A DNA stretch of 64,000 nt, from positions 1 to 64,000 of the IMG/VR virus record IMGVR_UViG_3300020171_000003. One strand, 5' to 3'. This DNA is from a virus. This document shows positions 1 to 64,000 of this stretch, piece by piece. Position numbers and translations under genes: made by a program. How positions within the stretch are numbered: position 1 is the first letter of the stretch; the number at the start of each line of letters is the position of its first letter. Below the pieces are notes generated by a model, which was given only the letters and a program-made list of their open reading frames with translations, did no database searches and was not told the origin of the DNA.

Positions 1-219
1 AATAGTAAACATAATATTTATCTTTCTAGAGCAGTAGATATTGCTCCATATCCTTATAATAAATATAAAAATGATGTAGCAAAACATTATGAAATGGCAG
101 CGTATGCTTTAGAGGTGGCTTCTGAAATGAAATTATCCGTTGTTTGGGGAGGAAACTATCAAATCCGAAAAGTTTCTAAATTAGTAGATTTACCACATTT
201 TAACCTTAAGGAGAAATAA
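1..219 (+). CDS. Endolysin, peptidase M15 (L-Ala-D-Glu peptidase-like), 5'-truncated by the window edge
   Basis: Frame 1 reads NSKHNIYLSRAVDIAPYP...VVWGGNY...DLPHFNL*, with the SxH..A-D, WGG and DxPH motifs of M15 endolysins. Confidence 0.85.
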   Translation, partial: NSKHNIYLSRAVDIAPYPYNKYKNDVAKHYEMAAYALEVASEMKLSVVWGGNYQIRKVSKLVDLPHFNLKEK

Positions 220-221
220 AT

Positions 222-464
222 ATGATTTTAGGTTCAATCGGTGTGAGTGTTATTATTAGTATTTTGTTACAATTGATTTTTGGAACTTTTATAATTAAAA
301 ATAAATTGAAACCTTTTATTTCTGTTTTTTTAGGCTTAGGTTTTGGTGTTGTTTGTTTTTATTATGATGCAGGTTCCGGATTTAAAATATTAATTGACTA
401 TTTAGTACAAGGTTTTATGACAGGAGCAACTGCTGTAGGTCTTTACGAAATGGTTAAAAAATAA
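222..464 (+). CDS. Holin
   Basis: 80 aa with 2-3 TM segments, C-terminal GFMTGATAVGLYE..KK typical of small holins; directly follows the endolysin. Confidence 0.75.
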   Translation: MILGSIGVSVIISILLQLIFGTFIIKNKLKPFISVFLGLGFGVVCFYYDAGSGFKILIDYLVQGFMTGATAVGLYEMVKK

Positions 465-473
465 GGAGAAGGT

Positions 474-794
474 ATGAGAAAATTAAATTATTTAGTTATT
501 TTATTTTTATGTGGAAGCTTAATTAGTTGTGCTACTTTGGGAATTGATCTGAATACTCCTCAAAAGAAATATCTTGCTGCCAGAGTAGAATTTAATGATA
601 TGATGGAGCAATATATTAAAGTAGCTGCTACTATTCCGATGGAAAAAAGAGTAAATATTCGTACAGCTTTAAAAGCAACGGATACAGCCCTTGATACTTG
701 GGAGAAGCATGTAATGGATAAGAATTATGATTTTACAAAGGATAGACAAGTTTGGCTTGATTGTAAAAATTTATTGTTGGAGGTGTTAAAATGA
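474..794 (+). CDS. Lipoprotein (possibly spanin/lysis-associated)
   Basis: Signal peptide with lipobox LISC; lies in the lysis cassette. Confidence 0.55.
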   Translation: MRKLNYLVILFLCGSLISCATLGIDLNTPQKKYLAARVEFNDMMEQYIKVAATIPMEKRVNIRTALKATDTALDTWEKHVMDKNYDFTKDRQVWLDCKNLLLEVLK

Positions 795-967
795 GTATGA
801 ACAGAGAAGAAATTATTAATGTTTCCGGAGTCCTTCTGGATGTGATTATTACTTTAATTGCTAAATACCAAAAGATTACTCAAATGAACTATGAAGAAGT
901 AATAAACATGATTAAAGAGGAATCATTGAGATCAAATAGACTTCTTAAGGAGGAGGAGGAAATATGA
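791..967 (+). CDS. Small protein (58 aa) not in the ORF track
   Basis: ATGA overlaps at both ends, GGAGG RBS; MSMNREEIINVSGVLLDVIITLIAKYQK... Confidence 0.6.
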   Translation: MSMNREEIINVSGVLLDVIITLIAKYQKITQMNYEEVINMIKEESLRSNRLLKEEEEI

Positions 968-1371
968 AAAAATCAATCATTGCAACATTGTTGTTCTTGG
1001 CCATGGCCTTTTCAGTTTCCGCAGCTTCTTTACAGTGGGATACCCCAACGGATTGGGACAAAATCACAGGTTATGTGGTTTACTTCAACGAAGCGGGACA
1101 AACAGACACGCCTTATTCTAAAACGGTTTTAAAGGCCTCTGTGGTAAAGACAACGGCCACGGTAACATTGGCGAACATGGACACCCTTTGCAATTTGCAG
1201 TACGGGCAGGATTATACGATGTGGCTGAAAGCGTATAATGCCGCTGGTGAGTCTGGAGCAAGTAATACCGTCGCTTTTGCTAAACCAGGATGGGCACCCC
1301 CTGGGGATATGTTGCCAGAGGGAAGTTTAATCACGATACCAAATGCAGCGGTCACGATTCAGATAAAATGA
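964..1371 (+). CDS. Secreted fibronectin type III domain protein
   Basis: Signal peptide (AFSVSA); FN3 pattern LQWD..GYVVY...Y...LKAYNAAGES..SN. Confidence 0.75.
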   Translation: MKKSIIATLLFLAMAFSVSAASLQWDTPTDWDKITGYVVYFNEAGQTDTPYSKTVLKASVVKTTATVTLANMDTLCNLQYGQDYTMWLKAYNAAGESGASNTVAFAKPGWAPPGDMLPEGSLITIPNAAVTIQIK

Positions 1372-1721
1372 AATGGCTATGGGCCTTAATATTTTTATGT
1401 AACTCGGTTTATGCAGACAGCTTGCCTCAGTCGCAGGTTGTCTCGCAGCCGAATAATGTACGATTTGAAGGAGAAGTAACACAAATGTCTTTTCCAACAA
1501 CAGGGATACTGGACAACTTTAACCGATCTGATACAGCACCCATGACAGGATGGTGGGATCATTCTGGTGGATTTAGTGCCAACGGCTCAACCTGTCAGCC
1601 AGTTGATGCCAGTTTTAATTTGATGGGTTACGACACTTATTTTTCCGGTCATGTGGAAATGTACTTGACCATGGCCACAAAACCTGGAGAAACTTTAACT
1701 TTGGCTTACGATGAGATTTAG
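1368..1721 (+). CDS. Hypothetical exported or virion protein, possibly chimeric
   Basis: Probable start MKWLWALIFLC overlapping the upstream stop (ATGA); GC drops near 1690. Confidence 0.4.
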   Translation: MKWLWALIFLCNSVYADSLPQSQVVSQPNNVRFEGEVTQMSFPTTGILDNFNRSDTAPMTGWWDHSGGFSANGSTCQPVDASFNLMGYDTYFSGHVEMYLTMATKPGETLTLAYDEI

Positions 1722-1797
1722 GTATTGAAAATATTTTTAATTTTTATTGACATATATAAAAGTTAATGTTGTATGCTTATTTAAAAGGTTTATATTT

Positions 1798-2097
1798 ATG
1801 ATCCAAGATAATTATATTTGGGAAGCTGAAAAGAAAGACGGGACTATTTTAACTACCGGAGAGTATTTAGAAGATGTTGTTCGTTTTTCTTTTATCCCCA
1901 CTAATTTTAATGTTCAAAGACATGACATTATCGGAGTACCTTTAATTAGAAGATTCAATAGAGGATTTATTAACGGTTTAGGTGGTGGTATGAAAGAATA
2001 CCTTCTTTGTGTAGTTTCTTCTACTTTTAGACTTTATGTTAAATCCAGTAATGGAGTTATTTTAATTACTCCTCCTGATTATGAACTTTATTTATAA
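1798..2097 (+). CDS. Hypothetical phage protein
   Basis: ORF, probable start MIQDNYIWEAE. Confidence 0.55.
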   Translation: MIQDNYIWEAEKKDGTILTTGEYLEDVVRFSFIPTNFNVQRHDIIGVPLIRRFNRGFINGLGGGMKEYLLCVVSSTFRLYVKSSNGVILITPPDYELYL

Positions 2098-2107
2098 AGG
2101 TGATTAT

Positions 2108-2407
2108 ATGGATACATTAAAAGTTTTTTCCCCTAAACAAGTAGATGAACAATACTTTTTAGGTTTTAATTTTACTGATGATATTGGTTCGGAAACAATA
2201 CAAAGTGCTACTGTTACCGCTATTTGTAATGGTGTGGACGTTACTTCTGATCTCATTACGACTTTAGATCAAATAATAGTAAATCCTTATGTTTATTTTT
2301 GGATAAAGGGGGGAGTAAAAGGTGAAACCTATAAAATAGATTGTCAAGTTGTTTGTTCGGAAGATAGTGTTTATGAAGTTACCGGATATATAAAAGTTAA
2401 AGATTAA
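2108..2407 (+). CDS. Tail fibre adaptor-like virion protein
   Basis: K..E..F.GF.F...I.SATVT...V.FWIKGG..GETYKI.C.V pattern seen in phage fibre-attachment proteins. Confidence 0.5.
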   Translation: MDTLKVFSPKQVDEQYFLGFNFTDDIGSETIQSATVTAICNGVDVTSDLITTLDQIIVNPYVYFWIKGGVKGETYKIDCQVVCSEDSVYEVTGYIKVKD

Positions 2408-3021
2408 ACAACTGTTACAATACTTTCTTTTCCTTTTTTAGTAACTTTAAATATTTTATCAGCTTGGGCATGAATTTCTTCTTGATGAGACACCATAATA
2501 ATTTGTAGACCAATCTCTTTTGTTAATTTTTGAAGAAGCTCGGAAGCATTTTTATGTTTATCAGAACTAAGGTCTTTAAAAGGTTCATCCAAAGTTAAGA
2601 CAGGACTATTTGGATTTAAAGACCACATCATAATTCTATTACCAAATCCAGCAATGCCAAGAAGTCCTCCACCAGCTGAATCAATTGGTTTATCTAAATT
2701 ACCTTCTTCATCAAAATAAAAACAACATTCTACTTGATTCCTCTTTGTTGTTATTTCTGCTATTTGTTTTGGAGAAGAAGGATCAATAGCAAATAAAGCT
2801 GAGGTTGGTAATGTAGATAAATGAAATTCCAAGTTTTTTAAAGTTTCTTCTGCAATAACTTGGAGAAAAGAACGAGCCTCTTTAGTGTTTACCTCTTCGA
2901 TCTCTAAACTATATAGCAAAGTGTCTAAATCTTTTTTCTTTGTTTGGAGAAATCGAAAGGAGGCTTTCTCATCATTGAGTTTATCCACTATTCTTTCTTG
3001 TTCTTCTTTAGAAATTATCAT
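2404..3021 (-). CDS. SbcC/Rad50 C-terminal half (ABC signature and Walker B)
   Basis: SAGGG signature, LTLDEPF Walker B/D-loop, MVSHQ H-loop; no Walker A. Confidence 0.85.
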   Translation of the reverse strand: MIISKEEQERIVDKLNDEKASFRFLQTKKKDLDTLLYSLEIEEVNTKEARSFLQVIAEETLKNLEFHLSTLPTSALFAIDPSSPKQIAEITTKRNQVECCFYFDEEGNLDKPIDSAGGGLLGIAGFGNRIMMWSLNPNSPVLTLDEPFKDLSSDKHKNASELLQKLTKEIGLQIIMVSHQEEIHAQADKIFKVTKKGKESIVTVV

Positions 3022-3027
3022 TTTTCC

Positions 3028-3261
3028 TTACCAATCATATTTTTCTTTTAATTGTTCATAGGATTTTGTAATTACGGCTTCTGCTGTAATAATTTCTTTA
3101 TTTAAGTTGGAGAGGTAAGAATCTACTTTTTTACTATCCACACCTAAATCTTTAAGTTGTTTTTCTAAAGAAGATATTTGACCATCTACCGTAGCTTCTT
3201 CTTTTTCTGCTCTTAATATTTCTTTATCCAATTTTTCAAAGTCTTCAATTATTTGTTTCAT
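3028..3261 (-). CDS. Short coiled-coil protein (possible detached Rad50 arm segment)
   Basis: Heptad-rich 77 aa directly upstream of the Rad50 C-terminal half. Confidence 0.5.
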   Translation of the reverse strand: MKQIIEDFEKLDKEILRAEKEEATVDGQISSLEKQLKDLGVDSKKVDSYLSNLNKEIITAEAVITKSYEQLKEKYDW

Positions 3262-3644
3262 GGTCGTTCTCCATTATGATAAAATATAGACATGTCACAG
3301 CATGGACATTCAATCACTGGCATAAATTCTCTTGTTTTGGAATCATATTCACTATTCCCTGGAATGCGCTCCTGTGAATCATGATCATGTGTTTCCGGTT
3401 CAAAAATTTTATTTGTGTCAAGAACTACTCCGCAGAAATCACACGATATTAATTTCATATTTCCTCCGCATTTAGAAAGGCAAACTGTTCTTCTTCTGTT
3501 AAGTTTTCAATACATTTAAAGGATTGGTGTGTAGAACAAAACCCATCACCAGGACCTCCGCATAGTATTCGATGATCTCCTATTTCTATAATTTCAGATG
3601 TATCTTGAGCAGTATAAACAACCTTTGCTTTCATATTTAACTCC

Positions 3645-4109
3645 TTAGTAAATTAAAAGACCTGTTGCTGTTATTGTGTAAACTCCCCATTCTAAATTTT
3701 TATTTTCTCCTAACCAATCTCTATCACCTTTATTAAAAACTATTTCAGAAAAATTACCGAAGTCAACACCTTTTGTAAAGTAACTATCTCTTTTATAGAT
3801 GTTTAAAAATATTGAAGGAATAATTTGAGTAATAAAAGCACTTCTTACAAAAGCTTCTCTTTCTCCATTTGATATTGGTTCTTTTATATATTCTGTTAAT
3901 CCTCTTTGTTCCCATTCTAAACCTTTTGATTCAAGATATATTACATGACCAATATAATGAGTAGCAAAAGCGAAAAGAACACCTTCTCCAAACTCAATAT
4001 AATCTTGTTTTGTAGCTTCTTTAAATTTCAAAGATTCTACTTCGTTTATCTTCCACCCTGGACAACAAGAGGATAGAAATAATAGTGAACAAATAATAAA
4101 GGTTTTCAT
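3645..4109 (-). CDS. Lipoprotein/membrane protein
   Basis: MKTFIICSLLFLSSC lipobox-like N-terminus. Confidence 0.5.
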   Translation of the reverse strand: MKTFIICSLLFLSSCCPGWKINEVESLKFKEATKQDYIEFGEGVLFAFATHYIGHVIYLESKGLEWEQRGLTEYIKEPISNGEREAFVRSAFITQIIPSIFLNIYKRDSYFTKGVDFGNFSEIVFNKGDRDWLGENKNLEWGVYTITATGLLIY

Positions 4110-4388
4110 TCTAAATCCCATATATCTTCCCAAGTTGAATAATAAATTCCGAAAAAGTATTTTCTATATGTAAGTTTATACATCTTATTTTGTATTATCC
4201 AAGAAAAAGTACAAGTAATTTCAAACATTTTTTTCTCCTTTAAATTTCAAAGATTAGTTTTAAAAAATCCCTCGGCCTTCAATAGTCTATTTACCAATGC
4301 TGACTTGGAATCAGTATTTTTTTCTGCAAACTCGATCCTTTCTTTTTTGTTTTGAACAAAAGTTAATAAATAAGGCCGAGGGAAACTA

Positions 4389-4652
4389 TTATACTAATAA
4401 ATCTTTTTCCTTTATTTTCCTGATTTTCTTAATTGCTTTTCTTAACTCATCCTTATCATTATTACGTTTTATATTAAATACTGTCACACCTGATTTTCTT
4501 TGTAATGTGATTACAGTTGGAAATCTATCATAATTAAAATATTTACTTATTTTTTGGTTACCACTTGAACCTTCATTTTCTAAAGCGCAATAAAAAGCGG
4601 CAATTAAACCTTGTTTAGAATTTACTTTTATTTGTTAAGTATTGAACTCCAT
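4389..4652 (-). pseudogene. 87-codon ORF with an in-frame TAA at codon 6
   Basis: GAGGTG RBS, then ATG GAG TTC AAT ACT TAA CAA ATA..., then open to TAA at 4389. Confidence 0.5.
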
Positions 4653-5039
4653 TTTACACCTCGTCTTATTAATTTTTTGTTTACAGTTTCTTTTACTTCT
4701 TCTGGAACACTTTTTTCTTTACAAGCAACAATATGAGGACAAGTTCTACAACCTGACATGTGACTATCATATTTTCCAAATTTAAGAATAGGTTCACATA
4801 CACAAATCAATTTATTCTCCAATACCATAAAGGACACTTTTCTTTTTTACATACTAAAACATTATTCCAACCTCTTCTAATACAACAATCATTTTTAGTT
4901 TCTATCATTTTATCCGGACAACTTTTTGCTAATCTCTGAAACTTAATTTCATCTAAATCTTTCCAAGTAATAGGTTTATCAGAAATACTTTTTTCTATCT
5001 CTAATTCTTTTACTTCTTCAGGATATTTTATTTCTTCTG

Positions 5040-5954
5040 TCATCCTAACCTCCTCAGCGCATCCGCTATTATATTGTTACTAATATTTTGAACTTCTTTC
5101 TTTAAGGTTACAATTTTAACAGAAACATTTTTCTTGAAATCTAATCCGTTTATTTTAGTTTTTGTTTTAATATTCTCTATAAATTTTGCCAAGTTCTCGT
5201 TCTGTTTTTTTTCTTTTTCATGACTTTCAAAAGAAAGAACATTACTCTTAATCGGAATTTCTACTTGTTCTGCTTCTCCAGTTTTTGTATTTAAAATCCA
5301 ACAACAAGGTTTATGATCTTTTTGTGTTACGTTTGAGCGAAGCATAGAACCAGGATTAATTAAAAGTTTATCTCCATCTTCAATATAAAAAGACTTATGA
5401 TTATCTCCAGATATAATATAATCAAACGGGAACTTTTTAAGAAAATGTTTTCCTTTATCAAAATCTTCTTGTCCTGGCCATAATTTTTCTGATTCTAAAA
5501 TCATTGAATGAATTGCAAGAATATTTATTTTACCTTTTTCAGGAGAAACTGTTTCTTCTCCCCAGGAACTTCCATAAAGATGAATGTTGCCTTCTACTAT
5601 TGCCGGAATTTCTGATAAAATACTAACAACTCCAGCGGCCTCTAAAATTGCTGTAGGTGTATTCAATTTATCAGAAGAATGGTATCGCAAATCATGTTGT
5701 CCGAAAACAGTAAAAATATGTATTCCATGTTCTTTCCATTTTCTAAAAAATCTTAGCATATCTTGTTTTACAAAATCAGATTCTTTCCAAGAGTCAAATA
5801 AATCTCCAGGTTGAATTACTACTTTGATTTTTTCTGCAATGCATAGATCAAAAACCCATTGTAATTTATACTTTACGGTTTCGTAGTAATTGTCTGTTCG
5901 GTTTTTGGGTTGATGATCCGTTATGTGAACATCCCCCATCGCTAATATTTTCAT
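5040..5954 (-). CDS. SbcD/Mre11 metallophosphoesterase nuclease
   Basis: GDVH, GDLFD, GQHD, GDNH, NPGS motifs. Confidence 0.9.
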   Translation of the reverse strand: MKILAMGDVHITDHQPKNRTDNYYETVKYKLQWVFDLCIAEKIKVVIQPGDLFDSWKESDFVKQDMLRFFRKWKEHGIHIFTVFGQHDLRYHSSDKLNTPTAILEAAGVVSILSEIPAIVEGNIHLYGSSWGEETVSPEKGKINILAIHSMILESEKLWPGQEDFDKGKHFLKKFPFDYIISGDNHKSFYIEDGDKLLINPGSMLRSNVTQKDHKPCCWILNTKTGEAEQVEIPIKSNVLSFESHEKEKKQNENLAKFIENIKTKTKINGLDFKKNVSVKIVTLKKEVQNISNNIIADALRRLG

Positions 5955-7044
5955 TAGTATCGGTTATCTCCTTATTACAGAAAGGGCAAACTTTTAGCTC
6001 ATTAAACAATACTTTTCTCTTTTCTTTTAGTGTCTCCGTCAATTCTTTAGTGTCGTCCTTCAACGATCTATAAGAAAGTAACTCATTATGTATAGTCTTA
6101 ATTTTATCGTGCTGGATTTTGATGGTTTGAAGTGCTTTGCTTTTTTCAATTAAATCTTGGATAACTTCTCTTTTAGGAAATTTAGTTTGAAGGTCTTTCT
6201 GTTTGTTCTGCCATTTTACTAATTCATCTTTGAGTAATTCTATTTTATTATAAGAAGGATAAAGAGTTCCGGTTAAATGTGTAATTTCTTTTTTTATTTT
6301 TTGATATAAAGGAACAATATTTAACCATTCTTGAATTTCCTTTTTATCTTCTTTAGCAATCTGTAATCCTACAGATATTTTTTGGACTCTTTGAATTTTG
6401 TCGTTAGTTTCTTCTACAAACCGGATTTTATTTGTGATTTCCAATATGAGTTTTTCTACTGCATCTAAGTAGGATAGCTCTGAAAGTTTTTCGTTAGTAT
6501 CGGTTAACTCCCTTTCCACATTATTTTTTCTTGTGACCACTTTATCAAGATAGGTATTAGAAACAGTTTTTACGGAATCAATGATTTGAAGGTCAACAGC
6601 CTCAGATATTTTCTTACCAATTTCACCAGGCGTCCAGTCTTGTAGAAGATAAAATTTTTCATGTTGTCCTTGGATATTAATATCATTCAATCCAGATATT
6701 ATTTTTATTTCTTCCGGAACATCTGTCCTCAAAGCTTCTAATTTAAAAGCTGGAATAGAACTACTTTCTCCTTCATAACCATTAAATTTAGTATTTTTAA
6801 TTCTTTTAATATAACCATCTTTAAAATTAATTCTTACAAACATTTCAGTGGAAGCAGAAACATACCAGTTTCTAAATCCAGCAGATGGTCTATTTAAAAT
6901 ACACCATTTAATAGCTCTGATTAATGTAGATTTTCCTGCGTTAGTAGAACCAATTATAACATTAAAACCATCAACAAATTCAAATTTTGAATGAGTGTAT
7001 CCTTGAAAGTTCTTTATTTCTATTGATTCAATATATTGATTCAT
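5866..7044 (-). CDS. SbcC/Rad50 N-terminal half (Walker A, coiled coil, zinc hook)
   Basis: IEIKNFQ, GSTNAGKST, Q-loop QGQ, coiled coil ending in CPFC. Confidence 0.85.
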   Translation of the reverse strand: MNQYIESIEIKNFQGYTHSKFEFVDGFNVIIGSTNAGKSTLIRAIKWCILNRPSAGFRNWYVSASTEMFVRINFKDGYIKRIKNTKFNGYEGESSSIPAFKLEALRTDVPEEIKIISGLNDINIQGQHEKFYLLQDWTPGEIGKKISEAVDLQIIDSVKTVSNTYLDKVVTRKNNVERELTDTNEKLSELSYLDAVEKLILEITNKIRFVEETNDKIQRVQKISVGLQIAKEDKKEIQEWLNIVPLYQKIKKEITHLTGTLYPSYNKIELLKDELVKWQNKQKDLQTKFPKREVIQDLIEKSKALQTIKIQHDKIKTIHNELLSYRSLKDDTKELTETLKEKRKVLFNELKVCPFCNKEITDTNENISDGGCSHNGSSTQKPNRQLLRNRKV

Positions 7045-7307
7045 TGCATCCTCTTTTTTATAACAATATCGGTAACAAAATCGTTATGTATTAATTTGGA
7101 ATTAATCTCAATATTGTTTTCAAAGGTTAGATAGCAGGGCGGACAATCAGCAACCACACATAATTCTTTTAAAAGATCAGTTGGAATTATAATTATTTGA
7201 TCATCAAAAACCTCATCTTCTATAAAGTCATTGATTAAAGATTTTCGGAATGATCTTGATAAGGTTCTTTTTTTGTTTGTTTCAAGAGAAGGGTGTTTAA
7301 TTACCAT

Positions 7308-7643
7308 TTATTTTTTCCTTATGTTATTAACACTTTTGGGATTAGCTAATTTATCCCAATCTCTAAATCGCATATGGACAATATCATTTTCATGACGTTG
7401 ACCTGTAATATGCACTATAACAACAGGTATTTTATTTTCAGGACAATTGGCTTCTGCTTGTTTCATGGCTGCTTCGCCTCTGTATGCTTTATAAGCTTTT
7501 GCTTCAATGCTGTAAGTGTGGTGTTTAATATCTTCTCCACCAAGTGTCCCTACGTTCATTCCGTTTGTCATTTTGGAAAGTTTGGCTTGGAAAGCTCGTC
7601 CTCTCCTTTTATTTTGGATTACTATTTTTCTTTTATCGGCCAT
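7308..7643 (-). CDS. PD-(D/E)xK Holliday junction resolvase-like nuclease
   Basis: RRGRAFQ...GEDI...SIEAK...AMKQAEAN...PVVI. Confidence 0.65.
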   Translation of the reverse strand: MADKRKIVIQNKRRGRAFQAKLSKMTNGMNVGTLGGEDIKHHTYSIEAKAYKAYRGEAAMKQAEANCPENKIPVVIVHITGQRHENDIVHMRFRDWDKLANPKSVNNIRKK

Positions 7644-8383
7644 GATTATATAGTTTCTTAGTTAATTGGTATAATTTTCTTTTTTCATCAGAAATAATAT
7701 TACCTGATTTAGTATCTCTAAAATATTTTCTAAATTTAGGGGAGAAATCTTCACCATAAACTATTTTTCTAATCTTTTTCGCTACTTTTCCATTCATCTA
7801 TATTACCTCCTAAATCAGCAATTATGTTATTATTATAAAAATTTTGGCTTTCTCCATAAGTGTAAGTGCAAGCATATTCAAAGACTTCATAAAATTGCAT
7901 CATTCCATTATATAGACCATCGAAATTTTTTGAATGCATAATATCAAAAATAGGATCAAAAGAATAAGTGGCTGCTAAAACTTTTAATTTAAAACGGTAA
8001 GCTTCTTCATCAGAATTATCTTCAAGAACCTTAACGATAGCAATAAAATCTTCTTCTTTATATTGGTACTTCTTTCCGACTTTAACGAAATCCCATCCCC
8101 TTCTACCTGATCGTGCCATTTTATTTTACCTCCTCCCAACCTATACTTTTTAAAACAAGTTGAGCGTCATGTGAATACCATTCAAATCCTATTTCATCAG
8201 CTTTTAACATTTCCAAAAGAATTTCTAAAGAATCAATAACCTCAAGTCTTTTTGCTTCCCATTGATCTTCTGTAAAATTTTCAGGTAAAGTTGCAGGAAG
8301 TGTTGCCGTTGTGTACATTTTTATTCTCCTTTTGTTTAAACTATCTATTTGTTTTTATTAGATAATATAACATGAACCTTTCT

Positions 8384-9217
8384 TTAAGTCAAGTTAAAAT
8401 TTGTTGTCCATTCAAAATTCTTTTCAGAAGAAAGAAAGTACCTGAAATTCAATTCTTTAAAAACGTGTAAGAAGTCTTTAGAATACAAGGTCTCGCTTTG
8501 TAGTTCAAATGTAGCGGTTCCTTCTATCGGTAATTTTAAGAATGATTCATTTCTTTTTATCAGTTCATCATACGCACCACTGACAATACTTTTAAACTTT
8601 TTGGAACCAGGTGAAAGAGTTCCTTTTAAATACGATATAGCAGAAACATGACCAACATCTGGAACACCTTTCAAACCTTTTGCTGCATAATCCCCTGCAA
8701 TAGATTTTACTTTCCACCATAGAGAAGGATCTATTCCGTGTTTCTTAATAAAATCTGATTTATTAAAATACTTTTTATTTATGATAGAATAGGAAAAAAC
8801 AAGATCATTAAGAAGTTGGTACATATCATTATCAGAAGTAACTATAGTTATCTGGTTATTTGGATGAGATTTTACAAAGGATGCAATAACATCATCCCCT
8901 TCAAATCCTTTCTGATACAATATATTTTTAAATCCTAAAGCTGGTAAAATTATTTCTCTAATTTGATCAAATTGCTTATAGGCACTAAGATCATTTTCAG
9001 TTGGTGTTTCCTTTTCTTTGTAATCAGTAAGGAGAGTTTTTCGTTTACTCTCCTTACTATCCCAAGCGAAAACAAAATTGTCTGTAGGTATCGTTTTAGC
9101 ATAAGAAAGAAGTCGATCTAAAAATCCAAAGATTATTCCTCCTTTTCTCAGGAAAGCTTCATCTAAAGAGTGTTTAACAGTATGGCAGACACCGTTACAG
9201 TCAATTATTGTAATCAT
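8384..9217 (-). CDS. 5'-3' exonuclease / flap endonuclease (T4 RNase H-like)
   Basis: IIDCN, FAWDS, YK, FEGDDVIA, SDNDMYQ, GD..GVPDVG. Confidence 0.9.
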   Translation of the reverse strand: MITIIDCNGVCHTVKHSLDEAFLRKGGIIFGFLDRLLSYAKTIPTDNFVFAWDSKESKRKTLLTDYKEKETPTENDLSAYKQFDQIREIILPALGFKNILYQKGFEGDDVIASFVKSHPNNQITIVTSDNDMYQLLNDLVFSYSIINKKYFNKSDFIKKHGIDPSLWWKVKSIAGDYAAKGLKGVPDVGHVSAISYLKGTLSPGSKKFKSIVSGAYDELIKRNESFLKLPIEGTATFELQSETLYSKDFLHVFKELNFRYFLSSEKNFEWTTNFNLT

Positions 9218-10299
9218 TATTCAAATCGTCCTGGTCGTTTAAATTCTCGTTCTTTTTCCTGTTCTTTCCAAACTTCACCTACTATGTTTCGTATATCATT
9301 ATGTAGTTGATTTTCTTCGGCAAACTTTACAAAGTTAGAAGGTAGACCTTTGAAATTCCATTCCGGGACAATAAGAGAATTAACTGCTTTTTTCCAGAAA
9401 CCAGCATCCATTAAAAAGAAAACATTACTTGTTAGATCATCAATTCCATATCCATCATAAACAGGAAAATATGCAGTTCTCTTTTTACCGGTTATTTTAT
9501 TCTTGGTCACCCTTGCTTCTACATCATGACCTAGTTCTACTTTTGCTCTACCTATTCCAGTAGTTATTTTTTGGTCAACTGCAAGCCACATAATATGAGT
9601 ACAATAAAAAGTAAGAGCATCACCTCCTGTTCTTATTTTTGGTCTGAACATAGCACCAGGACCAATATTTGATCTTGTTTGTGAAATGAAAGAAACATGA
9701 CCTTCAACCTTTTTAATATCTTTTTTAATTACTCGTAACATTTCACTTATTAATTTCGGTTTTTCCATTTTATAACTGCCTTTAGTTTCTTCTCCTCCTT
9801 TCTCTTTTAATATTTTTTGATCGACTCTTTTCATTTCTTCCTCACAAGTTAAGGAATCTAAAGAGTCTTGGAAGTAAATAAAAGGTTCTCCTTTTCTGAT
9901 CAATGTTAAAAGTAAACCATAAACTTCTTCCACTGTATTAGATTCTTCTATTATTATTCTATCATTCAATTTACTTCCGAACATTTTTTTAATATCAAAA
10001 GAACAAGCGGCTTCTGCATCATCATAAATCAATTGGAAATCTTTAAATCTTTTTCTATTGGCACATTCTGCTAAGGAAGTTAATGCAAGGACAGTTTTAC
10101 CTGTAAAGCTGTCCCCTACTATGTTTGATACTTTTCCGATGCCATATCCACCGTTAGGTTCATCTGATAAACAACAATTAAGATGAGTTGACCCTGATGG
10201 AATTAGATGATCAGGGTCAAGTTTTTCAACTTCTTCTTCCTCTTCTTTAGGGTTATCTATTTGGTCAACTAAATCGGATCTTTTCTTTAATTGGGACAT
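9217..10299 (-). CDS. RecA/UvsX recombinase
   Basis: Walker A GDSFTGKT, YDDAE, QDSL, ISQTR, GGDALTFY, KNK. Confidence 0.9.
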   Translation of the reverse strand: MSQLKKRSDLVDQIDNPKEEEEEVEKLDPDHLIPSGSTHLNCCLSDEPNGGYGIGKVSNIVGDSFTGKTVLALTSLAECANRKRFKDFQLIYDDAEAACSFDIKKMFGSKLNDRIIIEESNTVEEVYGLLLTLIRKGEPFIYFQDSLDSLTCEEEMKRVDQKILKEKGGEETKGSYKMEKPKLISEMLRVIKKDIKKVEGHVSFISQTRSNIGPGAMFRPKIRTGGDALTFYCTHIMWLAVDQKITTGIGRAKVELGHDVEARVTKNKITGKKRTAYFPVYDGYGIDDLTSNVFFLMDAGFWKKAVNSLIVPEWNFKGLPSNFVKFAEENQLHNDIRNIVGEVWKEQEKEREFKRPGRFE

Positions 10300-11337
10300 T
10301 TATTCTCTCCTTTTAATAACCCTTCGTAATCCTGTTTTTACAACAGGCTTTACTTCTTCTTCCTTCGGTTCTTCTTTCGGTTCTTCTTCTTTCACAGGAG
10401 GTGTGTCAATGTCTCTTTCTCCTTGATACTCTACATCAGCATCCATTTGTTTTTTCAATCTCTGTAATCTATTATCAATGTTAGAATCTCTTTCTTTTTC
10501 CTGGGAAGGATCATCATTCTCTTGTGAATGCTTTGTTGACGGAGCCCCTTCTACATAAGGTTCTCCATAAAAAGCTTCATAAATTTCTTCATAAGAAGGA
10601 TGGAGAGTAATAACAGATTCTAATGGAAAGATTTGTTCTAAAATCCTGTCTGGAATATCTGCATCTCTATCAACAAATTGGTGACCTGTATATTCTAAAC
10701 TGTCTTGAGCTTTTCCATCTTCATTTTGAAAAGATCCACTTTTTTTAATCCTAAAGAAAACACTTTTACCCAATTCTTTAGAATAATCAGAATATAGAAC
10801 AGCTCCGCCACCTCTGGGTTTTTTAGCAAGTTCTTCAATCTTTGCACCAAAGAACCAATTAGCCACTTCCCAAACTTGAACGCCTTTTGCTTCTTCTTCT
10901 GCTGTATCATGAACCCAAACAAGATAAAACAATCTTCTTTTTGCACTATTGCTTTTCCAAGTAGCTTTATCTCTATTTGTTCTTAGAAATTCAGCAATAG
11001 GATCTTTTTTCTTGTAAGTAAGTGAAGGAGAAACAAAATCATCCGCATTTGATCCTACCCCTTTATACACCCATAAATCAAGAAAAGGAACAGGATCATC
11101 TTCTTTAATTGAATCTGAAGGATAATCTTTTGTTGCAAACCAAGCAAGAACATCAATAAGGTGATCATCCGGTTTAGGATTCCATATTCCTACTCCTTCA
11201 GGAAGTTTTTCTTTAATAATAACACTCCCTCTACTGAACTGCTTTTTATCTTTATTTTCAATAGCTGATTGATGGGAACTTTCCAACTCTTGTTTCTTTT
11301 TTGCCATTTTTCTTCTGAGTTCTTCGGCTGTTGCCAT
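10300..11337 (-). CDS. Single-stranded DNA-binding protein (gp32-like)
   Basis: Lies between RecA and UvsY; DPIAE...KGVQVWE...GKSV pattern; acidic tail. Confidence 0.65.
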   Translation of the reverse strand: MATAEELRRKMAKKKQELESSHQSAIENKDKKQFSRGSVIIKEKLPEGVGIWNPKPDDHLIDVLAWFATKDYPSDSIKEDDPVPFLDLWVYKGVGSNADDFVSPSLTYKKKDPIAEFLRTNRDKATWKSNSAKRRLFYLVWVHDTAEEEAKGVQVWEVANWFFGAKIEELAKKPRGGGAVLYSDYSKELGKSVFFRIKKSGSFQNEDGKAQDSLEYTGHQFVDRDADIPDRILEQIFPLESVITLHPSYEEIYEAFYGEPYVEGAPSTKHSQENDDPSQEKERDSNIDNRLQRLKKQMDADVEYQGERDIDTPPVKEEEPKEEPKEEEVKPVVKTGLRRVIKRRE

Positions 11338-11508
11338 GTTACTTTTCCTTTCGTTTTTTAATGTTTTTGACTATGTTATTAAATACCTTTTCTATTTCTA
11401 TGCATTCTTCATCAGATAAACCGGTAATATGTTGAATTTCAAATCTTTTAGAATTACCTACAAGTATTGCAAAAAGTATATCCTCTAATTTTGCAGTATA
11501 TTCGTTCA

Positions 11509-12024
11509 TTACGTCCTCTTTTTTAAAGTAGTTTTTAAACCAGTCACTTGATCATCAAGCCCTGAATTTTTAGTTCCTACAGTAGTTGCATAATATTCTT
11601 TTAAATATAAATTAGTAATATTTAAGAGAGAATCTTTCCTGTGAACAAAGCTCCAAGAAGCGGCATTTAAAGCCCTTGCTTCATAACTAGCGTCTGCTAA
11701 TCGTTCTTGGATATCAAAATATTCATCATATAGTTTTTTAATACTGTCTTGGGTTAAAACAATAGCTCGTACTGCTGAATCTGTAGGTTTAGATATTCCG
11801 TATGCTTCAGGATCTTTTCTAATTTTTAATTCAATTTCACACCGTTCAATTTTAATTTTTCTATCCAGTTTACTTGCTTGTGCAATCAGAAGTTCTTTAT
11901 CCTTTTCTCTTTTAGAATGTTCCACTTCATAATCATAATATAGAACAGATTGATTATTCCATTCTTCTATAAGATTTAACGGATCAATTTTAACATCTTC
12001 ATGAAAATTTAATTCTTTTGGCAT
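11509..12024 (-). CDS. UvsY-like recombination mediator
   Basis: DVKID..L..E...Q..LY, helical, K.TDSAV, RKDSL. Confidence 0.6.
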   Translation of the reverse strand: MPKELNFHEDVKIDPLNLIEEWNNQSVLYYDYEVEHSKREKDKELLIAQASKLDRKIKIERCEIELKIRKDPEAYGISKPTDSAVRAIVLTQDSIKKLYDEYFDIQERLADASYEARALNAASWSFVHRKDSLLNITNLYLKEYYATTVGTKNSGLDDQVTGLKTTLKKRT

Positions 12025-12081
12025 TTTCTTCTCCTTTACAGTATAATATCATATTTTATAACTATCCACAATAACTACCTT

Positions 12082-13041
12082 TTAGAATAAGTCTTCCTTC
12101 GTAATCGCCATATAAAGCAATAAGTGTAAACCTGTTACTCCATTTCCATACGTTTTTGTTGAATCTGATAAAGTATGAATAGCTTTAGCAATATCTTTTC
12201 TTCCAGAATTTAACAGAACTGCGCCTAAGTAACCTACTATAGCTCGTCTGTTTGTTTCAGCATCTCCTTTCAGATTTTTAACAAAGTCTCTTGCTTTTTT
12301 CCAATCGGTTTCTTGATCAATAAATAGTTTGCAAATATCCCGTATTGTAACATCGGATGAAGAACTTTCATTGATTTTTTCCAACATTAAATCTACATCA
12401 TCCATTTCAATGATAGTATCAAGCAAACTCAATGCTTCTCCTGGAGAACCTCCTGAACATGTAATTATTTTATCTATAACAGGAGAAAGTAGTTCTATTG
12501 AATCAGTTTCAAAACCTTCTTGATCTAAAATCCAATTTAATTGTTTACGCATTTCCGGAACATTCAATAGATTAACTTCAAATACCGCACATCTTCTATG
12601 AATAGCTTTTTTAAGAATTTCTCCTATTCTTTCAAATTCAGAAGTACAGAAGGCGAAGAAAGTATTTCCTGGAGGATGTTCTAATAGATCAAGAAAACAA
12701 TTCCAAGCTTCTGGAGTTAAGCCGTGAGCTTCTTCAAACAGATACATCTTTGCTTTTCCAGCAGATGCTCCATATAAACAATCTTCTGCTATCTTTCGTG
12801 CTGTGTCGATTCCTCTGGTATTTGAAGTATTATATTTATAGAAATCAAAGTCTACAATTCCTAAGGCCTCTTTTACAATTCTTGCAAGAGTTGTTTTACC
12901 ACATCCCGGAGGTCCTGTAAATAGATAAGCAGGTCTTGGATCTTCCCTTGTAAGAATTTTTTCAAGACTTTCCTTAACAGAAGTATTTCCCCAAAGTTCT
13001 TCAATTGTTTTTGGTCTATATTTAATTGGTAAACTATCCAT
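12082..13041 (-). CDS. Clamp loader AAA+ subunit (DnaX gamma/tau-like)
   Basis: KYRP, GPPGCGKTT, FEEAH, LLEHPP, RRC. Confidence 0.9.
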   Translation of the reverse strand: MDSLPIKYRPKTIEELWGNTSVKESLEKILTREDPRPAYLFTGPPGCGKTTLARIVKEALGIVDFDFYKYNTSNTRGIDTARKIAEDCLYGASAGKAKMYLFEEAHGLTPEAWNCFLDLLEHPPGNTFFAFCTSEFERIGEILKKAIHRRCAVFEVNLLNVPEMRKQLNWILDQEGFETDSIELLSPVIDKIITCSGGSPGEALSLLDTIIEMDDVDLMLEKINESSSSDVTIRDICKLFIDQETDWKKARDFVKNLKGDAETNRRAIVGYLGAVLLNSGRKDIAKAIHTLSDSTKTYGNGVTGLHLLLYMAITKEDLF

Positions 13042-13287
13042 GATGAAGTGTTCCCCTTTTCACATAAGATTTAAAGTTATTTGCAAGACACCATTTATTT
13101 ACTGAATTAGGACATTTTTTTATATCTGGTTCATAAAATTCACACGTTTCACATTTGGTTTCTTTTGTATCAGTAAAAATCCATTTAGCTTCTTTATATG
13201 GGAAAAAAGCACATTTAACAGGTTTATTGTTTGGAGGAATTTCTGTTTCAATGCTACATTTTAGAAGACATTTATGGCATTTATAAC

Positions 13288-13551
13288 TCATTTCTTTTCT
13301 CCTTTGTGAAAAGCTATTCCAGCAATATGGGCAATTTTTAGAAAATCAAGTTGATCCTGTCCTTCTCTTGCATTTTTACCGTTTCTTTTGCAATATTTTT
13401 CAATTGCTCTAACACAATCTTTCACAGTCCATTCAGTAATAGGATCATTGGGATAATCTCCGTATTGAGGTACTGTATAATTTTTTACATGTTCTTTCAC
13501 AATACCTGAAATTCTTTCCCATTCTTCCTCTCTATAAGAATTTTCCCCCAT
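13288..13551 (-). CDS. Small helical protein, possible all-alpha NTP pyrophosphatase
   Basis: KY..R......DFLKIAH pattern; adjacent to MazG. Confidence 0.35.
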   Translation of the reverse strand: MGENSYREEEWERISGIVKEHVKNYTVPQYGDYPNDPITEWTVKDCVRAIEKYCKRNGKNAREGQDQLDFLKIAHIAGIAFHKGEKK

Positions 13552-13867
13552 GACGAAACTCCCTTATTTTATTATATTCGTGTTTAATCAAAAGTGCTTC
13601 TTCTAAATCAATCCCTTTGCCTTGACAAAAATCCATAATTCTTATGATAACATCTGCTAATTCTATTGCAATTCCTTCTGGTTTATTTGGTTTTTCTGGA
13701 TTAGTATAAATTTCTTTTAATGCTTTTCCTTTTCTAAATTCTTCAAATGCTTCCGATATTTCTGAATGATATAAAGAACATTCATCACCAAACCATTTTT
13801 CTTTTTCCCACCATCCTTTATCTTTTGAATTAGTATGAACCAATCTCATAATTTCACTAAAATCCAT
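13532..13867 (-). CDS. MazG-like nucleotide pyrophosphohydrolase
   Basis: HSEISEAFEE...ELADVIIRIMD...K..YN..R..RHGGK. Confidence 0.85.
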   Translation of the reverse strand: MDFSEIMRLVHTNSKDKGWWEKEKWFGDECSLYHSEISEAFEEFRKGKALKEIYTNPEKPNKPEGIAIELADVIIRIMDFCQGKGIDLEEALLIKHEYNKIREFRHGGKFL

Positions 13868-14017
13868 TATTTCTCTTCCTTTCTTAATTCTGTAAATCGT
13901 TTCATTAATATTTGACCTATTTCCATATACACACCGTACATTCTTGCTACTTTATCCGGATGCTTTAATTTATCTGATAATTTTTCTATTTCCTCAGCTA
14001 TTGTTTCGTATGTCATT

Positions 14018-16600
14018 TTAATCCTCAAAAATTATAGGTTTTTTATCTACCCAACTTCCGTTTATTTCAGTAATTTCAATATCAAATTTTAATGGAAGAA
14101 AAATCCAAGGGTGAGTTTCTACAACTTCAATAGTGGTAATATCCAACAAAGTGTTTACAACATCGTCTTCTTCTTCCGGCCACACATGCATACAACCTGA
14201 GTCATGAACATTCCCAGCAAAACGAGACTTCCATTTATTCTTCTCTATTTCTTCTTGCATTCTATTGAGTGCCCACATTAAAATATGGTGAGCAGTTCCT
14301 TGAATGCCTAAATTTGTAACATCTTTCTCTTGCATGTAACCAGAAAACTTAAATCCAAAGAATGTTTCAATGTATCCGTGTTTTCTGTAAAAAGCATTAA
14401 TATCTTTTCTCCATTGATCATATTCAAAGAAACGATCTCCCCAGAATATTTCTTCCACTGCTTTACAATGATCTTCAAATGCTTTATATGTTTTTATTCC
14501 TTTGGATGCTAAATGATCTCGCATAGGTGTGCCATCCATTAAACACATTTCATGCGTATCCATAAAATTATTCCACAAATTCTTAGCACAAGATTTGAAA
14601 TAAGAACCATAGAATTGAGGAAATACCCAACCATTTTTCCCTGAATGTCGTATTTGTTTTGTTATTTCATTTTTATTTAGAATCCAAATATCTGAGGCTG
14701 TATCTCTATGCATATCAGTAGTAGAATCTTGAAGGTACTTAATCATGTTTTTATCTTTGTGATAGAAACATCCGGTGTACACTTCGATTCCACTATAATC
14801 ACCTTCTAAAAACTTATATCCATCTAAAGCTTTCAATCCTTTTCTTATAATTTGTTTTGCTTCTTCATCTCTTGCAGGTATATTCTGAAAGTTCGGATCA
14901 CTGGATTCTGATCTCAAAGAAATAGCTTTTGAGTGACTGAAACTTGGATGAATCTTACCGTTTACTGTAACATCTAAAAATCCTCTTAAATAAGTTCCTG
15001 CAATTTTTTCAAGCTTTCTACAATCTAAAAGATCGGAAACAAAGAATGAGTCTATTTTATCCAGAGCTTCTTTATCTACTGAATAATTTTTCTCTGTTTT
15101 GTCGGTGTAAACTTTTGGGAAATTCATTACTTCATAGAAAAGTAAACCTAAATCTTGATTAGAAGTAAGCAAAGGTGTTCTTTTAAATTTCTTTTCAAAT
15201 GCTTTTACTTCTTTAGACTGGAGCATATTTTCTTCCAGTTTCTTTATCCGTTTTTCTATCTTTTCAATTGAAGAATGAAAATATTCCTCATCTACTCTCA
15301 TTCCTGTTTCTGTCATACCAGAAAAGTTAATAGATGATTCAGCCAAAATCTTTCTACCTTCGTCACAAGATTTTGGAAAGTTTTGTACTTGCTTCTGAAA
15401 TAATTGAAATCCGTATAATGAATCGTATGCTCCGTATTCTAACAATTCTTTTAACGGAATTTGTTCTACTTTATTAAAAGGTTTTCCTTTTAAATATCCT
15501 TCAATGTGTTTATCATACGGACGAATACCAAACTCACGATATACTTGATATTTTAATCCACTTCCTGCTCGTCTATTATCTGTGCATCTTGCTGTCAATT
15601 GAGTACACCAATGCCAATTAGCAGGTTTTGTTTTTAAAAGAACACTACTCCATAAATCTTCAAATTGAATATTTTGTGCCACTTTCTTTATATCAGGATT
15701 TAAAAGAATTTTTGTCCATCGTGTTTTTATTGCTTCTTTTTCTTTTTCTGTAAAAATAGAAGTGTGATCATAAGGAAAAGAATAAGCACGGTACAGTTCA
15801 GTTGCAAAGGACATTGAAACAATTTTGTGTCCTGGATAGAACGGTTTTAGTCCTGTTGTTTCATAATCAAAGAAGAAATATTCAGGAGATACTTTTATCA
15901 CTTTATCTAGCGTTTCACATATATCATCACAATCTGTTAAAATATCAATATCCGACGTTGTAGAATCGAGGATATCGAACGGTCTCCTGTCAAGACACTC
16001 AACAGCATGTCTCAGATCATGTTGAAAAAAGGATTTAAAATTTTCTTCTCTACTTTTAGACAATGCAAGAGAAGGATGAAACATTGGTAAGATATAAGTT
16101 TGATATTTTTTATCAGGTATGCATAATCCTCTCCACCTTTCCATAGTTTTGTTTTTAAAATCATCTCCAAGTAAACATTCTAACGCACTTGTTCCAAATG
16201 TCCAAATAAAAGTAGGCTTTAGATATTGAATTGCTCTTTCTATTTCAGGTTTACAAAAGTATATTTCTTCTTTGCTCGGTTTTCTATCTGTATCTTTGGT
16301 ATGAGTTCTGCAAGCAACTGTGTTTATTTTCCAACAATCTTTTTCTAAATCAATTCCTAAATCTTGCAAACTGTTTTTTAAAAAGTTTCCGTCTGAACCT
16401 GATAATACTTTTCCGTAACTATCTTCTTGTTTACTCGGTGACTCTGATAAGATAAGGATTCTTTTCTCACCTTTACCAGAGTGTTTCATTTTAGGAGTGT
16501 TTGCATAACGATACAGACCACATTGCAAACACTCCGGTTCTTTACTGTTAAAGAAAACCTTTGTTTTCTTTTCAAGAAATTCTTTGGAAAAAAGTTCCAT
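14018..16600 (-). CDS. Family A DNA polymerase with N-terminal UDG family-4-like domain and 3'-5' exonuclease
   Basis: CxxC and FHPS (UDG-like); FDYETTG exo; PNFQNIP, DYSGIE, K...FYG, IQG, VHDS. Confidence 0.9.
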   Translation of the reverse strand: MELFSKEFLEKKTKVFFNSKEPECLQCGLYRYANTPKMKHSGKGEKRILILSESPSKQEDSYGKVLSGSDGNFLKNSLQDLGIDLEKDCWKINTVACRTHTKDTDRKPSKEEIYFCKPEIERAIQYLKPTFIWTFGTSALECLLGDDFKNKTMERWRGLCIPDKKYQTYILPMFHPSLALSKSREENFKSFFQHDLRHAVECLDRRPFDILDSTTSDIDILTDCDDICETLDKVIKVSPEYFFFDYETTGLKPFYPGHKIVSMSFATELYRAYSFPYDHTSIFTEKEKEAIKTRWTKILLNPDIKKVAQNIQFEDLWSSVLLKTKPANWHWCTQLTARCTDNRRAGSGLKYQVYREFGIRPYDKHIEGYLKGKPFNKVEQIPLKELLEYGAYDSLYGFQLFQKQVQNFPKSCDEGRKILAESSINFSGMTETGMRVDEEYFHSSIEKIEKRIKKLEENMLQSKEVKAFEKKFKRTPLLTSNQDLGLLFYEVMNFPKVYTDKTEKNYSVDKEALDKIDSFFVSDLLDCRKLEKIAGTYLRGFLDVTVNGKIHPSFSHSKAISLRSESSDPNFQNIPARDEEAKQIIRKGLKALDGYKFLEGDYSGIEVYTGCFYHKDKNMIKYLQDSTTDMHRDTASDIWILNKNEITKQIRHSGKNGWVFPQFYGSYFKSCAKNLWNNFMDTHEMCLMDGTPMRDHLASKGIKTYKAFEDHCKAVEEIFWGDRFFEYDQWRKDINAFYRKHGYIETFFGFKFSGYMQEKDVTNLGIQGTAHHILMWALNRMQEEIEKNKWKSRFAGNVHDSGCMHVWPEEEDDVVNTLLDITTIEVVETHPWIFLPLKFDIEITEINGSWVDKKPIIFED

Positions 16601-16610
16601 GAGTGTTCCT

Positions 16611-17690
16611 TTATTTAAATGGTAGTATATGTTGGAATTTAGATCCGGAAGTGAATAAAGCTTTTTTTATCTCTGTGTCAATTTCAACAGAAGAAGAGGT
16701 TGAAAGAATTTCTTTAAGAAAATCAGGATTAAGAGTGATTTCCATTTTCTCATCCTTTTGCAGAACAGTATCACAAGTGATTTCATAAGATGATTCACCT
16801 TTTGCTTTCTTTCCAAAGCAAGTGATTTTCTTATCTTCAAAAATAATCCGAATTAATTTCTCCTTTGCTACTTCTGATTCCGACATAATAGAAGTAACAT
16901 TTATTGCTTTAATGAAATCATCAGCAGGTAAATTGAATTTCTTACCTTTTACTTTTTCCATTAATCCAACAACATCATCAACAGGATATTCACCTTCTGT
17001 ATTTCTTGCACTTAATACAGCTTGATTATCATCCATAAAATGCAACCAATTATCTTTTAATAGATAAGCAACTGGTTTAAATTTAGCAACTTCTTTAACC
17101 GCTTTGTTTTTGATCATGAAATAATCGGAAGTAATTTCCTCATCCATTTCATAAAAAGAAGCTCGTCTACCGTCACAAGAAATAACAGAACATCCGGTAA
17201 CATAAAGATTTGTGAGTGTGTTTTGAAGTTCATCACCTCCAACACTAAATTGGCAAAGAGCTAAACCGTTTACAAAGTCTTTCGGCAAAGGTAACCATTC
17301 TGCTTCTTGATCAAAAATACTATCCTCAATCTTGTCTAAGGCTTCTCCTAAATCATTTGATACAACAACATTGAAAGACGCTTTAGCTTTACCACTCTTT
17401 ACATTAATAATACCTTCGGCTGTTTTGATCAGTTGGATATCTTCTTCACTTGCAGACACAAAAGACAGGAACTCTTTTGCTGGTACAGAAAATGGAAAAT
17501 CAGTTTTAAAAGGATAGTGATAACTGATTCTATCATTATAGGTTATTACATCTTCACCGGTGAAAATGAAATGAGTCATTTGCTCGATGACCTCTTTTGC
17601 GGCTAAGCCTGGCGAAACCTTCCTCAAAGCTGATTCGAGGAGACTCTTTTGGAACTGTGTTGACTGAATTTCTTTTTGTAATTTTGGCAT
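16611..17690 (-). CDS. DNA sliding clamp (DnaN beta-like)
   Basis: 359 aa; SCDGRR, GEYP, LNPDFL..IL, C-terminal HILP. Confidence 0.8.
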   Translation of the reverse strand: MPKLQKEIQSTQFQKSLLESALRKVSPGLAAKEVIEQMTHFIFTGEDVITYNDRISYHYPFKTDFPFSVPAKEFLSFVSASEEDIQLIKTAEGIINVKSGKAKASFNVVVSNDLGEALDKIEDSIFDQEAEWLPLPKDFVNGLALCQFSVGGDELQNTLTNLYVTGCSVISCDGRRASFYEMDEEITSDYFMIKNKAVKEVAKFKPVAYLLKDNWLHFMDDNQAVLSARNTEGEYPVDDVVGLMEKVKGKKFNLPADDFIKAINVTSIMSESEVAKEKLIRIIFEDKKITCFGKKAKGESSYEITCDTVLQKDEKMEITLNPDFLKEILSTSSSVEIDTEIKKALFTSGSKFQHILPFK

Positions 17691-18684
17691 CTGGTCTTTC
17701 TCCTTTTTTCAAACATAAAATGTTTTCAGAATTGTTTTCAAACCAATATGAAATTAATCTACGATATGTACCATCTATTTCTATAACTTTTCCGGACACC
17801 TCCACTTCTCTGTCATAGTTTAACATTTGAGGAAAGTTTCCTGCAAAAAACAAATTTAAATCCATTTGTTTTCCTGCTTCAAGATAAAAAAGCATATTAA
17901 TGAAATCTCGCTGACTACCATCATTACATACTCCTGGTTCTATTATTTCTTCTTTACCGTTATTCATTACAGAAGAACCAACTTTAAATCCTAAACTTTC
18001 AATGTATTCTTTAAAATATCTTTTTTCTATTTTTGAGGAAGTTTGATAGTGTTTATTTTGTTCATTTCTTCTTGGACTTCTTTCTGACATTGTTACTATC
18101 CAAGGGATCTCATTAAACACATATTTATTTTTTCGTGTTTTCGGAATAATAATGAGGCCGTATCTTGAGAACTGGACCCAAGAACTTGAATCAACAGAGT
18201 ACCAAGGATATCTATTCATAAGAGGTAAAGAAGTCATGGCAAAACCGTGAGTATTCTTTTTGCCAATCATACTGAAAACTTTGTCACCGAAAGATATGTA
18301 ATCTTTTTTTGACATATCTTGACCGAGTCCTCCTATACCGATATATTCATAATTATCAATATAGTGTTTCAAGTATTTAAAATCTTCTTTAGGGTGAAAG
18401 ACAGGTAAAGGGTTTAAATGATGTTTTTCTTCCAAATACTTCTGAACTTTTAAGGTTCCTTCTGCATTAAAGATTACGTCAATATTAACATATAATTCTA
18501 ACAAGTCAACATTTTTCTTTACATATTCCGCATAGTTATCAACGTAGGTCCAAAACTCTTCGGAGTCATAAAAGGAAAAATCAAGTGTAGAAACATCTTT
18601 CCTTTCTTTTTGTTTGTTAATAACATGTTCGGTGTAAAGGGAATGCGCTCCTGAATCAAGAAATACTTTTATATTTGGATTCAT
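17554..18684 (-). CDS. dpdA: DpdA-like (TGT-family) DNA guanine transglycosylase
   Basis: FLDSGAHS, NIDVI, PLPVFH, IGIGG, HGFA, SVDSSSW; neighbours folE/queD/queE; start MNPNIK at 18684. Confidence 0.75.
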   Translation of the reverse strand: MNPNIKVFLDSGAHSLYTEHVINKQKERKDVSTLDFSFYDSEEFWTYVDNYAEYVKKNVDLLELYVNIDVIFNAEGTLKVQKYLEEKHHLNPLPVFHPKEDFKYLKHYIDNYEYIGIGGLGQDMSKKDYISFGDKVFSMIGKKNTHGFAMTSLPLMNRYPWYSVDSSSWVQFSRYGLIIIPKTRKNKYVFNEIPWIVTMSERSPRRNEQNKHYQTSSKIEKRYFKEYIESLGFKVGSSVMNNGKEEIIEPGVCNDGSQRDFINMLFYLEAGKQMDLNLFFAGNFPQMLNYDREVEVSGKVIEIDGTYRRLISYWFENNSENILCLKKGERPDAKITKRNSVNTVPKESPRISFEEGFARLSRKRGHRANDSFHFHR

Positions 18685-18685
18685 T

Positions 18686-19777
18686 TTATTTCTTTTTATA
18701 AAGTGGGTTCTCTGTTTTTCCTGTAAACATGATATCCAAGCATCTTTCAAAAGATTGATCAAAAGATGTATAAAGATAATCCCACTTTCTTGGGATTTCA
18801 TCAATATGCCGCATTATCATTTTTGCTGCCGATCTTACATCTTTTTTAACATAAAGAAATTCTTGGGGTAAACATTCCGGAAACGATCTGAAATAAGGAT
18901 AAACAGGACGACAATCACAAGTAAGTGCTTCAAGTAAGGTCCAAGAAACCCAATCCTGATCTGCACAATTGAATTGAATTTTAGATTCCAATAAATTGAA
19001 ATAGTATTCTTCTTTGGTTAAATTTGTTTTGACTTCAATATAATCTTTTAAATAAGAAGGTATAGAAGGCTCTTTACTGCTTGAAGTTGTGACAAGAAAC
19101 TTTGGCGGATCCTGATACATTTGATTCATATAAGATACCACATTGAGAAAAAACTTAGGATCTTTTTCAGTATCCCATCTACTTGTAAAGATAACTTGTC
19201 TTTTCTTTTTCGGCAATACTTCTGGAAAGTGTGTTTTCACTTCTAAAGATTGATAAGGAAGACCTGTTAGATAAACTTTTGGTCCTATATTATTCATTTT
19301 ACAAAGGTCTTGAAGTTCAGTACTTGTTACAAATATTCCGTTAAATATTTTACCATACCCTACTTCTAAAGGACGCATCCAACTTCTCATGCTGTAAGTG
19401 AAATCAAAAATATCAACGGATTGAGCATGAAGCATGGAAAAATATTTTAAATTTAAATCGGTTAGTTCATCTGCATATTTAATCGCTTCAATTCCTGGAG
19501 TCCAGAAATCATCGAAATAAAGAATATCGCCACGCCTTACTATACCGTTATGCATTGCTTCAAGAAAATAAGCTACTTGGGTTAAAGACCAGATACCTCT
19601 GCCGTGTGCATCAAGAACAGAACCTTGTTTAATTTCATCAGTAAAACGCTTACCCTCTACTCTTGTATAAGCAATATCTCTTTTTTTAAGAACAGATTCA
19701 ATCCAACCATCATCTTTTCTTGATAGTTGCATAGTGTATCTTTCTTTATACGGTTCTAACGGAAAGTACCAGAGCAT
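18686..19777 (-). CDS. GT-B glycosyltransferase
   Basis: FTSRWDTEKDP, LTKEEYY, Q-D-W-VSWTLLEA..C.PVYP..RSFPE donor-binding segment. Confidence 0.75.
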   Translation of the reverse strand: MLWYFPLEPYKERYTMQLSRKDDGWIESVLKKRDIAYTRVEGKRFTDEIKQGSVLDAHGRGIWSLTQVAYFLEAMHNGIVRRGDILYFDDFWTPGIEAIKYADELTDLNLKYFSMLHAQSVDIFDFTYSMRSWMRPLEVGYGKIFNGIFVTSTELQDLCKMNNIGPKVYLTGLPYQSLEVKTHFPEVLPKKKRQVIFTSRWDTEKDPKFFLNVVSYMNQMYQDPPKFLVTTSSSKEPSIPSYLKDYIEVKTNLTKEEYYFNLLESKIQFNCADQDWVSWTLLEALTCDCRPVYPYFRSFPECLPQEFLYVKKDVRSAAKMIMRHIDEIPRKWDYLYTSFDQSFERCLDIMFTGKTENPLYKKK

Positions 19778-19788
19778 AACTTTTCTCC

Positions 19789-20259
19789 TTATAAGATTGT
19801 TTTATCTTGTTTATATAACGGATCATCCAAGCGGGTAACTTTACCTTTTAGGTGATGAACACTCCACCATTTCAATCTGTCTTTAAATACCAATTTAAAA
19901 TCTGTGATATACAAAGTTTGGGATTTAGATTTATAAGTATAAGGTAAAGCAAGAACTACCCGCATGAATGTCCTATCAAAAAACTTTTCAGGAATAAAAT
20001 CTAATTGTTTGGGATATTCTATTTCAATTACAATTTCATATTCATGGTCTTTCAAAAAAGAAAAAATTTCCTCAGCATTGTAAGGAGGCCCTGGATTATT
20101 ATCAGCCCCAAAATAAATTCTTCTAATATCCCGGTTATCTTCTAATGCTTTAATTATCTCCAAAAGTTTTATATATCTATCACCAACAAAAAGAGTTTTT
20201 GTCTTTCTTTTTGGACCTTCTACTTCTATTCCTGTGAAAAGTCGTCTCTTAATCATAAA
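19789..20259 (-). CDS. Hypothetical protein in the deazaguanine cluster
   Basis: FTGIEVEG..TLFV...IYFGA; packed tightly between DpdL-like and GT genes. Confidence 0.55.
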   Translation of the reverse strand, partial: FMIKRRLFTGIEVEGPKRKTKTLFVGDRYIKLLEIIKALEDNRDIRRIYFGADNNPGPPYNAEEIFSFLKDHEYEIVIEIEYPKQLDFIPEKFFDRTFMRVVLALPYTYKSKSQTLYITDFKLVFKDRLKWWSVHHLKGKVTRLDDPLYKQDKTIL

Positions 20260-20596
20260 ACACCTCAGCTCCGTTCTCACCATCCTCCATTACACAAACG
20301 TAAACAACATGATATCCAATGCCTTCTTTCATATCTGCATAAAGTTCATTACATAAATGCTCACAAGATAAGCCGGAATAATTTCTATTCACATAACTTT
20401 CTCCGATAATACTATCCAGATCATTTTTAGCTGTTATAAATTCCACATCTCTATTTTCATGCTCTACTCTGATTTTCATTGTTACATGAAACTCATGTCG
20501 GTGAATGCTTCTAAGATAATGTACTTCTTGAGGAGCATCAGGCCAATTATGAAATGCAGGGAATCTTGTGTTAATAATTACGTTTGTTGGATTCAT
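20249..20596 (-). CDS. dpdL: QueD-like T-fold protein, DpdL-type
   Basis: FHNWP..LRSIHRHEF (LxxxHRHxF instead of QueD CxxxHGH), SCE, EDGENGA. Confidence 0.7.
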   Translation of the reverse strand: MNPTNVIINTRFPAFHNWPDAPQEVHYLRSIHRHEFHVTMKIRVEHENRDVEFITAKNDLDSIIGESYVNRNYSGLSCEHLCNELYADMKEGIGYHVVYVCVMEDGENGAEVFYD

Positions 20597-20599
20597 TGT

Positions 20600-21199
20600 T
20601 TACTCCTTATGAAGCAAAGAAATTTTAATAAGTTCATAACCTTTCATTTCTAAATGGCTATGTTGTTTGAAAATACCACGTACAGCAGAAGTGCTAAATC
20701 CGTTTCCACTTTGTTTTATTCCTCGAGACTGCATACAATCATGATGACCACGAATAACAATCATTACACCCTTAGGTTTAACATGAGTCACAAAGTTTTC
20801 TATGATCTGATGGCAAAGTCTTTCTTGTGTTTGCGGTCTTCTTGAATAATGATCAATCAATCGGGCGAATTTAGAAGCCCCGATAATCTCTTTGCTTGGA
20901 ATATACATCATCCAAGCAAGAAATTTAAAAGGAAGTAAATGATGAGAACACATGGAAACGAGTTCAATTTTATCAGAACAAATAATTTCATCATAACCTT
21001 CTATATTCGGTTGTAAGGAGTATTCTTCTTTGGTAAATTCAGAATTGATATTTTTGAAAAACTCCCGAGAGTACATTTTTGCCACACGCTCGGGAGTTTC
21101 CCTTAAATGAGTATCGTTCAAGTCTAAACCTAACTCGTAAAGAAGTTCTCCTATGTGATGAGCCACGCTGAGTTCATTCTCTGTTAGATCCGGAGTCAT
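20600..21199 (-). CDS. folE: GTP cyclohydrolase I
   Basis: TPERVAKM, SMCSHHLLPF, SKFAR, QTQERL, HDCMQSRG. Confidence 0.95.
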   Translation of the reverse strand: MTPDLTENELSVAHHIGELLYELGLDLNDTHLRETPERVAKMYSREFFKNINSEFTKEEYSLQPNIEGYDEIICSDKIELVSMCSHHLLPFKFLAWMMYIPSKEIIGASKFARLIDHYSRRPQTQERLCHQIIENFVTHVKPKGVMIVIRGHHDCMQSRGIKQSGNGFSTSAVRGIFKQHSHLEMKGYELIKISLLHKE

Positions 21200-21210
21200 T
21201 AAACTTATCC

Positions 21211-21843
21211 TTATTTTACGAGCTTATATACACCATCTTTAGAAGGAATACTGAAACCTTTAGTAATCAAATGTTTAATGTGGCTATGAACTCTTGAAGG
21301 TGTAGTATCCAATTTTGCTGCCGCATCTTTCAGAGTAAGACCAGTAACTACCATAAGGTCAATATCGTATGCTTGAGAACCTTTTCTTGAACCCAACGGA
21401 GACAATTCATACTCTTTTTTGGGCTTATCTACTTTCTCTTTTACTACTTTCTCTTTCTTGGGCTTAGGTTCTTTTGCAGGTCCTTTTGGGCGTCCTTTTC
21501 CTTTTTTACCTTCAGGAGGAACATCCGTCACTTCTTCCTTTTCAACTTCATCCTTGGAATCGTCTGTCGGGTTTCCATAATCGTTTTCGTCAAGTCCGTC
21601 CTCATTTTCTTCTTCTTCTACTTCATTCTTAATCAAACCGTCATTGTAAAAAGCAATGATAGCTTCATCAAGAACAATACCATCTTCATCCAACTTTTCT
21701 ACAGTTGCAATAAACCATTCACAGATAGCATCTTTCTTTGTTCCGATCAGTTTAATTTGTTCGGTTACTTCTTCCATTTCGTTCAACATTGTGCATACTT
21801 TTTTCAACTCTTTAAAATCGGTTTTATCGTACATTTTTAACAC
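21211..21843 (-). CDS. Acidic/lysine-rich protein with C-terminal winged HTH
   Basis: GRP AT-hook-like Lys-rich linker; LTLKDAAAKL..TPSRVHSHIKHL. Confidence 0.6.
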   Translation of the reverse strand: MLKMYDKTDFKELKKVCTMLNEMEEVTEQIKLIGTKKDAICEWFIATVEKLDEDGIVLDEAIIAFYNDGLIKNEVEEEENEDGLDENDYGNPTDDSKDEVEKEEVTDVPPEGKKGKGRPKGPAKEPKPKKEKVVKEKVDKPKKEYELSPLGSRKGSQAYDIDLMVVTGLTLKDAAAKLDTTPSRVHSHIKHLITKGFSIPSKDGVYKLVK

Positions 21844-21851
21844 CTTTCCGG

Positions 21852-22511
21852 CTATTTACAGCCAATTAGTTTGTGAATCTGATAATTAAATTTGACATGA
21901 AATAATGAATCTTTTTCCATTTTATTATATAACATGGATGCCTGCATTACATTTTTTTCTATATCTTCGGACAAACACGGACTGAATACATGATTGAATT
22001 GTTTATACACTATAGCTTTTTCTTTGGCAAATTGGTAATCTCCTTCATTTAAAATTACATGTTTGATTAAATCTTTCTCCCTTAGACAATTTAAATTTTT
22101 ATAATTAAAAACATCTTCACTTATTGCGCTCGGACCTTTCCAATCAACAATGAAACAATCTACATTAGGAATTAAATTCTCAACACAATGTGTACCGTTA
22201 GTTTCTACTGAAATAAAATAACCTGAATCTTTTAGTAATCTACATAGTAAAGACAAATCGCCTTCTTGTTCAAATGGTTCACCTCCTGTGATTAAAATAT
22301 TTTGACAATGTAACTGCTGGACTGCTTTATGAATTTCTTTAGAAGAACACTCTGAACCCAATTCTCCATCTTGAGCTTGCTTGGTGTCACAATAAGAGCA
22401 TCCACCTATACCTAAAGTGCATCCTTGCATTCGGATAAAAGTAGCCCAACTTCCTTGACCAAATAAGTTCCACTCACCATTAATGCTTCTGAAAATTTCA
22501 TTGATTTTCAT
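21852..22511 (-). CDS. queE: 7-carboxy-7-deazaguanine synthase (radical SAM)
   Basis: EIFRSINGE, FIRMQGC..CSYCDT, ITGGEP, ETNGT, QIHK. Confidence 0.92.
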   Translation of the reverse strand: MKINEIFRSINGEWNLFGQGSWATFIRMQGCTLGIGGCSYCDTKQAQDGELGSECSSKEIHKAVQQLHCQNILITGGEPFEQEGDLSLLCRLLKDSGYFISVETNGTHCVENLIPNVDCFIVDWKGPSAISEDVFNYKNLNCLREKDLIKHVILNEGDYQFAKEKAIVYKQFNHVFSPCLSEDIEKNVMQASMLYNKMEKDSLFHVKFNYQIHKLIGCK

Positions 22512-22820
22512 AACCGTTCTCCCTTAAGAAATCAAAAACCTCTTTTTTTGGAACAGTACAGTTTGCCCAACTGTTAATTGTTCCCCCGCAAATACACATA
22601 TCACCTGTTTTTATATTATTTTTTAAAAGATCAGAAATGTAATAACTTTCATATCCAGTAGGTCCGCCTTCAAATTTTAATATATCCTTATTCTTTTCTT
22701 TTGCTTTTATAATAATCATTTCCAATTCTCTATTTGATATGAGCAAAAATTTTCTGTTAATATATTTATTTGTGGCCTTGTCCCAATTACCTGTTTCTTG
22801 TGTCCATTTACTTTTGATTT

Positions 22821-23204
22821 TCATGCTGTTAGCTCCGCATAACATTTATCGGTTTCATATAATCTTACTTTTTCTAAAACAATGTGTTTCGGAAATTTAT
22901 TTAAAAGAAGATAATAAATCCATCTACACATATTTTCGGCTGTAGGGTTATCAAAAAGATCATTTAAATGGGTGTGGTCTAATTTATTAATTATCCAGGT
23001 ATTAACTACTTCTGACATTCTTTGAAAATCAAGAATCATTCCAAACTCAGGATCATTCACATCTTGAACAGTATTCTCCTTATCTGAAACAGTTATTTCT
23101 AACCGAAAATTATGGCCATGCGGATTTTTACACCTTCCCTGATGATTCGGTAAAAAATGTGAAGCCGCAAAGTCAAAGCTTTTACAAACAGTCATTGTTG
23201 GCAT
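22821..23204 (-). CDS. queD: 6-carboxy-5,6,7,8-tetrahydropterin synthase
   Basis: FAASH, CKNPHGHN, GMILDF, LDHTHLN, PTAEN, LYET. Confidence 0.95.
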   Translation of the reverse strand: MPTMTVCKSFDFAASHFLPNHQGRCKNPHGHNFRLEITVSDKENTVQDVNDPEFGMILDFQRMSEVVNTWIINKLDHTHLNDLFDNPTAENMCRWIYYLLLNKFPKHIVLEKVRLYETDKCYAELTA

Positions 23205-23933
23205 ATTTCCTCCTTATTCTTGTTTCAATAATTTTAATCTGATTCCGAAAGGTGTAATTTCTTTCACCTTAAACTTGCTACCTTTGATTTCCAACAGTTC
23301 ACCAATAGTGAAAATTCCTTTAGATTTAGGATACTTTTTACGCATAATTGCTTCTTCTGGAGGTACTAAATATTCAAAACGTCCTTCGCCTGTATCCATA
23401 CTTCCTCCTTAAAATTCTATATTATTTAATTTATGCAATGTGAAAGTGAGATTCTCAATACCTTGGGTAACATCATCAACATCCTCCCATAAAGAAGAAT
23501 TACCATTTTCAATCGCTTCTAAAATAGCTTCTAAAATATTAATGGCATTACGGACTTTGTCTTTTCTGGATATAATGGGTTTTTGATTTTGAGAATATTT
23601 AATTTTGGGGAAGTGGACAAAGAGTTCGTTTATTAAATCATCTATTTCGGATAGTTCACAAAGAGCATCATCAACTTCACCTAAAGCATCTTCTACCTTT
23701 TCTGCTTTTGCTCCTGAAGCTAACTTTGTTGATTGAACAGAACCTAACCATTCGTCTAACTCATCCTTCAAGTTTTCTAAGATTTCTTCTGCATCACTAA
23801 AAGCTGTTTCCATATTGTTTGTTACTGAATTGAATTTAGGCATAAAGTCTCACTTTCTTTTACAAGATTGAAAAACAAGTTGATTTCATAATAAACATAA
23901 TTATGAGGGCTGTCAATAGTTTTTTTAGGTTAT

Positions 23934-25490
23934 TTAATCTTTTTTTACTATTTTTATGAGGGAATCTAAATGTGTTTGTCCAACGTGAATATTCTGGAGA
24001 ATAGTGACTTGCTTGTTTTCATCAAAGTACTTATGTCGATGGGCGATCAAACCAACTCGCATCCGGCCTGCTTTCTTTTCTTCATTACTTTGGTTCAATC
24101 CAAATAGCACATCGACATGACCAAGCTTACCAATCCATCTTGCTGAATGCTTTGATTTAATGCTTTCAGCTTCTAAGCCTTCTCTTGTTACTTGAGTAGG
24201 AGTAATAACGGTCATTTTTTTATCTTGACCTAAAGAAGACAAAGCCATCCAAGATTGATCTTCTTTTTCTACACCAACAAGATTGTCTCGTTCTGCTTTT
24301 AAAATATCTACATAATCAATAATGAGAATATCCGGAATAAAGTTTTCATACTTTTCAAGTTGGGATAGCGATTGATATATATCCTTCACATTTGCAGTAA
24401 ATTTAGGAAAAGACATGAACCGTATTCTATTACCGTATATTTTATTAATTTGCTCTATTTTCTTAGCTACCGTAGGGTAAAGAAAATCATCCCATTCTTT
24501 TTCTATGAACCAAGAATCAAGTTCAAATTCATTTTTATATTCTGGATGATCTTTACAAAAAGTACAAGGCTCATACGTTGAGGAACCAAAATTGAATTTC
24601 TCAACATCTGGTTTAATACTATCGACCAATAAAGAAACTCTACTGAATCTACCCGGCTTTATACAAGATCCTATTTGGTTCTTAGCACAATCCCACACAG
24701 GCATCAAATTCATTTCTTTTTTTATTTTTAAAACAGGATCAATAGAAGGAGAAAGTCTTTTTATTAAACGTCCGGTCATTTCTGTAGGAGACATTTCAAG
24801 CGATATGAAAGCAACACGTTTGCCGGATAGTAATCCTATTACACCCAAATCTAACGCAAAGAATGTTTTGCCTCTTTTAAATGGAGCAGATATACCAACT
24901 AACCAACCTCTTTTAATATTCCCAAGAAACTCACCAAGATCACCAGGCATTAATAAAAATTCGTCTTTATCTTCTTCAAACACTTTGAAAACTTCATCAT
25001 CAGACAAAGGGTTTATCCATCTGTTCGTTAATTTTACAATAGGTTTGATATTCAAGAATACTGCTTCTGCTTCTTTAACTCGGTCTTGCTCTAATAAATA
25101 GCTGATTTCTTTCATGCGCTGTTCCATCTCCTGCTTTGTGAAATATTCAATAGCAGTATCAATGGCTGAAGGAGCGTTAATTGCTTTACCAGAAGCTTCA
25201 TATAATTCATTTAGTTCTAATAGGATTGTTTCAATTGCTTCCACATCTTCTGATTTTAATTGGGTACTTTTTTTAATAAACACATTGTTCATATCATTTT
25301 CAGGAACTTCTCCATAAAGTTCATAATATGATTTAACCCATTTAGCAATTGTTTTCAAGTGAGGGTTTAAAAAATAATTTATATTGAAACTTTCGTATAT
25401 ACCAGTGAAAAATTCTTTTGATACAATCATGCTTAGGATTATCCGCTTCTCTATAACAACATCTATCTTTTTCCGTTGAATAAGGGCCAT
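23934..25490 (-). CDS. DnaB-like replicative helicase
   Basis: APFKRGKT, ISLEM, IIDYVD, TPTQ. Confidence 0.85.
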   Translation of the reverse strand: MALIQRKKIDVVIEKRIILSMIVSKEFFTGIYESFNINYFLNPHLKTIAKWVKSYYELYGEVPENDMNNVFIKKSTQLKSEDVEAIETILLELNELYEASGKAINAPSAIDTAIEYFTKQEMEQRMKEISYLLEQDRVKEAEAVFLNIKPIVKLTNRWINPLSDDEVFKVFEEDKDEFLLMPGDLGEFLGNIKRGWLVGISAPFKRGKTFFALDLGVIGLLSGKRVAFISLEMSPTEMTGRLIKRLSPSIDPVLKIKKEMNLMPVWDCAKNQIGSCIKPGRFSRVSLLVDSIKPDVEKFNFGSSTYEPCTFCKDHPEYKNEFELDSWFIEKEWDDFLYPTVAKKIEQINKIYGNRIRFMSFPKFTANVKDIYQSLSQLEKYENFIPDILIIDYVDILKAERDNLVGVEKEDQSWMALSSLGQDKKMTVITPTQVTREGLEAESIKSKHSARWIGKLGHVDVLFGLNQSNEEKKAGRMRVGLIAHRHKYFDENKQVTILQNIHVGQTHLDSLIKIVKKD

Positions 25491-25501
25491 TGAGTATCTT
25501 T

Positions 25502-26854
25502 CTATGCTGTTTTATGATAGGAACTGTCATACCAATCCTGATTCTCCAATATAAGTCTTTGTCTTTCTTTTTCTTCTCTTTCCATATCTTGCTTGATAAC
25601 TTCCGGATCTATTTTTTGTGTTGGTACTGCTTTACTCAATAGTCCACGCTTTTCACAGAAATCAGGGAAGACTCTTTTCCAGGTTCTTTCTGAACATAGA
25701 TGGCCAGGAGAAGGTTTAACTGTATCAGGCAAGCTTTCTGCTATAGAAAGAAAATATAATTCTGCCATTTCATATAAATTACGAGTAGTTATGAATCTGT
25801 TTTGATTTTCATTATACCAACGATGGAATTGATTTGAAGCTAAACGGAGTTTTTCTTCTTCTGTTGCAAGGAAGATATGATTTTTAGTCCATTGATTTTC
25901 TTTTATAAGTAATTCAGTAAGATAGGCTGTTAATTTAGGATTAATATCTGTATAAAGTTTCTCAATCGGCTTTGGTTTATACTGTAAGTATCGAATGAAT
26001 GGACATTTTAGTGAAGTAGCATTCCAATTCCATAGAAAGGACAATAATGTATATTTAATGGGTTTTCTATCAGGAGAAGCACCGTGATCTATTTGCATTG
26101 CTAATTTATAATTATCTACTGACGTTTGGAAATCTTCTAAAGACAATGTATATCCTGGCATTACATTTTTATTATCAAAGAATGAGCCGGAAATCATTGT
26201 ACGCAATGTTTGAGTGATTTGATCAAATGTTTTTGAGACCCTTCTTGTTTTACTATAATGTTCTTCCCAATAATTTACATATGGAGCAATATCTTCTGGA
26301 CAAGAATCTACTGTATTATTATTTAAATAATCATCCCGGGATTCTTTTAGACAATGTGTTAATTTTGTTTCACAAGAAGGCTCGCTTTGCGTACTCTTTT
26401 CTTTAGAAAAGACTATGCAGTCTTTTAGATTTTGATTAAGTCTTTTTCTAGTATACGAGGGAGCAAGTTGCGAGGTGATTTCAGTTTTAGAAGTAGCAGG
26501 ATGCGAGGTGATTTCTTCACAGTCTTCTAATATCGGATGAGCTAAAATATAATATCTGTTTGTTACATGAAGTCTATGGTTAGATCCTTCTGCTTTTTCT
26601 TTCCATATAAAATCTTGTTCTTCTAATCTTTTAATGCATCGAATTACTTGATCGGTACTTAATCCTACTGTATCAGCAATTGTTATTTGTTTAGGCCAAG
26701 CTATACCTTTATCATTTGAAAAGTTGTAAAGACAAGCCCAGACTAATTTATCACTACTGTTTAATTCTTTATAGGCTGATAAAGATTTAGGTAATCTAAG
26801 AAAATGACGCATTGTTTTTTTATTAATATTAGGATATTTGGGTTCTGTTTTCAT
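25502..26854 (-). CDS. Replication initiator-like protein with N-terminal winged HTH
   Basis: LNSSDKLVW..L...AWPKQITIA..VGLS...V.RCIKRLEE; upstream of DnaB. Confidence 0.65.
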   Translation of the reverse strand: MKTEPKYPNINKKTMRHFLRLPKSLSAYKELNSSDKLVWACLYNFSNDKGIAWPKQITIADTVGLSTDQVIRCIKRLEEQDFIWKEKAEGSNHRLHVTNRYYILAHPILEDCEEITSHPATSKTEITSQLAPSYTRKRLNQNLKDCIVFSKEKSTQSEPSCETKLTHCLKESRDDYLNNNTVDSCPEDIAPYVNYWEEHYSKTRRVSKTFDQITQTLRTMISGSFFDNKNVMPGYTLSLEDFQTSVDNYKLAMQIDHGASPDRKPIKYTLLSFLWNWNATSLKCPFIRYLQYKPKPIEKLYTDINPKLTAYLTELLIKENQWTKNHIFLATEEEKLRLASNQFHRWYNENQNRFITTRNLYEMAELYFLSIAESLPDTVKPSPGHLCSERTWKRVFPDFCEKRGLLSKAVPTQKIDPEVIKQDMEREEKERQRLILENQDWYDSSYHKTA

Positions 26855-27213
26855 TTTGTCCTTTCTATAGAGTTATTCGGGTCTATTCCGTCAGGCCATC
26901 CTCCTTTATAAATATCATGATCATAAAAGTCAAAATGGATTTTAGAATTATTTTCAAGACAGGGTTCGGTAGTAATAAATAATTTATCTTCTAAAACAGA
27001 AATACATTTGAGGATTGTTGTTACAGGAAGACCAGAAAATTTACTAATTTCCTCTAAGGACAGATCTAAAGATTCTTGCAGGTAAAGGGCAACTAATACA
27101 AATTTTTCATCACTGGTTAAAATATTGGTTTGGAATAAAGCTTTGGGAAAATCGACACAAAACATAATATCATTTGGGGGAATAATTGGATATTTCGGAC
27201 CTTGTTTTGCCAT
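26851..27213 (-). CDS. Winged-HTH protein resembling the initiator N-terminus
   Basis: PKYP...LTSDEKFVLVAL...SLEEISKFSGL...CISVLED. Confidence 0.55.
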   Translation of the reverse strand: MAKQGPKYPIIPPNDIMFCVDFPKALFQTNILTSDEKFVLVALYLQESLDLSLEEISKFSGLPVTTILKCISVLEDKLFITTEPCLENNSKIHFDFYDHDIYKGGWPDGIDPNNSIERTK

Positions 27214-27246
27214 TTTTATCTCCTTTTTTATTTATTTGTTACTGTG

Positions 27247-27319
27247 ACTATACTTTAAAAAATAAACTTTTGTCAAGATAAAAAAAGTTCTTGACAAACC
27301 AATTTAGTTTTTGTAATAT
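27247..27319. promoter_or_regulatory. Back-to-back sigma70-type promoters
   Basis: Minus strand: TTGACA(27276-27271)-18 bp-TATAGT; plus strand: TTGACA(27291)-17 bp-TAATAT. Confidence 0.6.
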
Positions 27320-27400
27320 GTAATCACATTTTGTTTCTTTTTATTTATTTGTTCCATTCATCCTAAGAGGGTCTGTGTCAAAGCAGGCCCTCTCCTCTTT

Positions 27401-28336
27401 TTAATAGATTTTTCCAAATATCATTTTTCTTAAACTCTTTACATCTTCTAATGAAAGTTCACCTGGATCGCCTTCTGATAATAAAAGTAGTTCAACATCT
27501 GTTATAGCATTAATTTGGTGAAGTAGATTGGTAGCTGGAATTTCTGCATCTTTATCAAACAAAATAAAGACCTTTTTATGTTTTCTTATTAATGAAACTT
27601 GATAATCAGTAAATTTTGTTCCAAAAGTACAAACAAATCCGTCTCCTGTATTCCATACATCACCAGGTCCTTCTGTAACAATTATTATTTCTTTTGCTGT
27701 ATCATAATTATAAAGTAATTCTTTAATATCTTGGACACTATATTCTACCGGAGCATTTTTGTATGGTAATTTAGGATTTTTGTTTGTTGCCCTTGTTGTA
27801 TAAGAAAGTATTTTACCTCTTTGTATAACTGGAATGTATAAACGATTTGACCAGTCTCTTTCACCAGGTCCTATACAATTCAATTTAAATTTATTATAGA
27901 TATATTCTGCATCAAGATTTCTGGATTCTAAATATCGTTTATGGATTGTTTGTAATTCTGAAATAAGCTTGAAGTCATGCTTCAAATTCCTCACAAGGAC
28001 CGCATCTGTCCTGTCATAGTTCTTTAGATTTTCAAGTGAAAGAGTGTTTGCATACGTTTTCACTAGACTAATGATTTGGGAAAAAGATTTACGCTCAATT
28101 TTCATTATATACTTAGTGATACTTCCCTTGGCAGGACACCTCCAACAGTTAATTCCTTTTGAATATAGGTTTATTCCCAAATGCTGTGAGGGATCTCCAT
28201 CAGGACAAAAAGGACAGTTAACACCAATCCATCCCTCAGCAATATTCTTCTCACCCTCTTGTTGATAAAGAATATGTTTATCATCAAGGTATTTTTCTAC
28301 ATCAAATTTCTCTATGTCAAAAGGAGTGAGTTCCAT
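27401..28336 (-). CDS. DNA primase (Zn finger + TOPRIM)
   Basis: CPFC...H...CWRC; YLESR; TEGPGD; FDKD. Confidence 0.9.
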   Translation of the reverse strand: MELTPFDIEKFDVEKYLDDKHILYQQEGEKNIAEGWIGVNCPFCPDGDPSQHLGINLYSKGINCWRCPAKGSITKYIMKIERKSFSQIISLVKTYANTLSLENLKNYDRTDAVLVRNLKHDFKLISELQTIHKRYLESRNLDAEYIYNKFKLNCIGPGERDWSNRLYIPVIQRGKILSYTTRATNKNPKLPYKNAPVEYSVQDIKELLYNYDTAKEIIIVTEGPGDVWNTGDGFVCTFGTKFTDYQVSLIRKHKKVFILFDKDAEIPATNLLHQINAITDVELLLLSEGDPGELSLEDVKSLRKMIFGKIY

Positions 28337-28713
28337 TAGATTTCAATTTTCAACAACATGTTTAAAATATTTCTGGCGGCTCTTTTAGTTTCCTCTTCCT
28401 CGCTTGCGTTCATCCATTTTCTAAAAAGATTTGTTGAACCGTGTTGACATCTAATCCTTTGATTTTTATCTCCAGGCCATAAGCATTCTTGGCAACCCGC
28501 TATATCTGCTTCATCATCTTCATTTCTTAGATATTCACAAAAAGGACATTTATAGTTATAGACATGTTTCCATAATTTACCTTCTACCCAAAGATCGTTT
28601 ATTATCCATCCTTTACTAGAAGAACCCGTCTCAGCAAGTCTATCCCACAAAATACAGCATTCAGTTAACGCCAAAATCTTTGTTTCTTCATTGATTTTCA
28701 TTTCATTTCTCCT

Positions 28714-30084
28714 TTACATCCATCCCATGTTAAAGTAAGTTGTTAAACGATTGCCAAAATGCTCCACAAAAAATCTATGTGAGTTATCAAAAAAGTCCAC
28801 AACAGTAAAAGACTTCTTTGTTTCCGTGACTCTAAATCCTCTTCCTATAAACTGAATAGTTTGAATTTCACTCTTACCTCCAGCTGCATTTATAACAACA
28901 TCAAGAGAAGGCATATCAACTCCTTCTTTCCAAATAACAGAAGATACCACACAAAGATTATCCTTATTTTGTAAACTGTCTTTGATTTCATCCCTAACTT
29001 TTTCAGTAGAAGAACCCCAGACAAAAGGACAACCAATCATCCGACTTAAAATTTCTCCATGTTCAACTCTTGTAACAAGAATGAGAACTGATTCTTTTTT
29101 AGCCATAAACTCTTTGGTTACAGAAACAATTAAATTATTTCTGATTTCGTTATTCACAATTCCAGAATTGTAAATTTCTGCATACTTTCCAAATGAAGCA
29201 CTTATTTTATGATCGTAAGGAACTTTATACAATTTTATGTACGGTTTTGCTATAATACCTTTTTCTATAGCTTCTTTGTTGGTAAGTTCTCCTAATATCG
29301 GTCCTAATAGTCCTTCACAACTCAATTCTTTTTCTCTTTCAGAAGGCTTTGTAGCTGTGAAACCAATCTTCATAGGAGCATCTAATTGTAATAGCAACTT
29401 ACCATATTCACTATTAACAGAATTTACATGGTGAGCCTCATCAATTATTATTACATCAAACCAGTCTTCAAGTTCCTTTAGATTTTGCTTTTCAAAAGTC
29501 TGTATAGTAGAAACAGTTAACCGATAATCTTTACTAAAAGCAGAATCACCTCCACCAAGAACTTGAATTTTATCTTTAAAAAATGGAATTTCTTTTACAA
29601 TCTTTTTACTCGTTTGTTTCACAATATCTATGGTATGAGCCAACAATAAAATATTGTAATATTTCATTGCACTTATTACCCCCATAGTTATGATAGTTTT
29701 GCCTGAACCAGTAGGACTAATTATGACTCCTTGTTTTTCTTCAAGACCTTTTCGTATCAACCGGATTTGGTCTTCCCGAGGCAATAGCGTTTCAAGTTCA
29801 ACTTTCGTTTCTTCAAAGTCGCAGATCTCTTCCTCAAACTCGCAAGGGATTTTCTTTTCTATCAGATAAGAAAGGACTCTATTCATATTACCGGATAAGA
29901 TATATTTATTATTAGCATCTCCTGGGAACATAAAAGGTATTTCGGAAACTCTTTTCTCTTTTCGGAACGGTCCTTTAACCCAGAAGGCTTTTTGATACAT
30001 CAAAACCGGTGCAACTAAAACAGAGTCTTTTCTGTCCACTGAGTAGTAGTTATTGTTTACTTTTTTAAATTTTATGGTTCTCAT
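28714..30084 (-). CDS. SF2 helicase (UvsW-like)
   Basis: PTGSGKT, DEAH, TAT, EGVD, QFIGRGFR. Confidence 0.9.
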   Translation of the reverse strand: MRTIKFKKVNNNYYSVDRKDSVLVAPVLMYQKAFWVKGPFRKEKRVSEIPFMFPGDANNKYILSGNMNRVLSYLIEKKIPCEFEEEICDFEETKVELETLLPREDQIRLIRKGLEEKQGVIISPTGSGKTIITMGVISAMKYYNILLLAHTIDIVKQTSKKIVKEIPFFKDKIQVLGGGDSAFSKDYRLTVSTIQTFEKQNLKELEDWFDVIIIDEAHHVNSVNSEYGKLLLQLDAPMKIGFTATKPSEREKELSCEGLLGPILGELTNKEAIEKGIIAKPYIKLYKVPYDHKISASFGKYAEIYNSGIVNNEIRNNLIVSVTKEFMAKKESVLILVTRVEHGEILSRMIGCPFVWGSSTEKVRDEIKDSLQNKDNLCVVSSVIWKEGVDMPSLDVVINAAGGKSEIQTIQFIGRGFRVTETKKSFTVVDFFDNSHRFFVEHFGNRLTTYFNMGWM

Positions 30085-30400
30085 GCTCTCCTTTTTAATT
30101 GGGATTTAACTATAATCCCATTGGTAGATCGTCTTCTTGCGGATTGAATTAAATCCTTTCCTTGTTTACATTTACATTGTCCTTTATTCTGTCTATGCAA
30201 GCAAACAGAAACATCTAACCAAGCATTGTCTGTATTGCACCAGAAGTTTTTTGATACACTAAACATGTCACAAATAGAATTATCACCGGTAATATACTTT
30301 GTTTTTATATCACAAAATCTTTCCGAATAAACCGTTTTATCATTTTGTTTTACCAACTTTCTATCTACTGCTTTTTGAAAGGCAGTACAATATTGGCATT

Positions 30401-30571
30401 TCATTGATAAGACCTCCTTACTAAAACCTCAATGAATTTTGACATGCTTCGATTATCCAATTTTGATTCTTTTCTAATAATTTGGGCAACTTCTTTGGTA
30501 AGATAAAATGTAAGTCGCTCCGTTGTTTCTTGATAACCAGGCTTCTTTATTACAATATTGTTTTTCAGCAT
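30401..30571 (-). CDS. Ribbon-helix-helix (Arc/CopG-like) regulator, 56 aa, not in the ORF track
   Basis: ERLTFYLTKEVAQIIRKESKLDNRSMSKFIEVLV; GGAG RBS; first gene of the replication block. Confidence 0.7.
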   Translation of the reverse strand: MLKNNIVIKKPGYQETTERLTFYLTKEVAQIIRKESKLDNRSMSKFIEVLVRRSYQ

Positions 30572-30692
30572 ATTTTTCTCCTTTAGTTAGTTTGTTTTTT
30601 TTTCTATCATATTGATACTACACGATAATCATAGGTTTGTCAACAGTTATTTTCAGTCTATAGAATTTCTATAAAAATCAGATATTTCCTAT

Positions 30693-30729
30693 TAAAACCG
30701 ACTCTCTACAATCGAGGAGAATCGACGGT
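30693..30729. repeat. 37-bp exact repeat, copy 1 (copy 2 at 38567-38603)
   Basis: TAAAACCGACTCTCTACAATCGAGGAGAATCGACGGT. Confidence 0.9.
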
Positions 30730-31562
30730 AAGCACTTGACGCATATCAAGACATGCATGTTTTTCTGACCGTGCTTTTTCATTAATCATTCTCCTGTTCG
30801 TATAAATCATATAATATTTGAATTTCTTCGGAATTTTTTTTAATAAACTCCCTGGCTTCTTTTTCTGTGTTACATCGTTTTTTTAGTTCTATCCATCTAA
30901 AAGGAGCAGGTTCTTCTTTTGTTATTTCTTTTTTAATTTGAAAGTGGATACGGTATCTTTCTTCCCATAATCCTTTCCTTGATTCTCCTATAAAACCTAC
31001 TACTTTCTTATTCCTTTTAATATCTGTGTGATCTAATTCAAAGGATCTATATCTTCCTTCCGGTATATGTTTTTTAAAAGTAAAATTCTTCATTAATCCT
31101 CCTTCTCTATCCAACCATCTTTAATTAGTAACTCCTCTACTTTATCAAAAGCTTTATCACCATAGATATGACAAGGACACTCAAAGAGTTTTAATTCAGG
31201 AAATAAAATACCACAAAATTCTTCACAAGGCAGTCCTAAATCATCCGGACAACAGTTTTCCATATCCTTTTTTATTGTTTTTATTAAAATGAATATAAAA
31301 AGTAGCAAACAATTCCTTTTTTTCTTCACTTAATCCGTTCCAGTTTGTTTTCATAATCATTCTCCTACCAATTCTTTATACTCTGTTTTAGATAAACTTT
31401 TATCTATAGCCATATTTATTTCAATTAATTCTTCTTCTATTGAATCTGGACCTTCTTCTGAAGTAGAAAAACAAAAGGAACAACCGTAATATTTTTTAGA
31501 ATGAATATATCTTGTTTCACATTCACAATCCCAAAAATTAGGATTTGTAATCATAATTCCTC

Positions 31563-32021
31563 CTATTTTCCTAAGTAGATAACAGTTTCTTCTTGTTTTC
31601 CAAAGTTTTTAGCATAAACATGATCACCAGTATAAATATCAATTGCCTTTTTAAATCTAGAGTTCATCAAGTCATTAACTCTCCGAACACCTACTCCTTT
31701 AATATAAACTCTACCGCCGAGCCAATGCATTAGATCTTCACTAACTGCACAAGTCCATCCTGATACAGGTTTCTCCATGATAGCAGTATTATCAGGATCA
31801 TTGTTTGTTTCAGCTATACGGTTAGTATAAGCTGTTACTTTACATTGCTCTTTAATGGTATTTTTATTAATACCTTGTAAAATAACTGTTTGTTCCGGTT
31901 GTCTATTTTCTAAATAGATTATTCTATCTTCCAATTTATTAATTTTTGTATTCAAAATTCCTGTGATTATTGTTACATATATGGTTAATATCAAAATTGT
32001 AAAAACAGTAACCTCTTTCAT
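31563..32021 (-). CDS. Membrane-anchored 3D-domain (lytic transglycosylase-like) protein
   Basis: N-terminal TM; VTAY, CAVSED, VND, IDIY. Confidence 0.75.
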   Translation of the reverse strand: MKEVTVFTILILTIYVTIITGILNTKINKLEDRIIYLENRQPEQTVILQGINKNTIKEQCKVTAYTNRIAETNNDPDNTAIMEKPVSGWTCAVSEDLMHWLGGRVYIKGVGVRRVNDLMNSRFKKAIDIYTGDHVYAKNFGKQEETVIYLGK

Positions 32022-32042
32022 TTCGGTATTCCTCCTTTATGA

Positions 32043-32068
32043 GAAAAGGACCCGAAGGCCCCTTTCCT
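32043..32068 (-). terminator. Intrinsic terminator
   Basis: Minus strand GGGGCC-UUCG-GGUCC-UUUU directly after the 32071-32925 stop. Confidence 0.8.
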
Positions 32069-32070
32069 GA

Positions 32071-32925
32071 TTAAGCTGCCATTTTATGAAAAATATTACT
32101 GACTTCTTTTCCTTTTTCAATCTTCACTAATTCACTTTCTACTTCATGGCTCAGGAACTGTGTGTGAATATTGTAGAACTTCCAATAATTTACCTTATTG
32201 TTTTCAATCCATTGTGATAAAGTTTCACCTGTTCCTGTCTCCGGCAAACTCAAAATCTTTTCTTTGTGTTTCTCACCGAAAGGTAATGCTTCCATCATTT
32301 CAAATGTTCTTTTTCTGTCAATGTTTAAGTTCGTCCATTTCTTCCATTCTGTTAATTGATCTCCCATCATAGATGCTCCAGTTAACAGAGCGTCTTTCTG
32401 TTTGTCTAAATCTAAAGTTTGAACATGCCTATGGGACATATATTTTTCAATAACACCAGAAGTCATTCCGTTTGTGCATACTAATCTTAATGCACCGAAG
32501 AAAGGAGTATGTTCCCAACCCATATCATACGAGGATTGAAAACCCAAAGAAGTGATTATATCATCTCCTTTTTTTACAGGCTTTTTATCTGTCTTGAACT
32601 CTGACCAAGTCCTTAAACGTGAACCATTTTTTAATAAAGAAATGTGAACTTCATAAGGACCGTTTTTCTGTTCAACTTCATCCGAAGCTTCGATAAGCTT
32701 TTTAACTGTGATTTCAAAAGGAGTAAGACTGTAGGAATCAGTACAGATTGCACTAACGAATGGATTAGAACCTTCAAACTCAATAACTATTGCTTTCTTG
32801 TCTGGAATTTGAAACACTTCTCTTCTTCCAAATTGTAAGGGTTGAATAGAAACATTAGGGAATTTTACATCTGGAAATCTTTCCCTGATCTCTGTCTGAA
32901 TATCTTGAATTTCATTGTGTTCCAT
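32071..32925 (-). CDS. DUF932-like protein
   Basis: SYD.G....GALRLVCTNGM...H. Confidence 0.75.
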   Translation of the reverse strand: MEHNEIQDIQTEIRERFPDVKFPNVSIQPLQFGRREVFQIPDKKAIVIEFEGSNPFVSAICTDSYSLTPFEITVKKLIEASDEVEQKNGPYEVHISLLKNGSRLRTWSEFKTDKKPVKKGDDIITSLGFQSSYDMGWEHTPFFGALRLVCTNGMTSGVIEKYMSHRHVQTLDLDKQKDALLTGASMMGDQLTEWKKWTNLNIDRKRTFEMMEALPFGEKHKEKILSLPETGTGETLSQWIENNKVNYWKFYNIHTQFLSHEVESELVKIEKGKEVSNIFHKMAA

Positions 32926-33177
32926 TTTCTTTCTCCTTTTGTTTATCTTTCTATTTTTATATTTTTAACAGGTGTTCCTATTGGGTCACCATCAAAGTCT
33001 CTTCCAAAGTAAGTTAAATCTTTTTCAGATATAGAATCAAGAACTTCCTTTGGAGAAACATTGCTATTAAATAAAATATCAGTTGAACCGTAAAAGTTTT
33101 GATTTTTATCTACAAACACCGGTCTATTCCAATAATCAATCCCATAAAATTTAACTGTTATTTTTTCCCCTGTCATG

Positions 33178-33262
33178 TTCTTTCTCCTTTTTTTAAAGTT
33201 CGTGTTAAAATCAATTAAATAGATAATAACACGAACCTCATATATCTGTCAACAGTTATTTT
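33178..33262 (-). promoter_or_regulatory. 85-bp promoter/leader cassette, copy 1
   Basis: Identical to 35452-35536; TTGACA-18-TATTAT, GTTCGTGTTA/TAACACGAAC inverted repeat, AGGAG RBS. Confidence 0.85.
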
Positions 33263-34733
33263 AAAGACCCTTAAGATTATTTATTATACTGTCAAAAAAT
33301 TCTATTAATTCCTCTTTATCACCGTTCATTTCAATAATCTTCCTTGGATTTGCTCTTGACGGGTCAATTTGAACAAAAGCTATTTTTGGATCTATGCTTG
33401 AAACATCAAGAAATCCTCCCTTAGTATTCCGATCAATAAACCATTCTTCCTTATTGATTCTTATCTGAATCATTCTATTGCCTCCGTTCCTTTAAATCTA
33501 TTGTGAAAATAGCATTTTCCATTAATTATTCTTGTTCTGAAAAAGTGTCCAATATAAGTTCCTTCCTTATACTTTCTATTATCCGGAAAATCATTTTTAT
33601 GAAAAGTCTGTTTTTTGGCTTTCAATCTGTCTTCTCTTTCCGTTTCTGCTCTTTGATAGCATCCCATATGAGTGCATGTTCCCATAATAGTTCTCCTTTT
33701 GTTTATTCTGCCATTTCTAAGATTTTACCTGTAGCAAGGTCTTCAACTTCCCACCAAGTAATTGACGTACTTCTTCTTACATTACCTGTTTTTACCAATC
33801 CTTTAGGGTATGCTACTTTTGATAGATCAGTAATCTTTTTTCCTTTTTCCTTTTCGTCAAATTCTGTTTTCATACTTTCTCCTTTTCAATTTTATTAGAA
33901 GTTATTTTTATTTTAACCACACTACCTAAGTACTCAAAAGATATTTCTCCTTTAGAAGCTTCAACAAATTGCTCCTCTATGTCTTTAATTAAAATTTGAG
34001 GAAACAATTTGTTTTTTAATAGCGTATCATAAATCCTATTTGTTATTTCTTTATTATCCACTTCTTTCATAACTCCTCCTATGTATCGTCTTCGCTTATA
34101 TATTGATTGATGAAATCCCAATGGGCATCCATGGCTGCGGATATAGATTTCTTGGCTAAAACAATTTTCTCTTTATGTGGGCAATTACGGAATGAGGTTA
34201 TAGAGTTCATTACCTCATGCGCTGCTTTTAATTGGCCCAACATCTCAATATAGTGTAACTCAGATTCTTTTATCATGGCTTATCCTTTAGTAAGTGTGTT
34301 TCGTAATAAGCAAGTCCATCCATTAATCCTCTTAAATATGAACTGAACTCCGGTCCTGAAATGTGAGATTCATGAGGCAGAGTTCTTATCAATTGACCTT
34401 TTTCATCAAGGATTTCAATTTGATACCTTTTTTGATCTCCAGGATTATAAGAGTCAAGAACAATTTCTCCTTCCTTAATATAGATTTTTAGTATTTTAAC
34501 CCTTTGCAGAAAATTTGCTGCTGTGTTTCTCATATCTCCTCCACTATTGTAAAAAGGACGTTTAAAGTATTAGTAAATTTCCAGATAAAAGAATCTTTTT
34601 CTCCATTCGGATTTATACAATGGAGTATATCTGGAAATTTACTATTAAATCCGGTAACAGTATAATATTCTTTTTCTTCTTTGAATTTTAGTTTTTCACC
34701 AATTTTAGGTTTTCTTGTTAACATTATTCCTCC

Positions 34734-35450
34734 TTACCCAAGTTGTGCTGACTGTCTATTGTTGTTTGAAATCGGACGAGAAATATTTATATCATGTCCG
34801 TCCTTTGTTCCTTTCTGATAAGCATTCCAATTTTTTGCATGTGCGTTTAAATTTTTTAGTCTAAGATTCGGAAACATTTGATTCATTTTTAGATCCACAG
34901 CTCCTTTTTTAGTTACTACTAAAGCTGTGCAAGTAGAATCCATCATTTGTTGTTTCTTTTTATACATTTCTTCTAACCGTTCTTTCAATGTATCAACAAT
35001 TCCATAACAGTAACTATCCTGATCCTTTTTCTTAGAAAAAGTTGTTCTTGCCATTCCCCATGTGTGTCTTCTTAAAAATTTATGAAAGTAAACACATAAT
35101 TCCACATCGTTCTTATGACCGATAAAACAAATCTGCCATTGTTTTGTATATCCTTCATATCTTGAGGTCATAATAATTTGGGAATCAAAAGCATTTGAAA
35201 TTGCCAATCCTAATAAATCTTCCCATGTTCTTCTTGTTTCTCCAATTCCGTCAATAGTGATGCTTTCAATTTCACTATTTATGGATTTACCTGACGCTTC
35301 TCTGATTTCAGCAATAGAGATTTCATACTTTGCCATCAACTCTCCTGCCTTATCCATTGCTAATTTAGCTTCTGCTTCGACTGGACTTGCTGATAAAGCG
35401 ATTAGCTTTTGGATCTTATCAATGATTTTGTCAAGTTCTAATTGGGTCAT
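34734..35450 (-). CDS. DUF2786-like protein
   Basis: KIIDKIQKLIALSASP..AEA..AM.KA.ELMAKY; C-terminal AY..G..DG. Confidence 0.8.
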   Translation of the reverse strand: MTQLELDKIIDKIQKLIALSASPVEAEAKLAMDKAGELMAKYEISIAEIREASGKSINSEIESITIDGIGETRRTWEDLLGLAISNAFDSQIIMTSRYEGYTKQWQICFIGHKNDVELCVYFHKFLRRHTWGMARTTFSKKKDQDSYCYGIVDTLKERLEEMYKKKQQMMDSTCTALVVTKKGAVDLKMNQMFPNLRLKNLNAHAKNWNAYQKGTKDGHDINISRPISNNNRQSAQLG

Positions 35451-35451
35451 T

Positions 35452-35536
35452 TTCTTTCTCCTTTTTTTAAAGTTCGTGTTAAAATCAATTAAATAGATAA
35501 TAACACGAACCTCATATATCTGTCAACAGTTATTTT
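35452..35536 (-). promoter_or_regulatory. 85-bp promoter/leader cassette, copy 2
   Basis: Identical to 33178-33262. Confidence 0.85.
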
Positions 35537-37959
35537 TAATTACCTTTTAATTCTTTTCTGTATAGTTCTTCTGCCATGTGTGTAAAATTTCTTGAACCAA
35601 TATCTAATCGTCTTAACAATCTTTTTTGTGCATCAATCACCGTGAAAGGACCTAAAGCATACGGTAATCCTGAACATCTTGCAAACAAATAAACAATCTC
35701 ACCAAATATAATATCTTCCCATTTACATTTGTAAACAGTTTGTTTACCACTTGCTGTTTTTAATTGTAAAGGTAACTTTATTTTATTGGCTCTTTTTCTA
35801 AACAGTTCCATATTGTTCTCCCTCCACATTCCGGACAAAGTGGACATTCCGGACAAGTATTAAATTTACCAAATGACCAACAGTCTTTATAATGGTTAGT
35901 TTTAATCAGTTTTATATAACCACACTCTTTACATTTATACTTTTTTTCTTTTGATGGATATGTTGCTGTTATTGTCATTTCTCCTCTCCTTTTTTAGATT
36001 TCTCTGAAATATTTGATAATATCTTGCCATTTGCCTTGAAGTAACGGTTTTTCAAACTCATTTTCTTTTCCCCAAATATAAGCTAATCCTTTTAATGAAG
36101 TATGACCAGAAGCCGGCGTTATTGTGTAAATTACTTCTCTTGTTTTTAGATCACAAATTCTAAAATCATCATACAGACTACCGTTCATCGGACAATTGTT
36201 CTTGAAAAATACATAGGTTTTATCTATGTCAAATTTATAAGTTGGAATAATCTGTAATAGTTTATTATAGAGCTTTTCGGTTTTTCCTGCTAAGTGTGTA
36301 TCTTTACAGAACCAATCATACCATCCAGCATCACATTGAGTACCTGTATCTTTAGCATAGTATTTACCAGATAAAAACTCTTTAATCATTTCCCTTGTTG
36401 TTTTCTGATTATTCATAATTTTTATCTCCTTTAAGTAAAATATTTTTTCCAATATTTCTTTGCTGTTTCTATTTCTTTATCCGTTAGTCTTGGAGATACC
36501 ATACAAAGGGCTTCTCCCATTAACATATCTTCATCTTCCTTGGAAAACTCCTTTTCACCACTGCTCATCATTTCTGCTCCTTCTTCTCCCCATATTTGCT
36601 GTGCATATTCATAACAAATATCACCATAAAAATTCAGAGCAGAAAGGACAATCTTTTCACTATTATCTTTCATTTTTTTCCCTCCTCCATTGACTTTTAA
36701 TTGATCGAGTATAGTTTTCCAAAATTTCTACACTTTGACCTTTATCTACTTTCTTAAATTTATTACCATCAAAGTAAAGAGCCTCTTTTGTATCATAGTT
36801 CTTCCACACATATTCTAATGTGAGCATCTTATCCCGGAGTATTTTATTCTTGTCTGCATGACCAAATAGATAAGGAACTTGTCCTACTGGATACCATTCT
36901 GCTTCATAAAAACAGATTATTGTAGTACCAGTAGGGCGTGTGAAGTGAAGAAAAGGACGATCAGGATTATCTGCAATGGCAAGATAATCCCATTTATTTA
37001 AATCCTGATGATAATGGGTTATGTGCTTCATGCTTCTTGAATGTAAATCCTGATATACTCTTGATAGTTTGGTTTGCATAATCTTTCTCCTTTGTTTAAA
37101 GTTCATTCATTTTTAAATCTGAATTGACAGTACAATATACCTCTTATATATGTCAACAGTTATTTTCATGCCCAACAAAAATACTTTTTAAATTTCTGAA
37201 TCCAAAATTTCTACATGAAATTTCTACATCCGAATGACTATCCGTTTGACTTTTGTTTTTGCATCTATTATATAATGAAGTAACAGATCATAAAACATAA
37301 TTTTAAACGAAAGGATATGCAAATGGACGAACGGTTTATACAGCAAGAGTCAAAGAGCATCATTTCTATTTTAGGAGATGAAATTTCATACGAGAAGGCT
37401 CTTGACGAAACAACGGTTTCTATAGTTGGTTTTCAAATTCTTTTAGGTCAAGTATATTCAAAAAAAGTAAAAGAAATTGAAATGGTAGGAGGAACAACAA
37501 AAGAAAAGGTTAAAACACTCCTATTTAAATTAAATGATAAAATTATTGCTAAAATGGAAATAAAAATAAATATTGATTTAAAAACAAAGGTAGTTACCCG
37601 AAAACTTGATTACTTTTTAACAGAGGAAACAAATGAAGCAACAAAGGATCTTATATCTACTTTAGGAAAAGGAAAGATTAAATAAGGAAACAGAGAATAC
37701 TTTGTTTAAGGAATATTGATTTGTTTTAGATTCAGGATTTGTTGTCTGTTTCATGCAGATGGTAGCAGAGATAGATATTTGAATAGGTATTTAGTTCAAC
37801 ACCACCGGAGGTATTTCACTTTCCCATATGAAAAAAGTTCTTTGTAACCTTCTATCGTACCTTCCTACAGGAGTTTCCTTCGATTGTGTTTGACCGTCCT
37901 GATGAAATAGAAAAACAGATAGATTATTCCTAACCTATCTGTTTTCCTTTTCCTTTTAT

Positions 37960-38112
37960 TTATAATTCCGAAAGTTTTTCGTCTACCACTTTCCTCAATT
38001 CTATTAAATCCTCTTTCTTTAGATCCAATTCAAAGATCATTTCCTCAAGACTTTCTTTCCAAGTAAAATCCCATTTTGTTTTTTCTATTGCTTGTGTGTC
38101 AGTCATGATCAT
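37960..38112 (-). CDS. 50-aa paralog of 38124-38456, not in the ORF track
   Basis: MIMTD...LRKVVDEKLSEL*, with the same N- and C-termini as its neighbour. Confidence 0.75.
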   Translation of the reverse strand: MIMTDTQAIEKTKWDFTWKESLEEMIFELDLKKEDLIELRKVVDEKLSEL

Positions 38113-38503
38113 TCTCCTTTTATTTATAATTCCGAAAGTTTTTCGTCTACCGCATCCTTAAATGATGCAAGATCATCCTTATCCATTTTTAGTTTTTTAA
38201 TTAATACTTCTGTAATTTCTTTCCAATTAATTTGTTCTTTGACAAGGCTTTCCTTTTCCTTAAAGTTATGAATATACTTCCTTGCTTCATCACATTCCTC
38301 TTCAGTTGTTTCCTTATATAAATTTCTATACCTTACTCCTTCAACATATCCGGCATACCATGCTGTATAGATAACCTCTTGTGTTATTTTTTCCTTTTCA
38401 TCAACTTCTAATCCTTCTTTAATATCTTCTAACAATTTTTTGTCAGTCATAATCATTCTCCCTTTTTCTATTTATTAAACTATTAATATAATTGAACAAA
38501 TTG

Positions 38504-38718
38504 ACTATACAATAATCCTAATAGTACTGTCAAGCGAAAAAAAGACTATTTTACAGATAACCTCACTAAAACCGACTCTCTACAATCGAGGAGAATCGAC
38601 GGTCGTTGATCAAGACATAGCAAGACAAGCGTTCATATATAGATAAAAGAGTGACCAAAAATAACTTAAAATTACCTTAAAATATATCTTGACAAGTGTA
38701 TGAGGTATAGTGTATAGT
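38504..38718. promoter_or_regulatory. Divergent sigma70-type promoters flanking the 37-bp repeat copy 2
   Basis: Minus: TTGACA(38533)-18-TATAGT; plus: TTGACA(38689)-18-TATAGT. Confidence 0.75.
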
Positions 38719-39548
38719 CAAAATAAAACAGTAAATCAAACAAAGGAGAAGCAGAATGGTAATCGTAAAAAACATTGAAACAGGCAAAGTGACACGTTGT
38801 GCCGGGGTTTACAGAAATTCGCAAGGTTACATGATTGATGTTTTAAACACACACGAATATCCAGAAATCTTTAAGAAATCCGGAGATGTTTTCAAAGAAC
38901 TGTTTCAAGAACAGTTCATGCCAAGATTTTTGTCAAGTAACTACAAAGTGATTGCGGTGTAAAGGAGAATTAAAATGGAACATTGGACAGAGTATAGAGC
39001 AGAGGAAATTGACAGTAATGATTTATCATTATATTTTACTTGTTCTCGTAGATTGTGGAAAGCTTTGCTGAAAAACAGATTTGTTGGTTATCAAAAATTT
39101 TATAAAGGAGAATGAAATGAATAAGGCAGAAAAATTAGTAAAAAGGATCGCGGAAGAAAACAAAAATTTAAATAGAGGAGAAATTATGCATCAAGTATAT
39201 GATGCGGTACAAAAAAAGATAGGCAAAACAGAAGATGGATTTTATCACTATCCTCCGGAGTATGACAAAGCACTTCGGGAATTGGAATATAAATTAGGAT
39301 TCTAAAAAAGGAGAAGAATAATGGAAAATCAAGAAATAATTGACAGGATTGTGTTTGCATACAAAATGGAAGAAGGGTCAGATTTAGAGCATGAAGGTTT
39401 TGTCTTCAAGGAAGAAGAGTTCAAAAATTTCTTTCAAGGATTTCTTGTTGCTCATGAGGAAATGGGTTCTATTACAGCAGATCAGTATAAGGAATTGACG
39501 GATTTTGTCAAGGAAGCAAAATACAAAGTGATTTCGGTGTAAAGGAGA

Positions 39549-40187
39549 ATGAAAATGGAATTAGAAAACAATTATTGGGTGGACAGTAATAACAATAGCT
39601 GGAATAAAAGTTTATACTCAAAAGAAGAGGCAGAGAAATATAGCAATACTTTACGGAATTGTCGGTATTGTCAGGGTTGTCAGGATTGTCAGGATTGTCA
39701 GGATTGTCAGAATTGTCAGGGTTGTCAGGATTGTCGGAATTGTCGGTATTGTCTGGATTGTCAGAATTGTCAGGGTTGTCAGGATTGTCTGGATTGTCAG
39801 AATTGTCAGGGTTGTCAGGATTGTCGGAATTGTCAGGATTGTCGGAATTGTCTGGATTGTCAGAATTGTCAGGATTGTCAGGATTGTCAGGATTGTCAGA
39901 ATTGTCAGGGTTGTCAGGATTGTCGGTATTGTCAGGGTTGTCAGGATTGTCAGAACTTTAAAACAAATCCCCAAAGGATCTTTTCAGAAAAACAAGGCTC
40001 CCGAAAAGATCAAACAGAAATTTATTGGGACGATTTACACACACAAGTTAATTGCGGATGTTTTCATGGAAACTTAGCGGAATTTGAAAACAGAGTTATT
40101 GAGGTTCATGGGGATAATAAATTTGGAATAGAGTATTTAGCATGGATTAAACGAGTAAAACTATATATTGGAATTAAAAATTTCTGA
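39549..40187 (+). CDS. Cys-x-x tripeptide repeat protein with C-terminal GCFxG domain
   Basis: ~33 copies of a 9-bp unit (TGTCAGGAT and variants) encoding CQD/CQN/CQG. Confidence 0.8.
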   Translation: MKMELENNYWVDSNNNSWNKSLYSKEEAEKYSNTLRNCRYCQGCQDCQDCQDCQNCQGCQDCRNCRYCLDCQNCQGCQDCLDCQNCQGCQDCRNCQDCRNCLDCQNCQDCQDCQDCQNCQGCQDCRYCQGCQDCQNFKTNPQRIFSEKQGSRKDQTEIYWDDLHTQVNCGCFHGNLAEFENRVIEVHGDNKFGIEYLAWIKRVKLYIGIKNF

Positions 40188-40874
40188 ATTGAAAATTTCT
40201 ACATGGAATTTCTACAAAGAAGGGAGGTGATAAGTAAACAGATACAAAAGGAATAAAAACTTAAAATAAGATCAATCATAAACTGAAAATAAAGAAGGGA
40301 TAATAAACATGAAAAGGACAGAAATAGAATATGTGAAGAAAAATGACGGTAAGATCTATGTAGTAGGTTTTAAGAATGTTGCCACAAGGAAGGATTTGTT
40401 TTTAGAAGTTGGTTTAGCAATATATAATGAGTATATAAATTCAGGTGAGTATTATTTTTTAAGTGGCTCGGATAAAGATCAAATAATAGTAAGACATCCT
40501 CATTCCTGTTATCTGTATTTTATTTATAAGGATTGTTCTTATGAACCAAAGGAATTTTATAATAGAATACAATGGATAAAGAATGCAGGTGAGAATCTAA
40601 AGAAGATAAAGGATAACATTGCTAATAGAAAGGTTCAGACAATCATTATCTAAACCAAGCAATAAACAGAGAAAAGAACAAGGAATTAAATAATAACCAA
40701 AATTAATTCCTTTTCTTTTTCATATTTTAAACCATTTATTAGAATTCCATAACCTGGTTAAGAAAATTAATATAGGAATATTACAAAAACACCGGAGGTA
40801 TTTCACTTTCCCATATGACCAAAACTACTTCCTGATCCTCATTATCGAATAGTATTTAAACATTGAATAAGCTT

Positions 40875-41000
40875 CAGTTAATGAATACCATTCAGAAAAT
40901 GAATAAGCCTCAGAAAATGAATAAGCCTCAGAAAATGAATACCATTCAGAAAATGAATAATCCTCGAAAATATTCAGAAAATAAATACCGTTCATTTAAT
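40875..41000 (+). repeat. 18-bp tandem repeats (CAGAAAATGAATAAGCCT / ...TACCATT)
   Basis: About 5 consecutive units, then degenerate ATGAAT/ATTCAT motifs. Confidence 0.75.
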
Positions 41001-41143
41001 TATCACCATTCAGAAAATGAATTGCCTTTAGTAAACACCATTTATTCATTAAATATCATAAATATAATAAATGAACTTCATTCATTAAATAAGCCAAAGA
41101 TAATGAATGACATTCAACTAATGAATATCATTCATTTTTACTT

Positions 41144-41218
41144 CTACATGCAAAAAACTATAATCATTTCCAGATATAAAATAGAAGTGATTAAAACAGC
41201 ATAAAAAAACATTTTCAT
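41144..41218 (-). CDS. 24-aa hydrophobic peptide
   Basis: MKMFFYAVLITSILYLEMIIVFCM*, preceded by the same AGAAAGTGAGA leader as the upstream gene. Confidence 0.5.
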   Translation of the reverse strand: MKMFFYAVLITSILYLEMIIVFCM

Positions 41219-41239
41219 AGTATCTCACTTTCTGTTTGA

Positions 41240-41888
41240 AGTTTATTTTTAAATAGTCTCTTGCTTGATAATTAATAAAAACAATTTACTTACTTTCATT
41301 CACTTTCAATGCTGTAAAATAATCATTGAATTTCTTTTCATGTTCTGTTCTCAGAACAACAAACACTTTTTTATTTTCTTTCAAGACTCGCATTTTGTGT
41401 GACTGTTTGCTTTTGAGATAAGACAAATGTGAATTGACACGACTTTCTTTTGTAGCAGCTTTTTCTGCTATTTCTTTTATTGTCAAACGACTGAAAAGCA
41501 AGCAATCATTGATAACATGTGCATTGCTCGTCAAGCTGTTATCAAAAAAATCAATCTCACGACTTGACGTTTTTGACGCTTTTTCTTTTACTTTTTCAGC
41601 TTGCTTAATATCGAAAAAATACTTACATGCTGTTTTCATTTCAATGTTATCGCACGTTGAACATTGACTATCTTTTTCATCAAAAAAAGAAAATGCTTTA
41701 CAATAATTTATAGCATTTTCAAACGTAAAATCTTGAACGTCTGTTACTTTTTCAACGTCTTTTTCAACTTCAATATTCTTATCTTTATTCTTATCTTTTT
41801 TTGCTATATTTTTTGGATTCATAATAGTCTCACTTTCTATGCTGTTAAGCACGTTTAAATGAAGCAAGAGACTATTTAAAAATAAACT
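41240..41888. repeat. Perfect 27-bp inverted repeat (41240-41266 / 41862-41888)
   Basis: AGTTTATTTTTAAATAGTCTCTTGCTT and its exact reverse complement. Confidence 0.92.
41286..41822 (-). CDS. Cys-motif + winged-HTH protein, Gly- and Trp-free
   Basis: Start MNPKN after AGAAAGTGAGA; C-x12-CxxC-x7-C; LTIKEIAEKAATKESRVNSHLSYL resembles the HTH of 21211-21843. Confidence 0.7.
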   Translation of the reverse strand: MNPKNIAKKDKNKDKNIEVEKDVEKVTDVQDFTFENAINYCKAFSFFDEKDSQCSTCDNIEMKTACKYFFDIKQAEKVKEKASKTSSREIDFFDNSLTSNAHVINDCLLFSRLTIKEIAEKAATKESRVNSHLSYLKSKQSHKMRVLKENKKVFVVLRTEHEKKFNDYFTALKVNESK

Positions 41889-42707
41889 GATATGTCAAAG
41901 AACAAATTTTCTAACAAGAGTCAAAAGCAGCTAATTTCTGTTTTGTTGCTTTTTTCATCATGTTAGTAATCTAAAAGATCATATAAATAACTTGATTACA
42001 GAACTATCATACTTTTATCAACAGAGTCAAGACTTTTTTTTAATTAATATCACTTTTTTTTTAATTAATATCATTTTTCTGCATTCACTCAATGAATACA
42101 AGCTTAATCAATCAAATAACACTAAAAAAATGTAATAAAATCAATAACAACTTATTCAGATGAACGACATGACACGATAATCACATAGTCAATACTAACA
42201 CAAGCATAATTTCTATGCCCGAAATAACTATCTATAATCATAGTACTATTAATCATACGTTTATCAATCATTCTCATATATCGTCAATTCTCGTTCATTA
42301 AAATATAATTAATAATAATAAACTAAATAAAACAAATTAATAAACTATTAATCAATCATTGAATATAATTCATTCTATTACTCATTCATTATTACTTAAC
42401 TCATTCTATATTGCTTCATGCATTGTCTAACACTCTGTTCATTTATTAATTGAATGATATTCATTATTGCTTTCTACATAGATTAATACTTTCTATATTA
42501 TCTGAATGTCATTCATTTGTTCGTGCGGTTTACGGGCGGTAGGATAAGAGAAGGTGAGTTGGTAGTGGAGCGCGGATAGTAATATGATATGACTATCATG
42601 TATCATGACTATCATGCATCATCTGATTGACTCATTCAATCAGTTGTCTCAGGTTGTTATACGAGACGGTATTGTCTCAATATGATACAGTTTTTTTTAT
42701 CTAATAA

Positions 42708-42720
42708 TATCAATAGGTTA
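42708..42720 (+). promoter_or_regulatory. IHF consensus site
   Basis: TATCAATAGGTTA matches WATCAANNNNTTR, with an upstream T tract. Confidence 0.55.
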
Positions 42721-42727
42721 TGAAAGT

Positions 42728-42755
42728 AGTTTACATAATACTCGTTATCAGACGT
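42728..42755 (-). other. dif-like XerC/XerD recombination site
   Basis: Minus strand ACGTCTGATAA-CGAGTA-TTATGTAAACT: 11-6-11 layout; compare E. coli dif GGTGCGCATAA-TGTATA-TTATGTTAAAT. Confidence 0.65.
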
Positions 42756-43098
42756 ACAAAAAAACAGTCAAAACCCCCCTGGTTTCATCTCAAAAAGTTC
42801 GGAAAATAGTGATTTGGGGACCACGCCGAAATATTTATACCAGATGCAAAAGTGAAGCATAGCCGTGACGAATAGCAGCAGACCATTATCATTTTAAAAC
42901 GAATCCTGTTAAACCATTAATTAAAAATAACGAATATAGAAAAACAGGGATTTAATAAAAGGAAACCTGAAAAAATGCAATCCGGATGAGTAAAAGTGAA
43001 GCATAGACCATCCAAACATGAAAAACCATGAAAACAATTCAAAAACACAAAGTTTCCTATGCTCTGAGTCTTTTTTACATGCCAACCGAAACTATTTC

Positions 43099-43127
43099 TT
43101 GACATTTATAGATGAATATCATAGAAT
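43099..43127 (+). promoter_or_regulatory. Sigma70-type promoter of the packaging operon
   Basis: TTGACA-17 bp-TAGAAT. Confidence 0.65.
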
Positions 43128-43152
43128 AATAGATATGAAAGGAGTACAAAAG

Positions 43153-43758
43153 ATGGCAATAAAAGCAATGCAAAGCGTAACCAGAGTACCAACCACATAC
43201 GATTCACTCATATCCGGATTAGCCGTGAATGAAGAAAAGCAATCCGTAGTCCGTCCGTTATACACTTGGGATTACGTCCAAGAATGCACGGAACGCTGTC
43301 CGGCTTATGAAGGAACCACATGTCATTTCAATAAGGATGTCCGGACGAATAAGCGGTGTAAGGTGATGGACATGTATTTGAAAGGTGTAGCGGATACGGT
43401 GATGTTAGCATACCCGAAGGATGAGATAATTGACCCAAGAACATTGTGGAGAGTCGGAATGCATCTCATGCCGTTGTACCAGATGTTAGGACGGATGAAG
43501 ATAGAGGAGGCCACGTTTCATACTGTTATATTTACGGATGATAAAGGCCGAAGGAAAGCCAACCCAATATATAAGGAGATACGGGAGACATTGAAACAGA
43601 TTGAAAGTGCTTGGAGGGACTTGAATCTCGGAGGAAGTTTGGGGGAAGGTTATCTGGACTTCGGAGATAAGAGTCCGTCGGGCAGAGGTGCTAATTTAAC
43701 TGATCCGGATGATTATTATACCCGGATGCAGAAAGGCGGGAGGCAGGTGAAGACATGA
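43153..43758 (+). CDS. Probable terminase small subunit
   Basis: First gene of the + block; G..KANPIYKEIR...I...W.DL.L resembles P27-type small terminases; AAGGAG RBS before 43153. Confidence 0.5.
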   Translation: MAIKAMQSVTRVPTTYDSLISGLAVNEEKQSVVRPLYTWDYVQECTERCPAYEGTTCHFNKDVRTNKRCKVMDMYLKGVADTVMLAYPKDEIIDPRTLWRVGMHLMPLYQMLGRMKIEEATFHTVIFTDDKGRRKANPIYKEIRETLKQIESAWRDLNLGGSLGEGYLDFGDKSPSGRGANLTDPDDYYTRMQKGGRQVKT

Positions 43759-44273
43759 GAAATCCTTGTTTGAAGTGTAAACGGCATTTGAAGGGTTTGG
43801 ATAAGAATGGACCGGAGTGTACGGAGTGTTTGCTTCGGCTTCAATATGCCCATAGTATTGAAGTGAAGGATGAGGATGAGACCCTTCAAGTACGGAATTG
43901 GAGAAAGTGTAAGGTGTGCGGTACGGAAAAGATATTGGAAGAGGAATATAATCGGAAGGGTAGAAAGAAAGGTGAGTATGTTGACACCTGTAAGGAGTGT
44001 ATGGGTGAATCAATTATGCGGGCACGGGAAGAAAAAGCCGTAGCGAAGGTTACTATTATGATTAAGGATAAAGGACTGCATACATGGTTGAAAGAAAGAG
44101 CGGGTAAGGAATTCCGAACAGTAGAGAACCAGATATTGTTCTTTCTTACTATGGTGAAGGACTTAGAGAATACGACCGTGATTGAAAAGAAAACTTTGTT
44201 TGAAGACGGACGGAAGCCCCAGCCTGTGTATAGAAGTTTTGACGAGATTGGTAAAATAGATAAGGAGGAGTAG
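43755..44273 (+). CDS. Zn-finger + RHH-like protein
   Basis: Four CxxC motifs; LKERAGKEFRTVENQILFFL (Arc-like). Confidence 0.5.
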   Translation: MRNPCLKCKRHLKGLDKNGPECTECLLRLQYAHSIEVKDEDETLQVRNWRKCKVCGTEKILEEEYNRKGRKKGEYVDTCKECMGESIMRAREEKAVAKVTIMIKDKGLHTWLKERAGKEFRTVENQILFFLTMVKDLENTTVIEKKTLFEDGRKPQPVYRSFDEIGKIDKEE

Positions 44274-44637
44274 AAAAATGATTAGAGGACAAAAATATTT
44301 AGTGACTACGGAAGAATATTTTGTAACCCCAAACGGGAAACAATATAAAGCTGCTTTTGGTGAATATAAAGGTAAGGCGGCTTTCGGTGTTGATTTTACT
44401 TACATCGGAAATATTGCTTTAAAAACGGATAAAATTTATTCTGCGGTAAAGACGGATGAAGTTGATTTTGGAAATAAGCAAGATGAATGGAGTGAAAAAG
44501 GAGAAATGCGAGATACTTGGATTTATAATGCAGAATAATTAGTTTCCTCCGACTTGTAAAAGGGTAATGGTAAAAAGCCCAGGTGATAGTTCGGGAGTGC
44601 TAAAGCACAAGTCGGAGGATTTTTTAAAGGAATATAA

Positions 44638-45033
44638 ATGATTAAACTGTGCCCAAAATGTAGAGGAACACTCATATTAGAAGATCGTGTCCTTTTTTGC
44701 ATAGATTGTTTGTATGTAGTTGATCGCTTTTTAAAAAGGGAAAAGCTTGACGATGATATCCGTTCGCTAAGGAGTAAAGGATTATCGTGGGCCTCAATAG
44801 GAAAACGAGTAAACAGAACAGCAATGGCAGTTAGACGACGGTTCATCATTGCTTTTGGTAAAGATCATGAGTTAATGCAGGATATTCAGAAAGTGAAGGA
44901 TCAGAAAGAAACAACATTGCTTTCTTATCTAATGAAAGAAGATGGGTTATCCTATTCTTTTATTTCAAAGGAACTTGGCATAAGTATAAATGCTTGTAAG
45001 CAGAAGGTCAGGAGAGAAAGGATGAAATTATAA
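44638..45033 (+). CDS. Zn ribbon + double HTH protein
   Basis: CPKC..CIDC; GLSWASIG; GLSYSFISKELGIS. Confidence 0.6.
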   Translation: MIKLCPKCRGTLILEDRVLFCIDCLYVVDRFLKREKLDDDIRSLRSKGLSWASIGKRVNRTAMAVRRRFIIAFGKDHELMQDIQKVKDQKETTLLSYLMKEDGLSYSFISKELGISINACKQKVRRERMKL

Positions 45034-45229
45034 ATTATGGATTGGAAAACAAAAGAAACAGCAAAGGCAATTATAACGTCACTTAATGTAGGTGATAAAT
45101 TAAAAGACCTCACAAATAAGCATTTAGCAGACCTTCTTTTAAAACACATTTGGTCGAAATATGATGTTTTCAGCCATGAAAGTGATTTGTTAGAGGAAGT
45201 TATTGAAAGATTAAGGAAAGGATGAAAGA

Positions 45230-47107
45230 ATGTCGGTAAACGGTTTACGGAAGGCTGTTAAAGAAGTAGAAGAAATTACATATAGATCAGGCGGAGAGGG
45301 AATGATTGCTTGGTGTGATGATAAGGTTAGGTTACCTATTTACCCGACTGAATCAGAAATAGCAATTTGGTGGCCGTTAGGTGATTTACCCCAAGAGAAG
45401 AATCCTAAGACAGGAAGGAGTTATCAAGACCTCTGGGACTTTCATAAGATGGTTCTTAAAGAAGCTTTGCAGATGGATGATCATCATAGATTTCTTTATA
45501 GACTTATTGTTTTTTGTTGGATGCGTGGTGAAGGTAAATCAATTCTTGCGGTTCTTATTCAATTATGGAAATTCTTTAACTGGCCAAGACAATTAATAAC
45601 TCTTGGTGCAAATAGTAAGGATCAGATCAAGTTTGTCCATTTTGAATGGATGAGAGATATTATTTTAAACTCACCAGAACTTTTAAACGATATTGGTGGG
45701 AAAATGAATATTAAGGAGAAATATATTCAGATGAAAGATAGTAGAGGACGTATCCAGTCAACAATTCGTCCTATCTCAACTGCTACAGGTATTGTGTCAA
45801 ACATTACTGGGTACACTTTCTCTGAAATCTTTGCTATGAAGAAACCAGACTTCTTCACCCAGTTAGATGGTTCCATTCGTAATATTCCAAATGCTTTAGG
45901 TGTTATTGATTCTACTGTTTCCTCAAAAAAGCATGTTCTCTATCAGTTATATAGTAATGTTCTTTTAGGTAAAACAAAGAATGTTTATTTTTCTTATCGG
46001 TGTTCCCCTGCTGGTAATTATGAAGATTTTTCTCATCCACATATGGATCAAGATCAGTTAGATGATTATGAAATCAAGTTTCCTTTTGGTGAGTTTGATA
46101 AATACTTTAAGAATACTTGGTCAGCAGGTTCTCATAAAGTTTTTTCCCATACGATGGTTGAAGAAATGAGTATTATTTCAGCAAAAGGTTCTTTTTATGA
46201 TCATGCTCAAATTAAAGAGTTATTGGATAAGAAAGAACATTTGATTGATATGCGGACGAGTGTTGAGCAGAAAACATTTAGTAATGAAAGAAGTTTAGAA
46301 GGCATTGCGAAACGATTAGGAGATATAATTGATTGTTTTGAACCAGTTGATACTTTATACACCCTTTCAGATGGACAAGGAAGACCTAAAGCAGCTACTT
46401 TAGATGATTTAATGTTTTTAGGAGAAAGATTTGATACTGATTGGGTTATTCTTGCAGGAACAGACTTTGGAGATCCTTACTCAACTGCGAGTAATGCAAG
46501 AACCATTGGAGTAGTCCTTGCAAAAGGTTTACCTGGTTCTAAATCTGATCCTTCTCTTTATTTGAGAACACCTACAGCACCTCAATATATTTATTTTTTA
46601 TTAGTCCTTTCTGTTTCTTCTGAGCATTCTATTAATACTATAAAGGAAAGTATGGAATATGCTCACAATGAGTTCTTAGGAATTGATTCTTTATGTAGTG
46701 AGCATTACGGAGCTTGGGATATAGGACAATGGTCTGAAGATAGAGAAATACCGTTTACTCCTATTCATCCTAATTATGAAAAACAAAAAGATTGTTTTAA
46801 AGCTTTGCTTGAATGCGGGAAAGAAGGACGAATTAAATTTCCATCTAAGATAGGTATTCCTGGTTCTAAATCAAACAATATATTAATAGAAGAACTTGAA
46901 GAATTTGATCATGATGTAGATTTAAAATGGTTCGGAAGTACAGAAAAGAGTGAAAGATATGGTATTCAGGATGATGTTGTTTATGCAATAGGGTGGGGTT
47001 TATATGGCGGAAGAATGCTCGGGGTTGATGATTTTAGAATACGAGTTCGTAAAAGAAGTTTCGGTGAAATGTCAGTTCCTTCAGGGTTGTTAGGTAGATA
47101 TACCTAG
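45230..47107 (+). CDS. Terminase large subunit
   Basis: Walker A WMRGEGKS, ANSKDQ, nuclease GTD...QDD; upstream of portal. Confidence 0.85.
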   Translation: MSVNGLRKAVKEVEEITYRSGGEGMIAWCDDKVRLPIYPTESEIAIWWPLGDLPQEKNPKTGRSYQDLWDFHKMVLKEALQMDDHHRFLYRLIVFCWMRGEGKSILAVLIQLWKFFNWPRQLITLGANSKDQIKFVHFEWMRDIILNSPELLNDIGGKMNIKEKYIQMKDSRGRIQSTIRPISTATGIVSNITGYTFSEIFAMKKPDFFTQLDGSIRNIPNALGVIDSTVSSKKHVLYQLYSNVLLGKTKNVYFSYRCSPAGNYEDFSHPHMDQDQLDDYEIKFPFGEFDKYFKNTWSAGSHKVFSHTMVEEMSIISAKGSFYDHAQIKELLDKKEHLIDMRTSVEQKTFSNERSLEGIAKRLGDIIDCFEPVDTLYTLSDGQGRPKAATLDDLMFLGERFDTDWVILAGTDFGDPYSTASNARTIGVVLAKGLPGSKSDPSLYLRTPTAPQYIYFLLVLSVSSEHSINTIKESMEYAHNEFLGIDSLCSEHYGAWDIGQWSEDREIPFTPIHPNYEKQKDCFKALLECGKEGRIKFPSKIGIPGSKSNNILIEELEEFDHDVDLKWFGSTEKSERYGIQDDVVYAIGWGLYGGRMLGVDDFRIRVRKRSFGEMSVPSGLLGRYT

Positions 47108-47168
47108 TTTTTTACCTTTGAGTTTTTCTGTTGTAGTATCAGGTCACTTTAAATTTTAAAAGGATACT

Positions 47169-48803
47169 ATGGCTGAAAAACTTTTACCAGATGAAATCCA
47201 AACTTATTTAAGAGACATTCCGGAAGAAGTTCTGGAAAAAATATCCTTCGCTGTTCCTTGGCAATATTATTCAGATTCAAGACCTGCTACTGATGCTGAT
47301 GGGTTTTCTCTTGCAACCACAAAAGAAGTTGATGCCAATAGAGAAGCCCTTCAGAAAGAATGTTGGAATAAATTTCATGAGAATCCTCAAGTTAATACAG
47401 CTATTCGAGGATTACAAGGTCGTTTAACAGGTTTTGGTTTTGATATTTTTTCTGAGATTCCTGAAATTCAGGATGTTTTAGATGAAATTATTTATGATAA
47501 AAGAAATAGATTATACCATTTTTTACCTAAATATGTTGGAAGAACTTTTATTGAAGGAGAACTTTTCCTTAGTTTGACTTTACATAAAGACGGTTTTGTT
47601 GAAGTTGATTTTGTTGGTCCGGAAGTTATTGCAAATGGTGGGGATGATGGATCGGGGATAATCTATCACCCCACTAAACCTTCTTTTCCTCTTTATTTTA
47701 ATGTTGGGACAGAAACAAATAAGTATGATCAAGTCCCAAGTGTTAATCTTGCCTTTTATCCAGAACTCCGTAATGTATCCGGTTTAAATGATTTTAGTCT
47801 TTCTTTTCAAAAAAGTAGTAAATCTGCTGTTCCTATATTTAAACAGTTCGGTGGATTTAGAAGATTTATTCTTTATTGGGACAGGGGATTTTTAACCAAG
47901 CGTTCTATTTCTTATTTAAGAACTGTTTTAGAATGGTTGAATCATTATGAAAATTTGAAAAAATATGAAATAGATCATAAGAAGTCAGCTGGAGCTTATT
48001 TGTGGACATTCTCTATTGAAGATGCTCGTTCTTTTAAATTATGGATGAGTTTAACAGATGAGGAGAAAAAGAAGACAGGTATAATGGCTCCTAAAGTACC
48101 TGGTGGAAGTTTAGTACTACCTCCGGGGATGAAGTTAGAAGTTCATAATCCTAAATTAAATACTATTTCAAATCAAGATACAGATATTCTTGAAATGGTG
48201 GGGAGTGGATTGAATGAGCCTTCTGATATTATGACAGGTTCAGCAAAAGGAACATTTGCTTCTGTAAAAGCTTCTAGAGGACCTATGTCAGATCGTGTTT
48301 CGGATGAAGTTGCTTTTTTTGATAGATTTTTGAAACATGATTTTTGGTCAGCTATTTTCTTTTTTAAAAGTCGATTAACATCCTTTCCTAAAACTTTTCC
48401 TGTTAGAAGAGCCGTTGGATGGAAAAAAGTAGGAGAAGAAAAAGAACCTATCTTTAAGGAGGTTCAAGTCCTTCCTGAATTTTTAATTGATATTGATTTT
48501 CCTATATCAGAAACTTTAGATTTAGAAGCAAGAGCAAAAGGTTTACTTGGAACAAAACATGGACCGTTAAATGCGAGTTTAGGTATTCCGAATAAAACTA
48601 TTGCTAAGAAAATAGGTATTTCTGGTTATGGAACTGCTCGTTTACGAAAAGCAGAGGAAGATGATAAGTATCCGCCTTTGCAAGTAGAAACGGATGCACT
48701 TGCGGCAGAATCCAGACAAGAAATTATAGAAGGTGAAAAACCCAAGTCAGGTGTTAATAAATTGAAAAAGAAAGGAGGTAATAGTGATAGTTCCGATAAA
48801 TAA
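47169..48803 (+). CDS. Portal protein
   Basis: 544 aa between terminase and protease; EGELF, VLPPGMKLE. Confidence 0.75.
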   Translation: MAEKLLPDEIQTYLRDIPEEVLEKISFAVPWQYYSDSRPATDADGFSLATTKEVDANREALQKECWNKFHENPQVNTAIRGLQGRLTGFGFDIFSEIPEIQDVLDEIIYDKRNRLYHFLPKYVGRTFIEGELFLSLTLHKDGFVEVDFVGPEVIANGGDDGSGIIYHPTKPSFPLYFNVGTETNKYDQVPSVNLAFYPELRNVSGLNDFSLSFQKSSKSAVPIFKQFGGFRRFILYWDRGFLTKRSISYLRTVLEWLNHYENLKKYEIDHKKSAGAYLWTFSIEDARSFKLWMSLTDEEKKKTGIMAPKVPGGSLVLPPGMKLEVHNPKLNTISNQDTDILEMVGSGLNEPSDIMTGSAKGTFASVKASRGPMSDRVSDEVAFFDRFLKHDFWSAIFFFKSRLTSFPKTFPVRRAVGWKKVGEEKEPIFKEVQVLPEFLIDIDFPISETLDLEARAKGLLGTKHGPLNASLGIPNKTIAKKIGISGYGTARLRKAEEDDKYPPLQVETDALAAESRQEIIEGEKPKSGVNKLKKKGGNSDSSDK

Positions 48804-50214
48804 AGCTCTTTCTTTAGAACGTGTTTCAAACAAATTGATGGACATGCTTCCTGAAAGTCTATCCTTGCTTGTAAACCGTTTTGTTAAAGAGTTTGCTGTT
48901 GCTGAAATTAAAGAAGATGTTGTTATTTTAAACGGTCAATCTTTTAGTATCGGTTCAGATTCTAATTTTAAACCAAGATTAGAAGTTAGAGAATCAGTAG
49001 GAATTATTCCTGTTGAAGGTCCTATTTTTAATAAATCAGCCGGATGGTTTGATCAGCGTTTTGGTTTTTCTTCTTATGAAGAAATGAAGATGGCTTTTAT
49101 TGAAGCGAATACTGATCCTAATATTCAAGCAATTGTTTTTCAAGCAAATAGTCCAGGTGGTGAAGCAGCCGGGATGGTTGATTTTGTTGATTATATTCAT
49201 GAAAATAAAAGTAAGCCGGTTTATGCTATTATTGATGATGCGGCTTATTCTGCCGCATATGGTGTTGTTTCTTCGGCAGATGAGATTTTTACAACAAGAT
49301 CAGGAGGAGTTGGTTCTGTTGGTACTATAATTCAGCATGTTGATTTTTCAAAAGCTGATGAGAAAAATGGATATACTGTAACGGAGGTTTATGCAGGTGC
49401 AGAGAAAACATTATTTTCCCCGAATAAACCATTGTCGGAGAAAGCTAAAGAACGACTTCAAGAGATGGTGGATTCACATTACCTTGATTTCGTTGGAGCA
49501 GTGGCTAAGGGTAGACGAATGGAAAGCGGAGATGTTGTTAAAACACAGGCTAGAACATTTAAAGGGCAGGAAGGAGTAACCGCAGGATTTGCAGATAAAG
49601 TAATGTCTGTGGATGATGCGTTTTTATATATAAAATCTAAGTTAACAAAAAAGGAGGTGAAAACAACTATGGATCTTAAAGAAATGCAGGACAAACACCC
49701 GGAACTATACGCTCAGATTGTAGAAAGTTCTAAAGTTGCCGCAGAAGCCGAGAAACAAATTGCGGTAGATGCTGCGAAAAAAGAACTGGAAGATAAGATT
49801 ACGTCTCTTGAAAAAGAGAATCTTATGAAAGAAGCGGCAGTTAAGGGAATGGATGTAAGGATGCAGACTTTAGAAAAAACTCAAATTGAAACTTTGTCGA
49901 AGTCAATCTGGAAAGAAGTTTTGAATGATAGCGAACTTCCGGATGATGATTTCAAATCAAAGGTTCAGGGTATTTCTAAAATTGATGCAAAGACTTTCAT
50001 TATTGAAGGTGTATTTAATGAAAGTGGTTTTAAAGAAGCGGTAAAAGCAGAAGTTTCGGATTGGGAAGCCCATACAGGAAAATTTAAAGTATTGGGTATG
50101 GGAAAAACTGGTAGAAATGAATCAGAAGGAGAAGCAACGGATGAAGCATGGTTGAGTTCTATGTGGAATCTTTCTAATCCGCCTGATTATGAAAAAACAG
50201 CTTATAAAGTATAA
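48784..50214 (+). CDS. S49 (SppA-type) prohead protease with C-terminal scaffold region
   Basis: NSPGG, AYSAAY, GSVG, G.ADKV; lambda gpC-like. Confidence 0.9.
   Translation: MIVPINKALSLERVSNKLMDMLPESLSLLVNRFVKEFAVAEIKEDVVILNGQSFSIGSDSNFKPRLEVRESVGIIPVEGPIFNKSAGWFDQRFGFSSYEEMKMAFIEANTDPNIQAIVFQANSPGGEAAGMVDFVDYIHENKSKPVYAIIDDAAYSAAYGVVSSADEIFTTRSGGVGSVGTIIQHVDFSKADEKNGYTVTEVYAGAEKTLFSPNKPLSEKAKERLQEMVDSHYLDFVGAVAKGRRMESGDVVKTQARTFKGQEGVTAGFADKVMSVDDAFLYIKSKLTKKEVKTTMDLKEMQDKHPELYAQIVESSKVAAEAEKQIAVDAAKKELEDKITSLEKENLMKEAAVKGMDVRMQTLEKTQIETLSKSIWKEVLNDSELPDDDFKSKVQGISKIDAKTFIIEGVFNESGFKEAVKAEVSDWEAHTGKFKVLGMGKTGRNESEGEATDEAWLSSMWNLSNPPDYEKTAYKV
49669..50214 (+). CDS. Nested in-frame scaffold protein (Nu3-like)
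   Basis: AAGGAGGTGA RBS at 49651 before in-frame ATG (MDLKEMQDKHPELY...), coiled coil. Confidence 0.7.
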   Translation: MDLKEMQDKHPELYAQIVESSKVAAEAEKQIAVDAAKKELEDKITSLEKENLMKEAAVKGMDVRMQTLEKTQIETLSKSIWKEVLNDSELPDDDFKSKVQGISKIDAKTFIIEGVFNESGFKEAVKAEVSDWEAHTGKFKVLGMGKTGRNESEGEATDEAWLSSMWNLSNPPDYEKTAYKV

Positions 50215-50233
50215 TGAAGGGAGGTGAAATAAT

Positions 50234-50902
50234 ATGAGTCGAGGAGATGCTCCGCATGTTTATCATAATGACCAGGTAGATTACCAGGCATTATTTTTCA
50301 GTAACCCTGAAGCTTGTCTTGAAATTCCTATGACAATGCAAAGAGGTTATGGTCTTATTAAAGTAGGGACAGTTGTTGGTGTTAACACCAGTGCCAGTAG
50401 CACAAATAAAGGAAAGTACATTCCGTATGATCCTCATGCTACTATTACTGGAGCAGAAGACGCTCCGGGCAGAGCTTATATAGTGTCTAATCATACATCC
50501 GGTGCTTATACTGTTATTGTTACTATGGAGGACAGTTATAAGTTTATTGTTGGTGATGATCTGTTGCTACAAGGTTCTGGAGAGGCTGTTGAGAATGTGG
50601 GTGCAATTACCACTATTGATAGAACAACTTACGGTCATATTGCAACTATTACTTTCACAGTTGCTTCTGGTAAGAATTACACTACGGCAAATTTTGCTTA
50701 TGCATGTGTAGAAGGTTCTGAAACTGCTGTAGGTGTTTTAAAAGCGGCAAGAGATACTGGAGTAGGTACTGATTCAGTCGGTGCTCTGGGCAATCTGGTT
50801 ATTGGTAATGCTCTGTTTTATACTGGAGTATTGCTCAATATGGATTCTAATGCAAGAACGGATGTTAGTGCGTCCTTAATTAGTCAATACACTAAAATTT
50901 AA
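50234..50902 (+). CDS. Head decoration protein with inserted domain
   Basis: GTVVG....GKYIPYD...AVGVL (lambda D-like); precedes the capsid gene. Confidence 0.7.
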   Translation: MSRGDAPHVYHNDQVDYQALFFSNPEACLEIPMTMQRGYGLIKVGTVVGVNTSASSTNKGKYIPYDPHATITGAEDAPGRAYIVSNHTSGAYTVIVTMEDSYKFIVGDDLLLQGSGEAVENVGAITTIDRTTYGHIATITFTVASGKNYTTANFAYACVEGSETAVGVLKAARDTGVGTDSVGALGNLVIGNALFYTGVLLNMDSNARTDVSASLISQYTKI

Positions 50903-50920
50903 GAAGGGAGGTGATTTAGT

Positions 50921-52162
50921 ATGCCTAGAGGTGCAAGTGATATACCTGATCTAAGATTGTCGAGGATTAATAAACTTATCCAAAAGTTTATGACACCCCC
51001 TTCAATGCTTTTTTCTAATTTGTTTGGTACGGATAATGCTGATTCTGATACGATTAAATGGGAAAGTCAAATAGGAAATAGAGGTGTTACTCCTATGAAG
51101 GCTCCTGGTTCTCCTTCACAAGTTACCGCTCCGGTTGGTGTTTCTCAGAATGAAGCGGTTGCTGCTTTTTGGGGAGAAAAAGAGTATCATGACGAGGAAT
51201 TTTTGAATAACCTTAGAGAGGAAGGAACTGCTTCTACTTATCTTTCCGCCAAAAGACGTATTGCAAGAGAGTTTAGAAGTATGCGTAATAGGTGTGATAG
51301 GCGTCTTGAACTTTTGTTTGCTCAGATGCTTATTAATGGTGAAATTACTTATAGCGATAAAGGCGGGGTAAAACTATCTATTGATTATGCAATTCCTTCT
51401 GAAAATCAAGTTACTTTGGGTGCTAATTACTATTGGACAAACGGGACTCAACGGAATATTGTTGGGGATATTATGGATGCTAAAATCGTAGTGTCTGACT
51501 CTTGTACTGGTATTATTGATCACATGGTGATTAATAGCAATACGCTTAAAGTGATGGCAATGGATTCTTCTATTCAGACTTTGCTTTCTAAATCTAATTT
51601 TGGGAACGGTGATCTTTTCGGAAAATCAGCCGGAGGTATTATTGGAGTTCGTCCTAGGGTTCTTGGCGAATTGCTTGGTATTCCTAATATTGTTGTTTAT
51701 GATGAGAAGTATGTTATTGAGCAGACTTTGACAGCCGCGGTTGCTGCGGGTGGGACAACGGTTTATGTTGGTAATGCCGCTGATTTTACCACTGGTACTG
51801 CTGTTCTTCATGATATTTCTGCTGGTACTTCTGAATCAGTTACAGTTTCAGCGGTTAGTACAGAAGCAGGTACTCTTACTATTGGAGCAACCACTGCTGC
51901 GTTTAGGGCTGGAGAAGATAAGATTACGCAAACCCTACCGTTTATGCCTAATAACAAAACTCTGTTGATGGCTTCTACAGTAGAAGGTTCTAAGATTGCG
52001 GAATTTATTCAAGCTCCCTACGGGTTAAATAGAGCATATGGTCTTTTTGCTGATACAAAAGAAAACTGGGATCCTGATGGAATCTGGCTGCGTGTGCAGA
52101 ATAAAGGTCTTCCCGTCTTGTATCATCGGGATGCTATTTATTCATTAACATTTGCAGCCTAA
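50921..52162 (+). CDS. Major capsid protein (lambda E-like)
   Basis: RRLELLFAQML..G.I, IDYAIP, DPDG.W.....GLPV. Confidence 0.85.
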   Translation: MPRGASDIPDLRLSRINKLIQKFMTPPSMLFSNLFGTDNADSDTIKWESQIGNRGVTPMKAPGSPSQVTAPVGVSQNEAVAAFWGEKEYHDEEFLNNLREEGTASTYLSAKRRIAREFRSMRNRCDRRLELLFAQMLINGEITYSDKGGVKLSIDYAIPSENQVTLGANYYWTNGTQRNIVGDIMDAKIVVSDSCTGIIDHMVINSNTLKVMAMDSSIQTLLSKSNFGNGDLFGKSAGGIIGVRPRVLGELLGIPNIVVYDEKYVIEQTLTAAVAAGGTTVYVGNAADFTTGTAVLHDISAGTSESVTVSAVSTEAGTLTIGATTAAFRAGEDKITQTLPFMPNNKTLLMASTVEGSKIAEFIQAPYGLNRAYGLFADTKENWDPDGIWLRVQNKGLPVLYHRDAIYSLTFAA

Positions 52163-52177
52163 AAAGGAGGTGGATAG

Positions 52178-52651
52178 ATGAATAGACCAAATCCTTCAGT
52201 GGCTTTTGTGGAAGATGTTTCTTTATACAATGAACCTCCCTTGATGGCTGTTGTCTCAGGGGAGCTTCTTGTATCGAGAATGAATCATGTTTTAGGAACC
52301 GCACATTTTCCTGGTAGGGTTAGAAATATTTGGTTGTCTGTTGGTAATTGTGGAACAGACAAAACAGATGCTTTGAATATAAGCGGGGAAGTTTATATTA
52401 ATGGATCAAGTTGTTTGACAACTACTCCAAAAATTGCAGGTGTATCAGGAGAAGCAGGAGCACAAAAAACTACTAAAGTTATCGGTGATACTGCTATTGT
52501 CCAAGCGGTTGTGAACGCTTCTGCTAATTCATACAATGCAGGTGATATTTTTACTTGTAATTTCAAAATTCAGAGAACTACTCCGGAAGACGAAATTGAA
52601 TCAATTGTTCTTGTGGTTGATCTTTTTCCGAACACACCGGTATCAGTTTAA
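52178..52651 (+). CDS. Probable virion/head accessory protein
   Basis: Beta-rich, strong RBS, follows the capsid gene. Confidence 0.5.
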   Translation: MNRPNPSVAFVEDVSLYNEPPLMAVVSGELLVSRMNHVLGTAHFPGRVRNIWLSVGNCGTDKTDALNISGEVYINGSSCLTTTPKIAGVSGEAGAQKTTKVIGDTAIVQAVVNASANSYNAGDIFTCNFKIQRTTPEDEIESIVLVVDLFPNTPVSV

Positions 52652-53136
52652 AAGGAGGGCAATCGTGATTATCGAAAAGCTTAAATTACATGGAACACTT
52701 AAATGCGGGGATACTGTTTTTCATCCAGGTGAATACAGTATCCCTAATATTCCTAAAGAGCTTGTTTTAGAAGCCCGGATGGGAGCAAAAATTATAACGA
52801 TTCTTGCTCCCATTATAGGGACAATTGATTTTACAAAACAAGCAGAAGAACGAAAGAAAGAAGCGGATGATTTTAGTGCCTCTTGGAAAGCTATGGAACC
52901 AGATGCTTTTAAATCTTTTGTTTCTCAAGTAGAAAATAGAACAATTTTAGTAGCGCATGGACAGTATGATAAAGTCCTTGCAAAATGGTTTAGATACTTT
53001 CCTACTGATCCTTTTCCTGGAACAGAAAAGAAAGAAGAACCGTCTGCACCTGCCGCAGAAAGTGAGAAGGCAGGAAAAGCGAAAACAAAAATTGAGAAAA
53101 AACCTAAATCTAGATTAGTAAAGAGAAAGGTATAAA

Positions 53137-53586
53137 ATGGATGATTCTGCATTAAAAGTACTTTTATATTCAGAAATGAAAGGTTTATCGGATAGATTTA
53201 TTGATTCTGATTATGATAATGCTATTGATGATGCAGAGCGTGAAACTTGGAGTTTGCCTGTAACCACTAATTTTAGAATTTTTTGGTTAAAACGTCGAGC
53301 GAAACGCCATTTACTTTCATATCTTCAAAATGAGTATATTGATAAGATACAGCACGGGGAAACTAAATTTCAACAAAGATTTGACCATCTTGTTGCTGTT
53401 TTAAAAAGTGAGGATGATGCGTTTACCGCTGTTCAAGATGAAAGACCTGATGAGTTTGCTAATGTATCAGCTACTCATTTATTTGGTACATATATAAAAA
53501 CAGGTTTTCAATATGATTCTGTGGGAAACGATTTGACTTATGAAGAAAGCAACGAACCGGAGTTTTCTCCTTCTGATGAGGACTAA
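53137..53586 (+). CDS. Probable head-tail adaptor
   Basis: Helical 149 aa; position. Confidence 0.45.
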   Translation: MDDSALKVLLYSEMKGLSDRFIDSDYDNAIDDAERETWSLPVTTNFRIFWLKRRAKRHLLSYLQNEYIDKIQHGETKFQQRFDHLVAVLKSEDDAFTAVQDERPDEFANVSATHLFGTYIKTGFQYDSVGNDLTYEESNEPEFSPSDED

Positions 53587-53590
53587 TTAA

Positions 53591-54208
53591 TTGTCCATTG
53601 CTTTAGACATAAAAGGTATTTTAAATGAGACCGGATACTCTTTGTCTATTATTAGAGATAAAGAAATCTCCGGAGAAAAGGGTGAATTTAAATCCAATTC
53701 TCAGATTACAAAACCTTTTGTAAGACAGCATTTTTTAGAAGGTGTTTTACCTTATGATACAAAGATTATTCCTGGTGATGTTGTTAAAACAGTAGTAAAT
53801 TCTGAATTTTTTCTTGCAATGAATGTTACGGATGTAGTTTTAGAAAATACCTGTATAAAGAAAGAAACTGTTTTTTATAGATGCAATGTGAGCGGTGAAG
53901 TTTTGCGAGTTAGCGGGGAAGAAAGAAACTTGCAGACATACGCTTTACAGCCCATATATCAATCAATAAGCAATTTATGTTATGCTGTGATTGCAGATAC
54001 AGACGCAGGTACAGATATTTTGCAAGAAGAAAGAATTGGACAGATAGAAACGAATAAATTGTTTTTATTTATTCCGCATTCTGTAGGAATACGTCCTTTA
54101 GATATTTATATTCCTTATTCAGGAGAGTATTATAAAGTTGAGTCTGTTGAAAAGTTTCGTTTTCCGGCTGTAGATTATTGTATTTTATCTGAAAATACCA
54201 TAGACTAA
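53591..54208 (+). CDS. Probable head-closure protein
   Basis: Beta-rich; IRPLD.....YYKVESV; position. Confidence 0.5.
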   Translation: MSIALDIKGILNETGYSLSIIRDKEISGEKGEFKSNSQITKPFVRQHFLEGVLPYDTKIIPGDVVKTVVNSEFFLAMNVTDVVLENTCIKKETVFYRCNVSGEVLRVSGEERNLQTYALQPIYQSISNLCYAVIADTDAGTDILQEERIGQIETNKLFLFIPHSVGIRPLDIYIPYSGEYYKVESVEKFRFPAVDYCILSENTID

Positions 54209-54233
54209 ACTATTTAATCAACTGAGGTTGAAA

Positions 54234-56294
54234 ATGAAAAAAAAGATATTATTTGTAGGTGAAGCACCTTACGCATTTACTGGTAATTCTAATATGATGA
54301 ATGCTTTACTTTCATCTGTTGATACTGATAAATACGAGGTGTGTTGTTTTGGTTCAGGTGAGTCTCAAATAAAAGGAGATTCTATATTTCATTCTATGCC
54401 TTTTACTATTATCCCTTCTTTCAAACACGGTGATTTTTGGGGTAATGTCCATTTGTTAGAAGTTATTAATTCAAGTTCTTTTGATGTATTATTTATGGTA
54501 GGAATAGATTTGTGGAGATATGCTTCTATTTTTCCTGAAATAGTGAAATTAAGACAAGTTAAAAAATTTAAATGGGTATTTCTTTTTCCTTACGATTTTG
54601 AAAATTACAGACGAGAATGGGCAGGTTGGATTAATGCAATAGATATTCCGTTAGTTTATTCCCAGTATGGAGAAGATCTTTTAAAAGAATATCATCCTAA
54701 TATTACTTACTTTAGACCACCTTTGTTTGGCTCAGAGATTTTTACTTCTTTCCCTGTTGAGCAAAAGAAGATGGAAAAAAGTAAAATATTTTCTCAAGTA
54801 GCAAACAAGTTTATTTTTGGTTTTATTGGTCAGAATCAATTACGAAAAGATCCTTTAAGAGTTTTAGAAGCTTTCTCTTTGTTCCATAAAAAGAATCCAA
54901 ATACTGCTTTATATCTTCATACAGAAAATCAAGGTCCAAAAGGGGTTTATAATATAAATCAAGCTGTGTTTGATCTTGATTTTCCTCCACATACAATTTT
55001 ACTTAAAAAAGAAGGTCAAATTTACAGTCAATTGGATATGATCCGAATTTATAATGCAATTGATTGTTTAGTGAATGCTTCTTTTCAAGAAGGTTTATCT
55101 TGGACAGTTTTAGAAGCAATGTTATCAGGATGTCCTGTTATTGCTTCGGATACAACCGCTCATCCTGAGTTATTATGGGATGCAGGCATTCTTGTTAAAA
55201 GAACGGATCGAGTTCTTTTACCAATAGGAGGTATTACTGAAGGTGTTGTTTATGCTTCTACTCATGCGTGTAATACTGAAAAATTAGCGGAAGCAATGGC
55301 TACTATGTATTTAAATGATGAATATAGATTAGAATGTTCTGAACAAGGTTTACTTAGAGGAAAAGAATGGTTAGCAAGTGTTTCTAATGTGAATGATGTT
55401 TTAGATGTTGTTTCTATAGAGAAACCGGTTCAAAGAGTAGAAAGAATAAAAGGTGTTTTATTTGGTCAAAAAGCAAGTGCTGGTGACATTCTAATGACTA
55501 CACAATGTTTGAAAGGACTGAAAGAACTTCATCCGGATTTGCCTTTAAATTACATGACTTCTCAAAAATATATGAATATTTTAGAAGGGAATCCGTATAT
55601 TGAAAATATTTATTCTTGGGATGATTCTTTGCCTGCTCGTTTTGATTTTTATTACAATCCACATGAGCAACGTATTTTACCAGGACATTGGGGTAGAAAC
55701 TCAAATTCCCTATTGTCGGACTTTTATTGGAAAATTTTAAAAGTAGAACCTGGTTCGTTTTTTATTTATCCTCAAGAAATTCCTTCTGAATTTTCAGTTA
55801 AAATTCTTTCAGTAGATAGACCCATTGCTGTTGTTTATTCCGCAGGAGCAGATAGACCTTTTAGAGAATACCAATATTTTGGAATAGTATGCAATGAGAT
55901 TAAAGATAGATATGTTACAATTCAATTAGGAGGACATGATGATTATCCTGCAGGAGCAGAAATTGATCTAAGAGGACAACTAACTTATAGACAAGAAGCT
56001 TGGGTAGTCCAGAGAGCTTCACTTGGTTTAACTGTGGATACTTTTGGAGCACATTTAGTAGGTGCTTTAGGTGTTTCTCAAGTTACTTTACCAGGTTCAA
56101 GTAATAGCAGGGTAGTTCAACCAAAACAAACAGCAGGTGATCTTATTATATTAGATCCTGATTATGTAAAAGTGTGTCCTGGTTTAGGGCCTTGTTCTGC
56201 AAGTGTTAGAGATTGTCCTTTGCCTTGTATTGGTTCTATTTCTCCTAAAAAAATTATAGAGTCAATTGATTTTATAGAAAGGAAGGGTTTATGA
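54234..56294 (+). CDS. Two-domain glycosyltransferase (GT4-like + GT9-like)
   Basis: N: GQNQLRKD, EGLSWTVLEAM..CPVIASD; C: GDILMTT, VDTFGAHLVGALG. Confidence 0.85.
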   Translation: MKKKILFVGEAPYAFTGNSNMMNALLSSVDTDKYEVCCFGSGESQIKGDSIFHSMPFTIIPSFKHGDFWGNVHLLEVINSSSFDVLFMVGIDLWRYASIFPEIVKLRQVKKFKWVFLFPYDFENYRREWAGWINAIDIPLVYSQYGEDLLKEYHPNITYFRPPLFGSEIFTSFPVEQKKMEKSKIFSQVANKFIFGFIGQNQLRKDPLRVLEAFSLFHKKNPNTALYLHTENQGPKGVYNINQAVFDLDFPPHTILLKKEGQIYSQLDMIRIYNAIDCLVNASFQEGLSWTVLEAMLSGCPVIASDTTAHPELLWDAGILVKRTDRVLLPIGGITEGVVYASTHACNTEKLAEAMATMYLNDEYRLECSEQGLLRGKEWLASVSNVNDVLDVVSIEKPVQRVERIKGVLFGQKASAGDILMTTQCLKGLKELHPDLPLNYMTSQKYMNILEGNPYIENIYSWDDSLPARFDFYYNPHEQRILPGHWGRNSNSLLSDFYWKILKVEPGSFFIYPQEIPSEFSVKILSVDRPIAVVYSAGADRPFREYQYFGIVCNEIKDRYVTIQLGGHDDYPAGAEIDLRGQLTYRQEAWVVQRASLGLTVDTFGAHLVGALGVSQVTLPGSSNSRVVQPKQTAGDLIILDPDYVKVCPGLGPCSASVRDCPLPCIGSISPKKIIESIDFIERKGL

Positions 56295-56986
56295 GACCTT
56301 TAGTAATTGCTTCAAATATGTTAATGGAAGCGAACAATGATTTAGAAGGTTGGATTGAGAATATGCAACAAGTTACTGATTTGGGCATTCTTGTTGTGGA
56401 CGGCGGTTCTACTGACGGAACAAAAGAGATTTTAGAGGCTGCTGGAGTTATTGTTATTACAGATAATATAATTCAAAGAGAAGGATACGGACCTGCAAGA
56501 AATCAATTAAGAAAACTTTGTAAAGAGAACTTTCCAGAAGCTCATTGGATGGCTTATTTTGATGCTGATGAAAGAATCAATGAAAAAGACATTCATTTTT
56601 TGAAATGGGTTCAAAACTATTTAAATGAAAGCGTTTCTGATGTTGTTGCTTTTCCAAGAATTGATTGGTTTGATAAAGAGAAAACTAAATCAAATAATGA
56701 TATACGGATAGTTCCGGATTTTCAAGCAAGAATGACAAGATTAAATGCTCCTTTGGAATATATAAGAATTTGTCATGAACAGATTGTAACAACTAAAGGC
56801 ATTTTTTGTAATATAGATGTTTGTCCGCCTATTCATCATTTTCATAGGTCAGCAAGTAAAGATAAGCGTGATTACATTGGTAAGGTCTGTGCTATGCTTC
56901 ATTCTAAAGATCCATATGGACATACTTATCCGAAACACCATAAAGAAGATTATTATTTTGATTTGTATCAGAAAGAAGGTTTATGA
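56291..56986 (+). CDS. GT2-family glycosyltransferase
   Basis: VVDGGSTDGT, ARN, FDADE, HE. Confidence 0.85.
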   Translation: MRPLVIASNMLMEANNDLEGWIENMQQVTDLGILVVDGGSTDGTKEILEAAGVIVITDNIIQREGYGPARNQLRKLCKENFPEAHWMAYFDADERINEKDIHFLKWVQNYLNESVSDVVAFPRIDWFDKEKTKSNNDIRIVPDFQARMTRLNAPLEYIRICHEQIVTTKGIFCNIDVCPPIHHFHRSASKDKRDYIGKVCAMLHSKDPYGHTYPKHHKEDYYFDLYQKEGL

Positions 56987-57615
56987 AGGAAGAAATTTTT
57001 ATTTTTGGAAATTCTATGTGCTGTACTCCTTCTAAGGAATCTTATCTTGATTTACTGAAACAAGATTATGATGTTAACGGTATGTGGATGAGAGGAATGA
57101 CAATTTGGCATGTTAATAAATATCTAAGAAATATTGTTAGAGGAGATAATTCTTGGATAATTATTAATGTAGGAATAGTTGAGGCTGTTACTAGAAAATC
57201 CTATCATGTTTTATACTATTGGTTAAATGAATTACTTTCACATGATGCTGATGAACTGTTTAAAGAAACTATTTTACCATACTTGCAAAATATTTCTTTA
57301 AGTATGGATAAAGAAGATGTTTCTTTTTGGAATATAATTCCATCCGGTTGTTTTTTACGGTTGTTTGAACTTTGTTTAAAAAAATTAGAAAGTTATAGAA
57401 TCATTGTGGTAGGACCTGCTTATCCAAAACCTTTAGAAAATACTTCAAGATTTTCTATTTGTATTAATTATGCTTCTATTCTAAAAAATTTAGAAAAAAT
57501 TTATTTTATTGATACTTGGAACAAGTGTAAAGAGGATTCTATTGATGATGCTCATTTGAATGCAAATGGACATAAAAAGATTTACAATCTCATAAAGGAG
57601 AAAATTAATGGATAA
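56983..57615 (+). CDS. SGNH/GDSL-like hydrolase or acyltransferase
   Basis: IFGNS...INVG...DDAHLNANGH. Confidence 0.65.
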   Translation: MKEEIFIFGNSMCCTPSKESYLDLLKQDYDVNGMWMRGMTIWHVNKYLRNIVRGDNSWIIINVGIVEAVTRKSYHVLYYWLNELLSHDADELFKETILPYLQNISLSMDKEDVSFWNIIPSGCFLRLFELCLKKLESYRIIVVGPAYPKPLENTSRFSICINYASILKNLEKIYFIDTWNKCKEDSIDDAHLNANGHKKIYNLIKEKING

Positions 57616-58558
57616 AAGAAATGTGTTTACCTCTACAGGAATAAAATTATTACAACATCCGGAAGTCATACATTTTTTACAGAGAGGACGATTTATTCCT
57701 GTTTCATTACAAGTTGCCCCTACTTCAAGATGTAATTTGAATTGTTCCTTTTGTTCTAACAGCAAAAGGAGTAAACATGAAGATTTGGATAGAAATGAAT
57801 TGTTTTATTTTATTGATGTTTTACAAAGAACAGGACTTAAAACAGTAGAAATCACTGGTGGCGGTGATCCTACAATGTATCATAGCATTAATGAGTTGAT
57901 AGAGTGTATTTATGAATCTGATCTGGAAGTCGGATTAATTTCAAATGGTATTTTACTTAAAGAGAAAATTAGTCCTAGAAATTTAAATTCATTAACTTGG
58001 TTAAGAGTCTCTTTAAACTCGTTGGAGTATTGTGACGATATTGATTTACCTAAAATTAATGGTACACTGGGATTCAGTTTTGTAATTCATTCTAAAAATA
58101 TAAATAACATATTAAAATATGGTAAAAGAATAAGAAAATTGGTGGATAAGTACCATGCTTCTTATGTCCGCATTGTTCCGGATTGTTTACCTGGAGAAGA
58201 TGAAAAAAGATTGAATGTAATCTGTGAAGCTTTTGTTCGTGAATTTGGGGAACCGTTTTTCTTTCAAGAGAAGATTTTTAGGAAACCAGATAACTGTTGG
58301 TGGGGATATTTAAAACCGTTTCTTCTTCATGATAAGTTTGTTTATCCTTGTAGTTCTGTTGTTCTTAATTCAGGATCTGAAGGAGTATTTCATGAAAAAT
58401 TTAGAGTAGCTACTATGGATGATTTTCTTTTAAATTATAGACAAGGTTTTAAAGTAAATTCTTTTCCTACAGCTAATTGTGATAGGTGTGTTTTTGCAAA
58501 TCAGAATGATATGGTAGATTCAATTTTGAATCCTAATAAAATGAGGAATTTTTTATAA
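57608..58558 (+). CDS. Radical SAM enzyme with C-terminal Cys (SPASM/twitch-like) domain
   Basis: CNLNCSFC, ITGGGDP, SNG, C...VYPC...CDRC. Confidence 0.88.
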   Translation: MDKRNVFTSTGIKLLQHPEVIHFLQRGRFIPVSLQVAPTSRCNLNCSFCSNSKRSKHEDLDRNELFYFIDVLQRTGLKTVEITGGGDPTMYHSINELIECIYESDLEVGLISNGILLKEKISPRNLNSLTWLRVSLNSLEYCDDIDLPKINGTLGFSFVIHSKNINNILKYGKRIRKLVDKYHASYVRIVPDCLPGEDEKRLNVICEAFVREFGEPFFFQEKIFRKPDNCWWGYLKPFLLHDKFVYPCSSVVLNSGSEGVFHEKFRVATMDDFLLNYRQGFKVNSFPTANCDRCVFANQNDMVDSILNPNKMRNFL

Positions 58559-59088
58559 TGAGAAAATTACAAATAGGTCCAGGAAAAGCTTATTTCCCCG
58601 GATGGGACAATGTGGATATATTTTCAAATGTTCGGGCAGATCTTTATGCCTCTGCTCTTGCTTTACCTTACGAACCTGAAACTTTTGATTTGTTATATAG
58701 TTCACATGTCCTTGAGCATATAAATAGAAACATGACAGTAGCAGCATTGAGTCATTGGCATTCGTTGTTACGCAAAGGAGGGGTGCTTCGTTTAGCGGTT
58801 CCCAGTTTCTCTGCTGTTGTTGAGTACTATAATAAAGAAAAAGATTTGGTTCCTTTACTTGGTCTTCTATTTGGAGGACAAAGGTTTATTTTAGATTCTC
58901 ATTGTTGTGTCTTTGATGAAATGTTTTTAACCAAGTTATTAAAACAAGTAGGATTTACTGAAATAAGAAAATGGGATTGGAGAAAGACGGAACATGCTCA
59001 ATTTGATGATTATTCCCAAGCGTATCTTCCCCATATGGATAAAGAAGAAGGTCTTCTAATGTCTTTGAATATGGAGGCCGTAAAATGA
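58558..59088 (+). CDS. Class I SAM methyltransferase
   Basis: LQIGPG...VDI...SHVLEH...L.KGG.LRLAVP. Confidence 0.85.
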   Translation: MRKLQIGPGKAYFPGWDNVDIFSNVRADLYASALALPYEPETFDLLYSSHVLEHINRNMTVAALSHWHSLLRKGGVLRLAVPSFSAVVEYYNKEKDLVPLLGLLFGGQRFILDSHCCVFDEMFLTKLLKQVGFTEIRKWDWRKTEHAQFDDYSQAYLPHMDKEEGLLMSLNMEAVK

Positions 59089-60362
59089 AAAATATTTATA
59101 TTTATGATCCAGAACCTTTTCTTCATGATTATGTTTCTCATAAATTTTTAACTCCTTTATTGAAGTATGGTACTACTAAAGGAATGACTATTAAAAAGAT
59201 AAACTCTTTTGATGAAGCGAAAAACGGAATAGTTTTATCTTTCAGTGGACATTTAAAATCAGATGTTATTAAGAAATTAAAAGAGGATAATAACTTTATT
59301 GGTTCTTTTGATATTACAGATAGCACATGGTTAAGTGAAGCTTATAGATGGGATCATGAAGCTTGTTCTTCTTTAGATGCTATTTTTAAATTTAGCGGAA
59401 TTCCAAAGTATCAATATTCACAAGAACTCCAGATAGGTGAAGATTTAACTTATTATAAACATGATTATCCTTACATGGAAGATAAAGAATGGCAGTATTT
59501 TTGTAACTTGAAAGAAAACAATAAAATTATACCTATGCCTCATATTCCGTGGCAGCAATATAATATTGTTCCTATTCACTATTTAAAGAAAAGAGACGTT
59601 CTTGTAAGGGGAGGAAATCATTATTTACGTTTTCATTTGTTTCTTAATTTTTTAAAATTTGGATTAACAAGTAAATGGTCCGGTTTCTTTATGGCTGATT
59701 ATCATAAATCTAAAATGGATGCAGATCATAGATTTTGTGATAATTGTTGTGAAATATGGAACAGAAATAATAATAGATTTCCTTATGAAGAATACTTAAA
59801 TATTCCTATTTATGAGAAATGTAATAATGGTCATATTCCTTGGCCTATTACGGATGAAACCACTTTTCAGAATAAGAACAATCATAGATGGAATAATAAA
59901 TGTATTCCTATTTATTATTGGTTAACAGAAACTTTTGTTAATAAACACGGATATGTGGACATGAAGAAAGTAGAGGATTGTTTCTCTATTTTTTATCTTC
60001 ATCCGGATGATTTAGGGAATGTTTTAGCTCACCATTTATTTACAGCAGATTATAAATGGATTTATAGCATTGATATTCCTCCAAGATTTTGGGAATGTAG
60101 TGCGGCGAAAACAGTAAGCTTAATGCCAAGATGGACAAGAAATCAAACTCATTTTCCAAATTTGATTGAGAATGAGCATTATATTACTTTTGATGAGGCT
60201 TTTGAAGACCTTGAATTAGTAATGGACACAAAACAAGAACAATATGACCATATAACAAATAATTGTTATAATTTATATCAAAAATGGATTAAAGGTGAAG
60301 AATACGGAATATCAATTAATTTGATGAATCATATATTTAATCAGATTGAAGAAAGGATATAA
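59085..60362 (+). CDS. Putative glycosyltransferase (GT-B-like C-terminus)
   Basis: PRFWEC...LIENEHYI...YDHITNN.Y; cluster context. Confidence 0.5.
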   Translation: MKNIYIYDPEPFLHDYVSHKFLTPLLKYGTTKGMTIKKINSFDEAKNGIVLSFSGHLKSDVIKKLKEDNNFIGSFDITDSTWLSEAYRWDHEACSSLDAIFKFSGIPKYQYSQELQIGEDLTYYKHDYPYMEDKEWQYFCNLKENNKIIPMPHIPWQQYNIVPIHYLKKRDVLVRGGNHYLRFHLFLNFLKFGLTSKWSGFFMADYHKSKMDADHRFCDNCCEIWNRNNNRFPYEEYLNIPIYEKCNNGHIPWPITDETTFQNKNNHRWNNKCIPIYYWLTETFVNKHGYVDMKKVEDCFSIFYLHPDDLGNVLAHHLFTADYKWIYSIDIPPRFWECSAAKTVSLMPRWTRNQTHFPNLIENEHYITFDEAFEDLELVMDTKQEQYDHITNNCYNLYQKWIKGEEYGISINLMNHIFNQIEERI

Positions 60363-60962
60363 ATGCATTACGATATTGATTACTTTGAAAACGGATTAGA
60401 AACAGGTAAAAGTTGCTATCAGAATTACCGTTGGTTACCTGAAGAAACTCTTTCCTTAGCTATGCGTTTCATTGATCATTTTAATTTAACTCCTGAGGAT
60501 ACTATCTTGGATTACGGATGTTCCAAAGGATATTTAGTGAAAGCTTTTCGTTTACTTCATAGAAAAGCTTTTGGTTATGATATAAGTCCTTATGCTTTAT
60601 CTTGTGCTCCTCCGGAAGTAAAAGATTTTTGTTTTGATTATCTACCAAGAAGACCTTTTAATTTTTGCATTGCTAAAGATGTTTTTGAACATATTTCTTT
60701 ACCAGATTTGCAAAGACTTTTAACAGGAAATTTAAATACAAATACTCTCTTTGCAATTATTCCTCTTGGTGATAATAAAATTTATAGATCTTCAATAAAT
60801 AATCTTGATCCCTCTCACATTGTCTGTTATAGTGAGGTAGAATGGATGAAATTTTTCGGAAAATGTGGTTGGATTGTGAAAGATTTTACTTTTAGTTTTC
60901 CAGGATTAAAAGAACATCATCCTGAAAGATCACACGGTTTTTTTACTTTGGTGGAAGTATGA
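60363..60962 (+). CDS. Class I SAM methyltransferase
   Basis: ILDYGCSKG...GYDIS...DVFEHI. Confidence 0.88.
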   Translation: MHYDIDYFENGLETGKSCYQNYRWLPEETLSLAMRFIDHFNLTPEDTILDYGCSKGYLVKAFRLLHRKAFGYDISPYALSCAPPEVKDFCFDYLPRRPFNFCIAKDVFEHISLPDLQRLLTGNLNTNTLFAIIPLGDNKIYRSSINNLDPSHIVCYSEVEWMKFFGKCGWIVKDFTFSFPGLKEHHPERSHGFFTLVEV

Positions 60963-61357
60963 ATGAATTTAAATTAGATTTATTTGTTCTTAATTCGGAA
61001 AGAAATCTTAACCAACCTTTTATTTGGGAAGATTTTTCAAAACACCATATATTAGGTGATGTATATTTAGTCAATAATAATTTACAGATAAATAGTACCA
61101 AGAAGTATAGTCCTTACTTCTTTTTGATTTATGATGATGAGATGATAGAAGAACAAGCGACCGTAGCTCTCCGTTCATTTGCTGATGCGGAGTATGATGT
61201 TGTAAAGCTATATAAGAAAGAGAAAGATGATAAAATAAGTATACAACCGAGATTTTTTAAATCAAGTATAGTTTTACCTGAATTTGGGTTATTACCAAAT
61301 AATTGGAAAGAATTAAATATGGAGACTTGTTTAAATGGCTTTCTCTTTACAGTTTGA
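60959..61357 (+). CDS. Short, degenerate GT2-like protein
   Basis: FFLIYDDE...QPRFFK echoes the GT2 DxDE...RLF segment. Confidence 0.4.
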   Translation: MNEFKLDLFVLNSERNLNQPFIWEDFSKHHILGDVYLVNNNLQINSTKKYSPYFFLIYDDEMIEEQATVALRSFADAEYDVVKLYKKEKDDKISIQPRFFKSSIVLPEFGLLPNNWKELNMETCLNGFLFTV

Positions 61358-61889
61358 GTTAAATCCGAATGATAAAAGGAAGTTTCTTACCGCTTGTGAT
61401 AGATTGATGGCTAATATACCACACGCAAGCAGAAAGATTAATCAGGATTCAGCTTATGCTTTGCAACAAAATTTGATTTCCAATATTTCAAGTCAAAAGT
61501 TTTCTTATCCGGCTCATAATGAGCGTTACTCAGAATGGAAACAACAATACGGTAAAGGTAAAGGTAAATCAGATTTCTGGAATTTATATGGTGATTTATT
61601 AAAAGCTATTCAAGTGAAAATAGTACAATGGAAAGATCAGTCTGAATTTTTTGTAGGGATTCCTCCTAAGATTCAAGATTCTGGAGGGAAATCTTGGTTT
61701 GGTGTAGGGGAAAAAGGAGCAACAAAAGAAATTTTAAGTTATGCACTTATTATGGAAAAAGGCGGTCAGAATGGGAAACAACCGCCCAGACCTTTATTCG
61801 AACCTACAGAAGGAGAATTTGGAGCTTCTGATAGAAGATCAAGAATTGCTAACCAAGGACTAATAAGGATTTTACAATCATGGAGATAA
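61335..61889 (+). CDS. Neck / tail-completion protein
   Basis: GDLLKAI, YALIMEKG...PPRPLFEP. Confidence 0.65.
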   Translation: MAFSLQFELNPNDKRKFLTACDRLMANIPHASRKINQDSAYALQQNLISNISSQKFSYPAHNERYSEWKQQYGKGKGKSDFWNLYGDLLKAIQVKIVQWKDQSEFFVGIPPKIQDSGGKSWFGVGEKGATKEILSYALIMEKGGQNGKQPPRPLFEPTEGEFGASDRRSRIANQGLIRILQSWR

Positions 61890-62443
61890 ATATTGAAGAA
61901 GCTGAAAAGTATTTAGATTTTATTGATGTAAAGTATTTTGAAGCAAAGAAGAATGGTATGTCCAGATTTGATGTAAAATGGGGTGTTTGGTCTGTTGTCA
62001 TGAATAGAGAACTCCGAAATAAAGAGAAAGAAAATCCTTTATTAGTTTCTGTTTTTATGTATTGGGTAGCAGCCTCTCAATTATTGCAGTTATGTTTTAA
62101 ACATAAGGTTTTAAAGAATTTAGCAAAAAAGAAATTGAGACAAGAGATGGAGAGTCTTAAAAATAGGATAAAAGAAGGTATTGCACCTGAGGAATCTATT
62201 CAAGAATTTGTTATTAAAGGAATTAAGAAATAATGGAACTTATTGATAAGAAAATAATAAAGATGGATTTTCTTATTGGATTATCTTCTGATGATATAGA
62301 AAATCTTTTCTATATTTTACAGAGGACAGAAGTACTTTTGGACGAAAAAGATCCTTTAAGTGTAAAAGCTCATCACTTTTTTGTCCATACATTTTTTAAA
62401 TTTATTTTAGATTTGAAAGAGGAGATTGATTCTAATGGCATTG

Positions 62444-62896
62444 GATCCGACCGCTCGTAAAGCAAATGTGAAGGATTCTATAAAGAAGTATTTTATAGAT
62501 ACAGTTCAAACCATAGAAGGTGTACCTGTTTCTTTTGATACTTCGGCAAGAACGCCTAAATTGACAGGGCAACCTAAAGAAGTCTTACAATGGGTCGGGA
62601 TTGATCTTGGTTCTTTTTCAATATCAGATTGGACAGAATTTTATATTATGATCTTTTGTTGTACGAGAAAAGATTATGAAGGTTTTAAATTAGCACAATT
62701 AAGAGATAAGGTGGTTGGATATTTAACAGCGAATAGTGGAAGTATTCCTTTTTATAGAAGCTATTCAGATCAAGCTTGGACATTACTTGGCGGTATGACA
62801 GTTTTAAATGTATTAGAATCAGAAGAAATGCAAGCTCCGGACGAAACCAAGTATGTAATGCTAACCTGTAGAATAGGATTTGTGAGCAAATTATGA
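62444..62896 (+). CDS. Probable tail terminator
   Basis: Size and position before the tail tube gene. Confidence 0.45.
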   Translation, partial: DPTARKANVKDSIKKYFIDTVQTIEGVPVSFDTSARTPKLTGQPKEVLQWVGIDLGSFSISDWTEFYIMIFCCTRKDYEGFKLAQLRDKVVGYLTANSGSIPFYRSYSDQAWTLLGGMTVLNVLESEEMQAPDETKYVMLTCRIGFVSKL

Positions 62897-63162
62897 GCAA
62901 TCAAAAAGTTTTTTTACAATGTGATGTGTGTGGTAAAAATATTATTGAAAGATTGCCAAACGGTCTTTTTAGATTTATGTTTGGAAAAAAAGGAGAGGAA
63001 GATTTTCCTCCTGTAGAAATTTTGATTCATGGAAATATTAAAATGAGATGTTTAAGGAGAAGTTGCAAAGAATGGAATGTTTTCAACTTTTTACCTTTTG
63101 CCGAAATCCAATCGGAAACGAAGTTCTCCGTAGATAATTCAAAAAGAAGGGAGGTGAAATAA
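62893..63162 (+). CDS. Zn-ribbon (Mu Com-like) small protein
   Basis: CDVCGK...IKMRC...CKEWN. Confidence 0.5.
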   Translation: MSNQKVFLQCDVCGKNIIERLPNGLFRFMFGKKGEEDFPPVEILIHGNIKMRCLRRSCKEWNVFNFLPFAEIQSETKFSVDNSKRREVK

Positions 63163-63163
63163 T

Positions 63164-63757
63164 ATGGCTATTACTGGACCTGTTACAAAAAATACAACCA
63201 CTCCTGTTATAGGATTGGCGCAAATTCGTTTAGGATCGTCTGGAACCAATATTGCAAGTGTTGCTCCTGTTTTGACTGCTAGCAATTCAATTGGTTCTGT
63301 GGCAAGTACTAAATTTGTATCTGCTATTGACTTTTTCAGATTGGAGTCTGGTTATCCTTTAATGGAGGATGCTGCTTATCCGATTCGTGAGAAAGCTTCA
63401 ATGGAAGTTGCTTTTAAAGAAATTACCCCGGCTAACATTGCTTATGCTCTTGGTTTAGATGGTGCTTCTGGAGAATATTCTGCGGCTCATTCTGGTGAAA
63501 TTTCTTTAGGAACTGTCAAAACTCCAGCTTTTATTCGTTTGGAGTCTGTTTATACTTATCCTGATGGAAGTAATAAAATGCAGATCATTTTCCCCAGGGC
63601 TCAGATTTTGTCTAATGTTGAGTTAGATCATAATGCAGAGGAGCCTTTGGCTACTCCTATGATGATTGAAGCAAAACGGGCAGATTCTAATGTTGATGGT
63701 GGGAATGCTGTTTGGGATAATAAACCTTATGGACGAATTTTTTGGTCCGTTTCATAA
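63164..63757 (+). CDS. Major tail tube protein
   Basis: 197 aa; EITPANIAYALG, IIFPRAQ; no sheath gene upstream. Confidence 0.7.
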   Translation: MAITGPVTKNTTTPVIGLAQIRLGSSGTNIASVAPVLTASNSIGSVASTKFVSAIDFFRLESGYPLMEDAAYPIREKASMEVAFKEITPANIAYALGLDGASGEYSAAHSGEISLGTVKTPAFIRLESVYTYPDGSNKMQIIFPRAQILSNVELDHNAEEPLATPMMIEAKRADSNVDGGNAVWDNKPYGRIFWSVS

Positions 63758-63777
63758 GTAAGTAGAAGGAGTTTAAA

Positions 63778-64000
63778 ATGAAAACCGTGGAGAACGAGTT
63801 AAATCAACTTAATCCGAGGATTTTGAATGTCACAGTAGGCATAAGAAATCCTCGGAAAATTAAAATGTATCCTTTATCATTGAAGGATGAAACAGACTTA
63901 TTAGATTTGATTAAAGAAGGGATGGAAGGTTTAGCAAAGTTAGGTGAAGCAGAAACCGATACCCTTGAAGTAGTAGATTTTGTTTCATTTCTTATTCAGT
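63778..64000 (+). CDS. Probable tail assembly chaperone, 3'-truncated
   Basis: Follows tail tube; AAGGAG RBS; open to the window end. Confidence 0.45.
   Translation, partial: MKTVENELNQLNPRILNVTVGIRNPRKIKMYPLSLKDETDLLDLIKEGMEGLAKLGEAETDTLEVVDFVSFLIQ

What the first reader, a model, noticed from the sequence alone, without database searches (positions are those of the whole stretch)
41172..42526. ~1.35 kb almost free of GG/CC dinucleotides at the probable genome end, in both coding and non-coding DNA
Seen: reading base by base I find only one GG (41815) and one CCC (42218) in 41172-42526. Composition alone predicts several tens, and CG, GC, GA etc. are present. The gene inside (41286-41822) has no Gly (GGN), no Trp (TGG) and one Pro (CCN), while its HTH paralog at 21211-21843 is Gly-rich at equivalent positions. 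Its RBS (AGAAAGTGAG) also lacks GG, unlike the AGGAG used by most genes here. The depletion ends abruptly at a G-rich tract upstream of the terminase genes. Established: in lambda-like phages the end opposite the terminase genes is packaged last and ejected first. Inference: this is a first-injected segment under selection against GG/CC. Either GG is the context modified by the phage DpdA/GT system and the first gene must stay unmodified for host RNA polymerase, or the DNA avoids GG/CC recognition (Cas9 NGG, type I-F CC PAMs, or a GG-sensing defence) until the gene product acts.
Basis: partly seen in the sequence, partly recalled or inferred. Interest (0 to 1): 0.92.

Follow-up and report, generated by a model that had tools for sequence, protein, structure and literature searches.

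The report
GG/CC-free island in deazaguanine phage
An uncultured 80-kb groundwater phage and many of its relatives keep one 0.6-4.6 kb stretch next to the DNA-packaging genes, protein-coding genes included, almost free of the two-letter DNA steps GG and CC. The most likely reason is that this stretch must escape the phage's own guanine-replacing DNA modification.

Summary
Window 41172-42526 holds 3 GG/CC steps where 48±6 are expected. The three gaps (645, 403, 308 bp) dwarf the next largest in the whole 80.5-kb genome (88 bp).

The feature is not private to this genome. About 27 distinct relatives (TerL 47-57% identical, from many metagenomes) carry a GG/CC-free island 1-6 kb upstream of terL. 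No other dinucleotide class gives such islands.

Homologous islands that differ by 109 and 221 substitutions created no GG/CC (13 and 23 expected), so the ban is held by selection.

Most islands encode a Gly/Pro/Trp-free winged-helix protein of one family. In this window that gene uses a GG-less ribosome-binding site.

Within the clade, strong islands occur in 9 of 12 genomes that have dpdA and 7-deazaguanine genes, and in 0 of 4 that lack them.

In phage iggy the DpdA motif is known by experiment to be GA. There the strongest dinucleotide depletion is GA/TC, and it lies at the physical genome end.

Best reading (about 0.55): this is a zone kept free of DpdA targets, and so unmodified, at the terminal/early control region, which predicts GG as this clade's DpdA motif.

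The physical ends and the order of DNA entry remain untested. Earlier notes from this scan describe the same feature in other genomes.

The parts
41172..42526 (.). GG/CC-free island: 1355 bp, 26% GC, 3 GG/CC steps against about 48 expected.
41286..41822 (-). Island gene of 178 aa with no Gly, no Trp and one Pro. It has an N-terminal Cys motif and a C-terminal winged HTH with the family signature R-x3-H (ESRVNSHLSYL).
   Evidence: AF2 model at pLDDT 70 shows H-T-H plus a beta wing. Foldseek matches to ArsR/SmtB/MarR are weak.
41829..41838 (-). GG-less ribosome-binding site AGAAAGTGAG, 6 nt upstream of the ATG. The same word precedes the island gene of relative L163.
   Evidence: Pairing with a 16S 3' tail ...CUUUCU is inference.
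41240..41269 (.). Left arm of the 30-bp inverted repeat that brackets the island gene.
   Evidence: 97% complementary, 589 nt between the arms
41859..41888 (.). Right arm of the inverted repeat. It overlaps the promoter-like TTGACA-16-AATAGT (41898-41871, minus strand) of the island gene.
40853..41138 (+). Array of 18-bp iterons holding AATGAAT (11 copies), just left of the island. It has CC but no GG.
42368..42517 (-). Second, inverted group of AATGAAT sites, at the right edge and inside the island.
42527..42575 (+). G-rich tract (9 GG steps, no CC) that ends the island abruptly.
17554..18804 (-). DpdA-like guanine transglycosylase, the suspected reader of GG.
   Evidence: phrog_887, E=1.4e-38. 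Homologues are present in island-bearing relatives.
20600..23204 (-). 7-deazaguanine precursor genes: folE (20600-21199), HTH paralog of the island protein (21211-21843), queE (21852-22511), queD (22821-23204).
43018..47107 (+). Start of the packaging module: a conserved 246-aa protein, an endonuclease VII-like 172-aa protein, an HTH protein that is the probable small terminase (44638-45033), and TerL (45230-47107).

Best explanation
The island is a zone kept free of the target motif of the phage's own DpdA. DpdA is the enzyme that swaps guanine in DNA for a 7-deazaguanine base.

In this clade the DpdA motif is predicted to be GG, read on either strand. Nearly every motif copy in the genome would be modified. 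The only way to keep a stretch unmodified is therefore to write it, promoters, ribosome-binding site and protein included, without GG or CC.

The stretch is the control hub between the leftward early/replication genes and the rightward packaging genes. By analogy with phage iggy, this is probably at or next to the physical genome end. It carries one to a few small genes, usually a winged-helix DNA-binding protein.

What is shown:
- the ban itself;
- its conservation and the selection that holds it;
- its link with dpdA inside the clade;
- the parallel in a phage whose motif is known.

What is inferred:
- that GG is the DpdA motif;
- that the stretch is terminal or enters first;
- why it must stay unmodified.

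My ranking of the possible reasons is as follows. First, the earliest promoters and gene(s) must be read from incoming, fully modified DNA by unaided host proteins, and by the island's own regulator. Second, the terminal-repeat or packaging reactions need plain DNA. Third, the stretch must stay invisible to nucleases that depend on the modification until an island product acts.
For: 1. The ban is real and local: 3 GG/CC against 48±6 expected, and the three longest GG/CC-free gaps of the genome.

2. It recurs 1-6 kb upstream of terL in about 27 distinct relatives. GC ranges from 26 to 41% and length from 0.55 to 4.6 kb. Examples: L033 has 2 against 139 expected; L064 has 2 against 83; L150 has 12 against 165 over 4.6 kb.

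3. Among the ten strand-symmetric dinucleotide classes, only GG/CC gives such islands. The other hits were repeat arrays.

4. Selection holds it. Homologous islands differ by 109 and 221 substitutions, including many gains of G and C, yet none created GG or CC. Simulations expect 12.9±3.1 and 22.9±4.2, and 0 of 2000 simulations were as low as observed.

5. Coding sequence obeys the ban. Island proteins are Gly/Pro/Trp-free, and 21 of 31 islands hold a member of one HTH family. WIN and L163 both use the GG-less RBS AGAAAGTGAG.

6. Link with dpdA inside the TerL clade. Strong islands occur in 9 of 12 genomes with dpdA+folE+queD+queE (G000, G004, G021, G022, G024, G025, G027, G032, G053). They occur in 0 of 4 genomes that hold the polymerase module but no dpd genes (G001, G003, G005, G007). 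Fisher one-sided P is about 0.02, not corrected for phylogeny. No other gene family tracks the island.

7. Calibration on a known case. In phage iggy, DpdA modifies at least 97% of GA sites and no other motif, and the genome has 1091-bp terminal repeats (PMC10484667). The most extreme dinucleotide depletion in its genome is GA/TC: 9 against 62 per 500 bp, P=7e-17. It lies at 59930-60628 at the record end and continues at an observed/expected ratio of about 0.55 over positions 1-900. As here, this is between the leftward early operon and the rightward late genes.

8. DpdA enzymes are known to have short motifs: GA, or GA/GGC/GGT (PMC10484667, PMC7544227).
Against: - The DpdA motif of this clade is unknown. 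GG is a prediction.
- Two clade members with dpdA have no island (G002, G026), and G026 has the DpdA closest to this window's (48%). One further member is only intermediate (G006, ratio 0.25).
- 15 near-complete dpdA+ genomes of other TerL clades have no dinucleotide-free island. Neither do CAjan (motifs GA/GGC/GGT), NP1 and phiFN37. So DpdA alone does not demand one.
- The dpdA association rests on 16 genomes that are not phylogenetically independent.
- One DpdA-negative genome (G007) has a mild depletion (ratio 0.36).
- In iggy the depletion is strong but not absolute, and it is mostly non-coding.
- Early replication genes outside the island contain GG, yet they must also be expressed from incoming DNA. 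The 'readable by host RNA polymerase' reason is therefore incomplete.
Confidence: 0.55

Rival explanations
1. The island avoids a host reader of GG/CC, independently of the phage's own modification. The stretch would be the first DNA to enter the cell, or a free end from which CRISPR spacers are taken. It lacks GG/CC so that NGG (Cas9) or CC (type I-F/I-B) PAMs, GG/CC-containing restriction sites, or another GG-sensing defence find nothing until the island's products act.
For: - The island has sharp borders, sits beside the packaging genes, and carries small, variable early-looking genes with their own promoter-like sites.
- This resembles the EcoRI-site-free first-step-transfer DNA of T5 and the leading end of T7 (my own knowledge).
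- Spacer uptake from the injected cos end is documented for type II-A systems (my own knowledge; not checked in the library).
- Two dpdA+ clade members lack the island, as expected if the host matters.
Against: - The same dinucleotide is banned in about 27 relatives from many habitats, whose TerL proteins are only about 50% identical. Host systems would be expected to differ.
- No strong island was found in the 4 dpdA-negative clade genomes.
- In iggy the purged step is that phage's own DpdA motif, GA, which no known PAM equals.
- Removing PAMs from about 1.5% of a genome gives little protection against interference.
Confidence: 0.2
2. The island is a direct terminal repeat, or the end segment copied during packaging, and so cannot be fully modified after synthesis. 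It would enter the next host hemi-modified or unmodified. Every site that the modification protects elsewhere has therefore been purged from it.
For: - iggy has a 1091-bp terminal repeat, and its GA/TC-poor zone spans that end (PMC10484667).
- Island sizes of 0.55-4.6 kb fit known repeat lengths.
- Both borders are sharp.
- Assemblies of the clade close into circles through k-mer overlaps, as collapsed repeats do.
Against: - No depth or read-end data are available.
- An absolute ban on a dinucleotide is more than avoidance of actual restriction sites requires.
- In iggy the strongest depletion may lie just outside the repeat.
Confidence: 0.1
3. The ban reflects a DNA-physical or protein-binding need of a replication or partition hub. 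For example, a protein might coat or pair the iteron-flanked segment and be blocked by GG:CC steps.
For: - Inverted arrays of AATGAAT iterons flank the island. Lineage-specific repeats flank those of relatives.
- A dif-like site lies nearby.
Against: - No known binding mode needs the absence of one step over kilobases, coding DNA included.
- It does not explain the dpdA link or the iggy parallel.
Confidence: 0.05
4. The depletion is a mutational artefact: context-specific deamination or hypermutation (CC to TC/CT on either strand) of a segment that is often single-stranded.
For: Island GC is below the genome mean (26% against 33%).
Against: - Diverged islands show balanced substitutions, with many gains of G and C, yet zero new GG/CC.
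- The genes are intact and the protein family is conserved.
- The borders are base-sharp.
Confidence: 0.03

Closest known systems
Motif-specific 7-deazaguanine insertion by phage DpdA (iggy: GA; CAjan: GA, GGC, GGT)
   Same: This phage encodes a DpdA-like transglycosylase with FolE, QueD and QueE. Known DpdAs read two- or three-letter motifs and modify nearly all copies (PMC10484667, PMC7544227). iggy shows a terminal zone poor in its motif.
   Different: No paper found in the library reports a motif-free zone, and the iggy paper does not mention one. The motif here is not known. The chemistry is QueC-less. The ban is near-absolute and extends into coding DNA.
First-step-transfer DNA of phage T5/BF23 and the leading end of T7
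   Same: A bounded segment next to a genome end carries the first genes and lacks target sites for a nuclease (my own knowledge).
   Different: In those phages specific 6-bp host sites are missing. Here a whole dinucleotide is banned on both strands. Two-step entry, the ends and the timing of expression are all untested. There is no sequence similarity to T5 or T7.
Genome-wide restriction-site avoidance in phages
   Same: Selection removes short words from phage DNA.
   Different: That avoidance is genome-wide and concerns 4-6-bp palindromes. Here it is confined to 1.7% of the genome, while GG/CC are slightly over-represented elsewhere (observed/expected ratio 1.22).
Winged-helix regulators of the ArsR/SmtB and MarR type
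   Same: The predicted fold of the island protein's C-terminal half is three helices plus a beta hairpin.
   Different: The matches are weak (E about 3e-3). No Pfam or PDB sequence match passes threshold. The family is known only from these phages.

Membership tests
Phage DpdA / 7-deazaguanine DNA modification system | TGT-like DNA transglycosylase (DpdA) encoded by the phage | tested here: met
   The protein at 17554-18804(-) hits phrog_887 at E=1.4e-38. There is no Pfam hit at E<=1e-3.
Phage DpdA / 7-deazaguanine DNA modification system | Precursor pathway FolE, QueD, QueE (with or without QueC) | tested here: met
   PF01227, PF04055 and PF01242 are present. QueC is absent from the whole genome.
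Phage DpdA / 7-deazaguanine DNA modification system | Modified guanine present in virion DNA, at a defined motif | not testable with these tools
   This needs LC-MS and native-DNA sequencing. GG as the motif is a prediction from the island.
T5-type first-step-transfer / leading segment | The segment lies at the physical end that enters first | tested here: inconclusive
   Only contigs were available, and they give no read starts or depth. The contig terminal repeats are assembler overlaps. Many relatives' contigs end at the distal edge of the island, but iteron repeats there could break assemblies.
T5-type first-step-transfer / leading segment | Pre-early genes are expressed before the rest of the genome enters | not testable with these tools
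   No RNA or infection data exist for an uncultured phage.
PAM avoidance (NGG or CC) | The host carries a CRISPR system with a GG/CC PAM | not tested
   The host is unknown. The DNA comes from a groundwater metagenome.
Winged helix-turn-helix DNA-binding proteins | H-T-H plus beta-hairpin wing | tested here: met
   AF2 model: helices at 100-110, 115-121 and 126-138, strands at 144-149 and 152-157, pLDDT 86-95 over residues 101-140. Foldseek gives ArsR/MarR hits at E about 3e-3. Pfam HTH_40 scores only 17 bits, below its cut-off.

The most novel reading that the evidence does not exclude
Some phages that chemically replace guanine in their DNA reserve a 'plain-DNA' segment at the genome end by banning their own enzyme's two-letter target from it, to the point of evolving proteins without glycine, proline or tryptophan. 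If so, the banned word reveals the modification motif from sequence alone: GG here, GA in iggy. The segment would be a previously unrecognised functional unit, the one part of a hypermodified genome that must be read as ordinary DNA on arrival.
Probability: 0.5. Interest if true: 0.9.

Novelty: new variant of a known kind. Interest (0 to 1): 0.82.

Why it matters
How modified phage genomes are first read in a new host, and how DpdA enzymes choose their sites, are both open questions. A conserved segment held by selection without one dinucleotide gives three things.

- **A prediction from sequence alone.** It predicts the modification motif for uncultured phages, and one native-DNA sequencing run can test it.
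- **A marker for the hub.** It marks the probable genome end or first-read control hub in a large, unstudied phage clade of about 80-93 kb from groundwater, sediments and reactors.
- **Natural proteins without Gly, Pro and Trp.** These folded proteins are of interest for protein design and for understanding how hard DNA-level selection can push coding sequence.

The parallel found here in the cultured phage iggy makes the idea testable at the bench now.

Tried and rejected
- **GenBank phages.** No DNA or TerL match to the window. Single-protein searches of IMG/VR with the island protein and with TerL found nothing. Relatives came only through alignments.
- **The look-up of encoding contigs.** Metagenome loci could not be opened as whole records.
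- **Mapping of ends.** The one run holding the phage (groundwater, probably the source) and three low-share runs are kept as contigs only. They give no depth profile, read starts or variants in the island.
- **Other dinucleotide depletions in relatives.** L046 (AA/TT), L066/L067 (GA/TC) and G058 (AC/GT) turned out to be iteron arrays or a pentapeptide-repeat gene.
- **A determinant other than dpdA.** No gene family is present in the island genomes and absent from the others. DpdA sequences do not cluster by island state. The QueC-less chemistry and the neighbouring GT are shared only with G004.
Spacing is more even than a Markov model in most island genomes, but also in the dpdA-negative G005. 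Coding constraint can explain it, so the test is inconclusive.
- **Generality.** CAjan, NP1, phiFN37 and 15 dpdA+ genomes of other TerL clades have no island.
- **Function of the island protein.** There is no PDB profile match, and no named homologues, only the same phage family. The fold search gives only a generic winged helix.
- **RNA families.** Rfam found nothing in 40500-43100.

Full report
**1. The observation**

The window is bases 1-64000 of an 80,532-bp IMG/VR virus record. The record closes on itself through a 127-bp overlap, which is an assembler k-mer and not a true terminal repeat.

In 41172-42526 there is one GG (41815) and one CCC (42218-42219). That is 3 GG/CC steps, where 5000 shuffles give 48.3±6.0 and never fewer than 28. 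The three GG/CC-free gaps (645, 403, 308 bp) are the longest in the genome, and the next longest is 88 bp.

G and C are not missing from the stretch (352 G:C pairs). They simply never sit next to a copy of themselves. GC rises to 1.64 of expectation, and CG to 0.98 against 0.63 genome-wide.

The gene at 41286-41822(-) has no Gly, no Trp and one Pro. Its ribosome-binding site is AGAAAGTGAG, while 48 of 68 long ORFs use a GGAG-type site. The right border is abrupt, with nine GG steps in the next 50 bp.

**2. Surroundings**

Leftward lies a long minus-strand block of replication genes. It holds a PolA fused to a UDG domain, clamp, clamp loader, DnaB-like helicase and an O-like initiator. It also holds a 7-deazaguanine cluster: DpdA-like (phrog_887), FolE, QueE and QueD, with no QueC anywhere in the genome.

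Rightward, the plus-strand packaging and virion genes begin at 43018, with TerL at 45230-47107.

The island sits at this divergence point, within about 1.8 kb of mostly non-coding DNA. Eleven AATGAAT-bearing iterons lie just to its left, and five in the opposite orientation lie at its right edge. A 30-bp inverted repeat brackets the island gene, and its right arm overlaps a promoter-like TTGACA-16-AATAGT.

**3. The feature belongs to a clade**

TerL has no relative among GenBank phages. It has more than 800 relatives in metagenomes.

Three alignment-driven scans fetched about 200 loci around TerL relatives that are 47-57% identical. GG/CC-free islands lie 1-6 kb upstream of terL in about 27 distinct lineages:

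| Locus | Island length | GG/CC observed | GG/CC expected |
|---|---|---|---|
| L008 | 1184 bp | 0 | 49 |
| L033 | more than 1666 bp | 2 | 139 |
| L064 | 1147 bp | 2 | 83 |
| L150 | 4.6 kb | 12 | 165 |
| L163 | 779 bp | 0 | 48 |
| L249 | about 1 kb | 0 (in the best 500-bp window) | 47 (per 500-bp window) |

GC of the islands runs from 26 to 41%.

I scanned all ten strand-symmetric dinucleotide classes. Only GG/CC gives such islands, and the few other hits were repeat arrays. On a TerL tree the trait is scattered rather than forming one subclade. Many 'absent' calls rest on too little upstream sequence.

**4. The ban is held by selection**

Homologous islands L181/L225 and L225/L231 differ by 109 and 221 substitutions. 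These include many A-to-G, T-to-C, A-to-C and T-to-G changes. Neither partner gained a GG or CC. Placing the same substitutions at random yields 12.9±3.1 and 22.9±4.2 new GG/CC steps, and 0 of 2000 simulations were as low as observed.

This rules out chance and a one-way mutational decay. It shows that each new GG/CC is removed.

**5. What the islands encode**

Islands hold one to five small genes whose products lack Gly, Pro and Trp.

Twenty-one of 31 islands carry a member of one family, 110-180 aa long, with a helix-turn-helix and a nearly invariant R-x3-H (RVKSH or RIKRH; alignment A3). Database relatives are all from such phages, are unnamed, and obey the same ban.

The AF2 model shows a winged helix (pLDDT 86-95 over residues 101-140). 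Its matches to ArsR/SmtB/MarR regulators are weak.

This window's genome has a normal, Gly-containing paralog of the HTH between folE and queE. WIN and L163 share the GG-less RBS AGAAAGTGAG. That word would pair with a 16S 3' tail ending CUUUCU; this is inference.

In L150 the HTH gene lies just outside a 4.6-kb island that holds other small genes. So the conserved thing is the ban and its position, more than any one gene.

**6. Link with guanine modification**

I fetched whole records of clade members and scored two things. One was the island (minimum observed/expected ratio over 600 bp). The other was the dpd genes, by tblastn.

| Genome group | Strong island | Intermediate | None |
|---|---|---|---|
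| dpdA+folE+queD+queE present | G000, G004, G021, G022, G024, G025, G027, G032, G053 | G006 (ratio 0.25) | G002, G026 |
| Polymerase module present, no dpd genes | none | G007 (ratio 0.36) | G001, G003, G005 |

That is 9 of 12 against 0 of 4, with Fisher one-sided P about 0.02. The sample is small and not phylogenetically corrected.

No other gene family tracks the island. The 7-substituent chemistry varies among island genomes: G000 and G004 are QueC-less, while others carry QueC-like genes. DpdA sequences do not cluster by island state.

**7. Calibration on a phage with a known motif**

Phage iggy's DpdA modifies at least 97% of GA sites and nothing else. The genome has 1091-bp direct terminal repeats (PMC10484667).

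I scanned MN029011 for all ten classes. By far the strongest depletion is GA/TC (9 against 62 per 500 bp, P=7e-17), at 59930-60628, the end of the record. It continues at a ratio of about 0.55 over positions 1-900 and returns to 1.1 at about 900.

As here, this is the junction between the leftward early operon, which includes dpdA, and the rightward late genes. The paper does not mention it.

So in the one phage tested here that has both a known single motif and known ends, the motif is purged from the terminal control region.

The pattern is not universal. CAjan (GA/GGC/GGT), NP1 and phiFN37 show no island, and neither do 15 near-complete dpdA+ genomes of other TerL clades.

**8. Reading**

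The simplest account of points 3 to 7 is that GG is the target of this clade's DpdA and that the island must stay unmodified.

A ban on every copy of a two-letter word, strong enough to reshape proteins, fits a reader that acts on every copy. An efficient modifying enzyme does that. It fits less well with avoidance of particular host restriction sites or PAMs. Those would differ among hosts, and they would not explain GA in iggy.

Why plain DNA is needed there is not shown. I see three candidate reasons:
- a) The first promoters and gene(s), and the operators of the island's own regulator, must be read on incoming, fully modified DNA.
- b) The terminal-repeat or packaging reactions need plain DNA.
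- c) The stretch must avoid modification-dependent nucleases on entry.

The weak points are four. Some dpdA+ genomes lack islands. Early genes outside the island contain GG. Nothing is known of the ends. The motif has not been measured.

**9. Rivals**

- Host-reader avoidance (PAM, restriction) in a first-entering segment remains possible (0.2).
- A terminal repeat that cannot be modified, and is therefore purged of protectable sites, is a close cousin of the best reading (0.1).
- A DNA-physical or coating role (0.05) and a mutational origin (0.03) are poorly supported.

**10. Earlier notes of this scan**

A word search shows that first readers and follow-up agents have described GG/CC-free cassettes next to the packaging site in other uncultured 85-90-kb deazaguanine phages. 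They have also described GA/TC- or TC-free early cassettes in giant phages. All suspected DpdA.

These are AI notes on probably related genomes. They are not independent evidence. I re-derived the points above from the sequences.

One lead from those notes, unusually even GG/CC spacing elsewhere in the genome, did not survive a control.

**11. Verdict**

No report of such a motif-free zone was found in the library searches. The feature is striking and directly testable.

Noticed in passing
window 42728-42755; L033 about 1760-1790: A dif-like 11-6-11 site (AGTTTACATAA-TACTCG-TTATCAGACGT) lies about 200 bp right of the island. It is conserved almost letter for letter in relative L033, and it contains no GG/CC itself.
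   Followed up: partly
window 42774-42779; also L033, L046, L064, L071, L077 downstream of their islands or iterons: A run CCCCC(C)T recurs just upstream of the packaging module in many relatives. iggy's genome end also has G8/G10 and C6 runs. This may be a packaging or end signal.
   Followed up: partly
MN029011 (phage iggy) 59930-60628 and 1-900: The terminal control region of iggy is strongly depleted of GA/TC, the experimentally known DpdA motif of that phage. The paper describing the motif does not mention this.
   Followed up: yes
window 14018-16600 (-): The family A DNA polymerase carries an N-terminal uracil-DNA glycosylase superfamily domain in the same ORF (PF03167 + PF01612 + PF00476).
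   Followed up: no
window 39549-40187 (+): A 212-aa protein is made largely of CQDCQ(N/G) repeats (phrog_15341). Logan contigs of the source run break and vary here.
   Followed up: no
window 43755-44273 (+): A Cys-rich 172-aa protein with weak endonuclease VII / Lar-like PHROG hits lies between the conserved 246-aa protein and the probable small terminase.
   Followed up: no
window 38500-46500 in run X1: Logan contigs left of about 40.9 kb have mean depth about 33, and the 27-kb contig to the right has 44.9. The break lies in the iteron array. The cause is unknown (strain variation or coverage bias).
   Followed up: no
P0089 (TerL relative, 957 aa): One TerL relative carries Hint/LAGLIDADG domains (PF05204, PF05203, PF14528), which indicates an intein inside the terminase.
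   Followed up: no
L150 3530-4000 and 9187-9915: An N-terminal motif CPSFGNQ-x3-DGQC-x2-C is shared by the HTH protein beside the island and by the conserved first protein of the packaging module. The window's island protein has a similar Cys pattern.
   Followed up: no

Follow-up and report, generated by a model that had tools for sequence, protein, structure and literature searches.

Gene content of the SGE-rich region

The window analyzed here comprises the first 64,000 nt of an 80.5-kb phage genome; this genome and those compared with it are metagenomic virus records, with no isolate among them. The genes that bear on the tripeptide Ser-Gly-Glu (SGE) are as follows.

50234–50902, plus strand: head decoration-like protein, 222 aa, one SGE (weak HDPD match, PHROG 49)
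50921–52162, plus strand: major capsid protein, 413 aa, no SGE (Pfam Phage_cap_E, 1.8e-28; PHROG 29)
52178–52651, plus strand: A157, 157 aa, C1q/TNF-like jelly-roll, three SGE (AF2 fold; position after the capsid gene)
52665–53135, plus strand: 156-aa protein with no assigned role, no SGE (GTG start with ribosome-binding site)
53137–53586, plus strand: probable head-tail adaptor, 149 aa (position, conservation)
53591–54208, plus strand: B205, 205 aa, stopper/head-closure-like neck protein, four SGE (AF2 fold)
54228–56294, plus strand: GT688, GT4+GT9 fusion glycosyltransferase, one SGE (Pfam, NCBIfam, profile search)
56291–61357, plus strand: variable tailoring cassette, seven genes, no SGE (Pfam, NCBIfam), made up of the next seven lines
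56291–56986, plus strand: GT2
56983–57615, plus strand: gene without assigned function
57608–58558, plus strand: radical SAM
58558–59088, plus strand: methyltransferase
59085–60362, plus strand: gene without assigned function, 425 aa
60363–60962, plus strand: second methyltransferase
60959–61357, plus strand: gene without assigned function, 132 aa
61335–63162, plus strand: neck and tail-completion genes, no SGE (PHROG 26 for 61335–61889; synteny with relatives), including the next three lines
61335–61889, plus strand: Neck1-like gene (PHROG 26)
62426–62896, plus strand: tail-terminator-like gene (synteny with relatives)
62893–63162, plus strand: small Zn-ribbon-like gene
63164–63757, plus strand: putative tail tube protein, 197 aa, two SGE (gene order alone)

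The decoration-like protein matched Pfam HDPD (lambda gpD) at E = 4e-6, under the curated cutoff, and PHROG 49 (head decoration). Its single SGE (GSGEA, nt 50576–50584) is not conserved, with 0 copies in almost all relatives. A157, with VSGEL, ISGEV and VSGEA at nt 52256–52264, 52382–52390 and 52445–52453, had no sequence family match; its AF2 model (pLDDT 86) resembles the BC2L-C-Nt lectin, C1q, EDA and phage C1q-type fiber heads, and the protein is probably a trimeric head decoration. The ORF list started the 156-aa protein at ATG 52536, with a 116-nt overlap with the previous gene, but its true start is GTG 52665, preceded by the ribosome-binding site AAAGGAGG. The head-tail adaptor had no family match and carries SGE in no relative.

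In B205, ISGEK, VSGEV, VSGEE and YSGEY lie at nt 53669–53677, 53891–53899, 53912–53920 and 54119–54127, and the N-terminal half of its AF2 model (pLDDT 87) resembles SPP1 gp16, the Douge connector and the T1 stopper. The putative tail tube protein, which precedes the chaperone and tape-measure genes and had no family or PDB match, carries ASGEY (nt 63467–63475) and HSGEI (nt 63491–63499).

GT688 consists of an N-terminal GT4 domain with an EX7E-type motif (E288..E296), a C-terminal GT9 heptosyltransferase-like domain and then four conserved Cys residues (C650, C656, C663 and C667). Its Pfam matches were Glycos_transf_1 and Glyco_trans_1_4, its NCBIfam matches were heptosyltransferase III (2e-10) and RfaQ (4e-5), and a profile of the C-terminal half found WaaF (1psw, 1.5e-7), 3tov and WaaC. 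More than 160 full-length homologs were found, none of them characterized. We found no known protein glycosyltransferase that matches GT688 in sequence; TibC was absent even at E = 10.

SGE in virion proteins and across relatives

The earlier note had counted ten SGE copies in four proteins of about 780 aa, where well under one was expected. All ten were found in place, in 781 aa, against 0.28 expected from composition. As it had observed, the Ser codons differ: TCT, TCA, TCC and AGC are present (AGT appears as well, outside the window), so that the serines come from both codon families and the signal therefore lies at the protein level. Both of the nonstructural copies it had noticed exist (36431–36673, minus strand, and 40309–40653, plus strand), but it had overlooked a third non-virion copy, GSGES at nt 54354–54362, in GT688.

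Because the four proteins had been picked post hoc, we ran fairer tests. Over all ORFs of the window SGE was unremarkable, with 13 copies against 5.3 to 5.7 expected and a rank of 62 among all tripeptides. In a structural set fixed beforehand (16 proteins, 3,840 aa) it was the top tripeptide, with 10 copies against 1.44, and about 1% of within-protein shuffles gave any tripeptide as extreme. The tail genes outside the window, which the earlier note had suggested checking, were enriched as well: a prespecified test on these 13 unseen ORFs (5,378 aa) found 11 copies against 1.97 expected (Poisson P = 7e-6), a number reached in 0 of 20,000 shuffles. An internal repeat of 25 aa contains three of the 11, and counting these once leaves 9.

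For all virion proteins of the genome, a label that is partly positional, with family matches for the capsid, protease and decoration proteins only, the count was 21 against 3.13 (P = 2.5e-11); when all tripeptides were considered in a family-wise control, the best of 300 shuffled virion sets reached only 2.9e-6. All other proteins of the genome held 3 copies against 4.15 expected. The clustering of SGE in virion proteins is thus confirmed and is stronger than first described. It is also exact: in the whole-genome analysis, the near-variants TGE (1 against 2.6), SGD (2 against 3.0), AGE (4 against 2.9) and SAE (2 against 2.95) were not enriched. By DSSP the sites fall at strand ends or in loops, several lie inside predicted β-strands in the AF2 models of the stopper-like and C1q-like proteins, and the flanking residues are usually hydrophobic.

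Relatives of this phage either carry GT688 (GT688+) or lack it (GT688−). Among all tripeptides in all ORFs, SGE ranked 1, 1, 1, 4, 12 and 26 in six related GT688+ genomes and 217, 301 and 2,695 in three GT688− genomes. Pooled over seven GT688+ genomes, virion proteins held 91 copies against 15.3 expected, cassette enzymes 2 against 6.2 and other proteins 14 against 18.05. GT688− virion proteins also showed a twofold excess (17 against 8.6); a structural baseline or a remnant may therefore account for some of the signal.

Homologs of B205 had at least two SGE at four fixed sites in 70 of 72 distinct GT688+ sequences and none at all in 18 of 19 GT688− sequences. Site by site, the tripeptide was present in 42, 61, 63 and 69 of the 72 and in 1, 0, 0 and 0 of the 19, and the site flanks (CN.., ..R, RP.., ..EYYK) were conserved in both groups. 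The tail tube HSGEI was found in 13 of 13 GT688+ homologs; GT688− homologs have HSGS, HSGT, HSGQ or HAGE there, each one substitution off, or DTSI. The earlier note had named equal enrichment in homologs from phages lacking the glycosyltransferase block as evidence against its proposal; the proposal withstood this comparison, in that relatives without the block lack SGE at these stopper-like and tail tube sites, which are otherwise conserved. The A157 gene occurred at 75 of 86 GT688+ loci and at 0 of 20 GT688− loci; S27-G28-E29 was invariant in 32 homologs of the protein, S90-G-E was nearly so, and the third site was common to L005 only.

SGE positions turn over between relatives. The first tail tube site is absent from L001, which has SGE at another position, and in L115 the capsid gene is followed by a gene for an unrelated 186-aa protein with 4 SGE. 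The co-occurrence of SGE with a glycosyltransferase cluster that the earlier note had predicted for relatives extends to G006, whose structural module is of another kind: it has no BLAST similarity to that of the present genome and lies far from the sugar block containing GT688, yet it holds 13 SGE against 3.38 expected, with 1 against 2.26 in the remainder of the genome. As to which part of the cluster partners SGE, only its first gene can be named. GT688 always heads the cassette, is its sole constant gene among the loci compared and covaries with SGE, whereas the genes behind it differ between relatives.

On the tree of the major capsid protein, our phylogenetic marker, GT688 status switches 3 times, and on the stopper tree it does so at least 4 times; SGE follows every time. 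Tree support is moderate, and the independent gain or loss events number only 3 to 4, with 2 to 3 usable pairs, too few for a sign test to reach significance (P = 0.25 to 0.5). L014, which lacks GT688 but is nested among phages that carry it, shows decayed sites (ISGE, QGR, SQA and SGA).

A candidate acceptor motif and its alternatives

In a widespread group of environmental siphophages, SGE is a short linear motif that is strongly selected in the proteins of the particle. We favor, with somewhat better than even confidence, the idea that SGE serves as acceptor or recognition motif for GT688-dependent serine O-glycosylation. The earlier proposal that it is the acceptor motif of the glycosyltransferase cluster is partly supported, the acceptor role being a candidate one. 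Counting against this reading are the small number of independent transitions, the twofold excess in GT688− virion proteins, the sites inside predicted β-strands, the lack of SGE in the capsid, tape-measure and two largest tail proteins, and the lack of a sequence match between GT688 and known protein glycosyltransferases. In addition, the first B205 site is SGE in just 42 of 72 GT688+ sequences, and L115 combines GT688 with a stopper protein free of SGE.

Both domains of GT688 belong to GT-B families, which include cytoplasmic enzymes that glycosylate serines directly. Late in infection, GT688 would be made in the cytoplasm from one operon with neck and tail proteins, would find SGE at strand ends or loops of virion proteins, already folded or still folding, and would move a sugar from a nucleotide sugar onto the serine hydroxyl. 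One domain would probably start the glycan and the other extend it, and the variable genes (GT2, radical SAM, methyltransferases and others) might then tailor it differently in each phage. The expected carriers are the C1q-like head protein, neck, tail tube and distal tail proteins, and the benefit could be shielding, stability or adsorption. The "glycan coat" of the earlier note was an overstatement, given that SGE is absent from the major capsid protein, from the tape measure and from the two large tail proteins of 682 and 702 aa, and that the decoration copy is missing from almost all relatives.

An unlikely alternative is that SGE is a lineage-specific structural motif, such as a strand edge or turn with Ser and Glu on one face, that spread in one sub-lineage and is tied to the cassette by shared ancestry or linkage, with no enzyme-substrate relation. 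The location of sites at β-strand starts and ends, the twofold excess in GT688− virion proteins, the SGE-free stopper of L115 and the scarcity of independent transitions would all fit. The stopper gene also lies directly beside GT688; both could therefore be exchanged as one module, and such exchange could link the cassette to its neighbor. A turn, however, would tolerate Thr or Asp, and TGE and SGD are not enriched; at the tail tube site, GT688− homologs retain HSG and change the Glu alone. Moreover, the excess recurs many kilobases from the cassette in proteins with different folds and no detectable homology (the C1q-like head protein, stopper, tail tube, distal tail proteins, the G006 module and the 186-aa protein of L115), the G006 cassette is unlinked to the structural genes, and in three GT688+ genomes SGE outranks every other tripeptide genome-wide.

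More doubtful still is the possibility that something else reads SGE, through docking of the C1q-like protein, an assembly signal or another modification (S-x-E looks like a site for an acidophilic kinase), while the cassette modifies phage DNA or the host envelope. The C1q-like gene does strictly co-occur with GT688, and GT9 enzymes classically act on lipopolysaccharide. Yet eleven GT688+ loci without that gene (e.g., L051, L056 and L149) retain the stopper SGE, the C1q-like protein carries an invariant SGE of its own, and no kinase or other modifying enzyme covaries with SGE in the loci examined. Glycosylation of DNA is known for phage GT-B enzymes (bioRxiv 10.1101/2023.12.21.572611), but the described ones sit with C5-methyltransferase and 5mYOX genes, both absent from the cassette. 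A DNA or envelope target would also leave the tracking of GT688 by a virion tripeptide unexplained.

Chance clustering seen post hoc, for which the modest window-wide rank and the choice of four proteins for containing SGE could be cited, is refuted by the unseen tail proteins, by the shuffle controls (0 of 300 in the family-wise case) and by repetition of the enrichment in six other genomes, and its probability is negligible.

Comparison with known systems

The chlorovirus PBCV-1 encodes cytoplasmic glycosyltransferases that use atypical N-sequons and places methylated sugars on its capsid. Like the system proposed here, it has its own glycosylation and sugar-tailoring machinery, methyltransferases included, and noncanonical acceptor motifs on structural proteins; its capsid glycosyltransferase is mentioned in bioRxiv 10.1101/2023.12.21.572611. 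It differs in being a eukaryotic giant virus whose major capsid protein bears N-linked glycans, and its enzymes and motifs are unrelated.

GtfA/GtfB and SdgA/SdgB are cytoplasmic GT4 serine O-glycosyltransferases of Gram-positive adhesins. Enzymes of the GtfA/SdgA type have a GT-B fold and put the first sugar onto serines near acidic residues in repetitive surface proteins, after which further transferases extend the glycan. Their substrates are long, low-complexity Ser-rich or Ser-Asp repeats, whereas the SGE copies here are isolated and lie in folded domains. The similarity of GT688 to SdgA is marginal (E = 0.076), and to our knowledge no member of this group is fused to a GT9 domain.

TibC and AAH, of the BAHT family, are GT-B enzymes that O-glycosylate many serines of a β-rich protein in the cytoplasm; TibC is GT9 related and modifies Ser, not Thr, and one site has been mapped to the Ser of ..NSGGA.. 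(PMC4358343). Here too the enzyme gene adjoins a candidate substrate gene, and the Cys4 metal finger of these enzymes has a likeness in the four C-terminal Cys of GT688 (PMC4358343). The Cys residues form a C-terminal tail in GT688, however, and an insertion in the C-lobe in BAHTs, which have an N-terminal β-barrel where GT688 has a whole GT4 domain (PMC4358343). GT688 has no detectable sequence match to TibC, and its candidate substrates are virion proteins of several folds rather than one β-helix.

The closest precedent among phages is the virion glycosylation of mycobacteriophages Che8, Corndog and Myrna (Freeman et al. 2023, Cell Host Microbe, via PMC12619734 and PMC12363180). There, phage-encoded glycosyltransferases are believed to modify particle proteins of their own phage, the tail tube included, and must work in the cytoplasm before lysis, as we propose for GT688. 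The likeness to actinobacteriophages drawn in the earlier note is nevertheless loose: PMC12619734 reports glycans at the C-terminal ends of capsid and tail-tube subunits, whereas the candidate sites here are internal. The present case also differs in its exact tripeptide, in a major capsid protein without SGE, in the inclusion of neck and distal tail proteins, in a GT4+GT9 fusion enzyme, and in that the phages carrying SGE are environmental siphophages of low to mid GC rather than actinobacteriophages. We found no report of a short sequon for the three mycobacteriophages in PMC12619734 and PMC12363180. SGE is a strong candidate to be the first short "address tag" by which sugars are attached to a phage particle.

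SGE in the virion proteins of this genome

The window covers the opening 64 kb of one virus record of 80,532 bp and has a G+C content of ~33%. A siphophage morphogenesis operon starts at 45.2 kb on the + strand. ORF calling was mechanical, and the label "virion" used below for gene products comes partly from gene position. The operon holds, in order:

large terminase and portal genes, +, first in the operon
S49 protease/scaffold gene, +, after the portal gene (Pfam Peptidase_S49, PHROG 53)
lambda-gpD-like decoration protein gene, +, after the protease/scaffold gene (weak match)
E-type major capsid protein gene, +, after the decoration protein gene (Pfam Phage_cap_E, 1.8e-28)
52178-52651, +, A157, a 157-aa C1q-like protein with three SGE, directly after the capsid gene
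52665-53135, +, 156-aa protein, probable start at GTG 52665
probable adaptor gene, +, between the 156-aa protein and B205
53591-54208, +, B205, a 205-aa stopper-like neck protein with four SGE, between the adaptor and the sugar block
54228-56294, +, GT688, a GT4+GT9 fusion, first gene of the eight-gene sugar block that follows B205
Neck1-like and terminator-like genes, +, after the sugar block
63164-63757, +, putative tail tube with two SGE, assigned by position, after the neck and terminator genes
chaperone, tape measure and distal tail genes, beyond the window

The longest ORF at the gene for the 156-aa protein runs from ATG 52536 to 53135 and overlaps the preceding gene by 116 nt; the true start is probably GTG 52665, 7 nt downstream of AAAGGAGG. 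This protein weakly matches a PHROG family of tail assembly chaperones, an odd identity for a gene between those for the head and the neck. An annotated phage collection searched with the capsid protein gave no match.

All ten copies of Ser-Gly-Glu (SGE) that the earlier note had placed in these proteins were confirmed at their positions. Their Ser codons differ, as it had said (TCT, TCA, TCC and AGC within the window, plus AGT outside it). Because Ser in SGE uses both codon families, TCN and AGY, the constraint is at the protein level; the Gly and Glu codons also vary, and a DNA-level motif is ruled out. The earlier figure of 10 copies in ~780 aa gave the right count for proteins that had been chosen post hoc. 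The two or so copies it had noticed in nonstructural ORFs are both present, but one more, in the first glycosyltransferase, had been overlooked.

Over the whole window, SGE occurs 13 times against 5.7 expected and ranks 62nd among over-represented tripeptides. The most over-represented ones, CQD, QDC and DCQ, owe their place to a 212-aa repeat protein at 39549-40187 (+). Its central ~100 residues are almost pure tandem tripeptide C-Q-[D/G/N], with some C-R-N, C-L-D and C-R-Y units and about 34 Cys, one per three residues.

With the structural set fixed beforehand, SGE was the top tripeptide (10 copies against 1.44 expected), and any tripeptide was equally extreme in ~1% of within-protein shuffles. 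The tail genes outside the window (13 ORFs, 63778-80221, 5378 aa), to which the earlier note had proposed extending the count, hold 11 SGE against 1.97 expected (Poisson p = 7e-6; at least 11 SGE in 0 of 20,000 shuffles). These copies are shared among three proteins, of 289 aa (four copies), 1469 aa (five) and 114 aa (two). Within the 1469-aa protein, three copies recur every 25 aa as part of a G-x-x-L-x-x-SGE repeat, and counting this trio once leaves 9 copies rather than 11. Taken together, the virion proteins of the genome (8519 aa) contain 21 SGE against 3.13 expected (p = 2.5e-11), a value to be set beside the 2.9e-6 that was the best reached by any tripeptide in 300 shuffled proteomes. 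The nonvirion proteins (16,797 aa) contain 3 against 4.15 expected. SGE is over-represented in the candidate substrate class and not elsewhere, as a sequon would be.

Near variants are unremarkable (observed/expected: TGE 1/2.6, SGD 2/3.0, AGE 4/2.9, SAE 2/2.95), as is every other variant of the kind, which rules out a general preference for S-x-E, x-G-E or S-G-x. The flanking positions −1 and +1 are mostly hydrophobic. Internal duplication as the sole cause is only partly true: there are local repeats in the stopper (VSGEVLR/VSGEERN) and in the 1469-aa tail protein (three 25-aa repeats), but most copies sit in unrelated contexts. The repeats of the latter, a distal tail protein at 71934-76343 (+), fall at residues ~975-1040, and GDDLLLQGSGE in the decoration protein resembles their form. 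Judging from these sequences, a longer sequence context may be preferred around SGE.

A family of ~110-aa proteins carries two SGE per member (79598-79942, + strand, in this genome; 60757-61089 in the related contig G001; 34905-35231, − strand, in the related contig G006). Its members share a similar C-terminal ending, ..SGE..(I/F)..E(I/L), and lie at different genome positions in three phages that have GT688. The family may represent a small dedicated glycan-carrying decoration protein.

Pfam, PHROGs and NCBIfam gave no match for the three main SGE carriers. The model of B205 (pLDDT 87) has an N-terminal half whose predicted fold resembles stopper and head-closure proteins (SPP1 gp16, the Douge connector and the T1 stopper). 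That of A157 (pLDDT 86) is a C1q/TNF-like jelly roll with predicted resemblance to the BC2L-C N-terminal lectin, C1q and the heads of phage collagen-like fibres; since its gene directly follows the capsid gene, A157 is probably a trimeric head decoration. By DSSP strings only, two of the seven modelled SGE sites in A157 and B205 lie in loops, four no more than a few residues from either end of a strand and one towards the end of a long strand. In a beta-strand, Ser and Glu of the motif would have their side chains on one face. The putative tail tube has its SGE at residues 102 and 110 of 197, and a profile search of the PDB with this protein found nothing. The major capsid protein of this genome has no SGE.

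GT688 and its sugar block

The GT4+GT9 and GT2 genes sit within the morphogenesis operon. The N-terminal domain of GT688 belongs to GT4: its C-terminal Rossmann half matches Glycos_transf_1 and Glyco_trans_1_4 over residues 187-338 at 41.8 and 46.2 bits (Pfam cut-offs, 26.4 and 27), and across 16 homologs an EX7E-type motif has an invariant E288 and a consensus E at 296 (QEGLSWTxLEAM). The C-terminal domain is GT9 heptosyltransferase-like across both lobes. A profile built from 16 homologs over residues 400-688 matched WaaF (1psw) at 1.5e-7, 3tov at 1.9e-7 and WaaC at 3.3e-7, the matches spanning N- and C-lobe segments. PF01075, the Pfam entry for ADP-heptose:LPS heptosyltransferases, is precomputed for most full-length GT688 homologs; the window's own GT688 falls below the threshold of that Pfam family. 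A match to NCBIfam heptosyltransferase III (2e-10) stayed under the equivalog cut-off, and the curated NCBIfam equivalog cut-offs were all missed by a wide margin.

The extreme C terminus of the GT9-like domain carries a Cys cluster (nt 56175-56228, C-x5-C-x6-C-x3-C). In one alignment, each of C650, C656, C663 and C667 is kept by 88-94% of 17 homologs; in another, three of the four are invariant and one nearly so. From its sequence, the cluster may be a metal finger, and it calls to mind the TibC-type iron finger. The rest of the sugar block encodes, in order, a GT2 enzyme, an unknown and a radical SAM enzyme, together with two small methyltransferases and two more unknowns. Public metagenomes hold >160 full-length GT4+GT9 homologs, on contigs of up to ~92 kb, none of them characterised.

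Relatives with and without GT688

We retrieved 81 related loci with the capsid protein and 80 with GT688, behind which stand totals of at least 133 capsid-family contigs and at least 135 GT688 loci. The loci form two classes according to what follows B205. In phages with GT688 (GT688+), the gene after B205 is GT688, accompanied by a variable cassette of 3 to 10 genes in which GT688 is the sole constant member, and a stopper-like gene lies immediately upstream of GT688 in nearly all of them. In phages without it (GT688−), one of which lies within a Desulfobacterales MAG contig, neck and tail genes come directly after B205. The existence of the two classes allowed us to ask what the earlier note had named as grounds for refutation, namely whether SGE is equally enriched in homologs from phages that lack the glycosyltransferase block. 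We found instead that GT688− homologs are largely without SGE at the B205 and tail-tube sites.

In B205, the four sites read SGE in 42, 61, 63 and 69 of 72 distinct GT688+ sequences, 70 of which have at least two copies. The corresponding numbers among 19 GT688− sequences are 1, 0, 0 and 0, and 18 of these have no SGE. The B205 flanks (CN.., ..R, RP.. and ..EYYK) are kept in both classes, so the same scaffold occurs with and without the motif. The tail tube has HSGEI in 13/13 GT688+ sequences; GT688− tail tubes never have SGE there but HSGS, HSGT, HSGQ, HAGE or DTSI, and a single substitution separates several of these from it. The A157 gene is present in 75 of 86 GT688+ loci versus 0 of 20 GT688− loci, and S27-G28-E29 of A157 is invariant in 32 homologs. 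Other positions turn over among relatives (the second tail-tube site, the third A157 site and a fifth B205 site), and some relatives also have SGE in the capsid and tape measure proteins.

In the tail tubes of four GT688− loci (L014, L066, L074 and L082), a ~100-aa insertion sits precisely in the loop where GT688+ phages carry their SGE site or sites; it is probably an additional Ig-like or decoration domain. Its placement hints that this loop is exposed on the tail surface.

The predicted co-occurrence of SGE enrichment with the glycosyltransferase cluster was likewise seen in whole genomes. In ten complete or near-complete contigs we counted all ORFs, choosing no region and excluding low-complexity proteins. 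SGE ranked 1, 1, 1, 4, 12 and 26 among all tripeptides in GT688+ genomes and 217, 301 and 2695 in GT688− genomes, several contigs being incomplete and GT688− status being secure only for the complete relative G005 and for loci in which neck genes directly follow B205. Among the ranked GT688− genomes, one record is 100% complete and has terminal repeats. Pooled GT688+ counts are non-independent, because many sites are homologous.

Pooled SGE counts in GT688+ and GT688− phages, by protein class
GT688+, virion: observed 91, expected 15.3, ratio 6.0
GT688+, cassette enzymes: observed 2, expected 6.2, ratio 0.32
GT688+, other: observed 14, expected 18.05, ratio 0.78
GT688−, virion: observed 17, expected 8.6, ratio 2.0
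GT688−, other: observed 12, expected 10.6, ratio 1.13

Thirteen SGE in one G005 tail protein were discarded as a by-product of a collagen-like (GTS)n repeat. This tail fibre (50449-51792, − strand, in the record behind locus L071) consists of (G-T-S)n with G-E/D-D triplets interspersed and is a trap for naive motif counts.

Across genomes, SGE co-varies with the enzyme gene over only 3-4 independent transitions. On the capsid tree, GT688 status switches three times (a large GT688− clade; L027/L047 beside the GT688+ locus L017; L014 among GT688+ phages), and the possession of at least two SGE in B205 switches along each time. The B205 sites of L014 look decayed (ISGE, QGR, SQA and SGA). A B205 tree built with the motif columns removed has at least four status changes, with moderate support. 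An independent-pairs sign test was uninformative, since the 2-3 usable pairs cannot reach significance, and this scarcity of independent pairs is the main statistical weakness of the association.

The evidence from G006, from locus L115 and from site turnover does not depend on tree transitions. In G006, GT688 lies in a large sugar block on the strand opposite to the structural module. Between that module and this genome there is hardly any BLAST similarity, and nothing in the module matches the capsid of this family. The module holds 13 SGE against 3.38 expected (p = 5e-5); the remainder of the contig holds 1 against 2.26. L115 has the cassette closest to that of the window and a B205 of the GT688− type, without SGE. 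In the slot after its capsid gene (8030-8587, +) is a 186-aa protein with four SGE, unrelated to A157. We rejected the idea that it is a divergent A157, as HHalign finds only an N-terminal GPxPS motif in common, at a probability of 1.5%; this motif may be a common capsid-anchoring arm. The relative G007 was ruled out as a second independent replicate, its contig consisting of replication and sugar genes only, and it shows no enrichment (1 SGE against 3.65), as expected without structural genes.

The G006 block with GT688 at its head (10947-29952, + strand, in the record behind locus L122) spans ~19 kb and comprises about 25 sugar-related genes, among them those for a 604-aa methyltransferase fusion and a second radical SAM enzyme. 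This block lies beside replication genes, outside the morphogenesis operon, so the cassette is mobile within the phage group.

The exact-residue specificity of SGE, the near misses in GT688− homologs, the lack of relationship among the carriers and the case of G006 all speak against SGE being a lineage-specific structural motif that hitch-hikes with the cassette. This reading would fit the scarcity of transitions, the position of B205 next to GT688 and the twofold SGE excess in GT688− virions; we regard it as unlikely. Slightly less likely again is the proposal that SGE is read by another factor and that the cassette targets DNA or the envelope, which leaves unexplained why SGE tracks GT688 in loci without a C1q-like gene. 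Chance clustering is excluded.

A candidate sequon and its known counterparts

SGE is confined to particle proteins, occurs in unrelated folds, occupies fixed sites and tracks one enzyme gene, and an enzyme recognition motif explains all four. By analogy with known enzymes, we favor the reading that GT688 glycosylates the Ser of SGE and that the variable cassette tailors the glycan. GT4 and GT9 are both GT-B families and draw on nucleotide sugars in the cytoplasm, the compartment of phage particle assembly. We are evenly divided on a fuller version of the model. SGE would then be a strict three-residue O-glycosylation sequon, read on folded particle proteins in the bacterial cytoplasm by a phage-specific GT4+GT9 fusion, with variable tailoring cassettes making the glycan differ from phage to phage. 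Such a system would be the first case of sequon-directed phage-virion glycosylation, widespread in environmental siphophages (>160 enzyme homologs) and a possible minimal tag for cytoplasmic glyco-engineering.

To our knowledge, the few phages whose particles have been shown to be glycosylated are all actinobacteriophages. In our search of the full-text literature, neither a phage sequon nor an SGE motif nor a GT4+GT9 virion enzyme turned up, and no report of a defined acceptor motif for phage-particle glycosylation did either. Phage virion glycosylation and cytoplasmic serine O-glycosylation in bacteria are already known in kind; new here, at the level of sequence, are the candidate tripeptide motif, the enzyme architecture, the substrate set and the phage group. 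If SGE is the acceptor, glycosylated virion proteins would become predictable from sequence alone in a large group of uncultured phages, the GT4+GT9 fusion would be a new type of cytoplasmic protein O-glycosyltransferase, and a three-residue tag for folded proteins would be useful in glyco-engineering and for shielded therapeutic phages. The model can be tested cleanly, with one enzyme and small soluble substrates of 2-4 sites each, and enzyme-free relatives offer natural variants (S-to-T, E-to-S/T/Q and S-to-A). Even under another modification, a top over-represented tripeptide of whole phage proteomes that tracks one gene wants explanation.

The GT4 family includes serine O-glycosyltransferases of Gram-positive adhesins, and GT688 shows only a marginal match to SdgA. 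The analogy with actinobacteriophage virion glycosylation is loose. This genome, too, is that of a tailed phage encoding glycosyltransferases, but the glycans of actinobacteriophages are reported to sit at the C termini of the capsid and tail-tube subunits (PMC12619734, PMC12363180), whereas the sites here are internal and the capsid protein lacks SGE.

Likeness to TibC/AAH is one of functional analogy, not family membership. Searches of the PDB with GT688 brought up no TibC chain, even at E = 10 (profile) or at E = 1 (single sequence). BAHT enzymes (TibC/AAH) are dodecamers with an N-terminal beta-barrel and a beta-hairpin thumb, whereas the N-terminal 390 residues of GT688 form a GT4 domain; their Cys4 iron finger is an insertion, whereas the four Cys of GT688 form a C-terminal tail and are placed differently. 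These GT9-related enzymes O-heptosylate Ser, not Thr, of the product of a neighbouring gene, one mapped site being the Ser of ..NSGGA.. (PMC4358343). As far as sequence can tell, the present system is consistent with that pattern, with a motif that is Ser-only (TGE, 1 versus 2.6 expected) and B205 encoded directly upstream of GT688.
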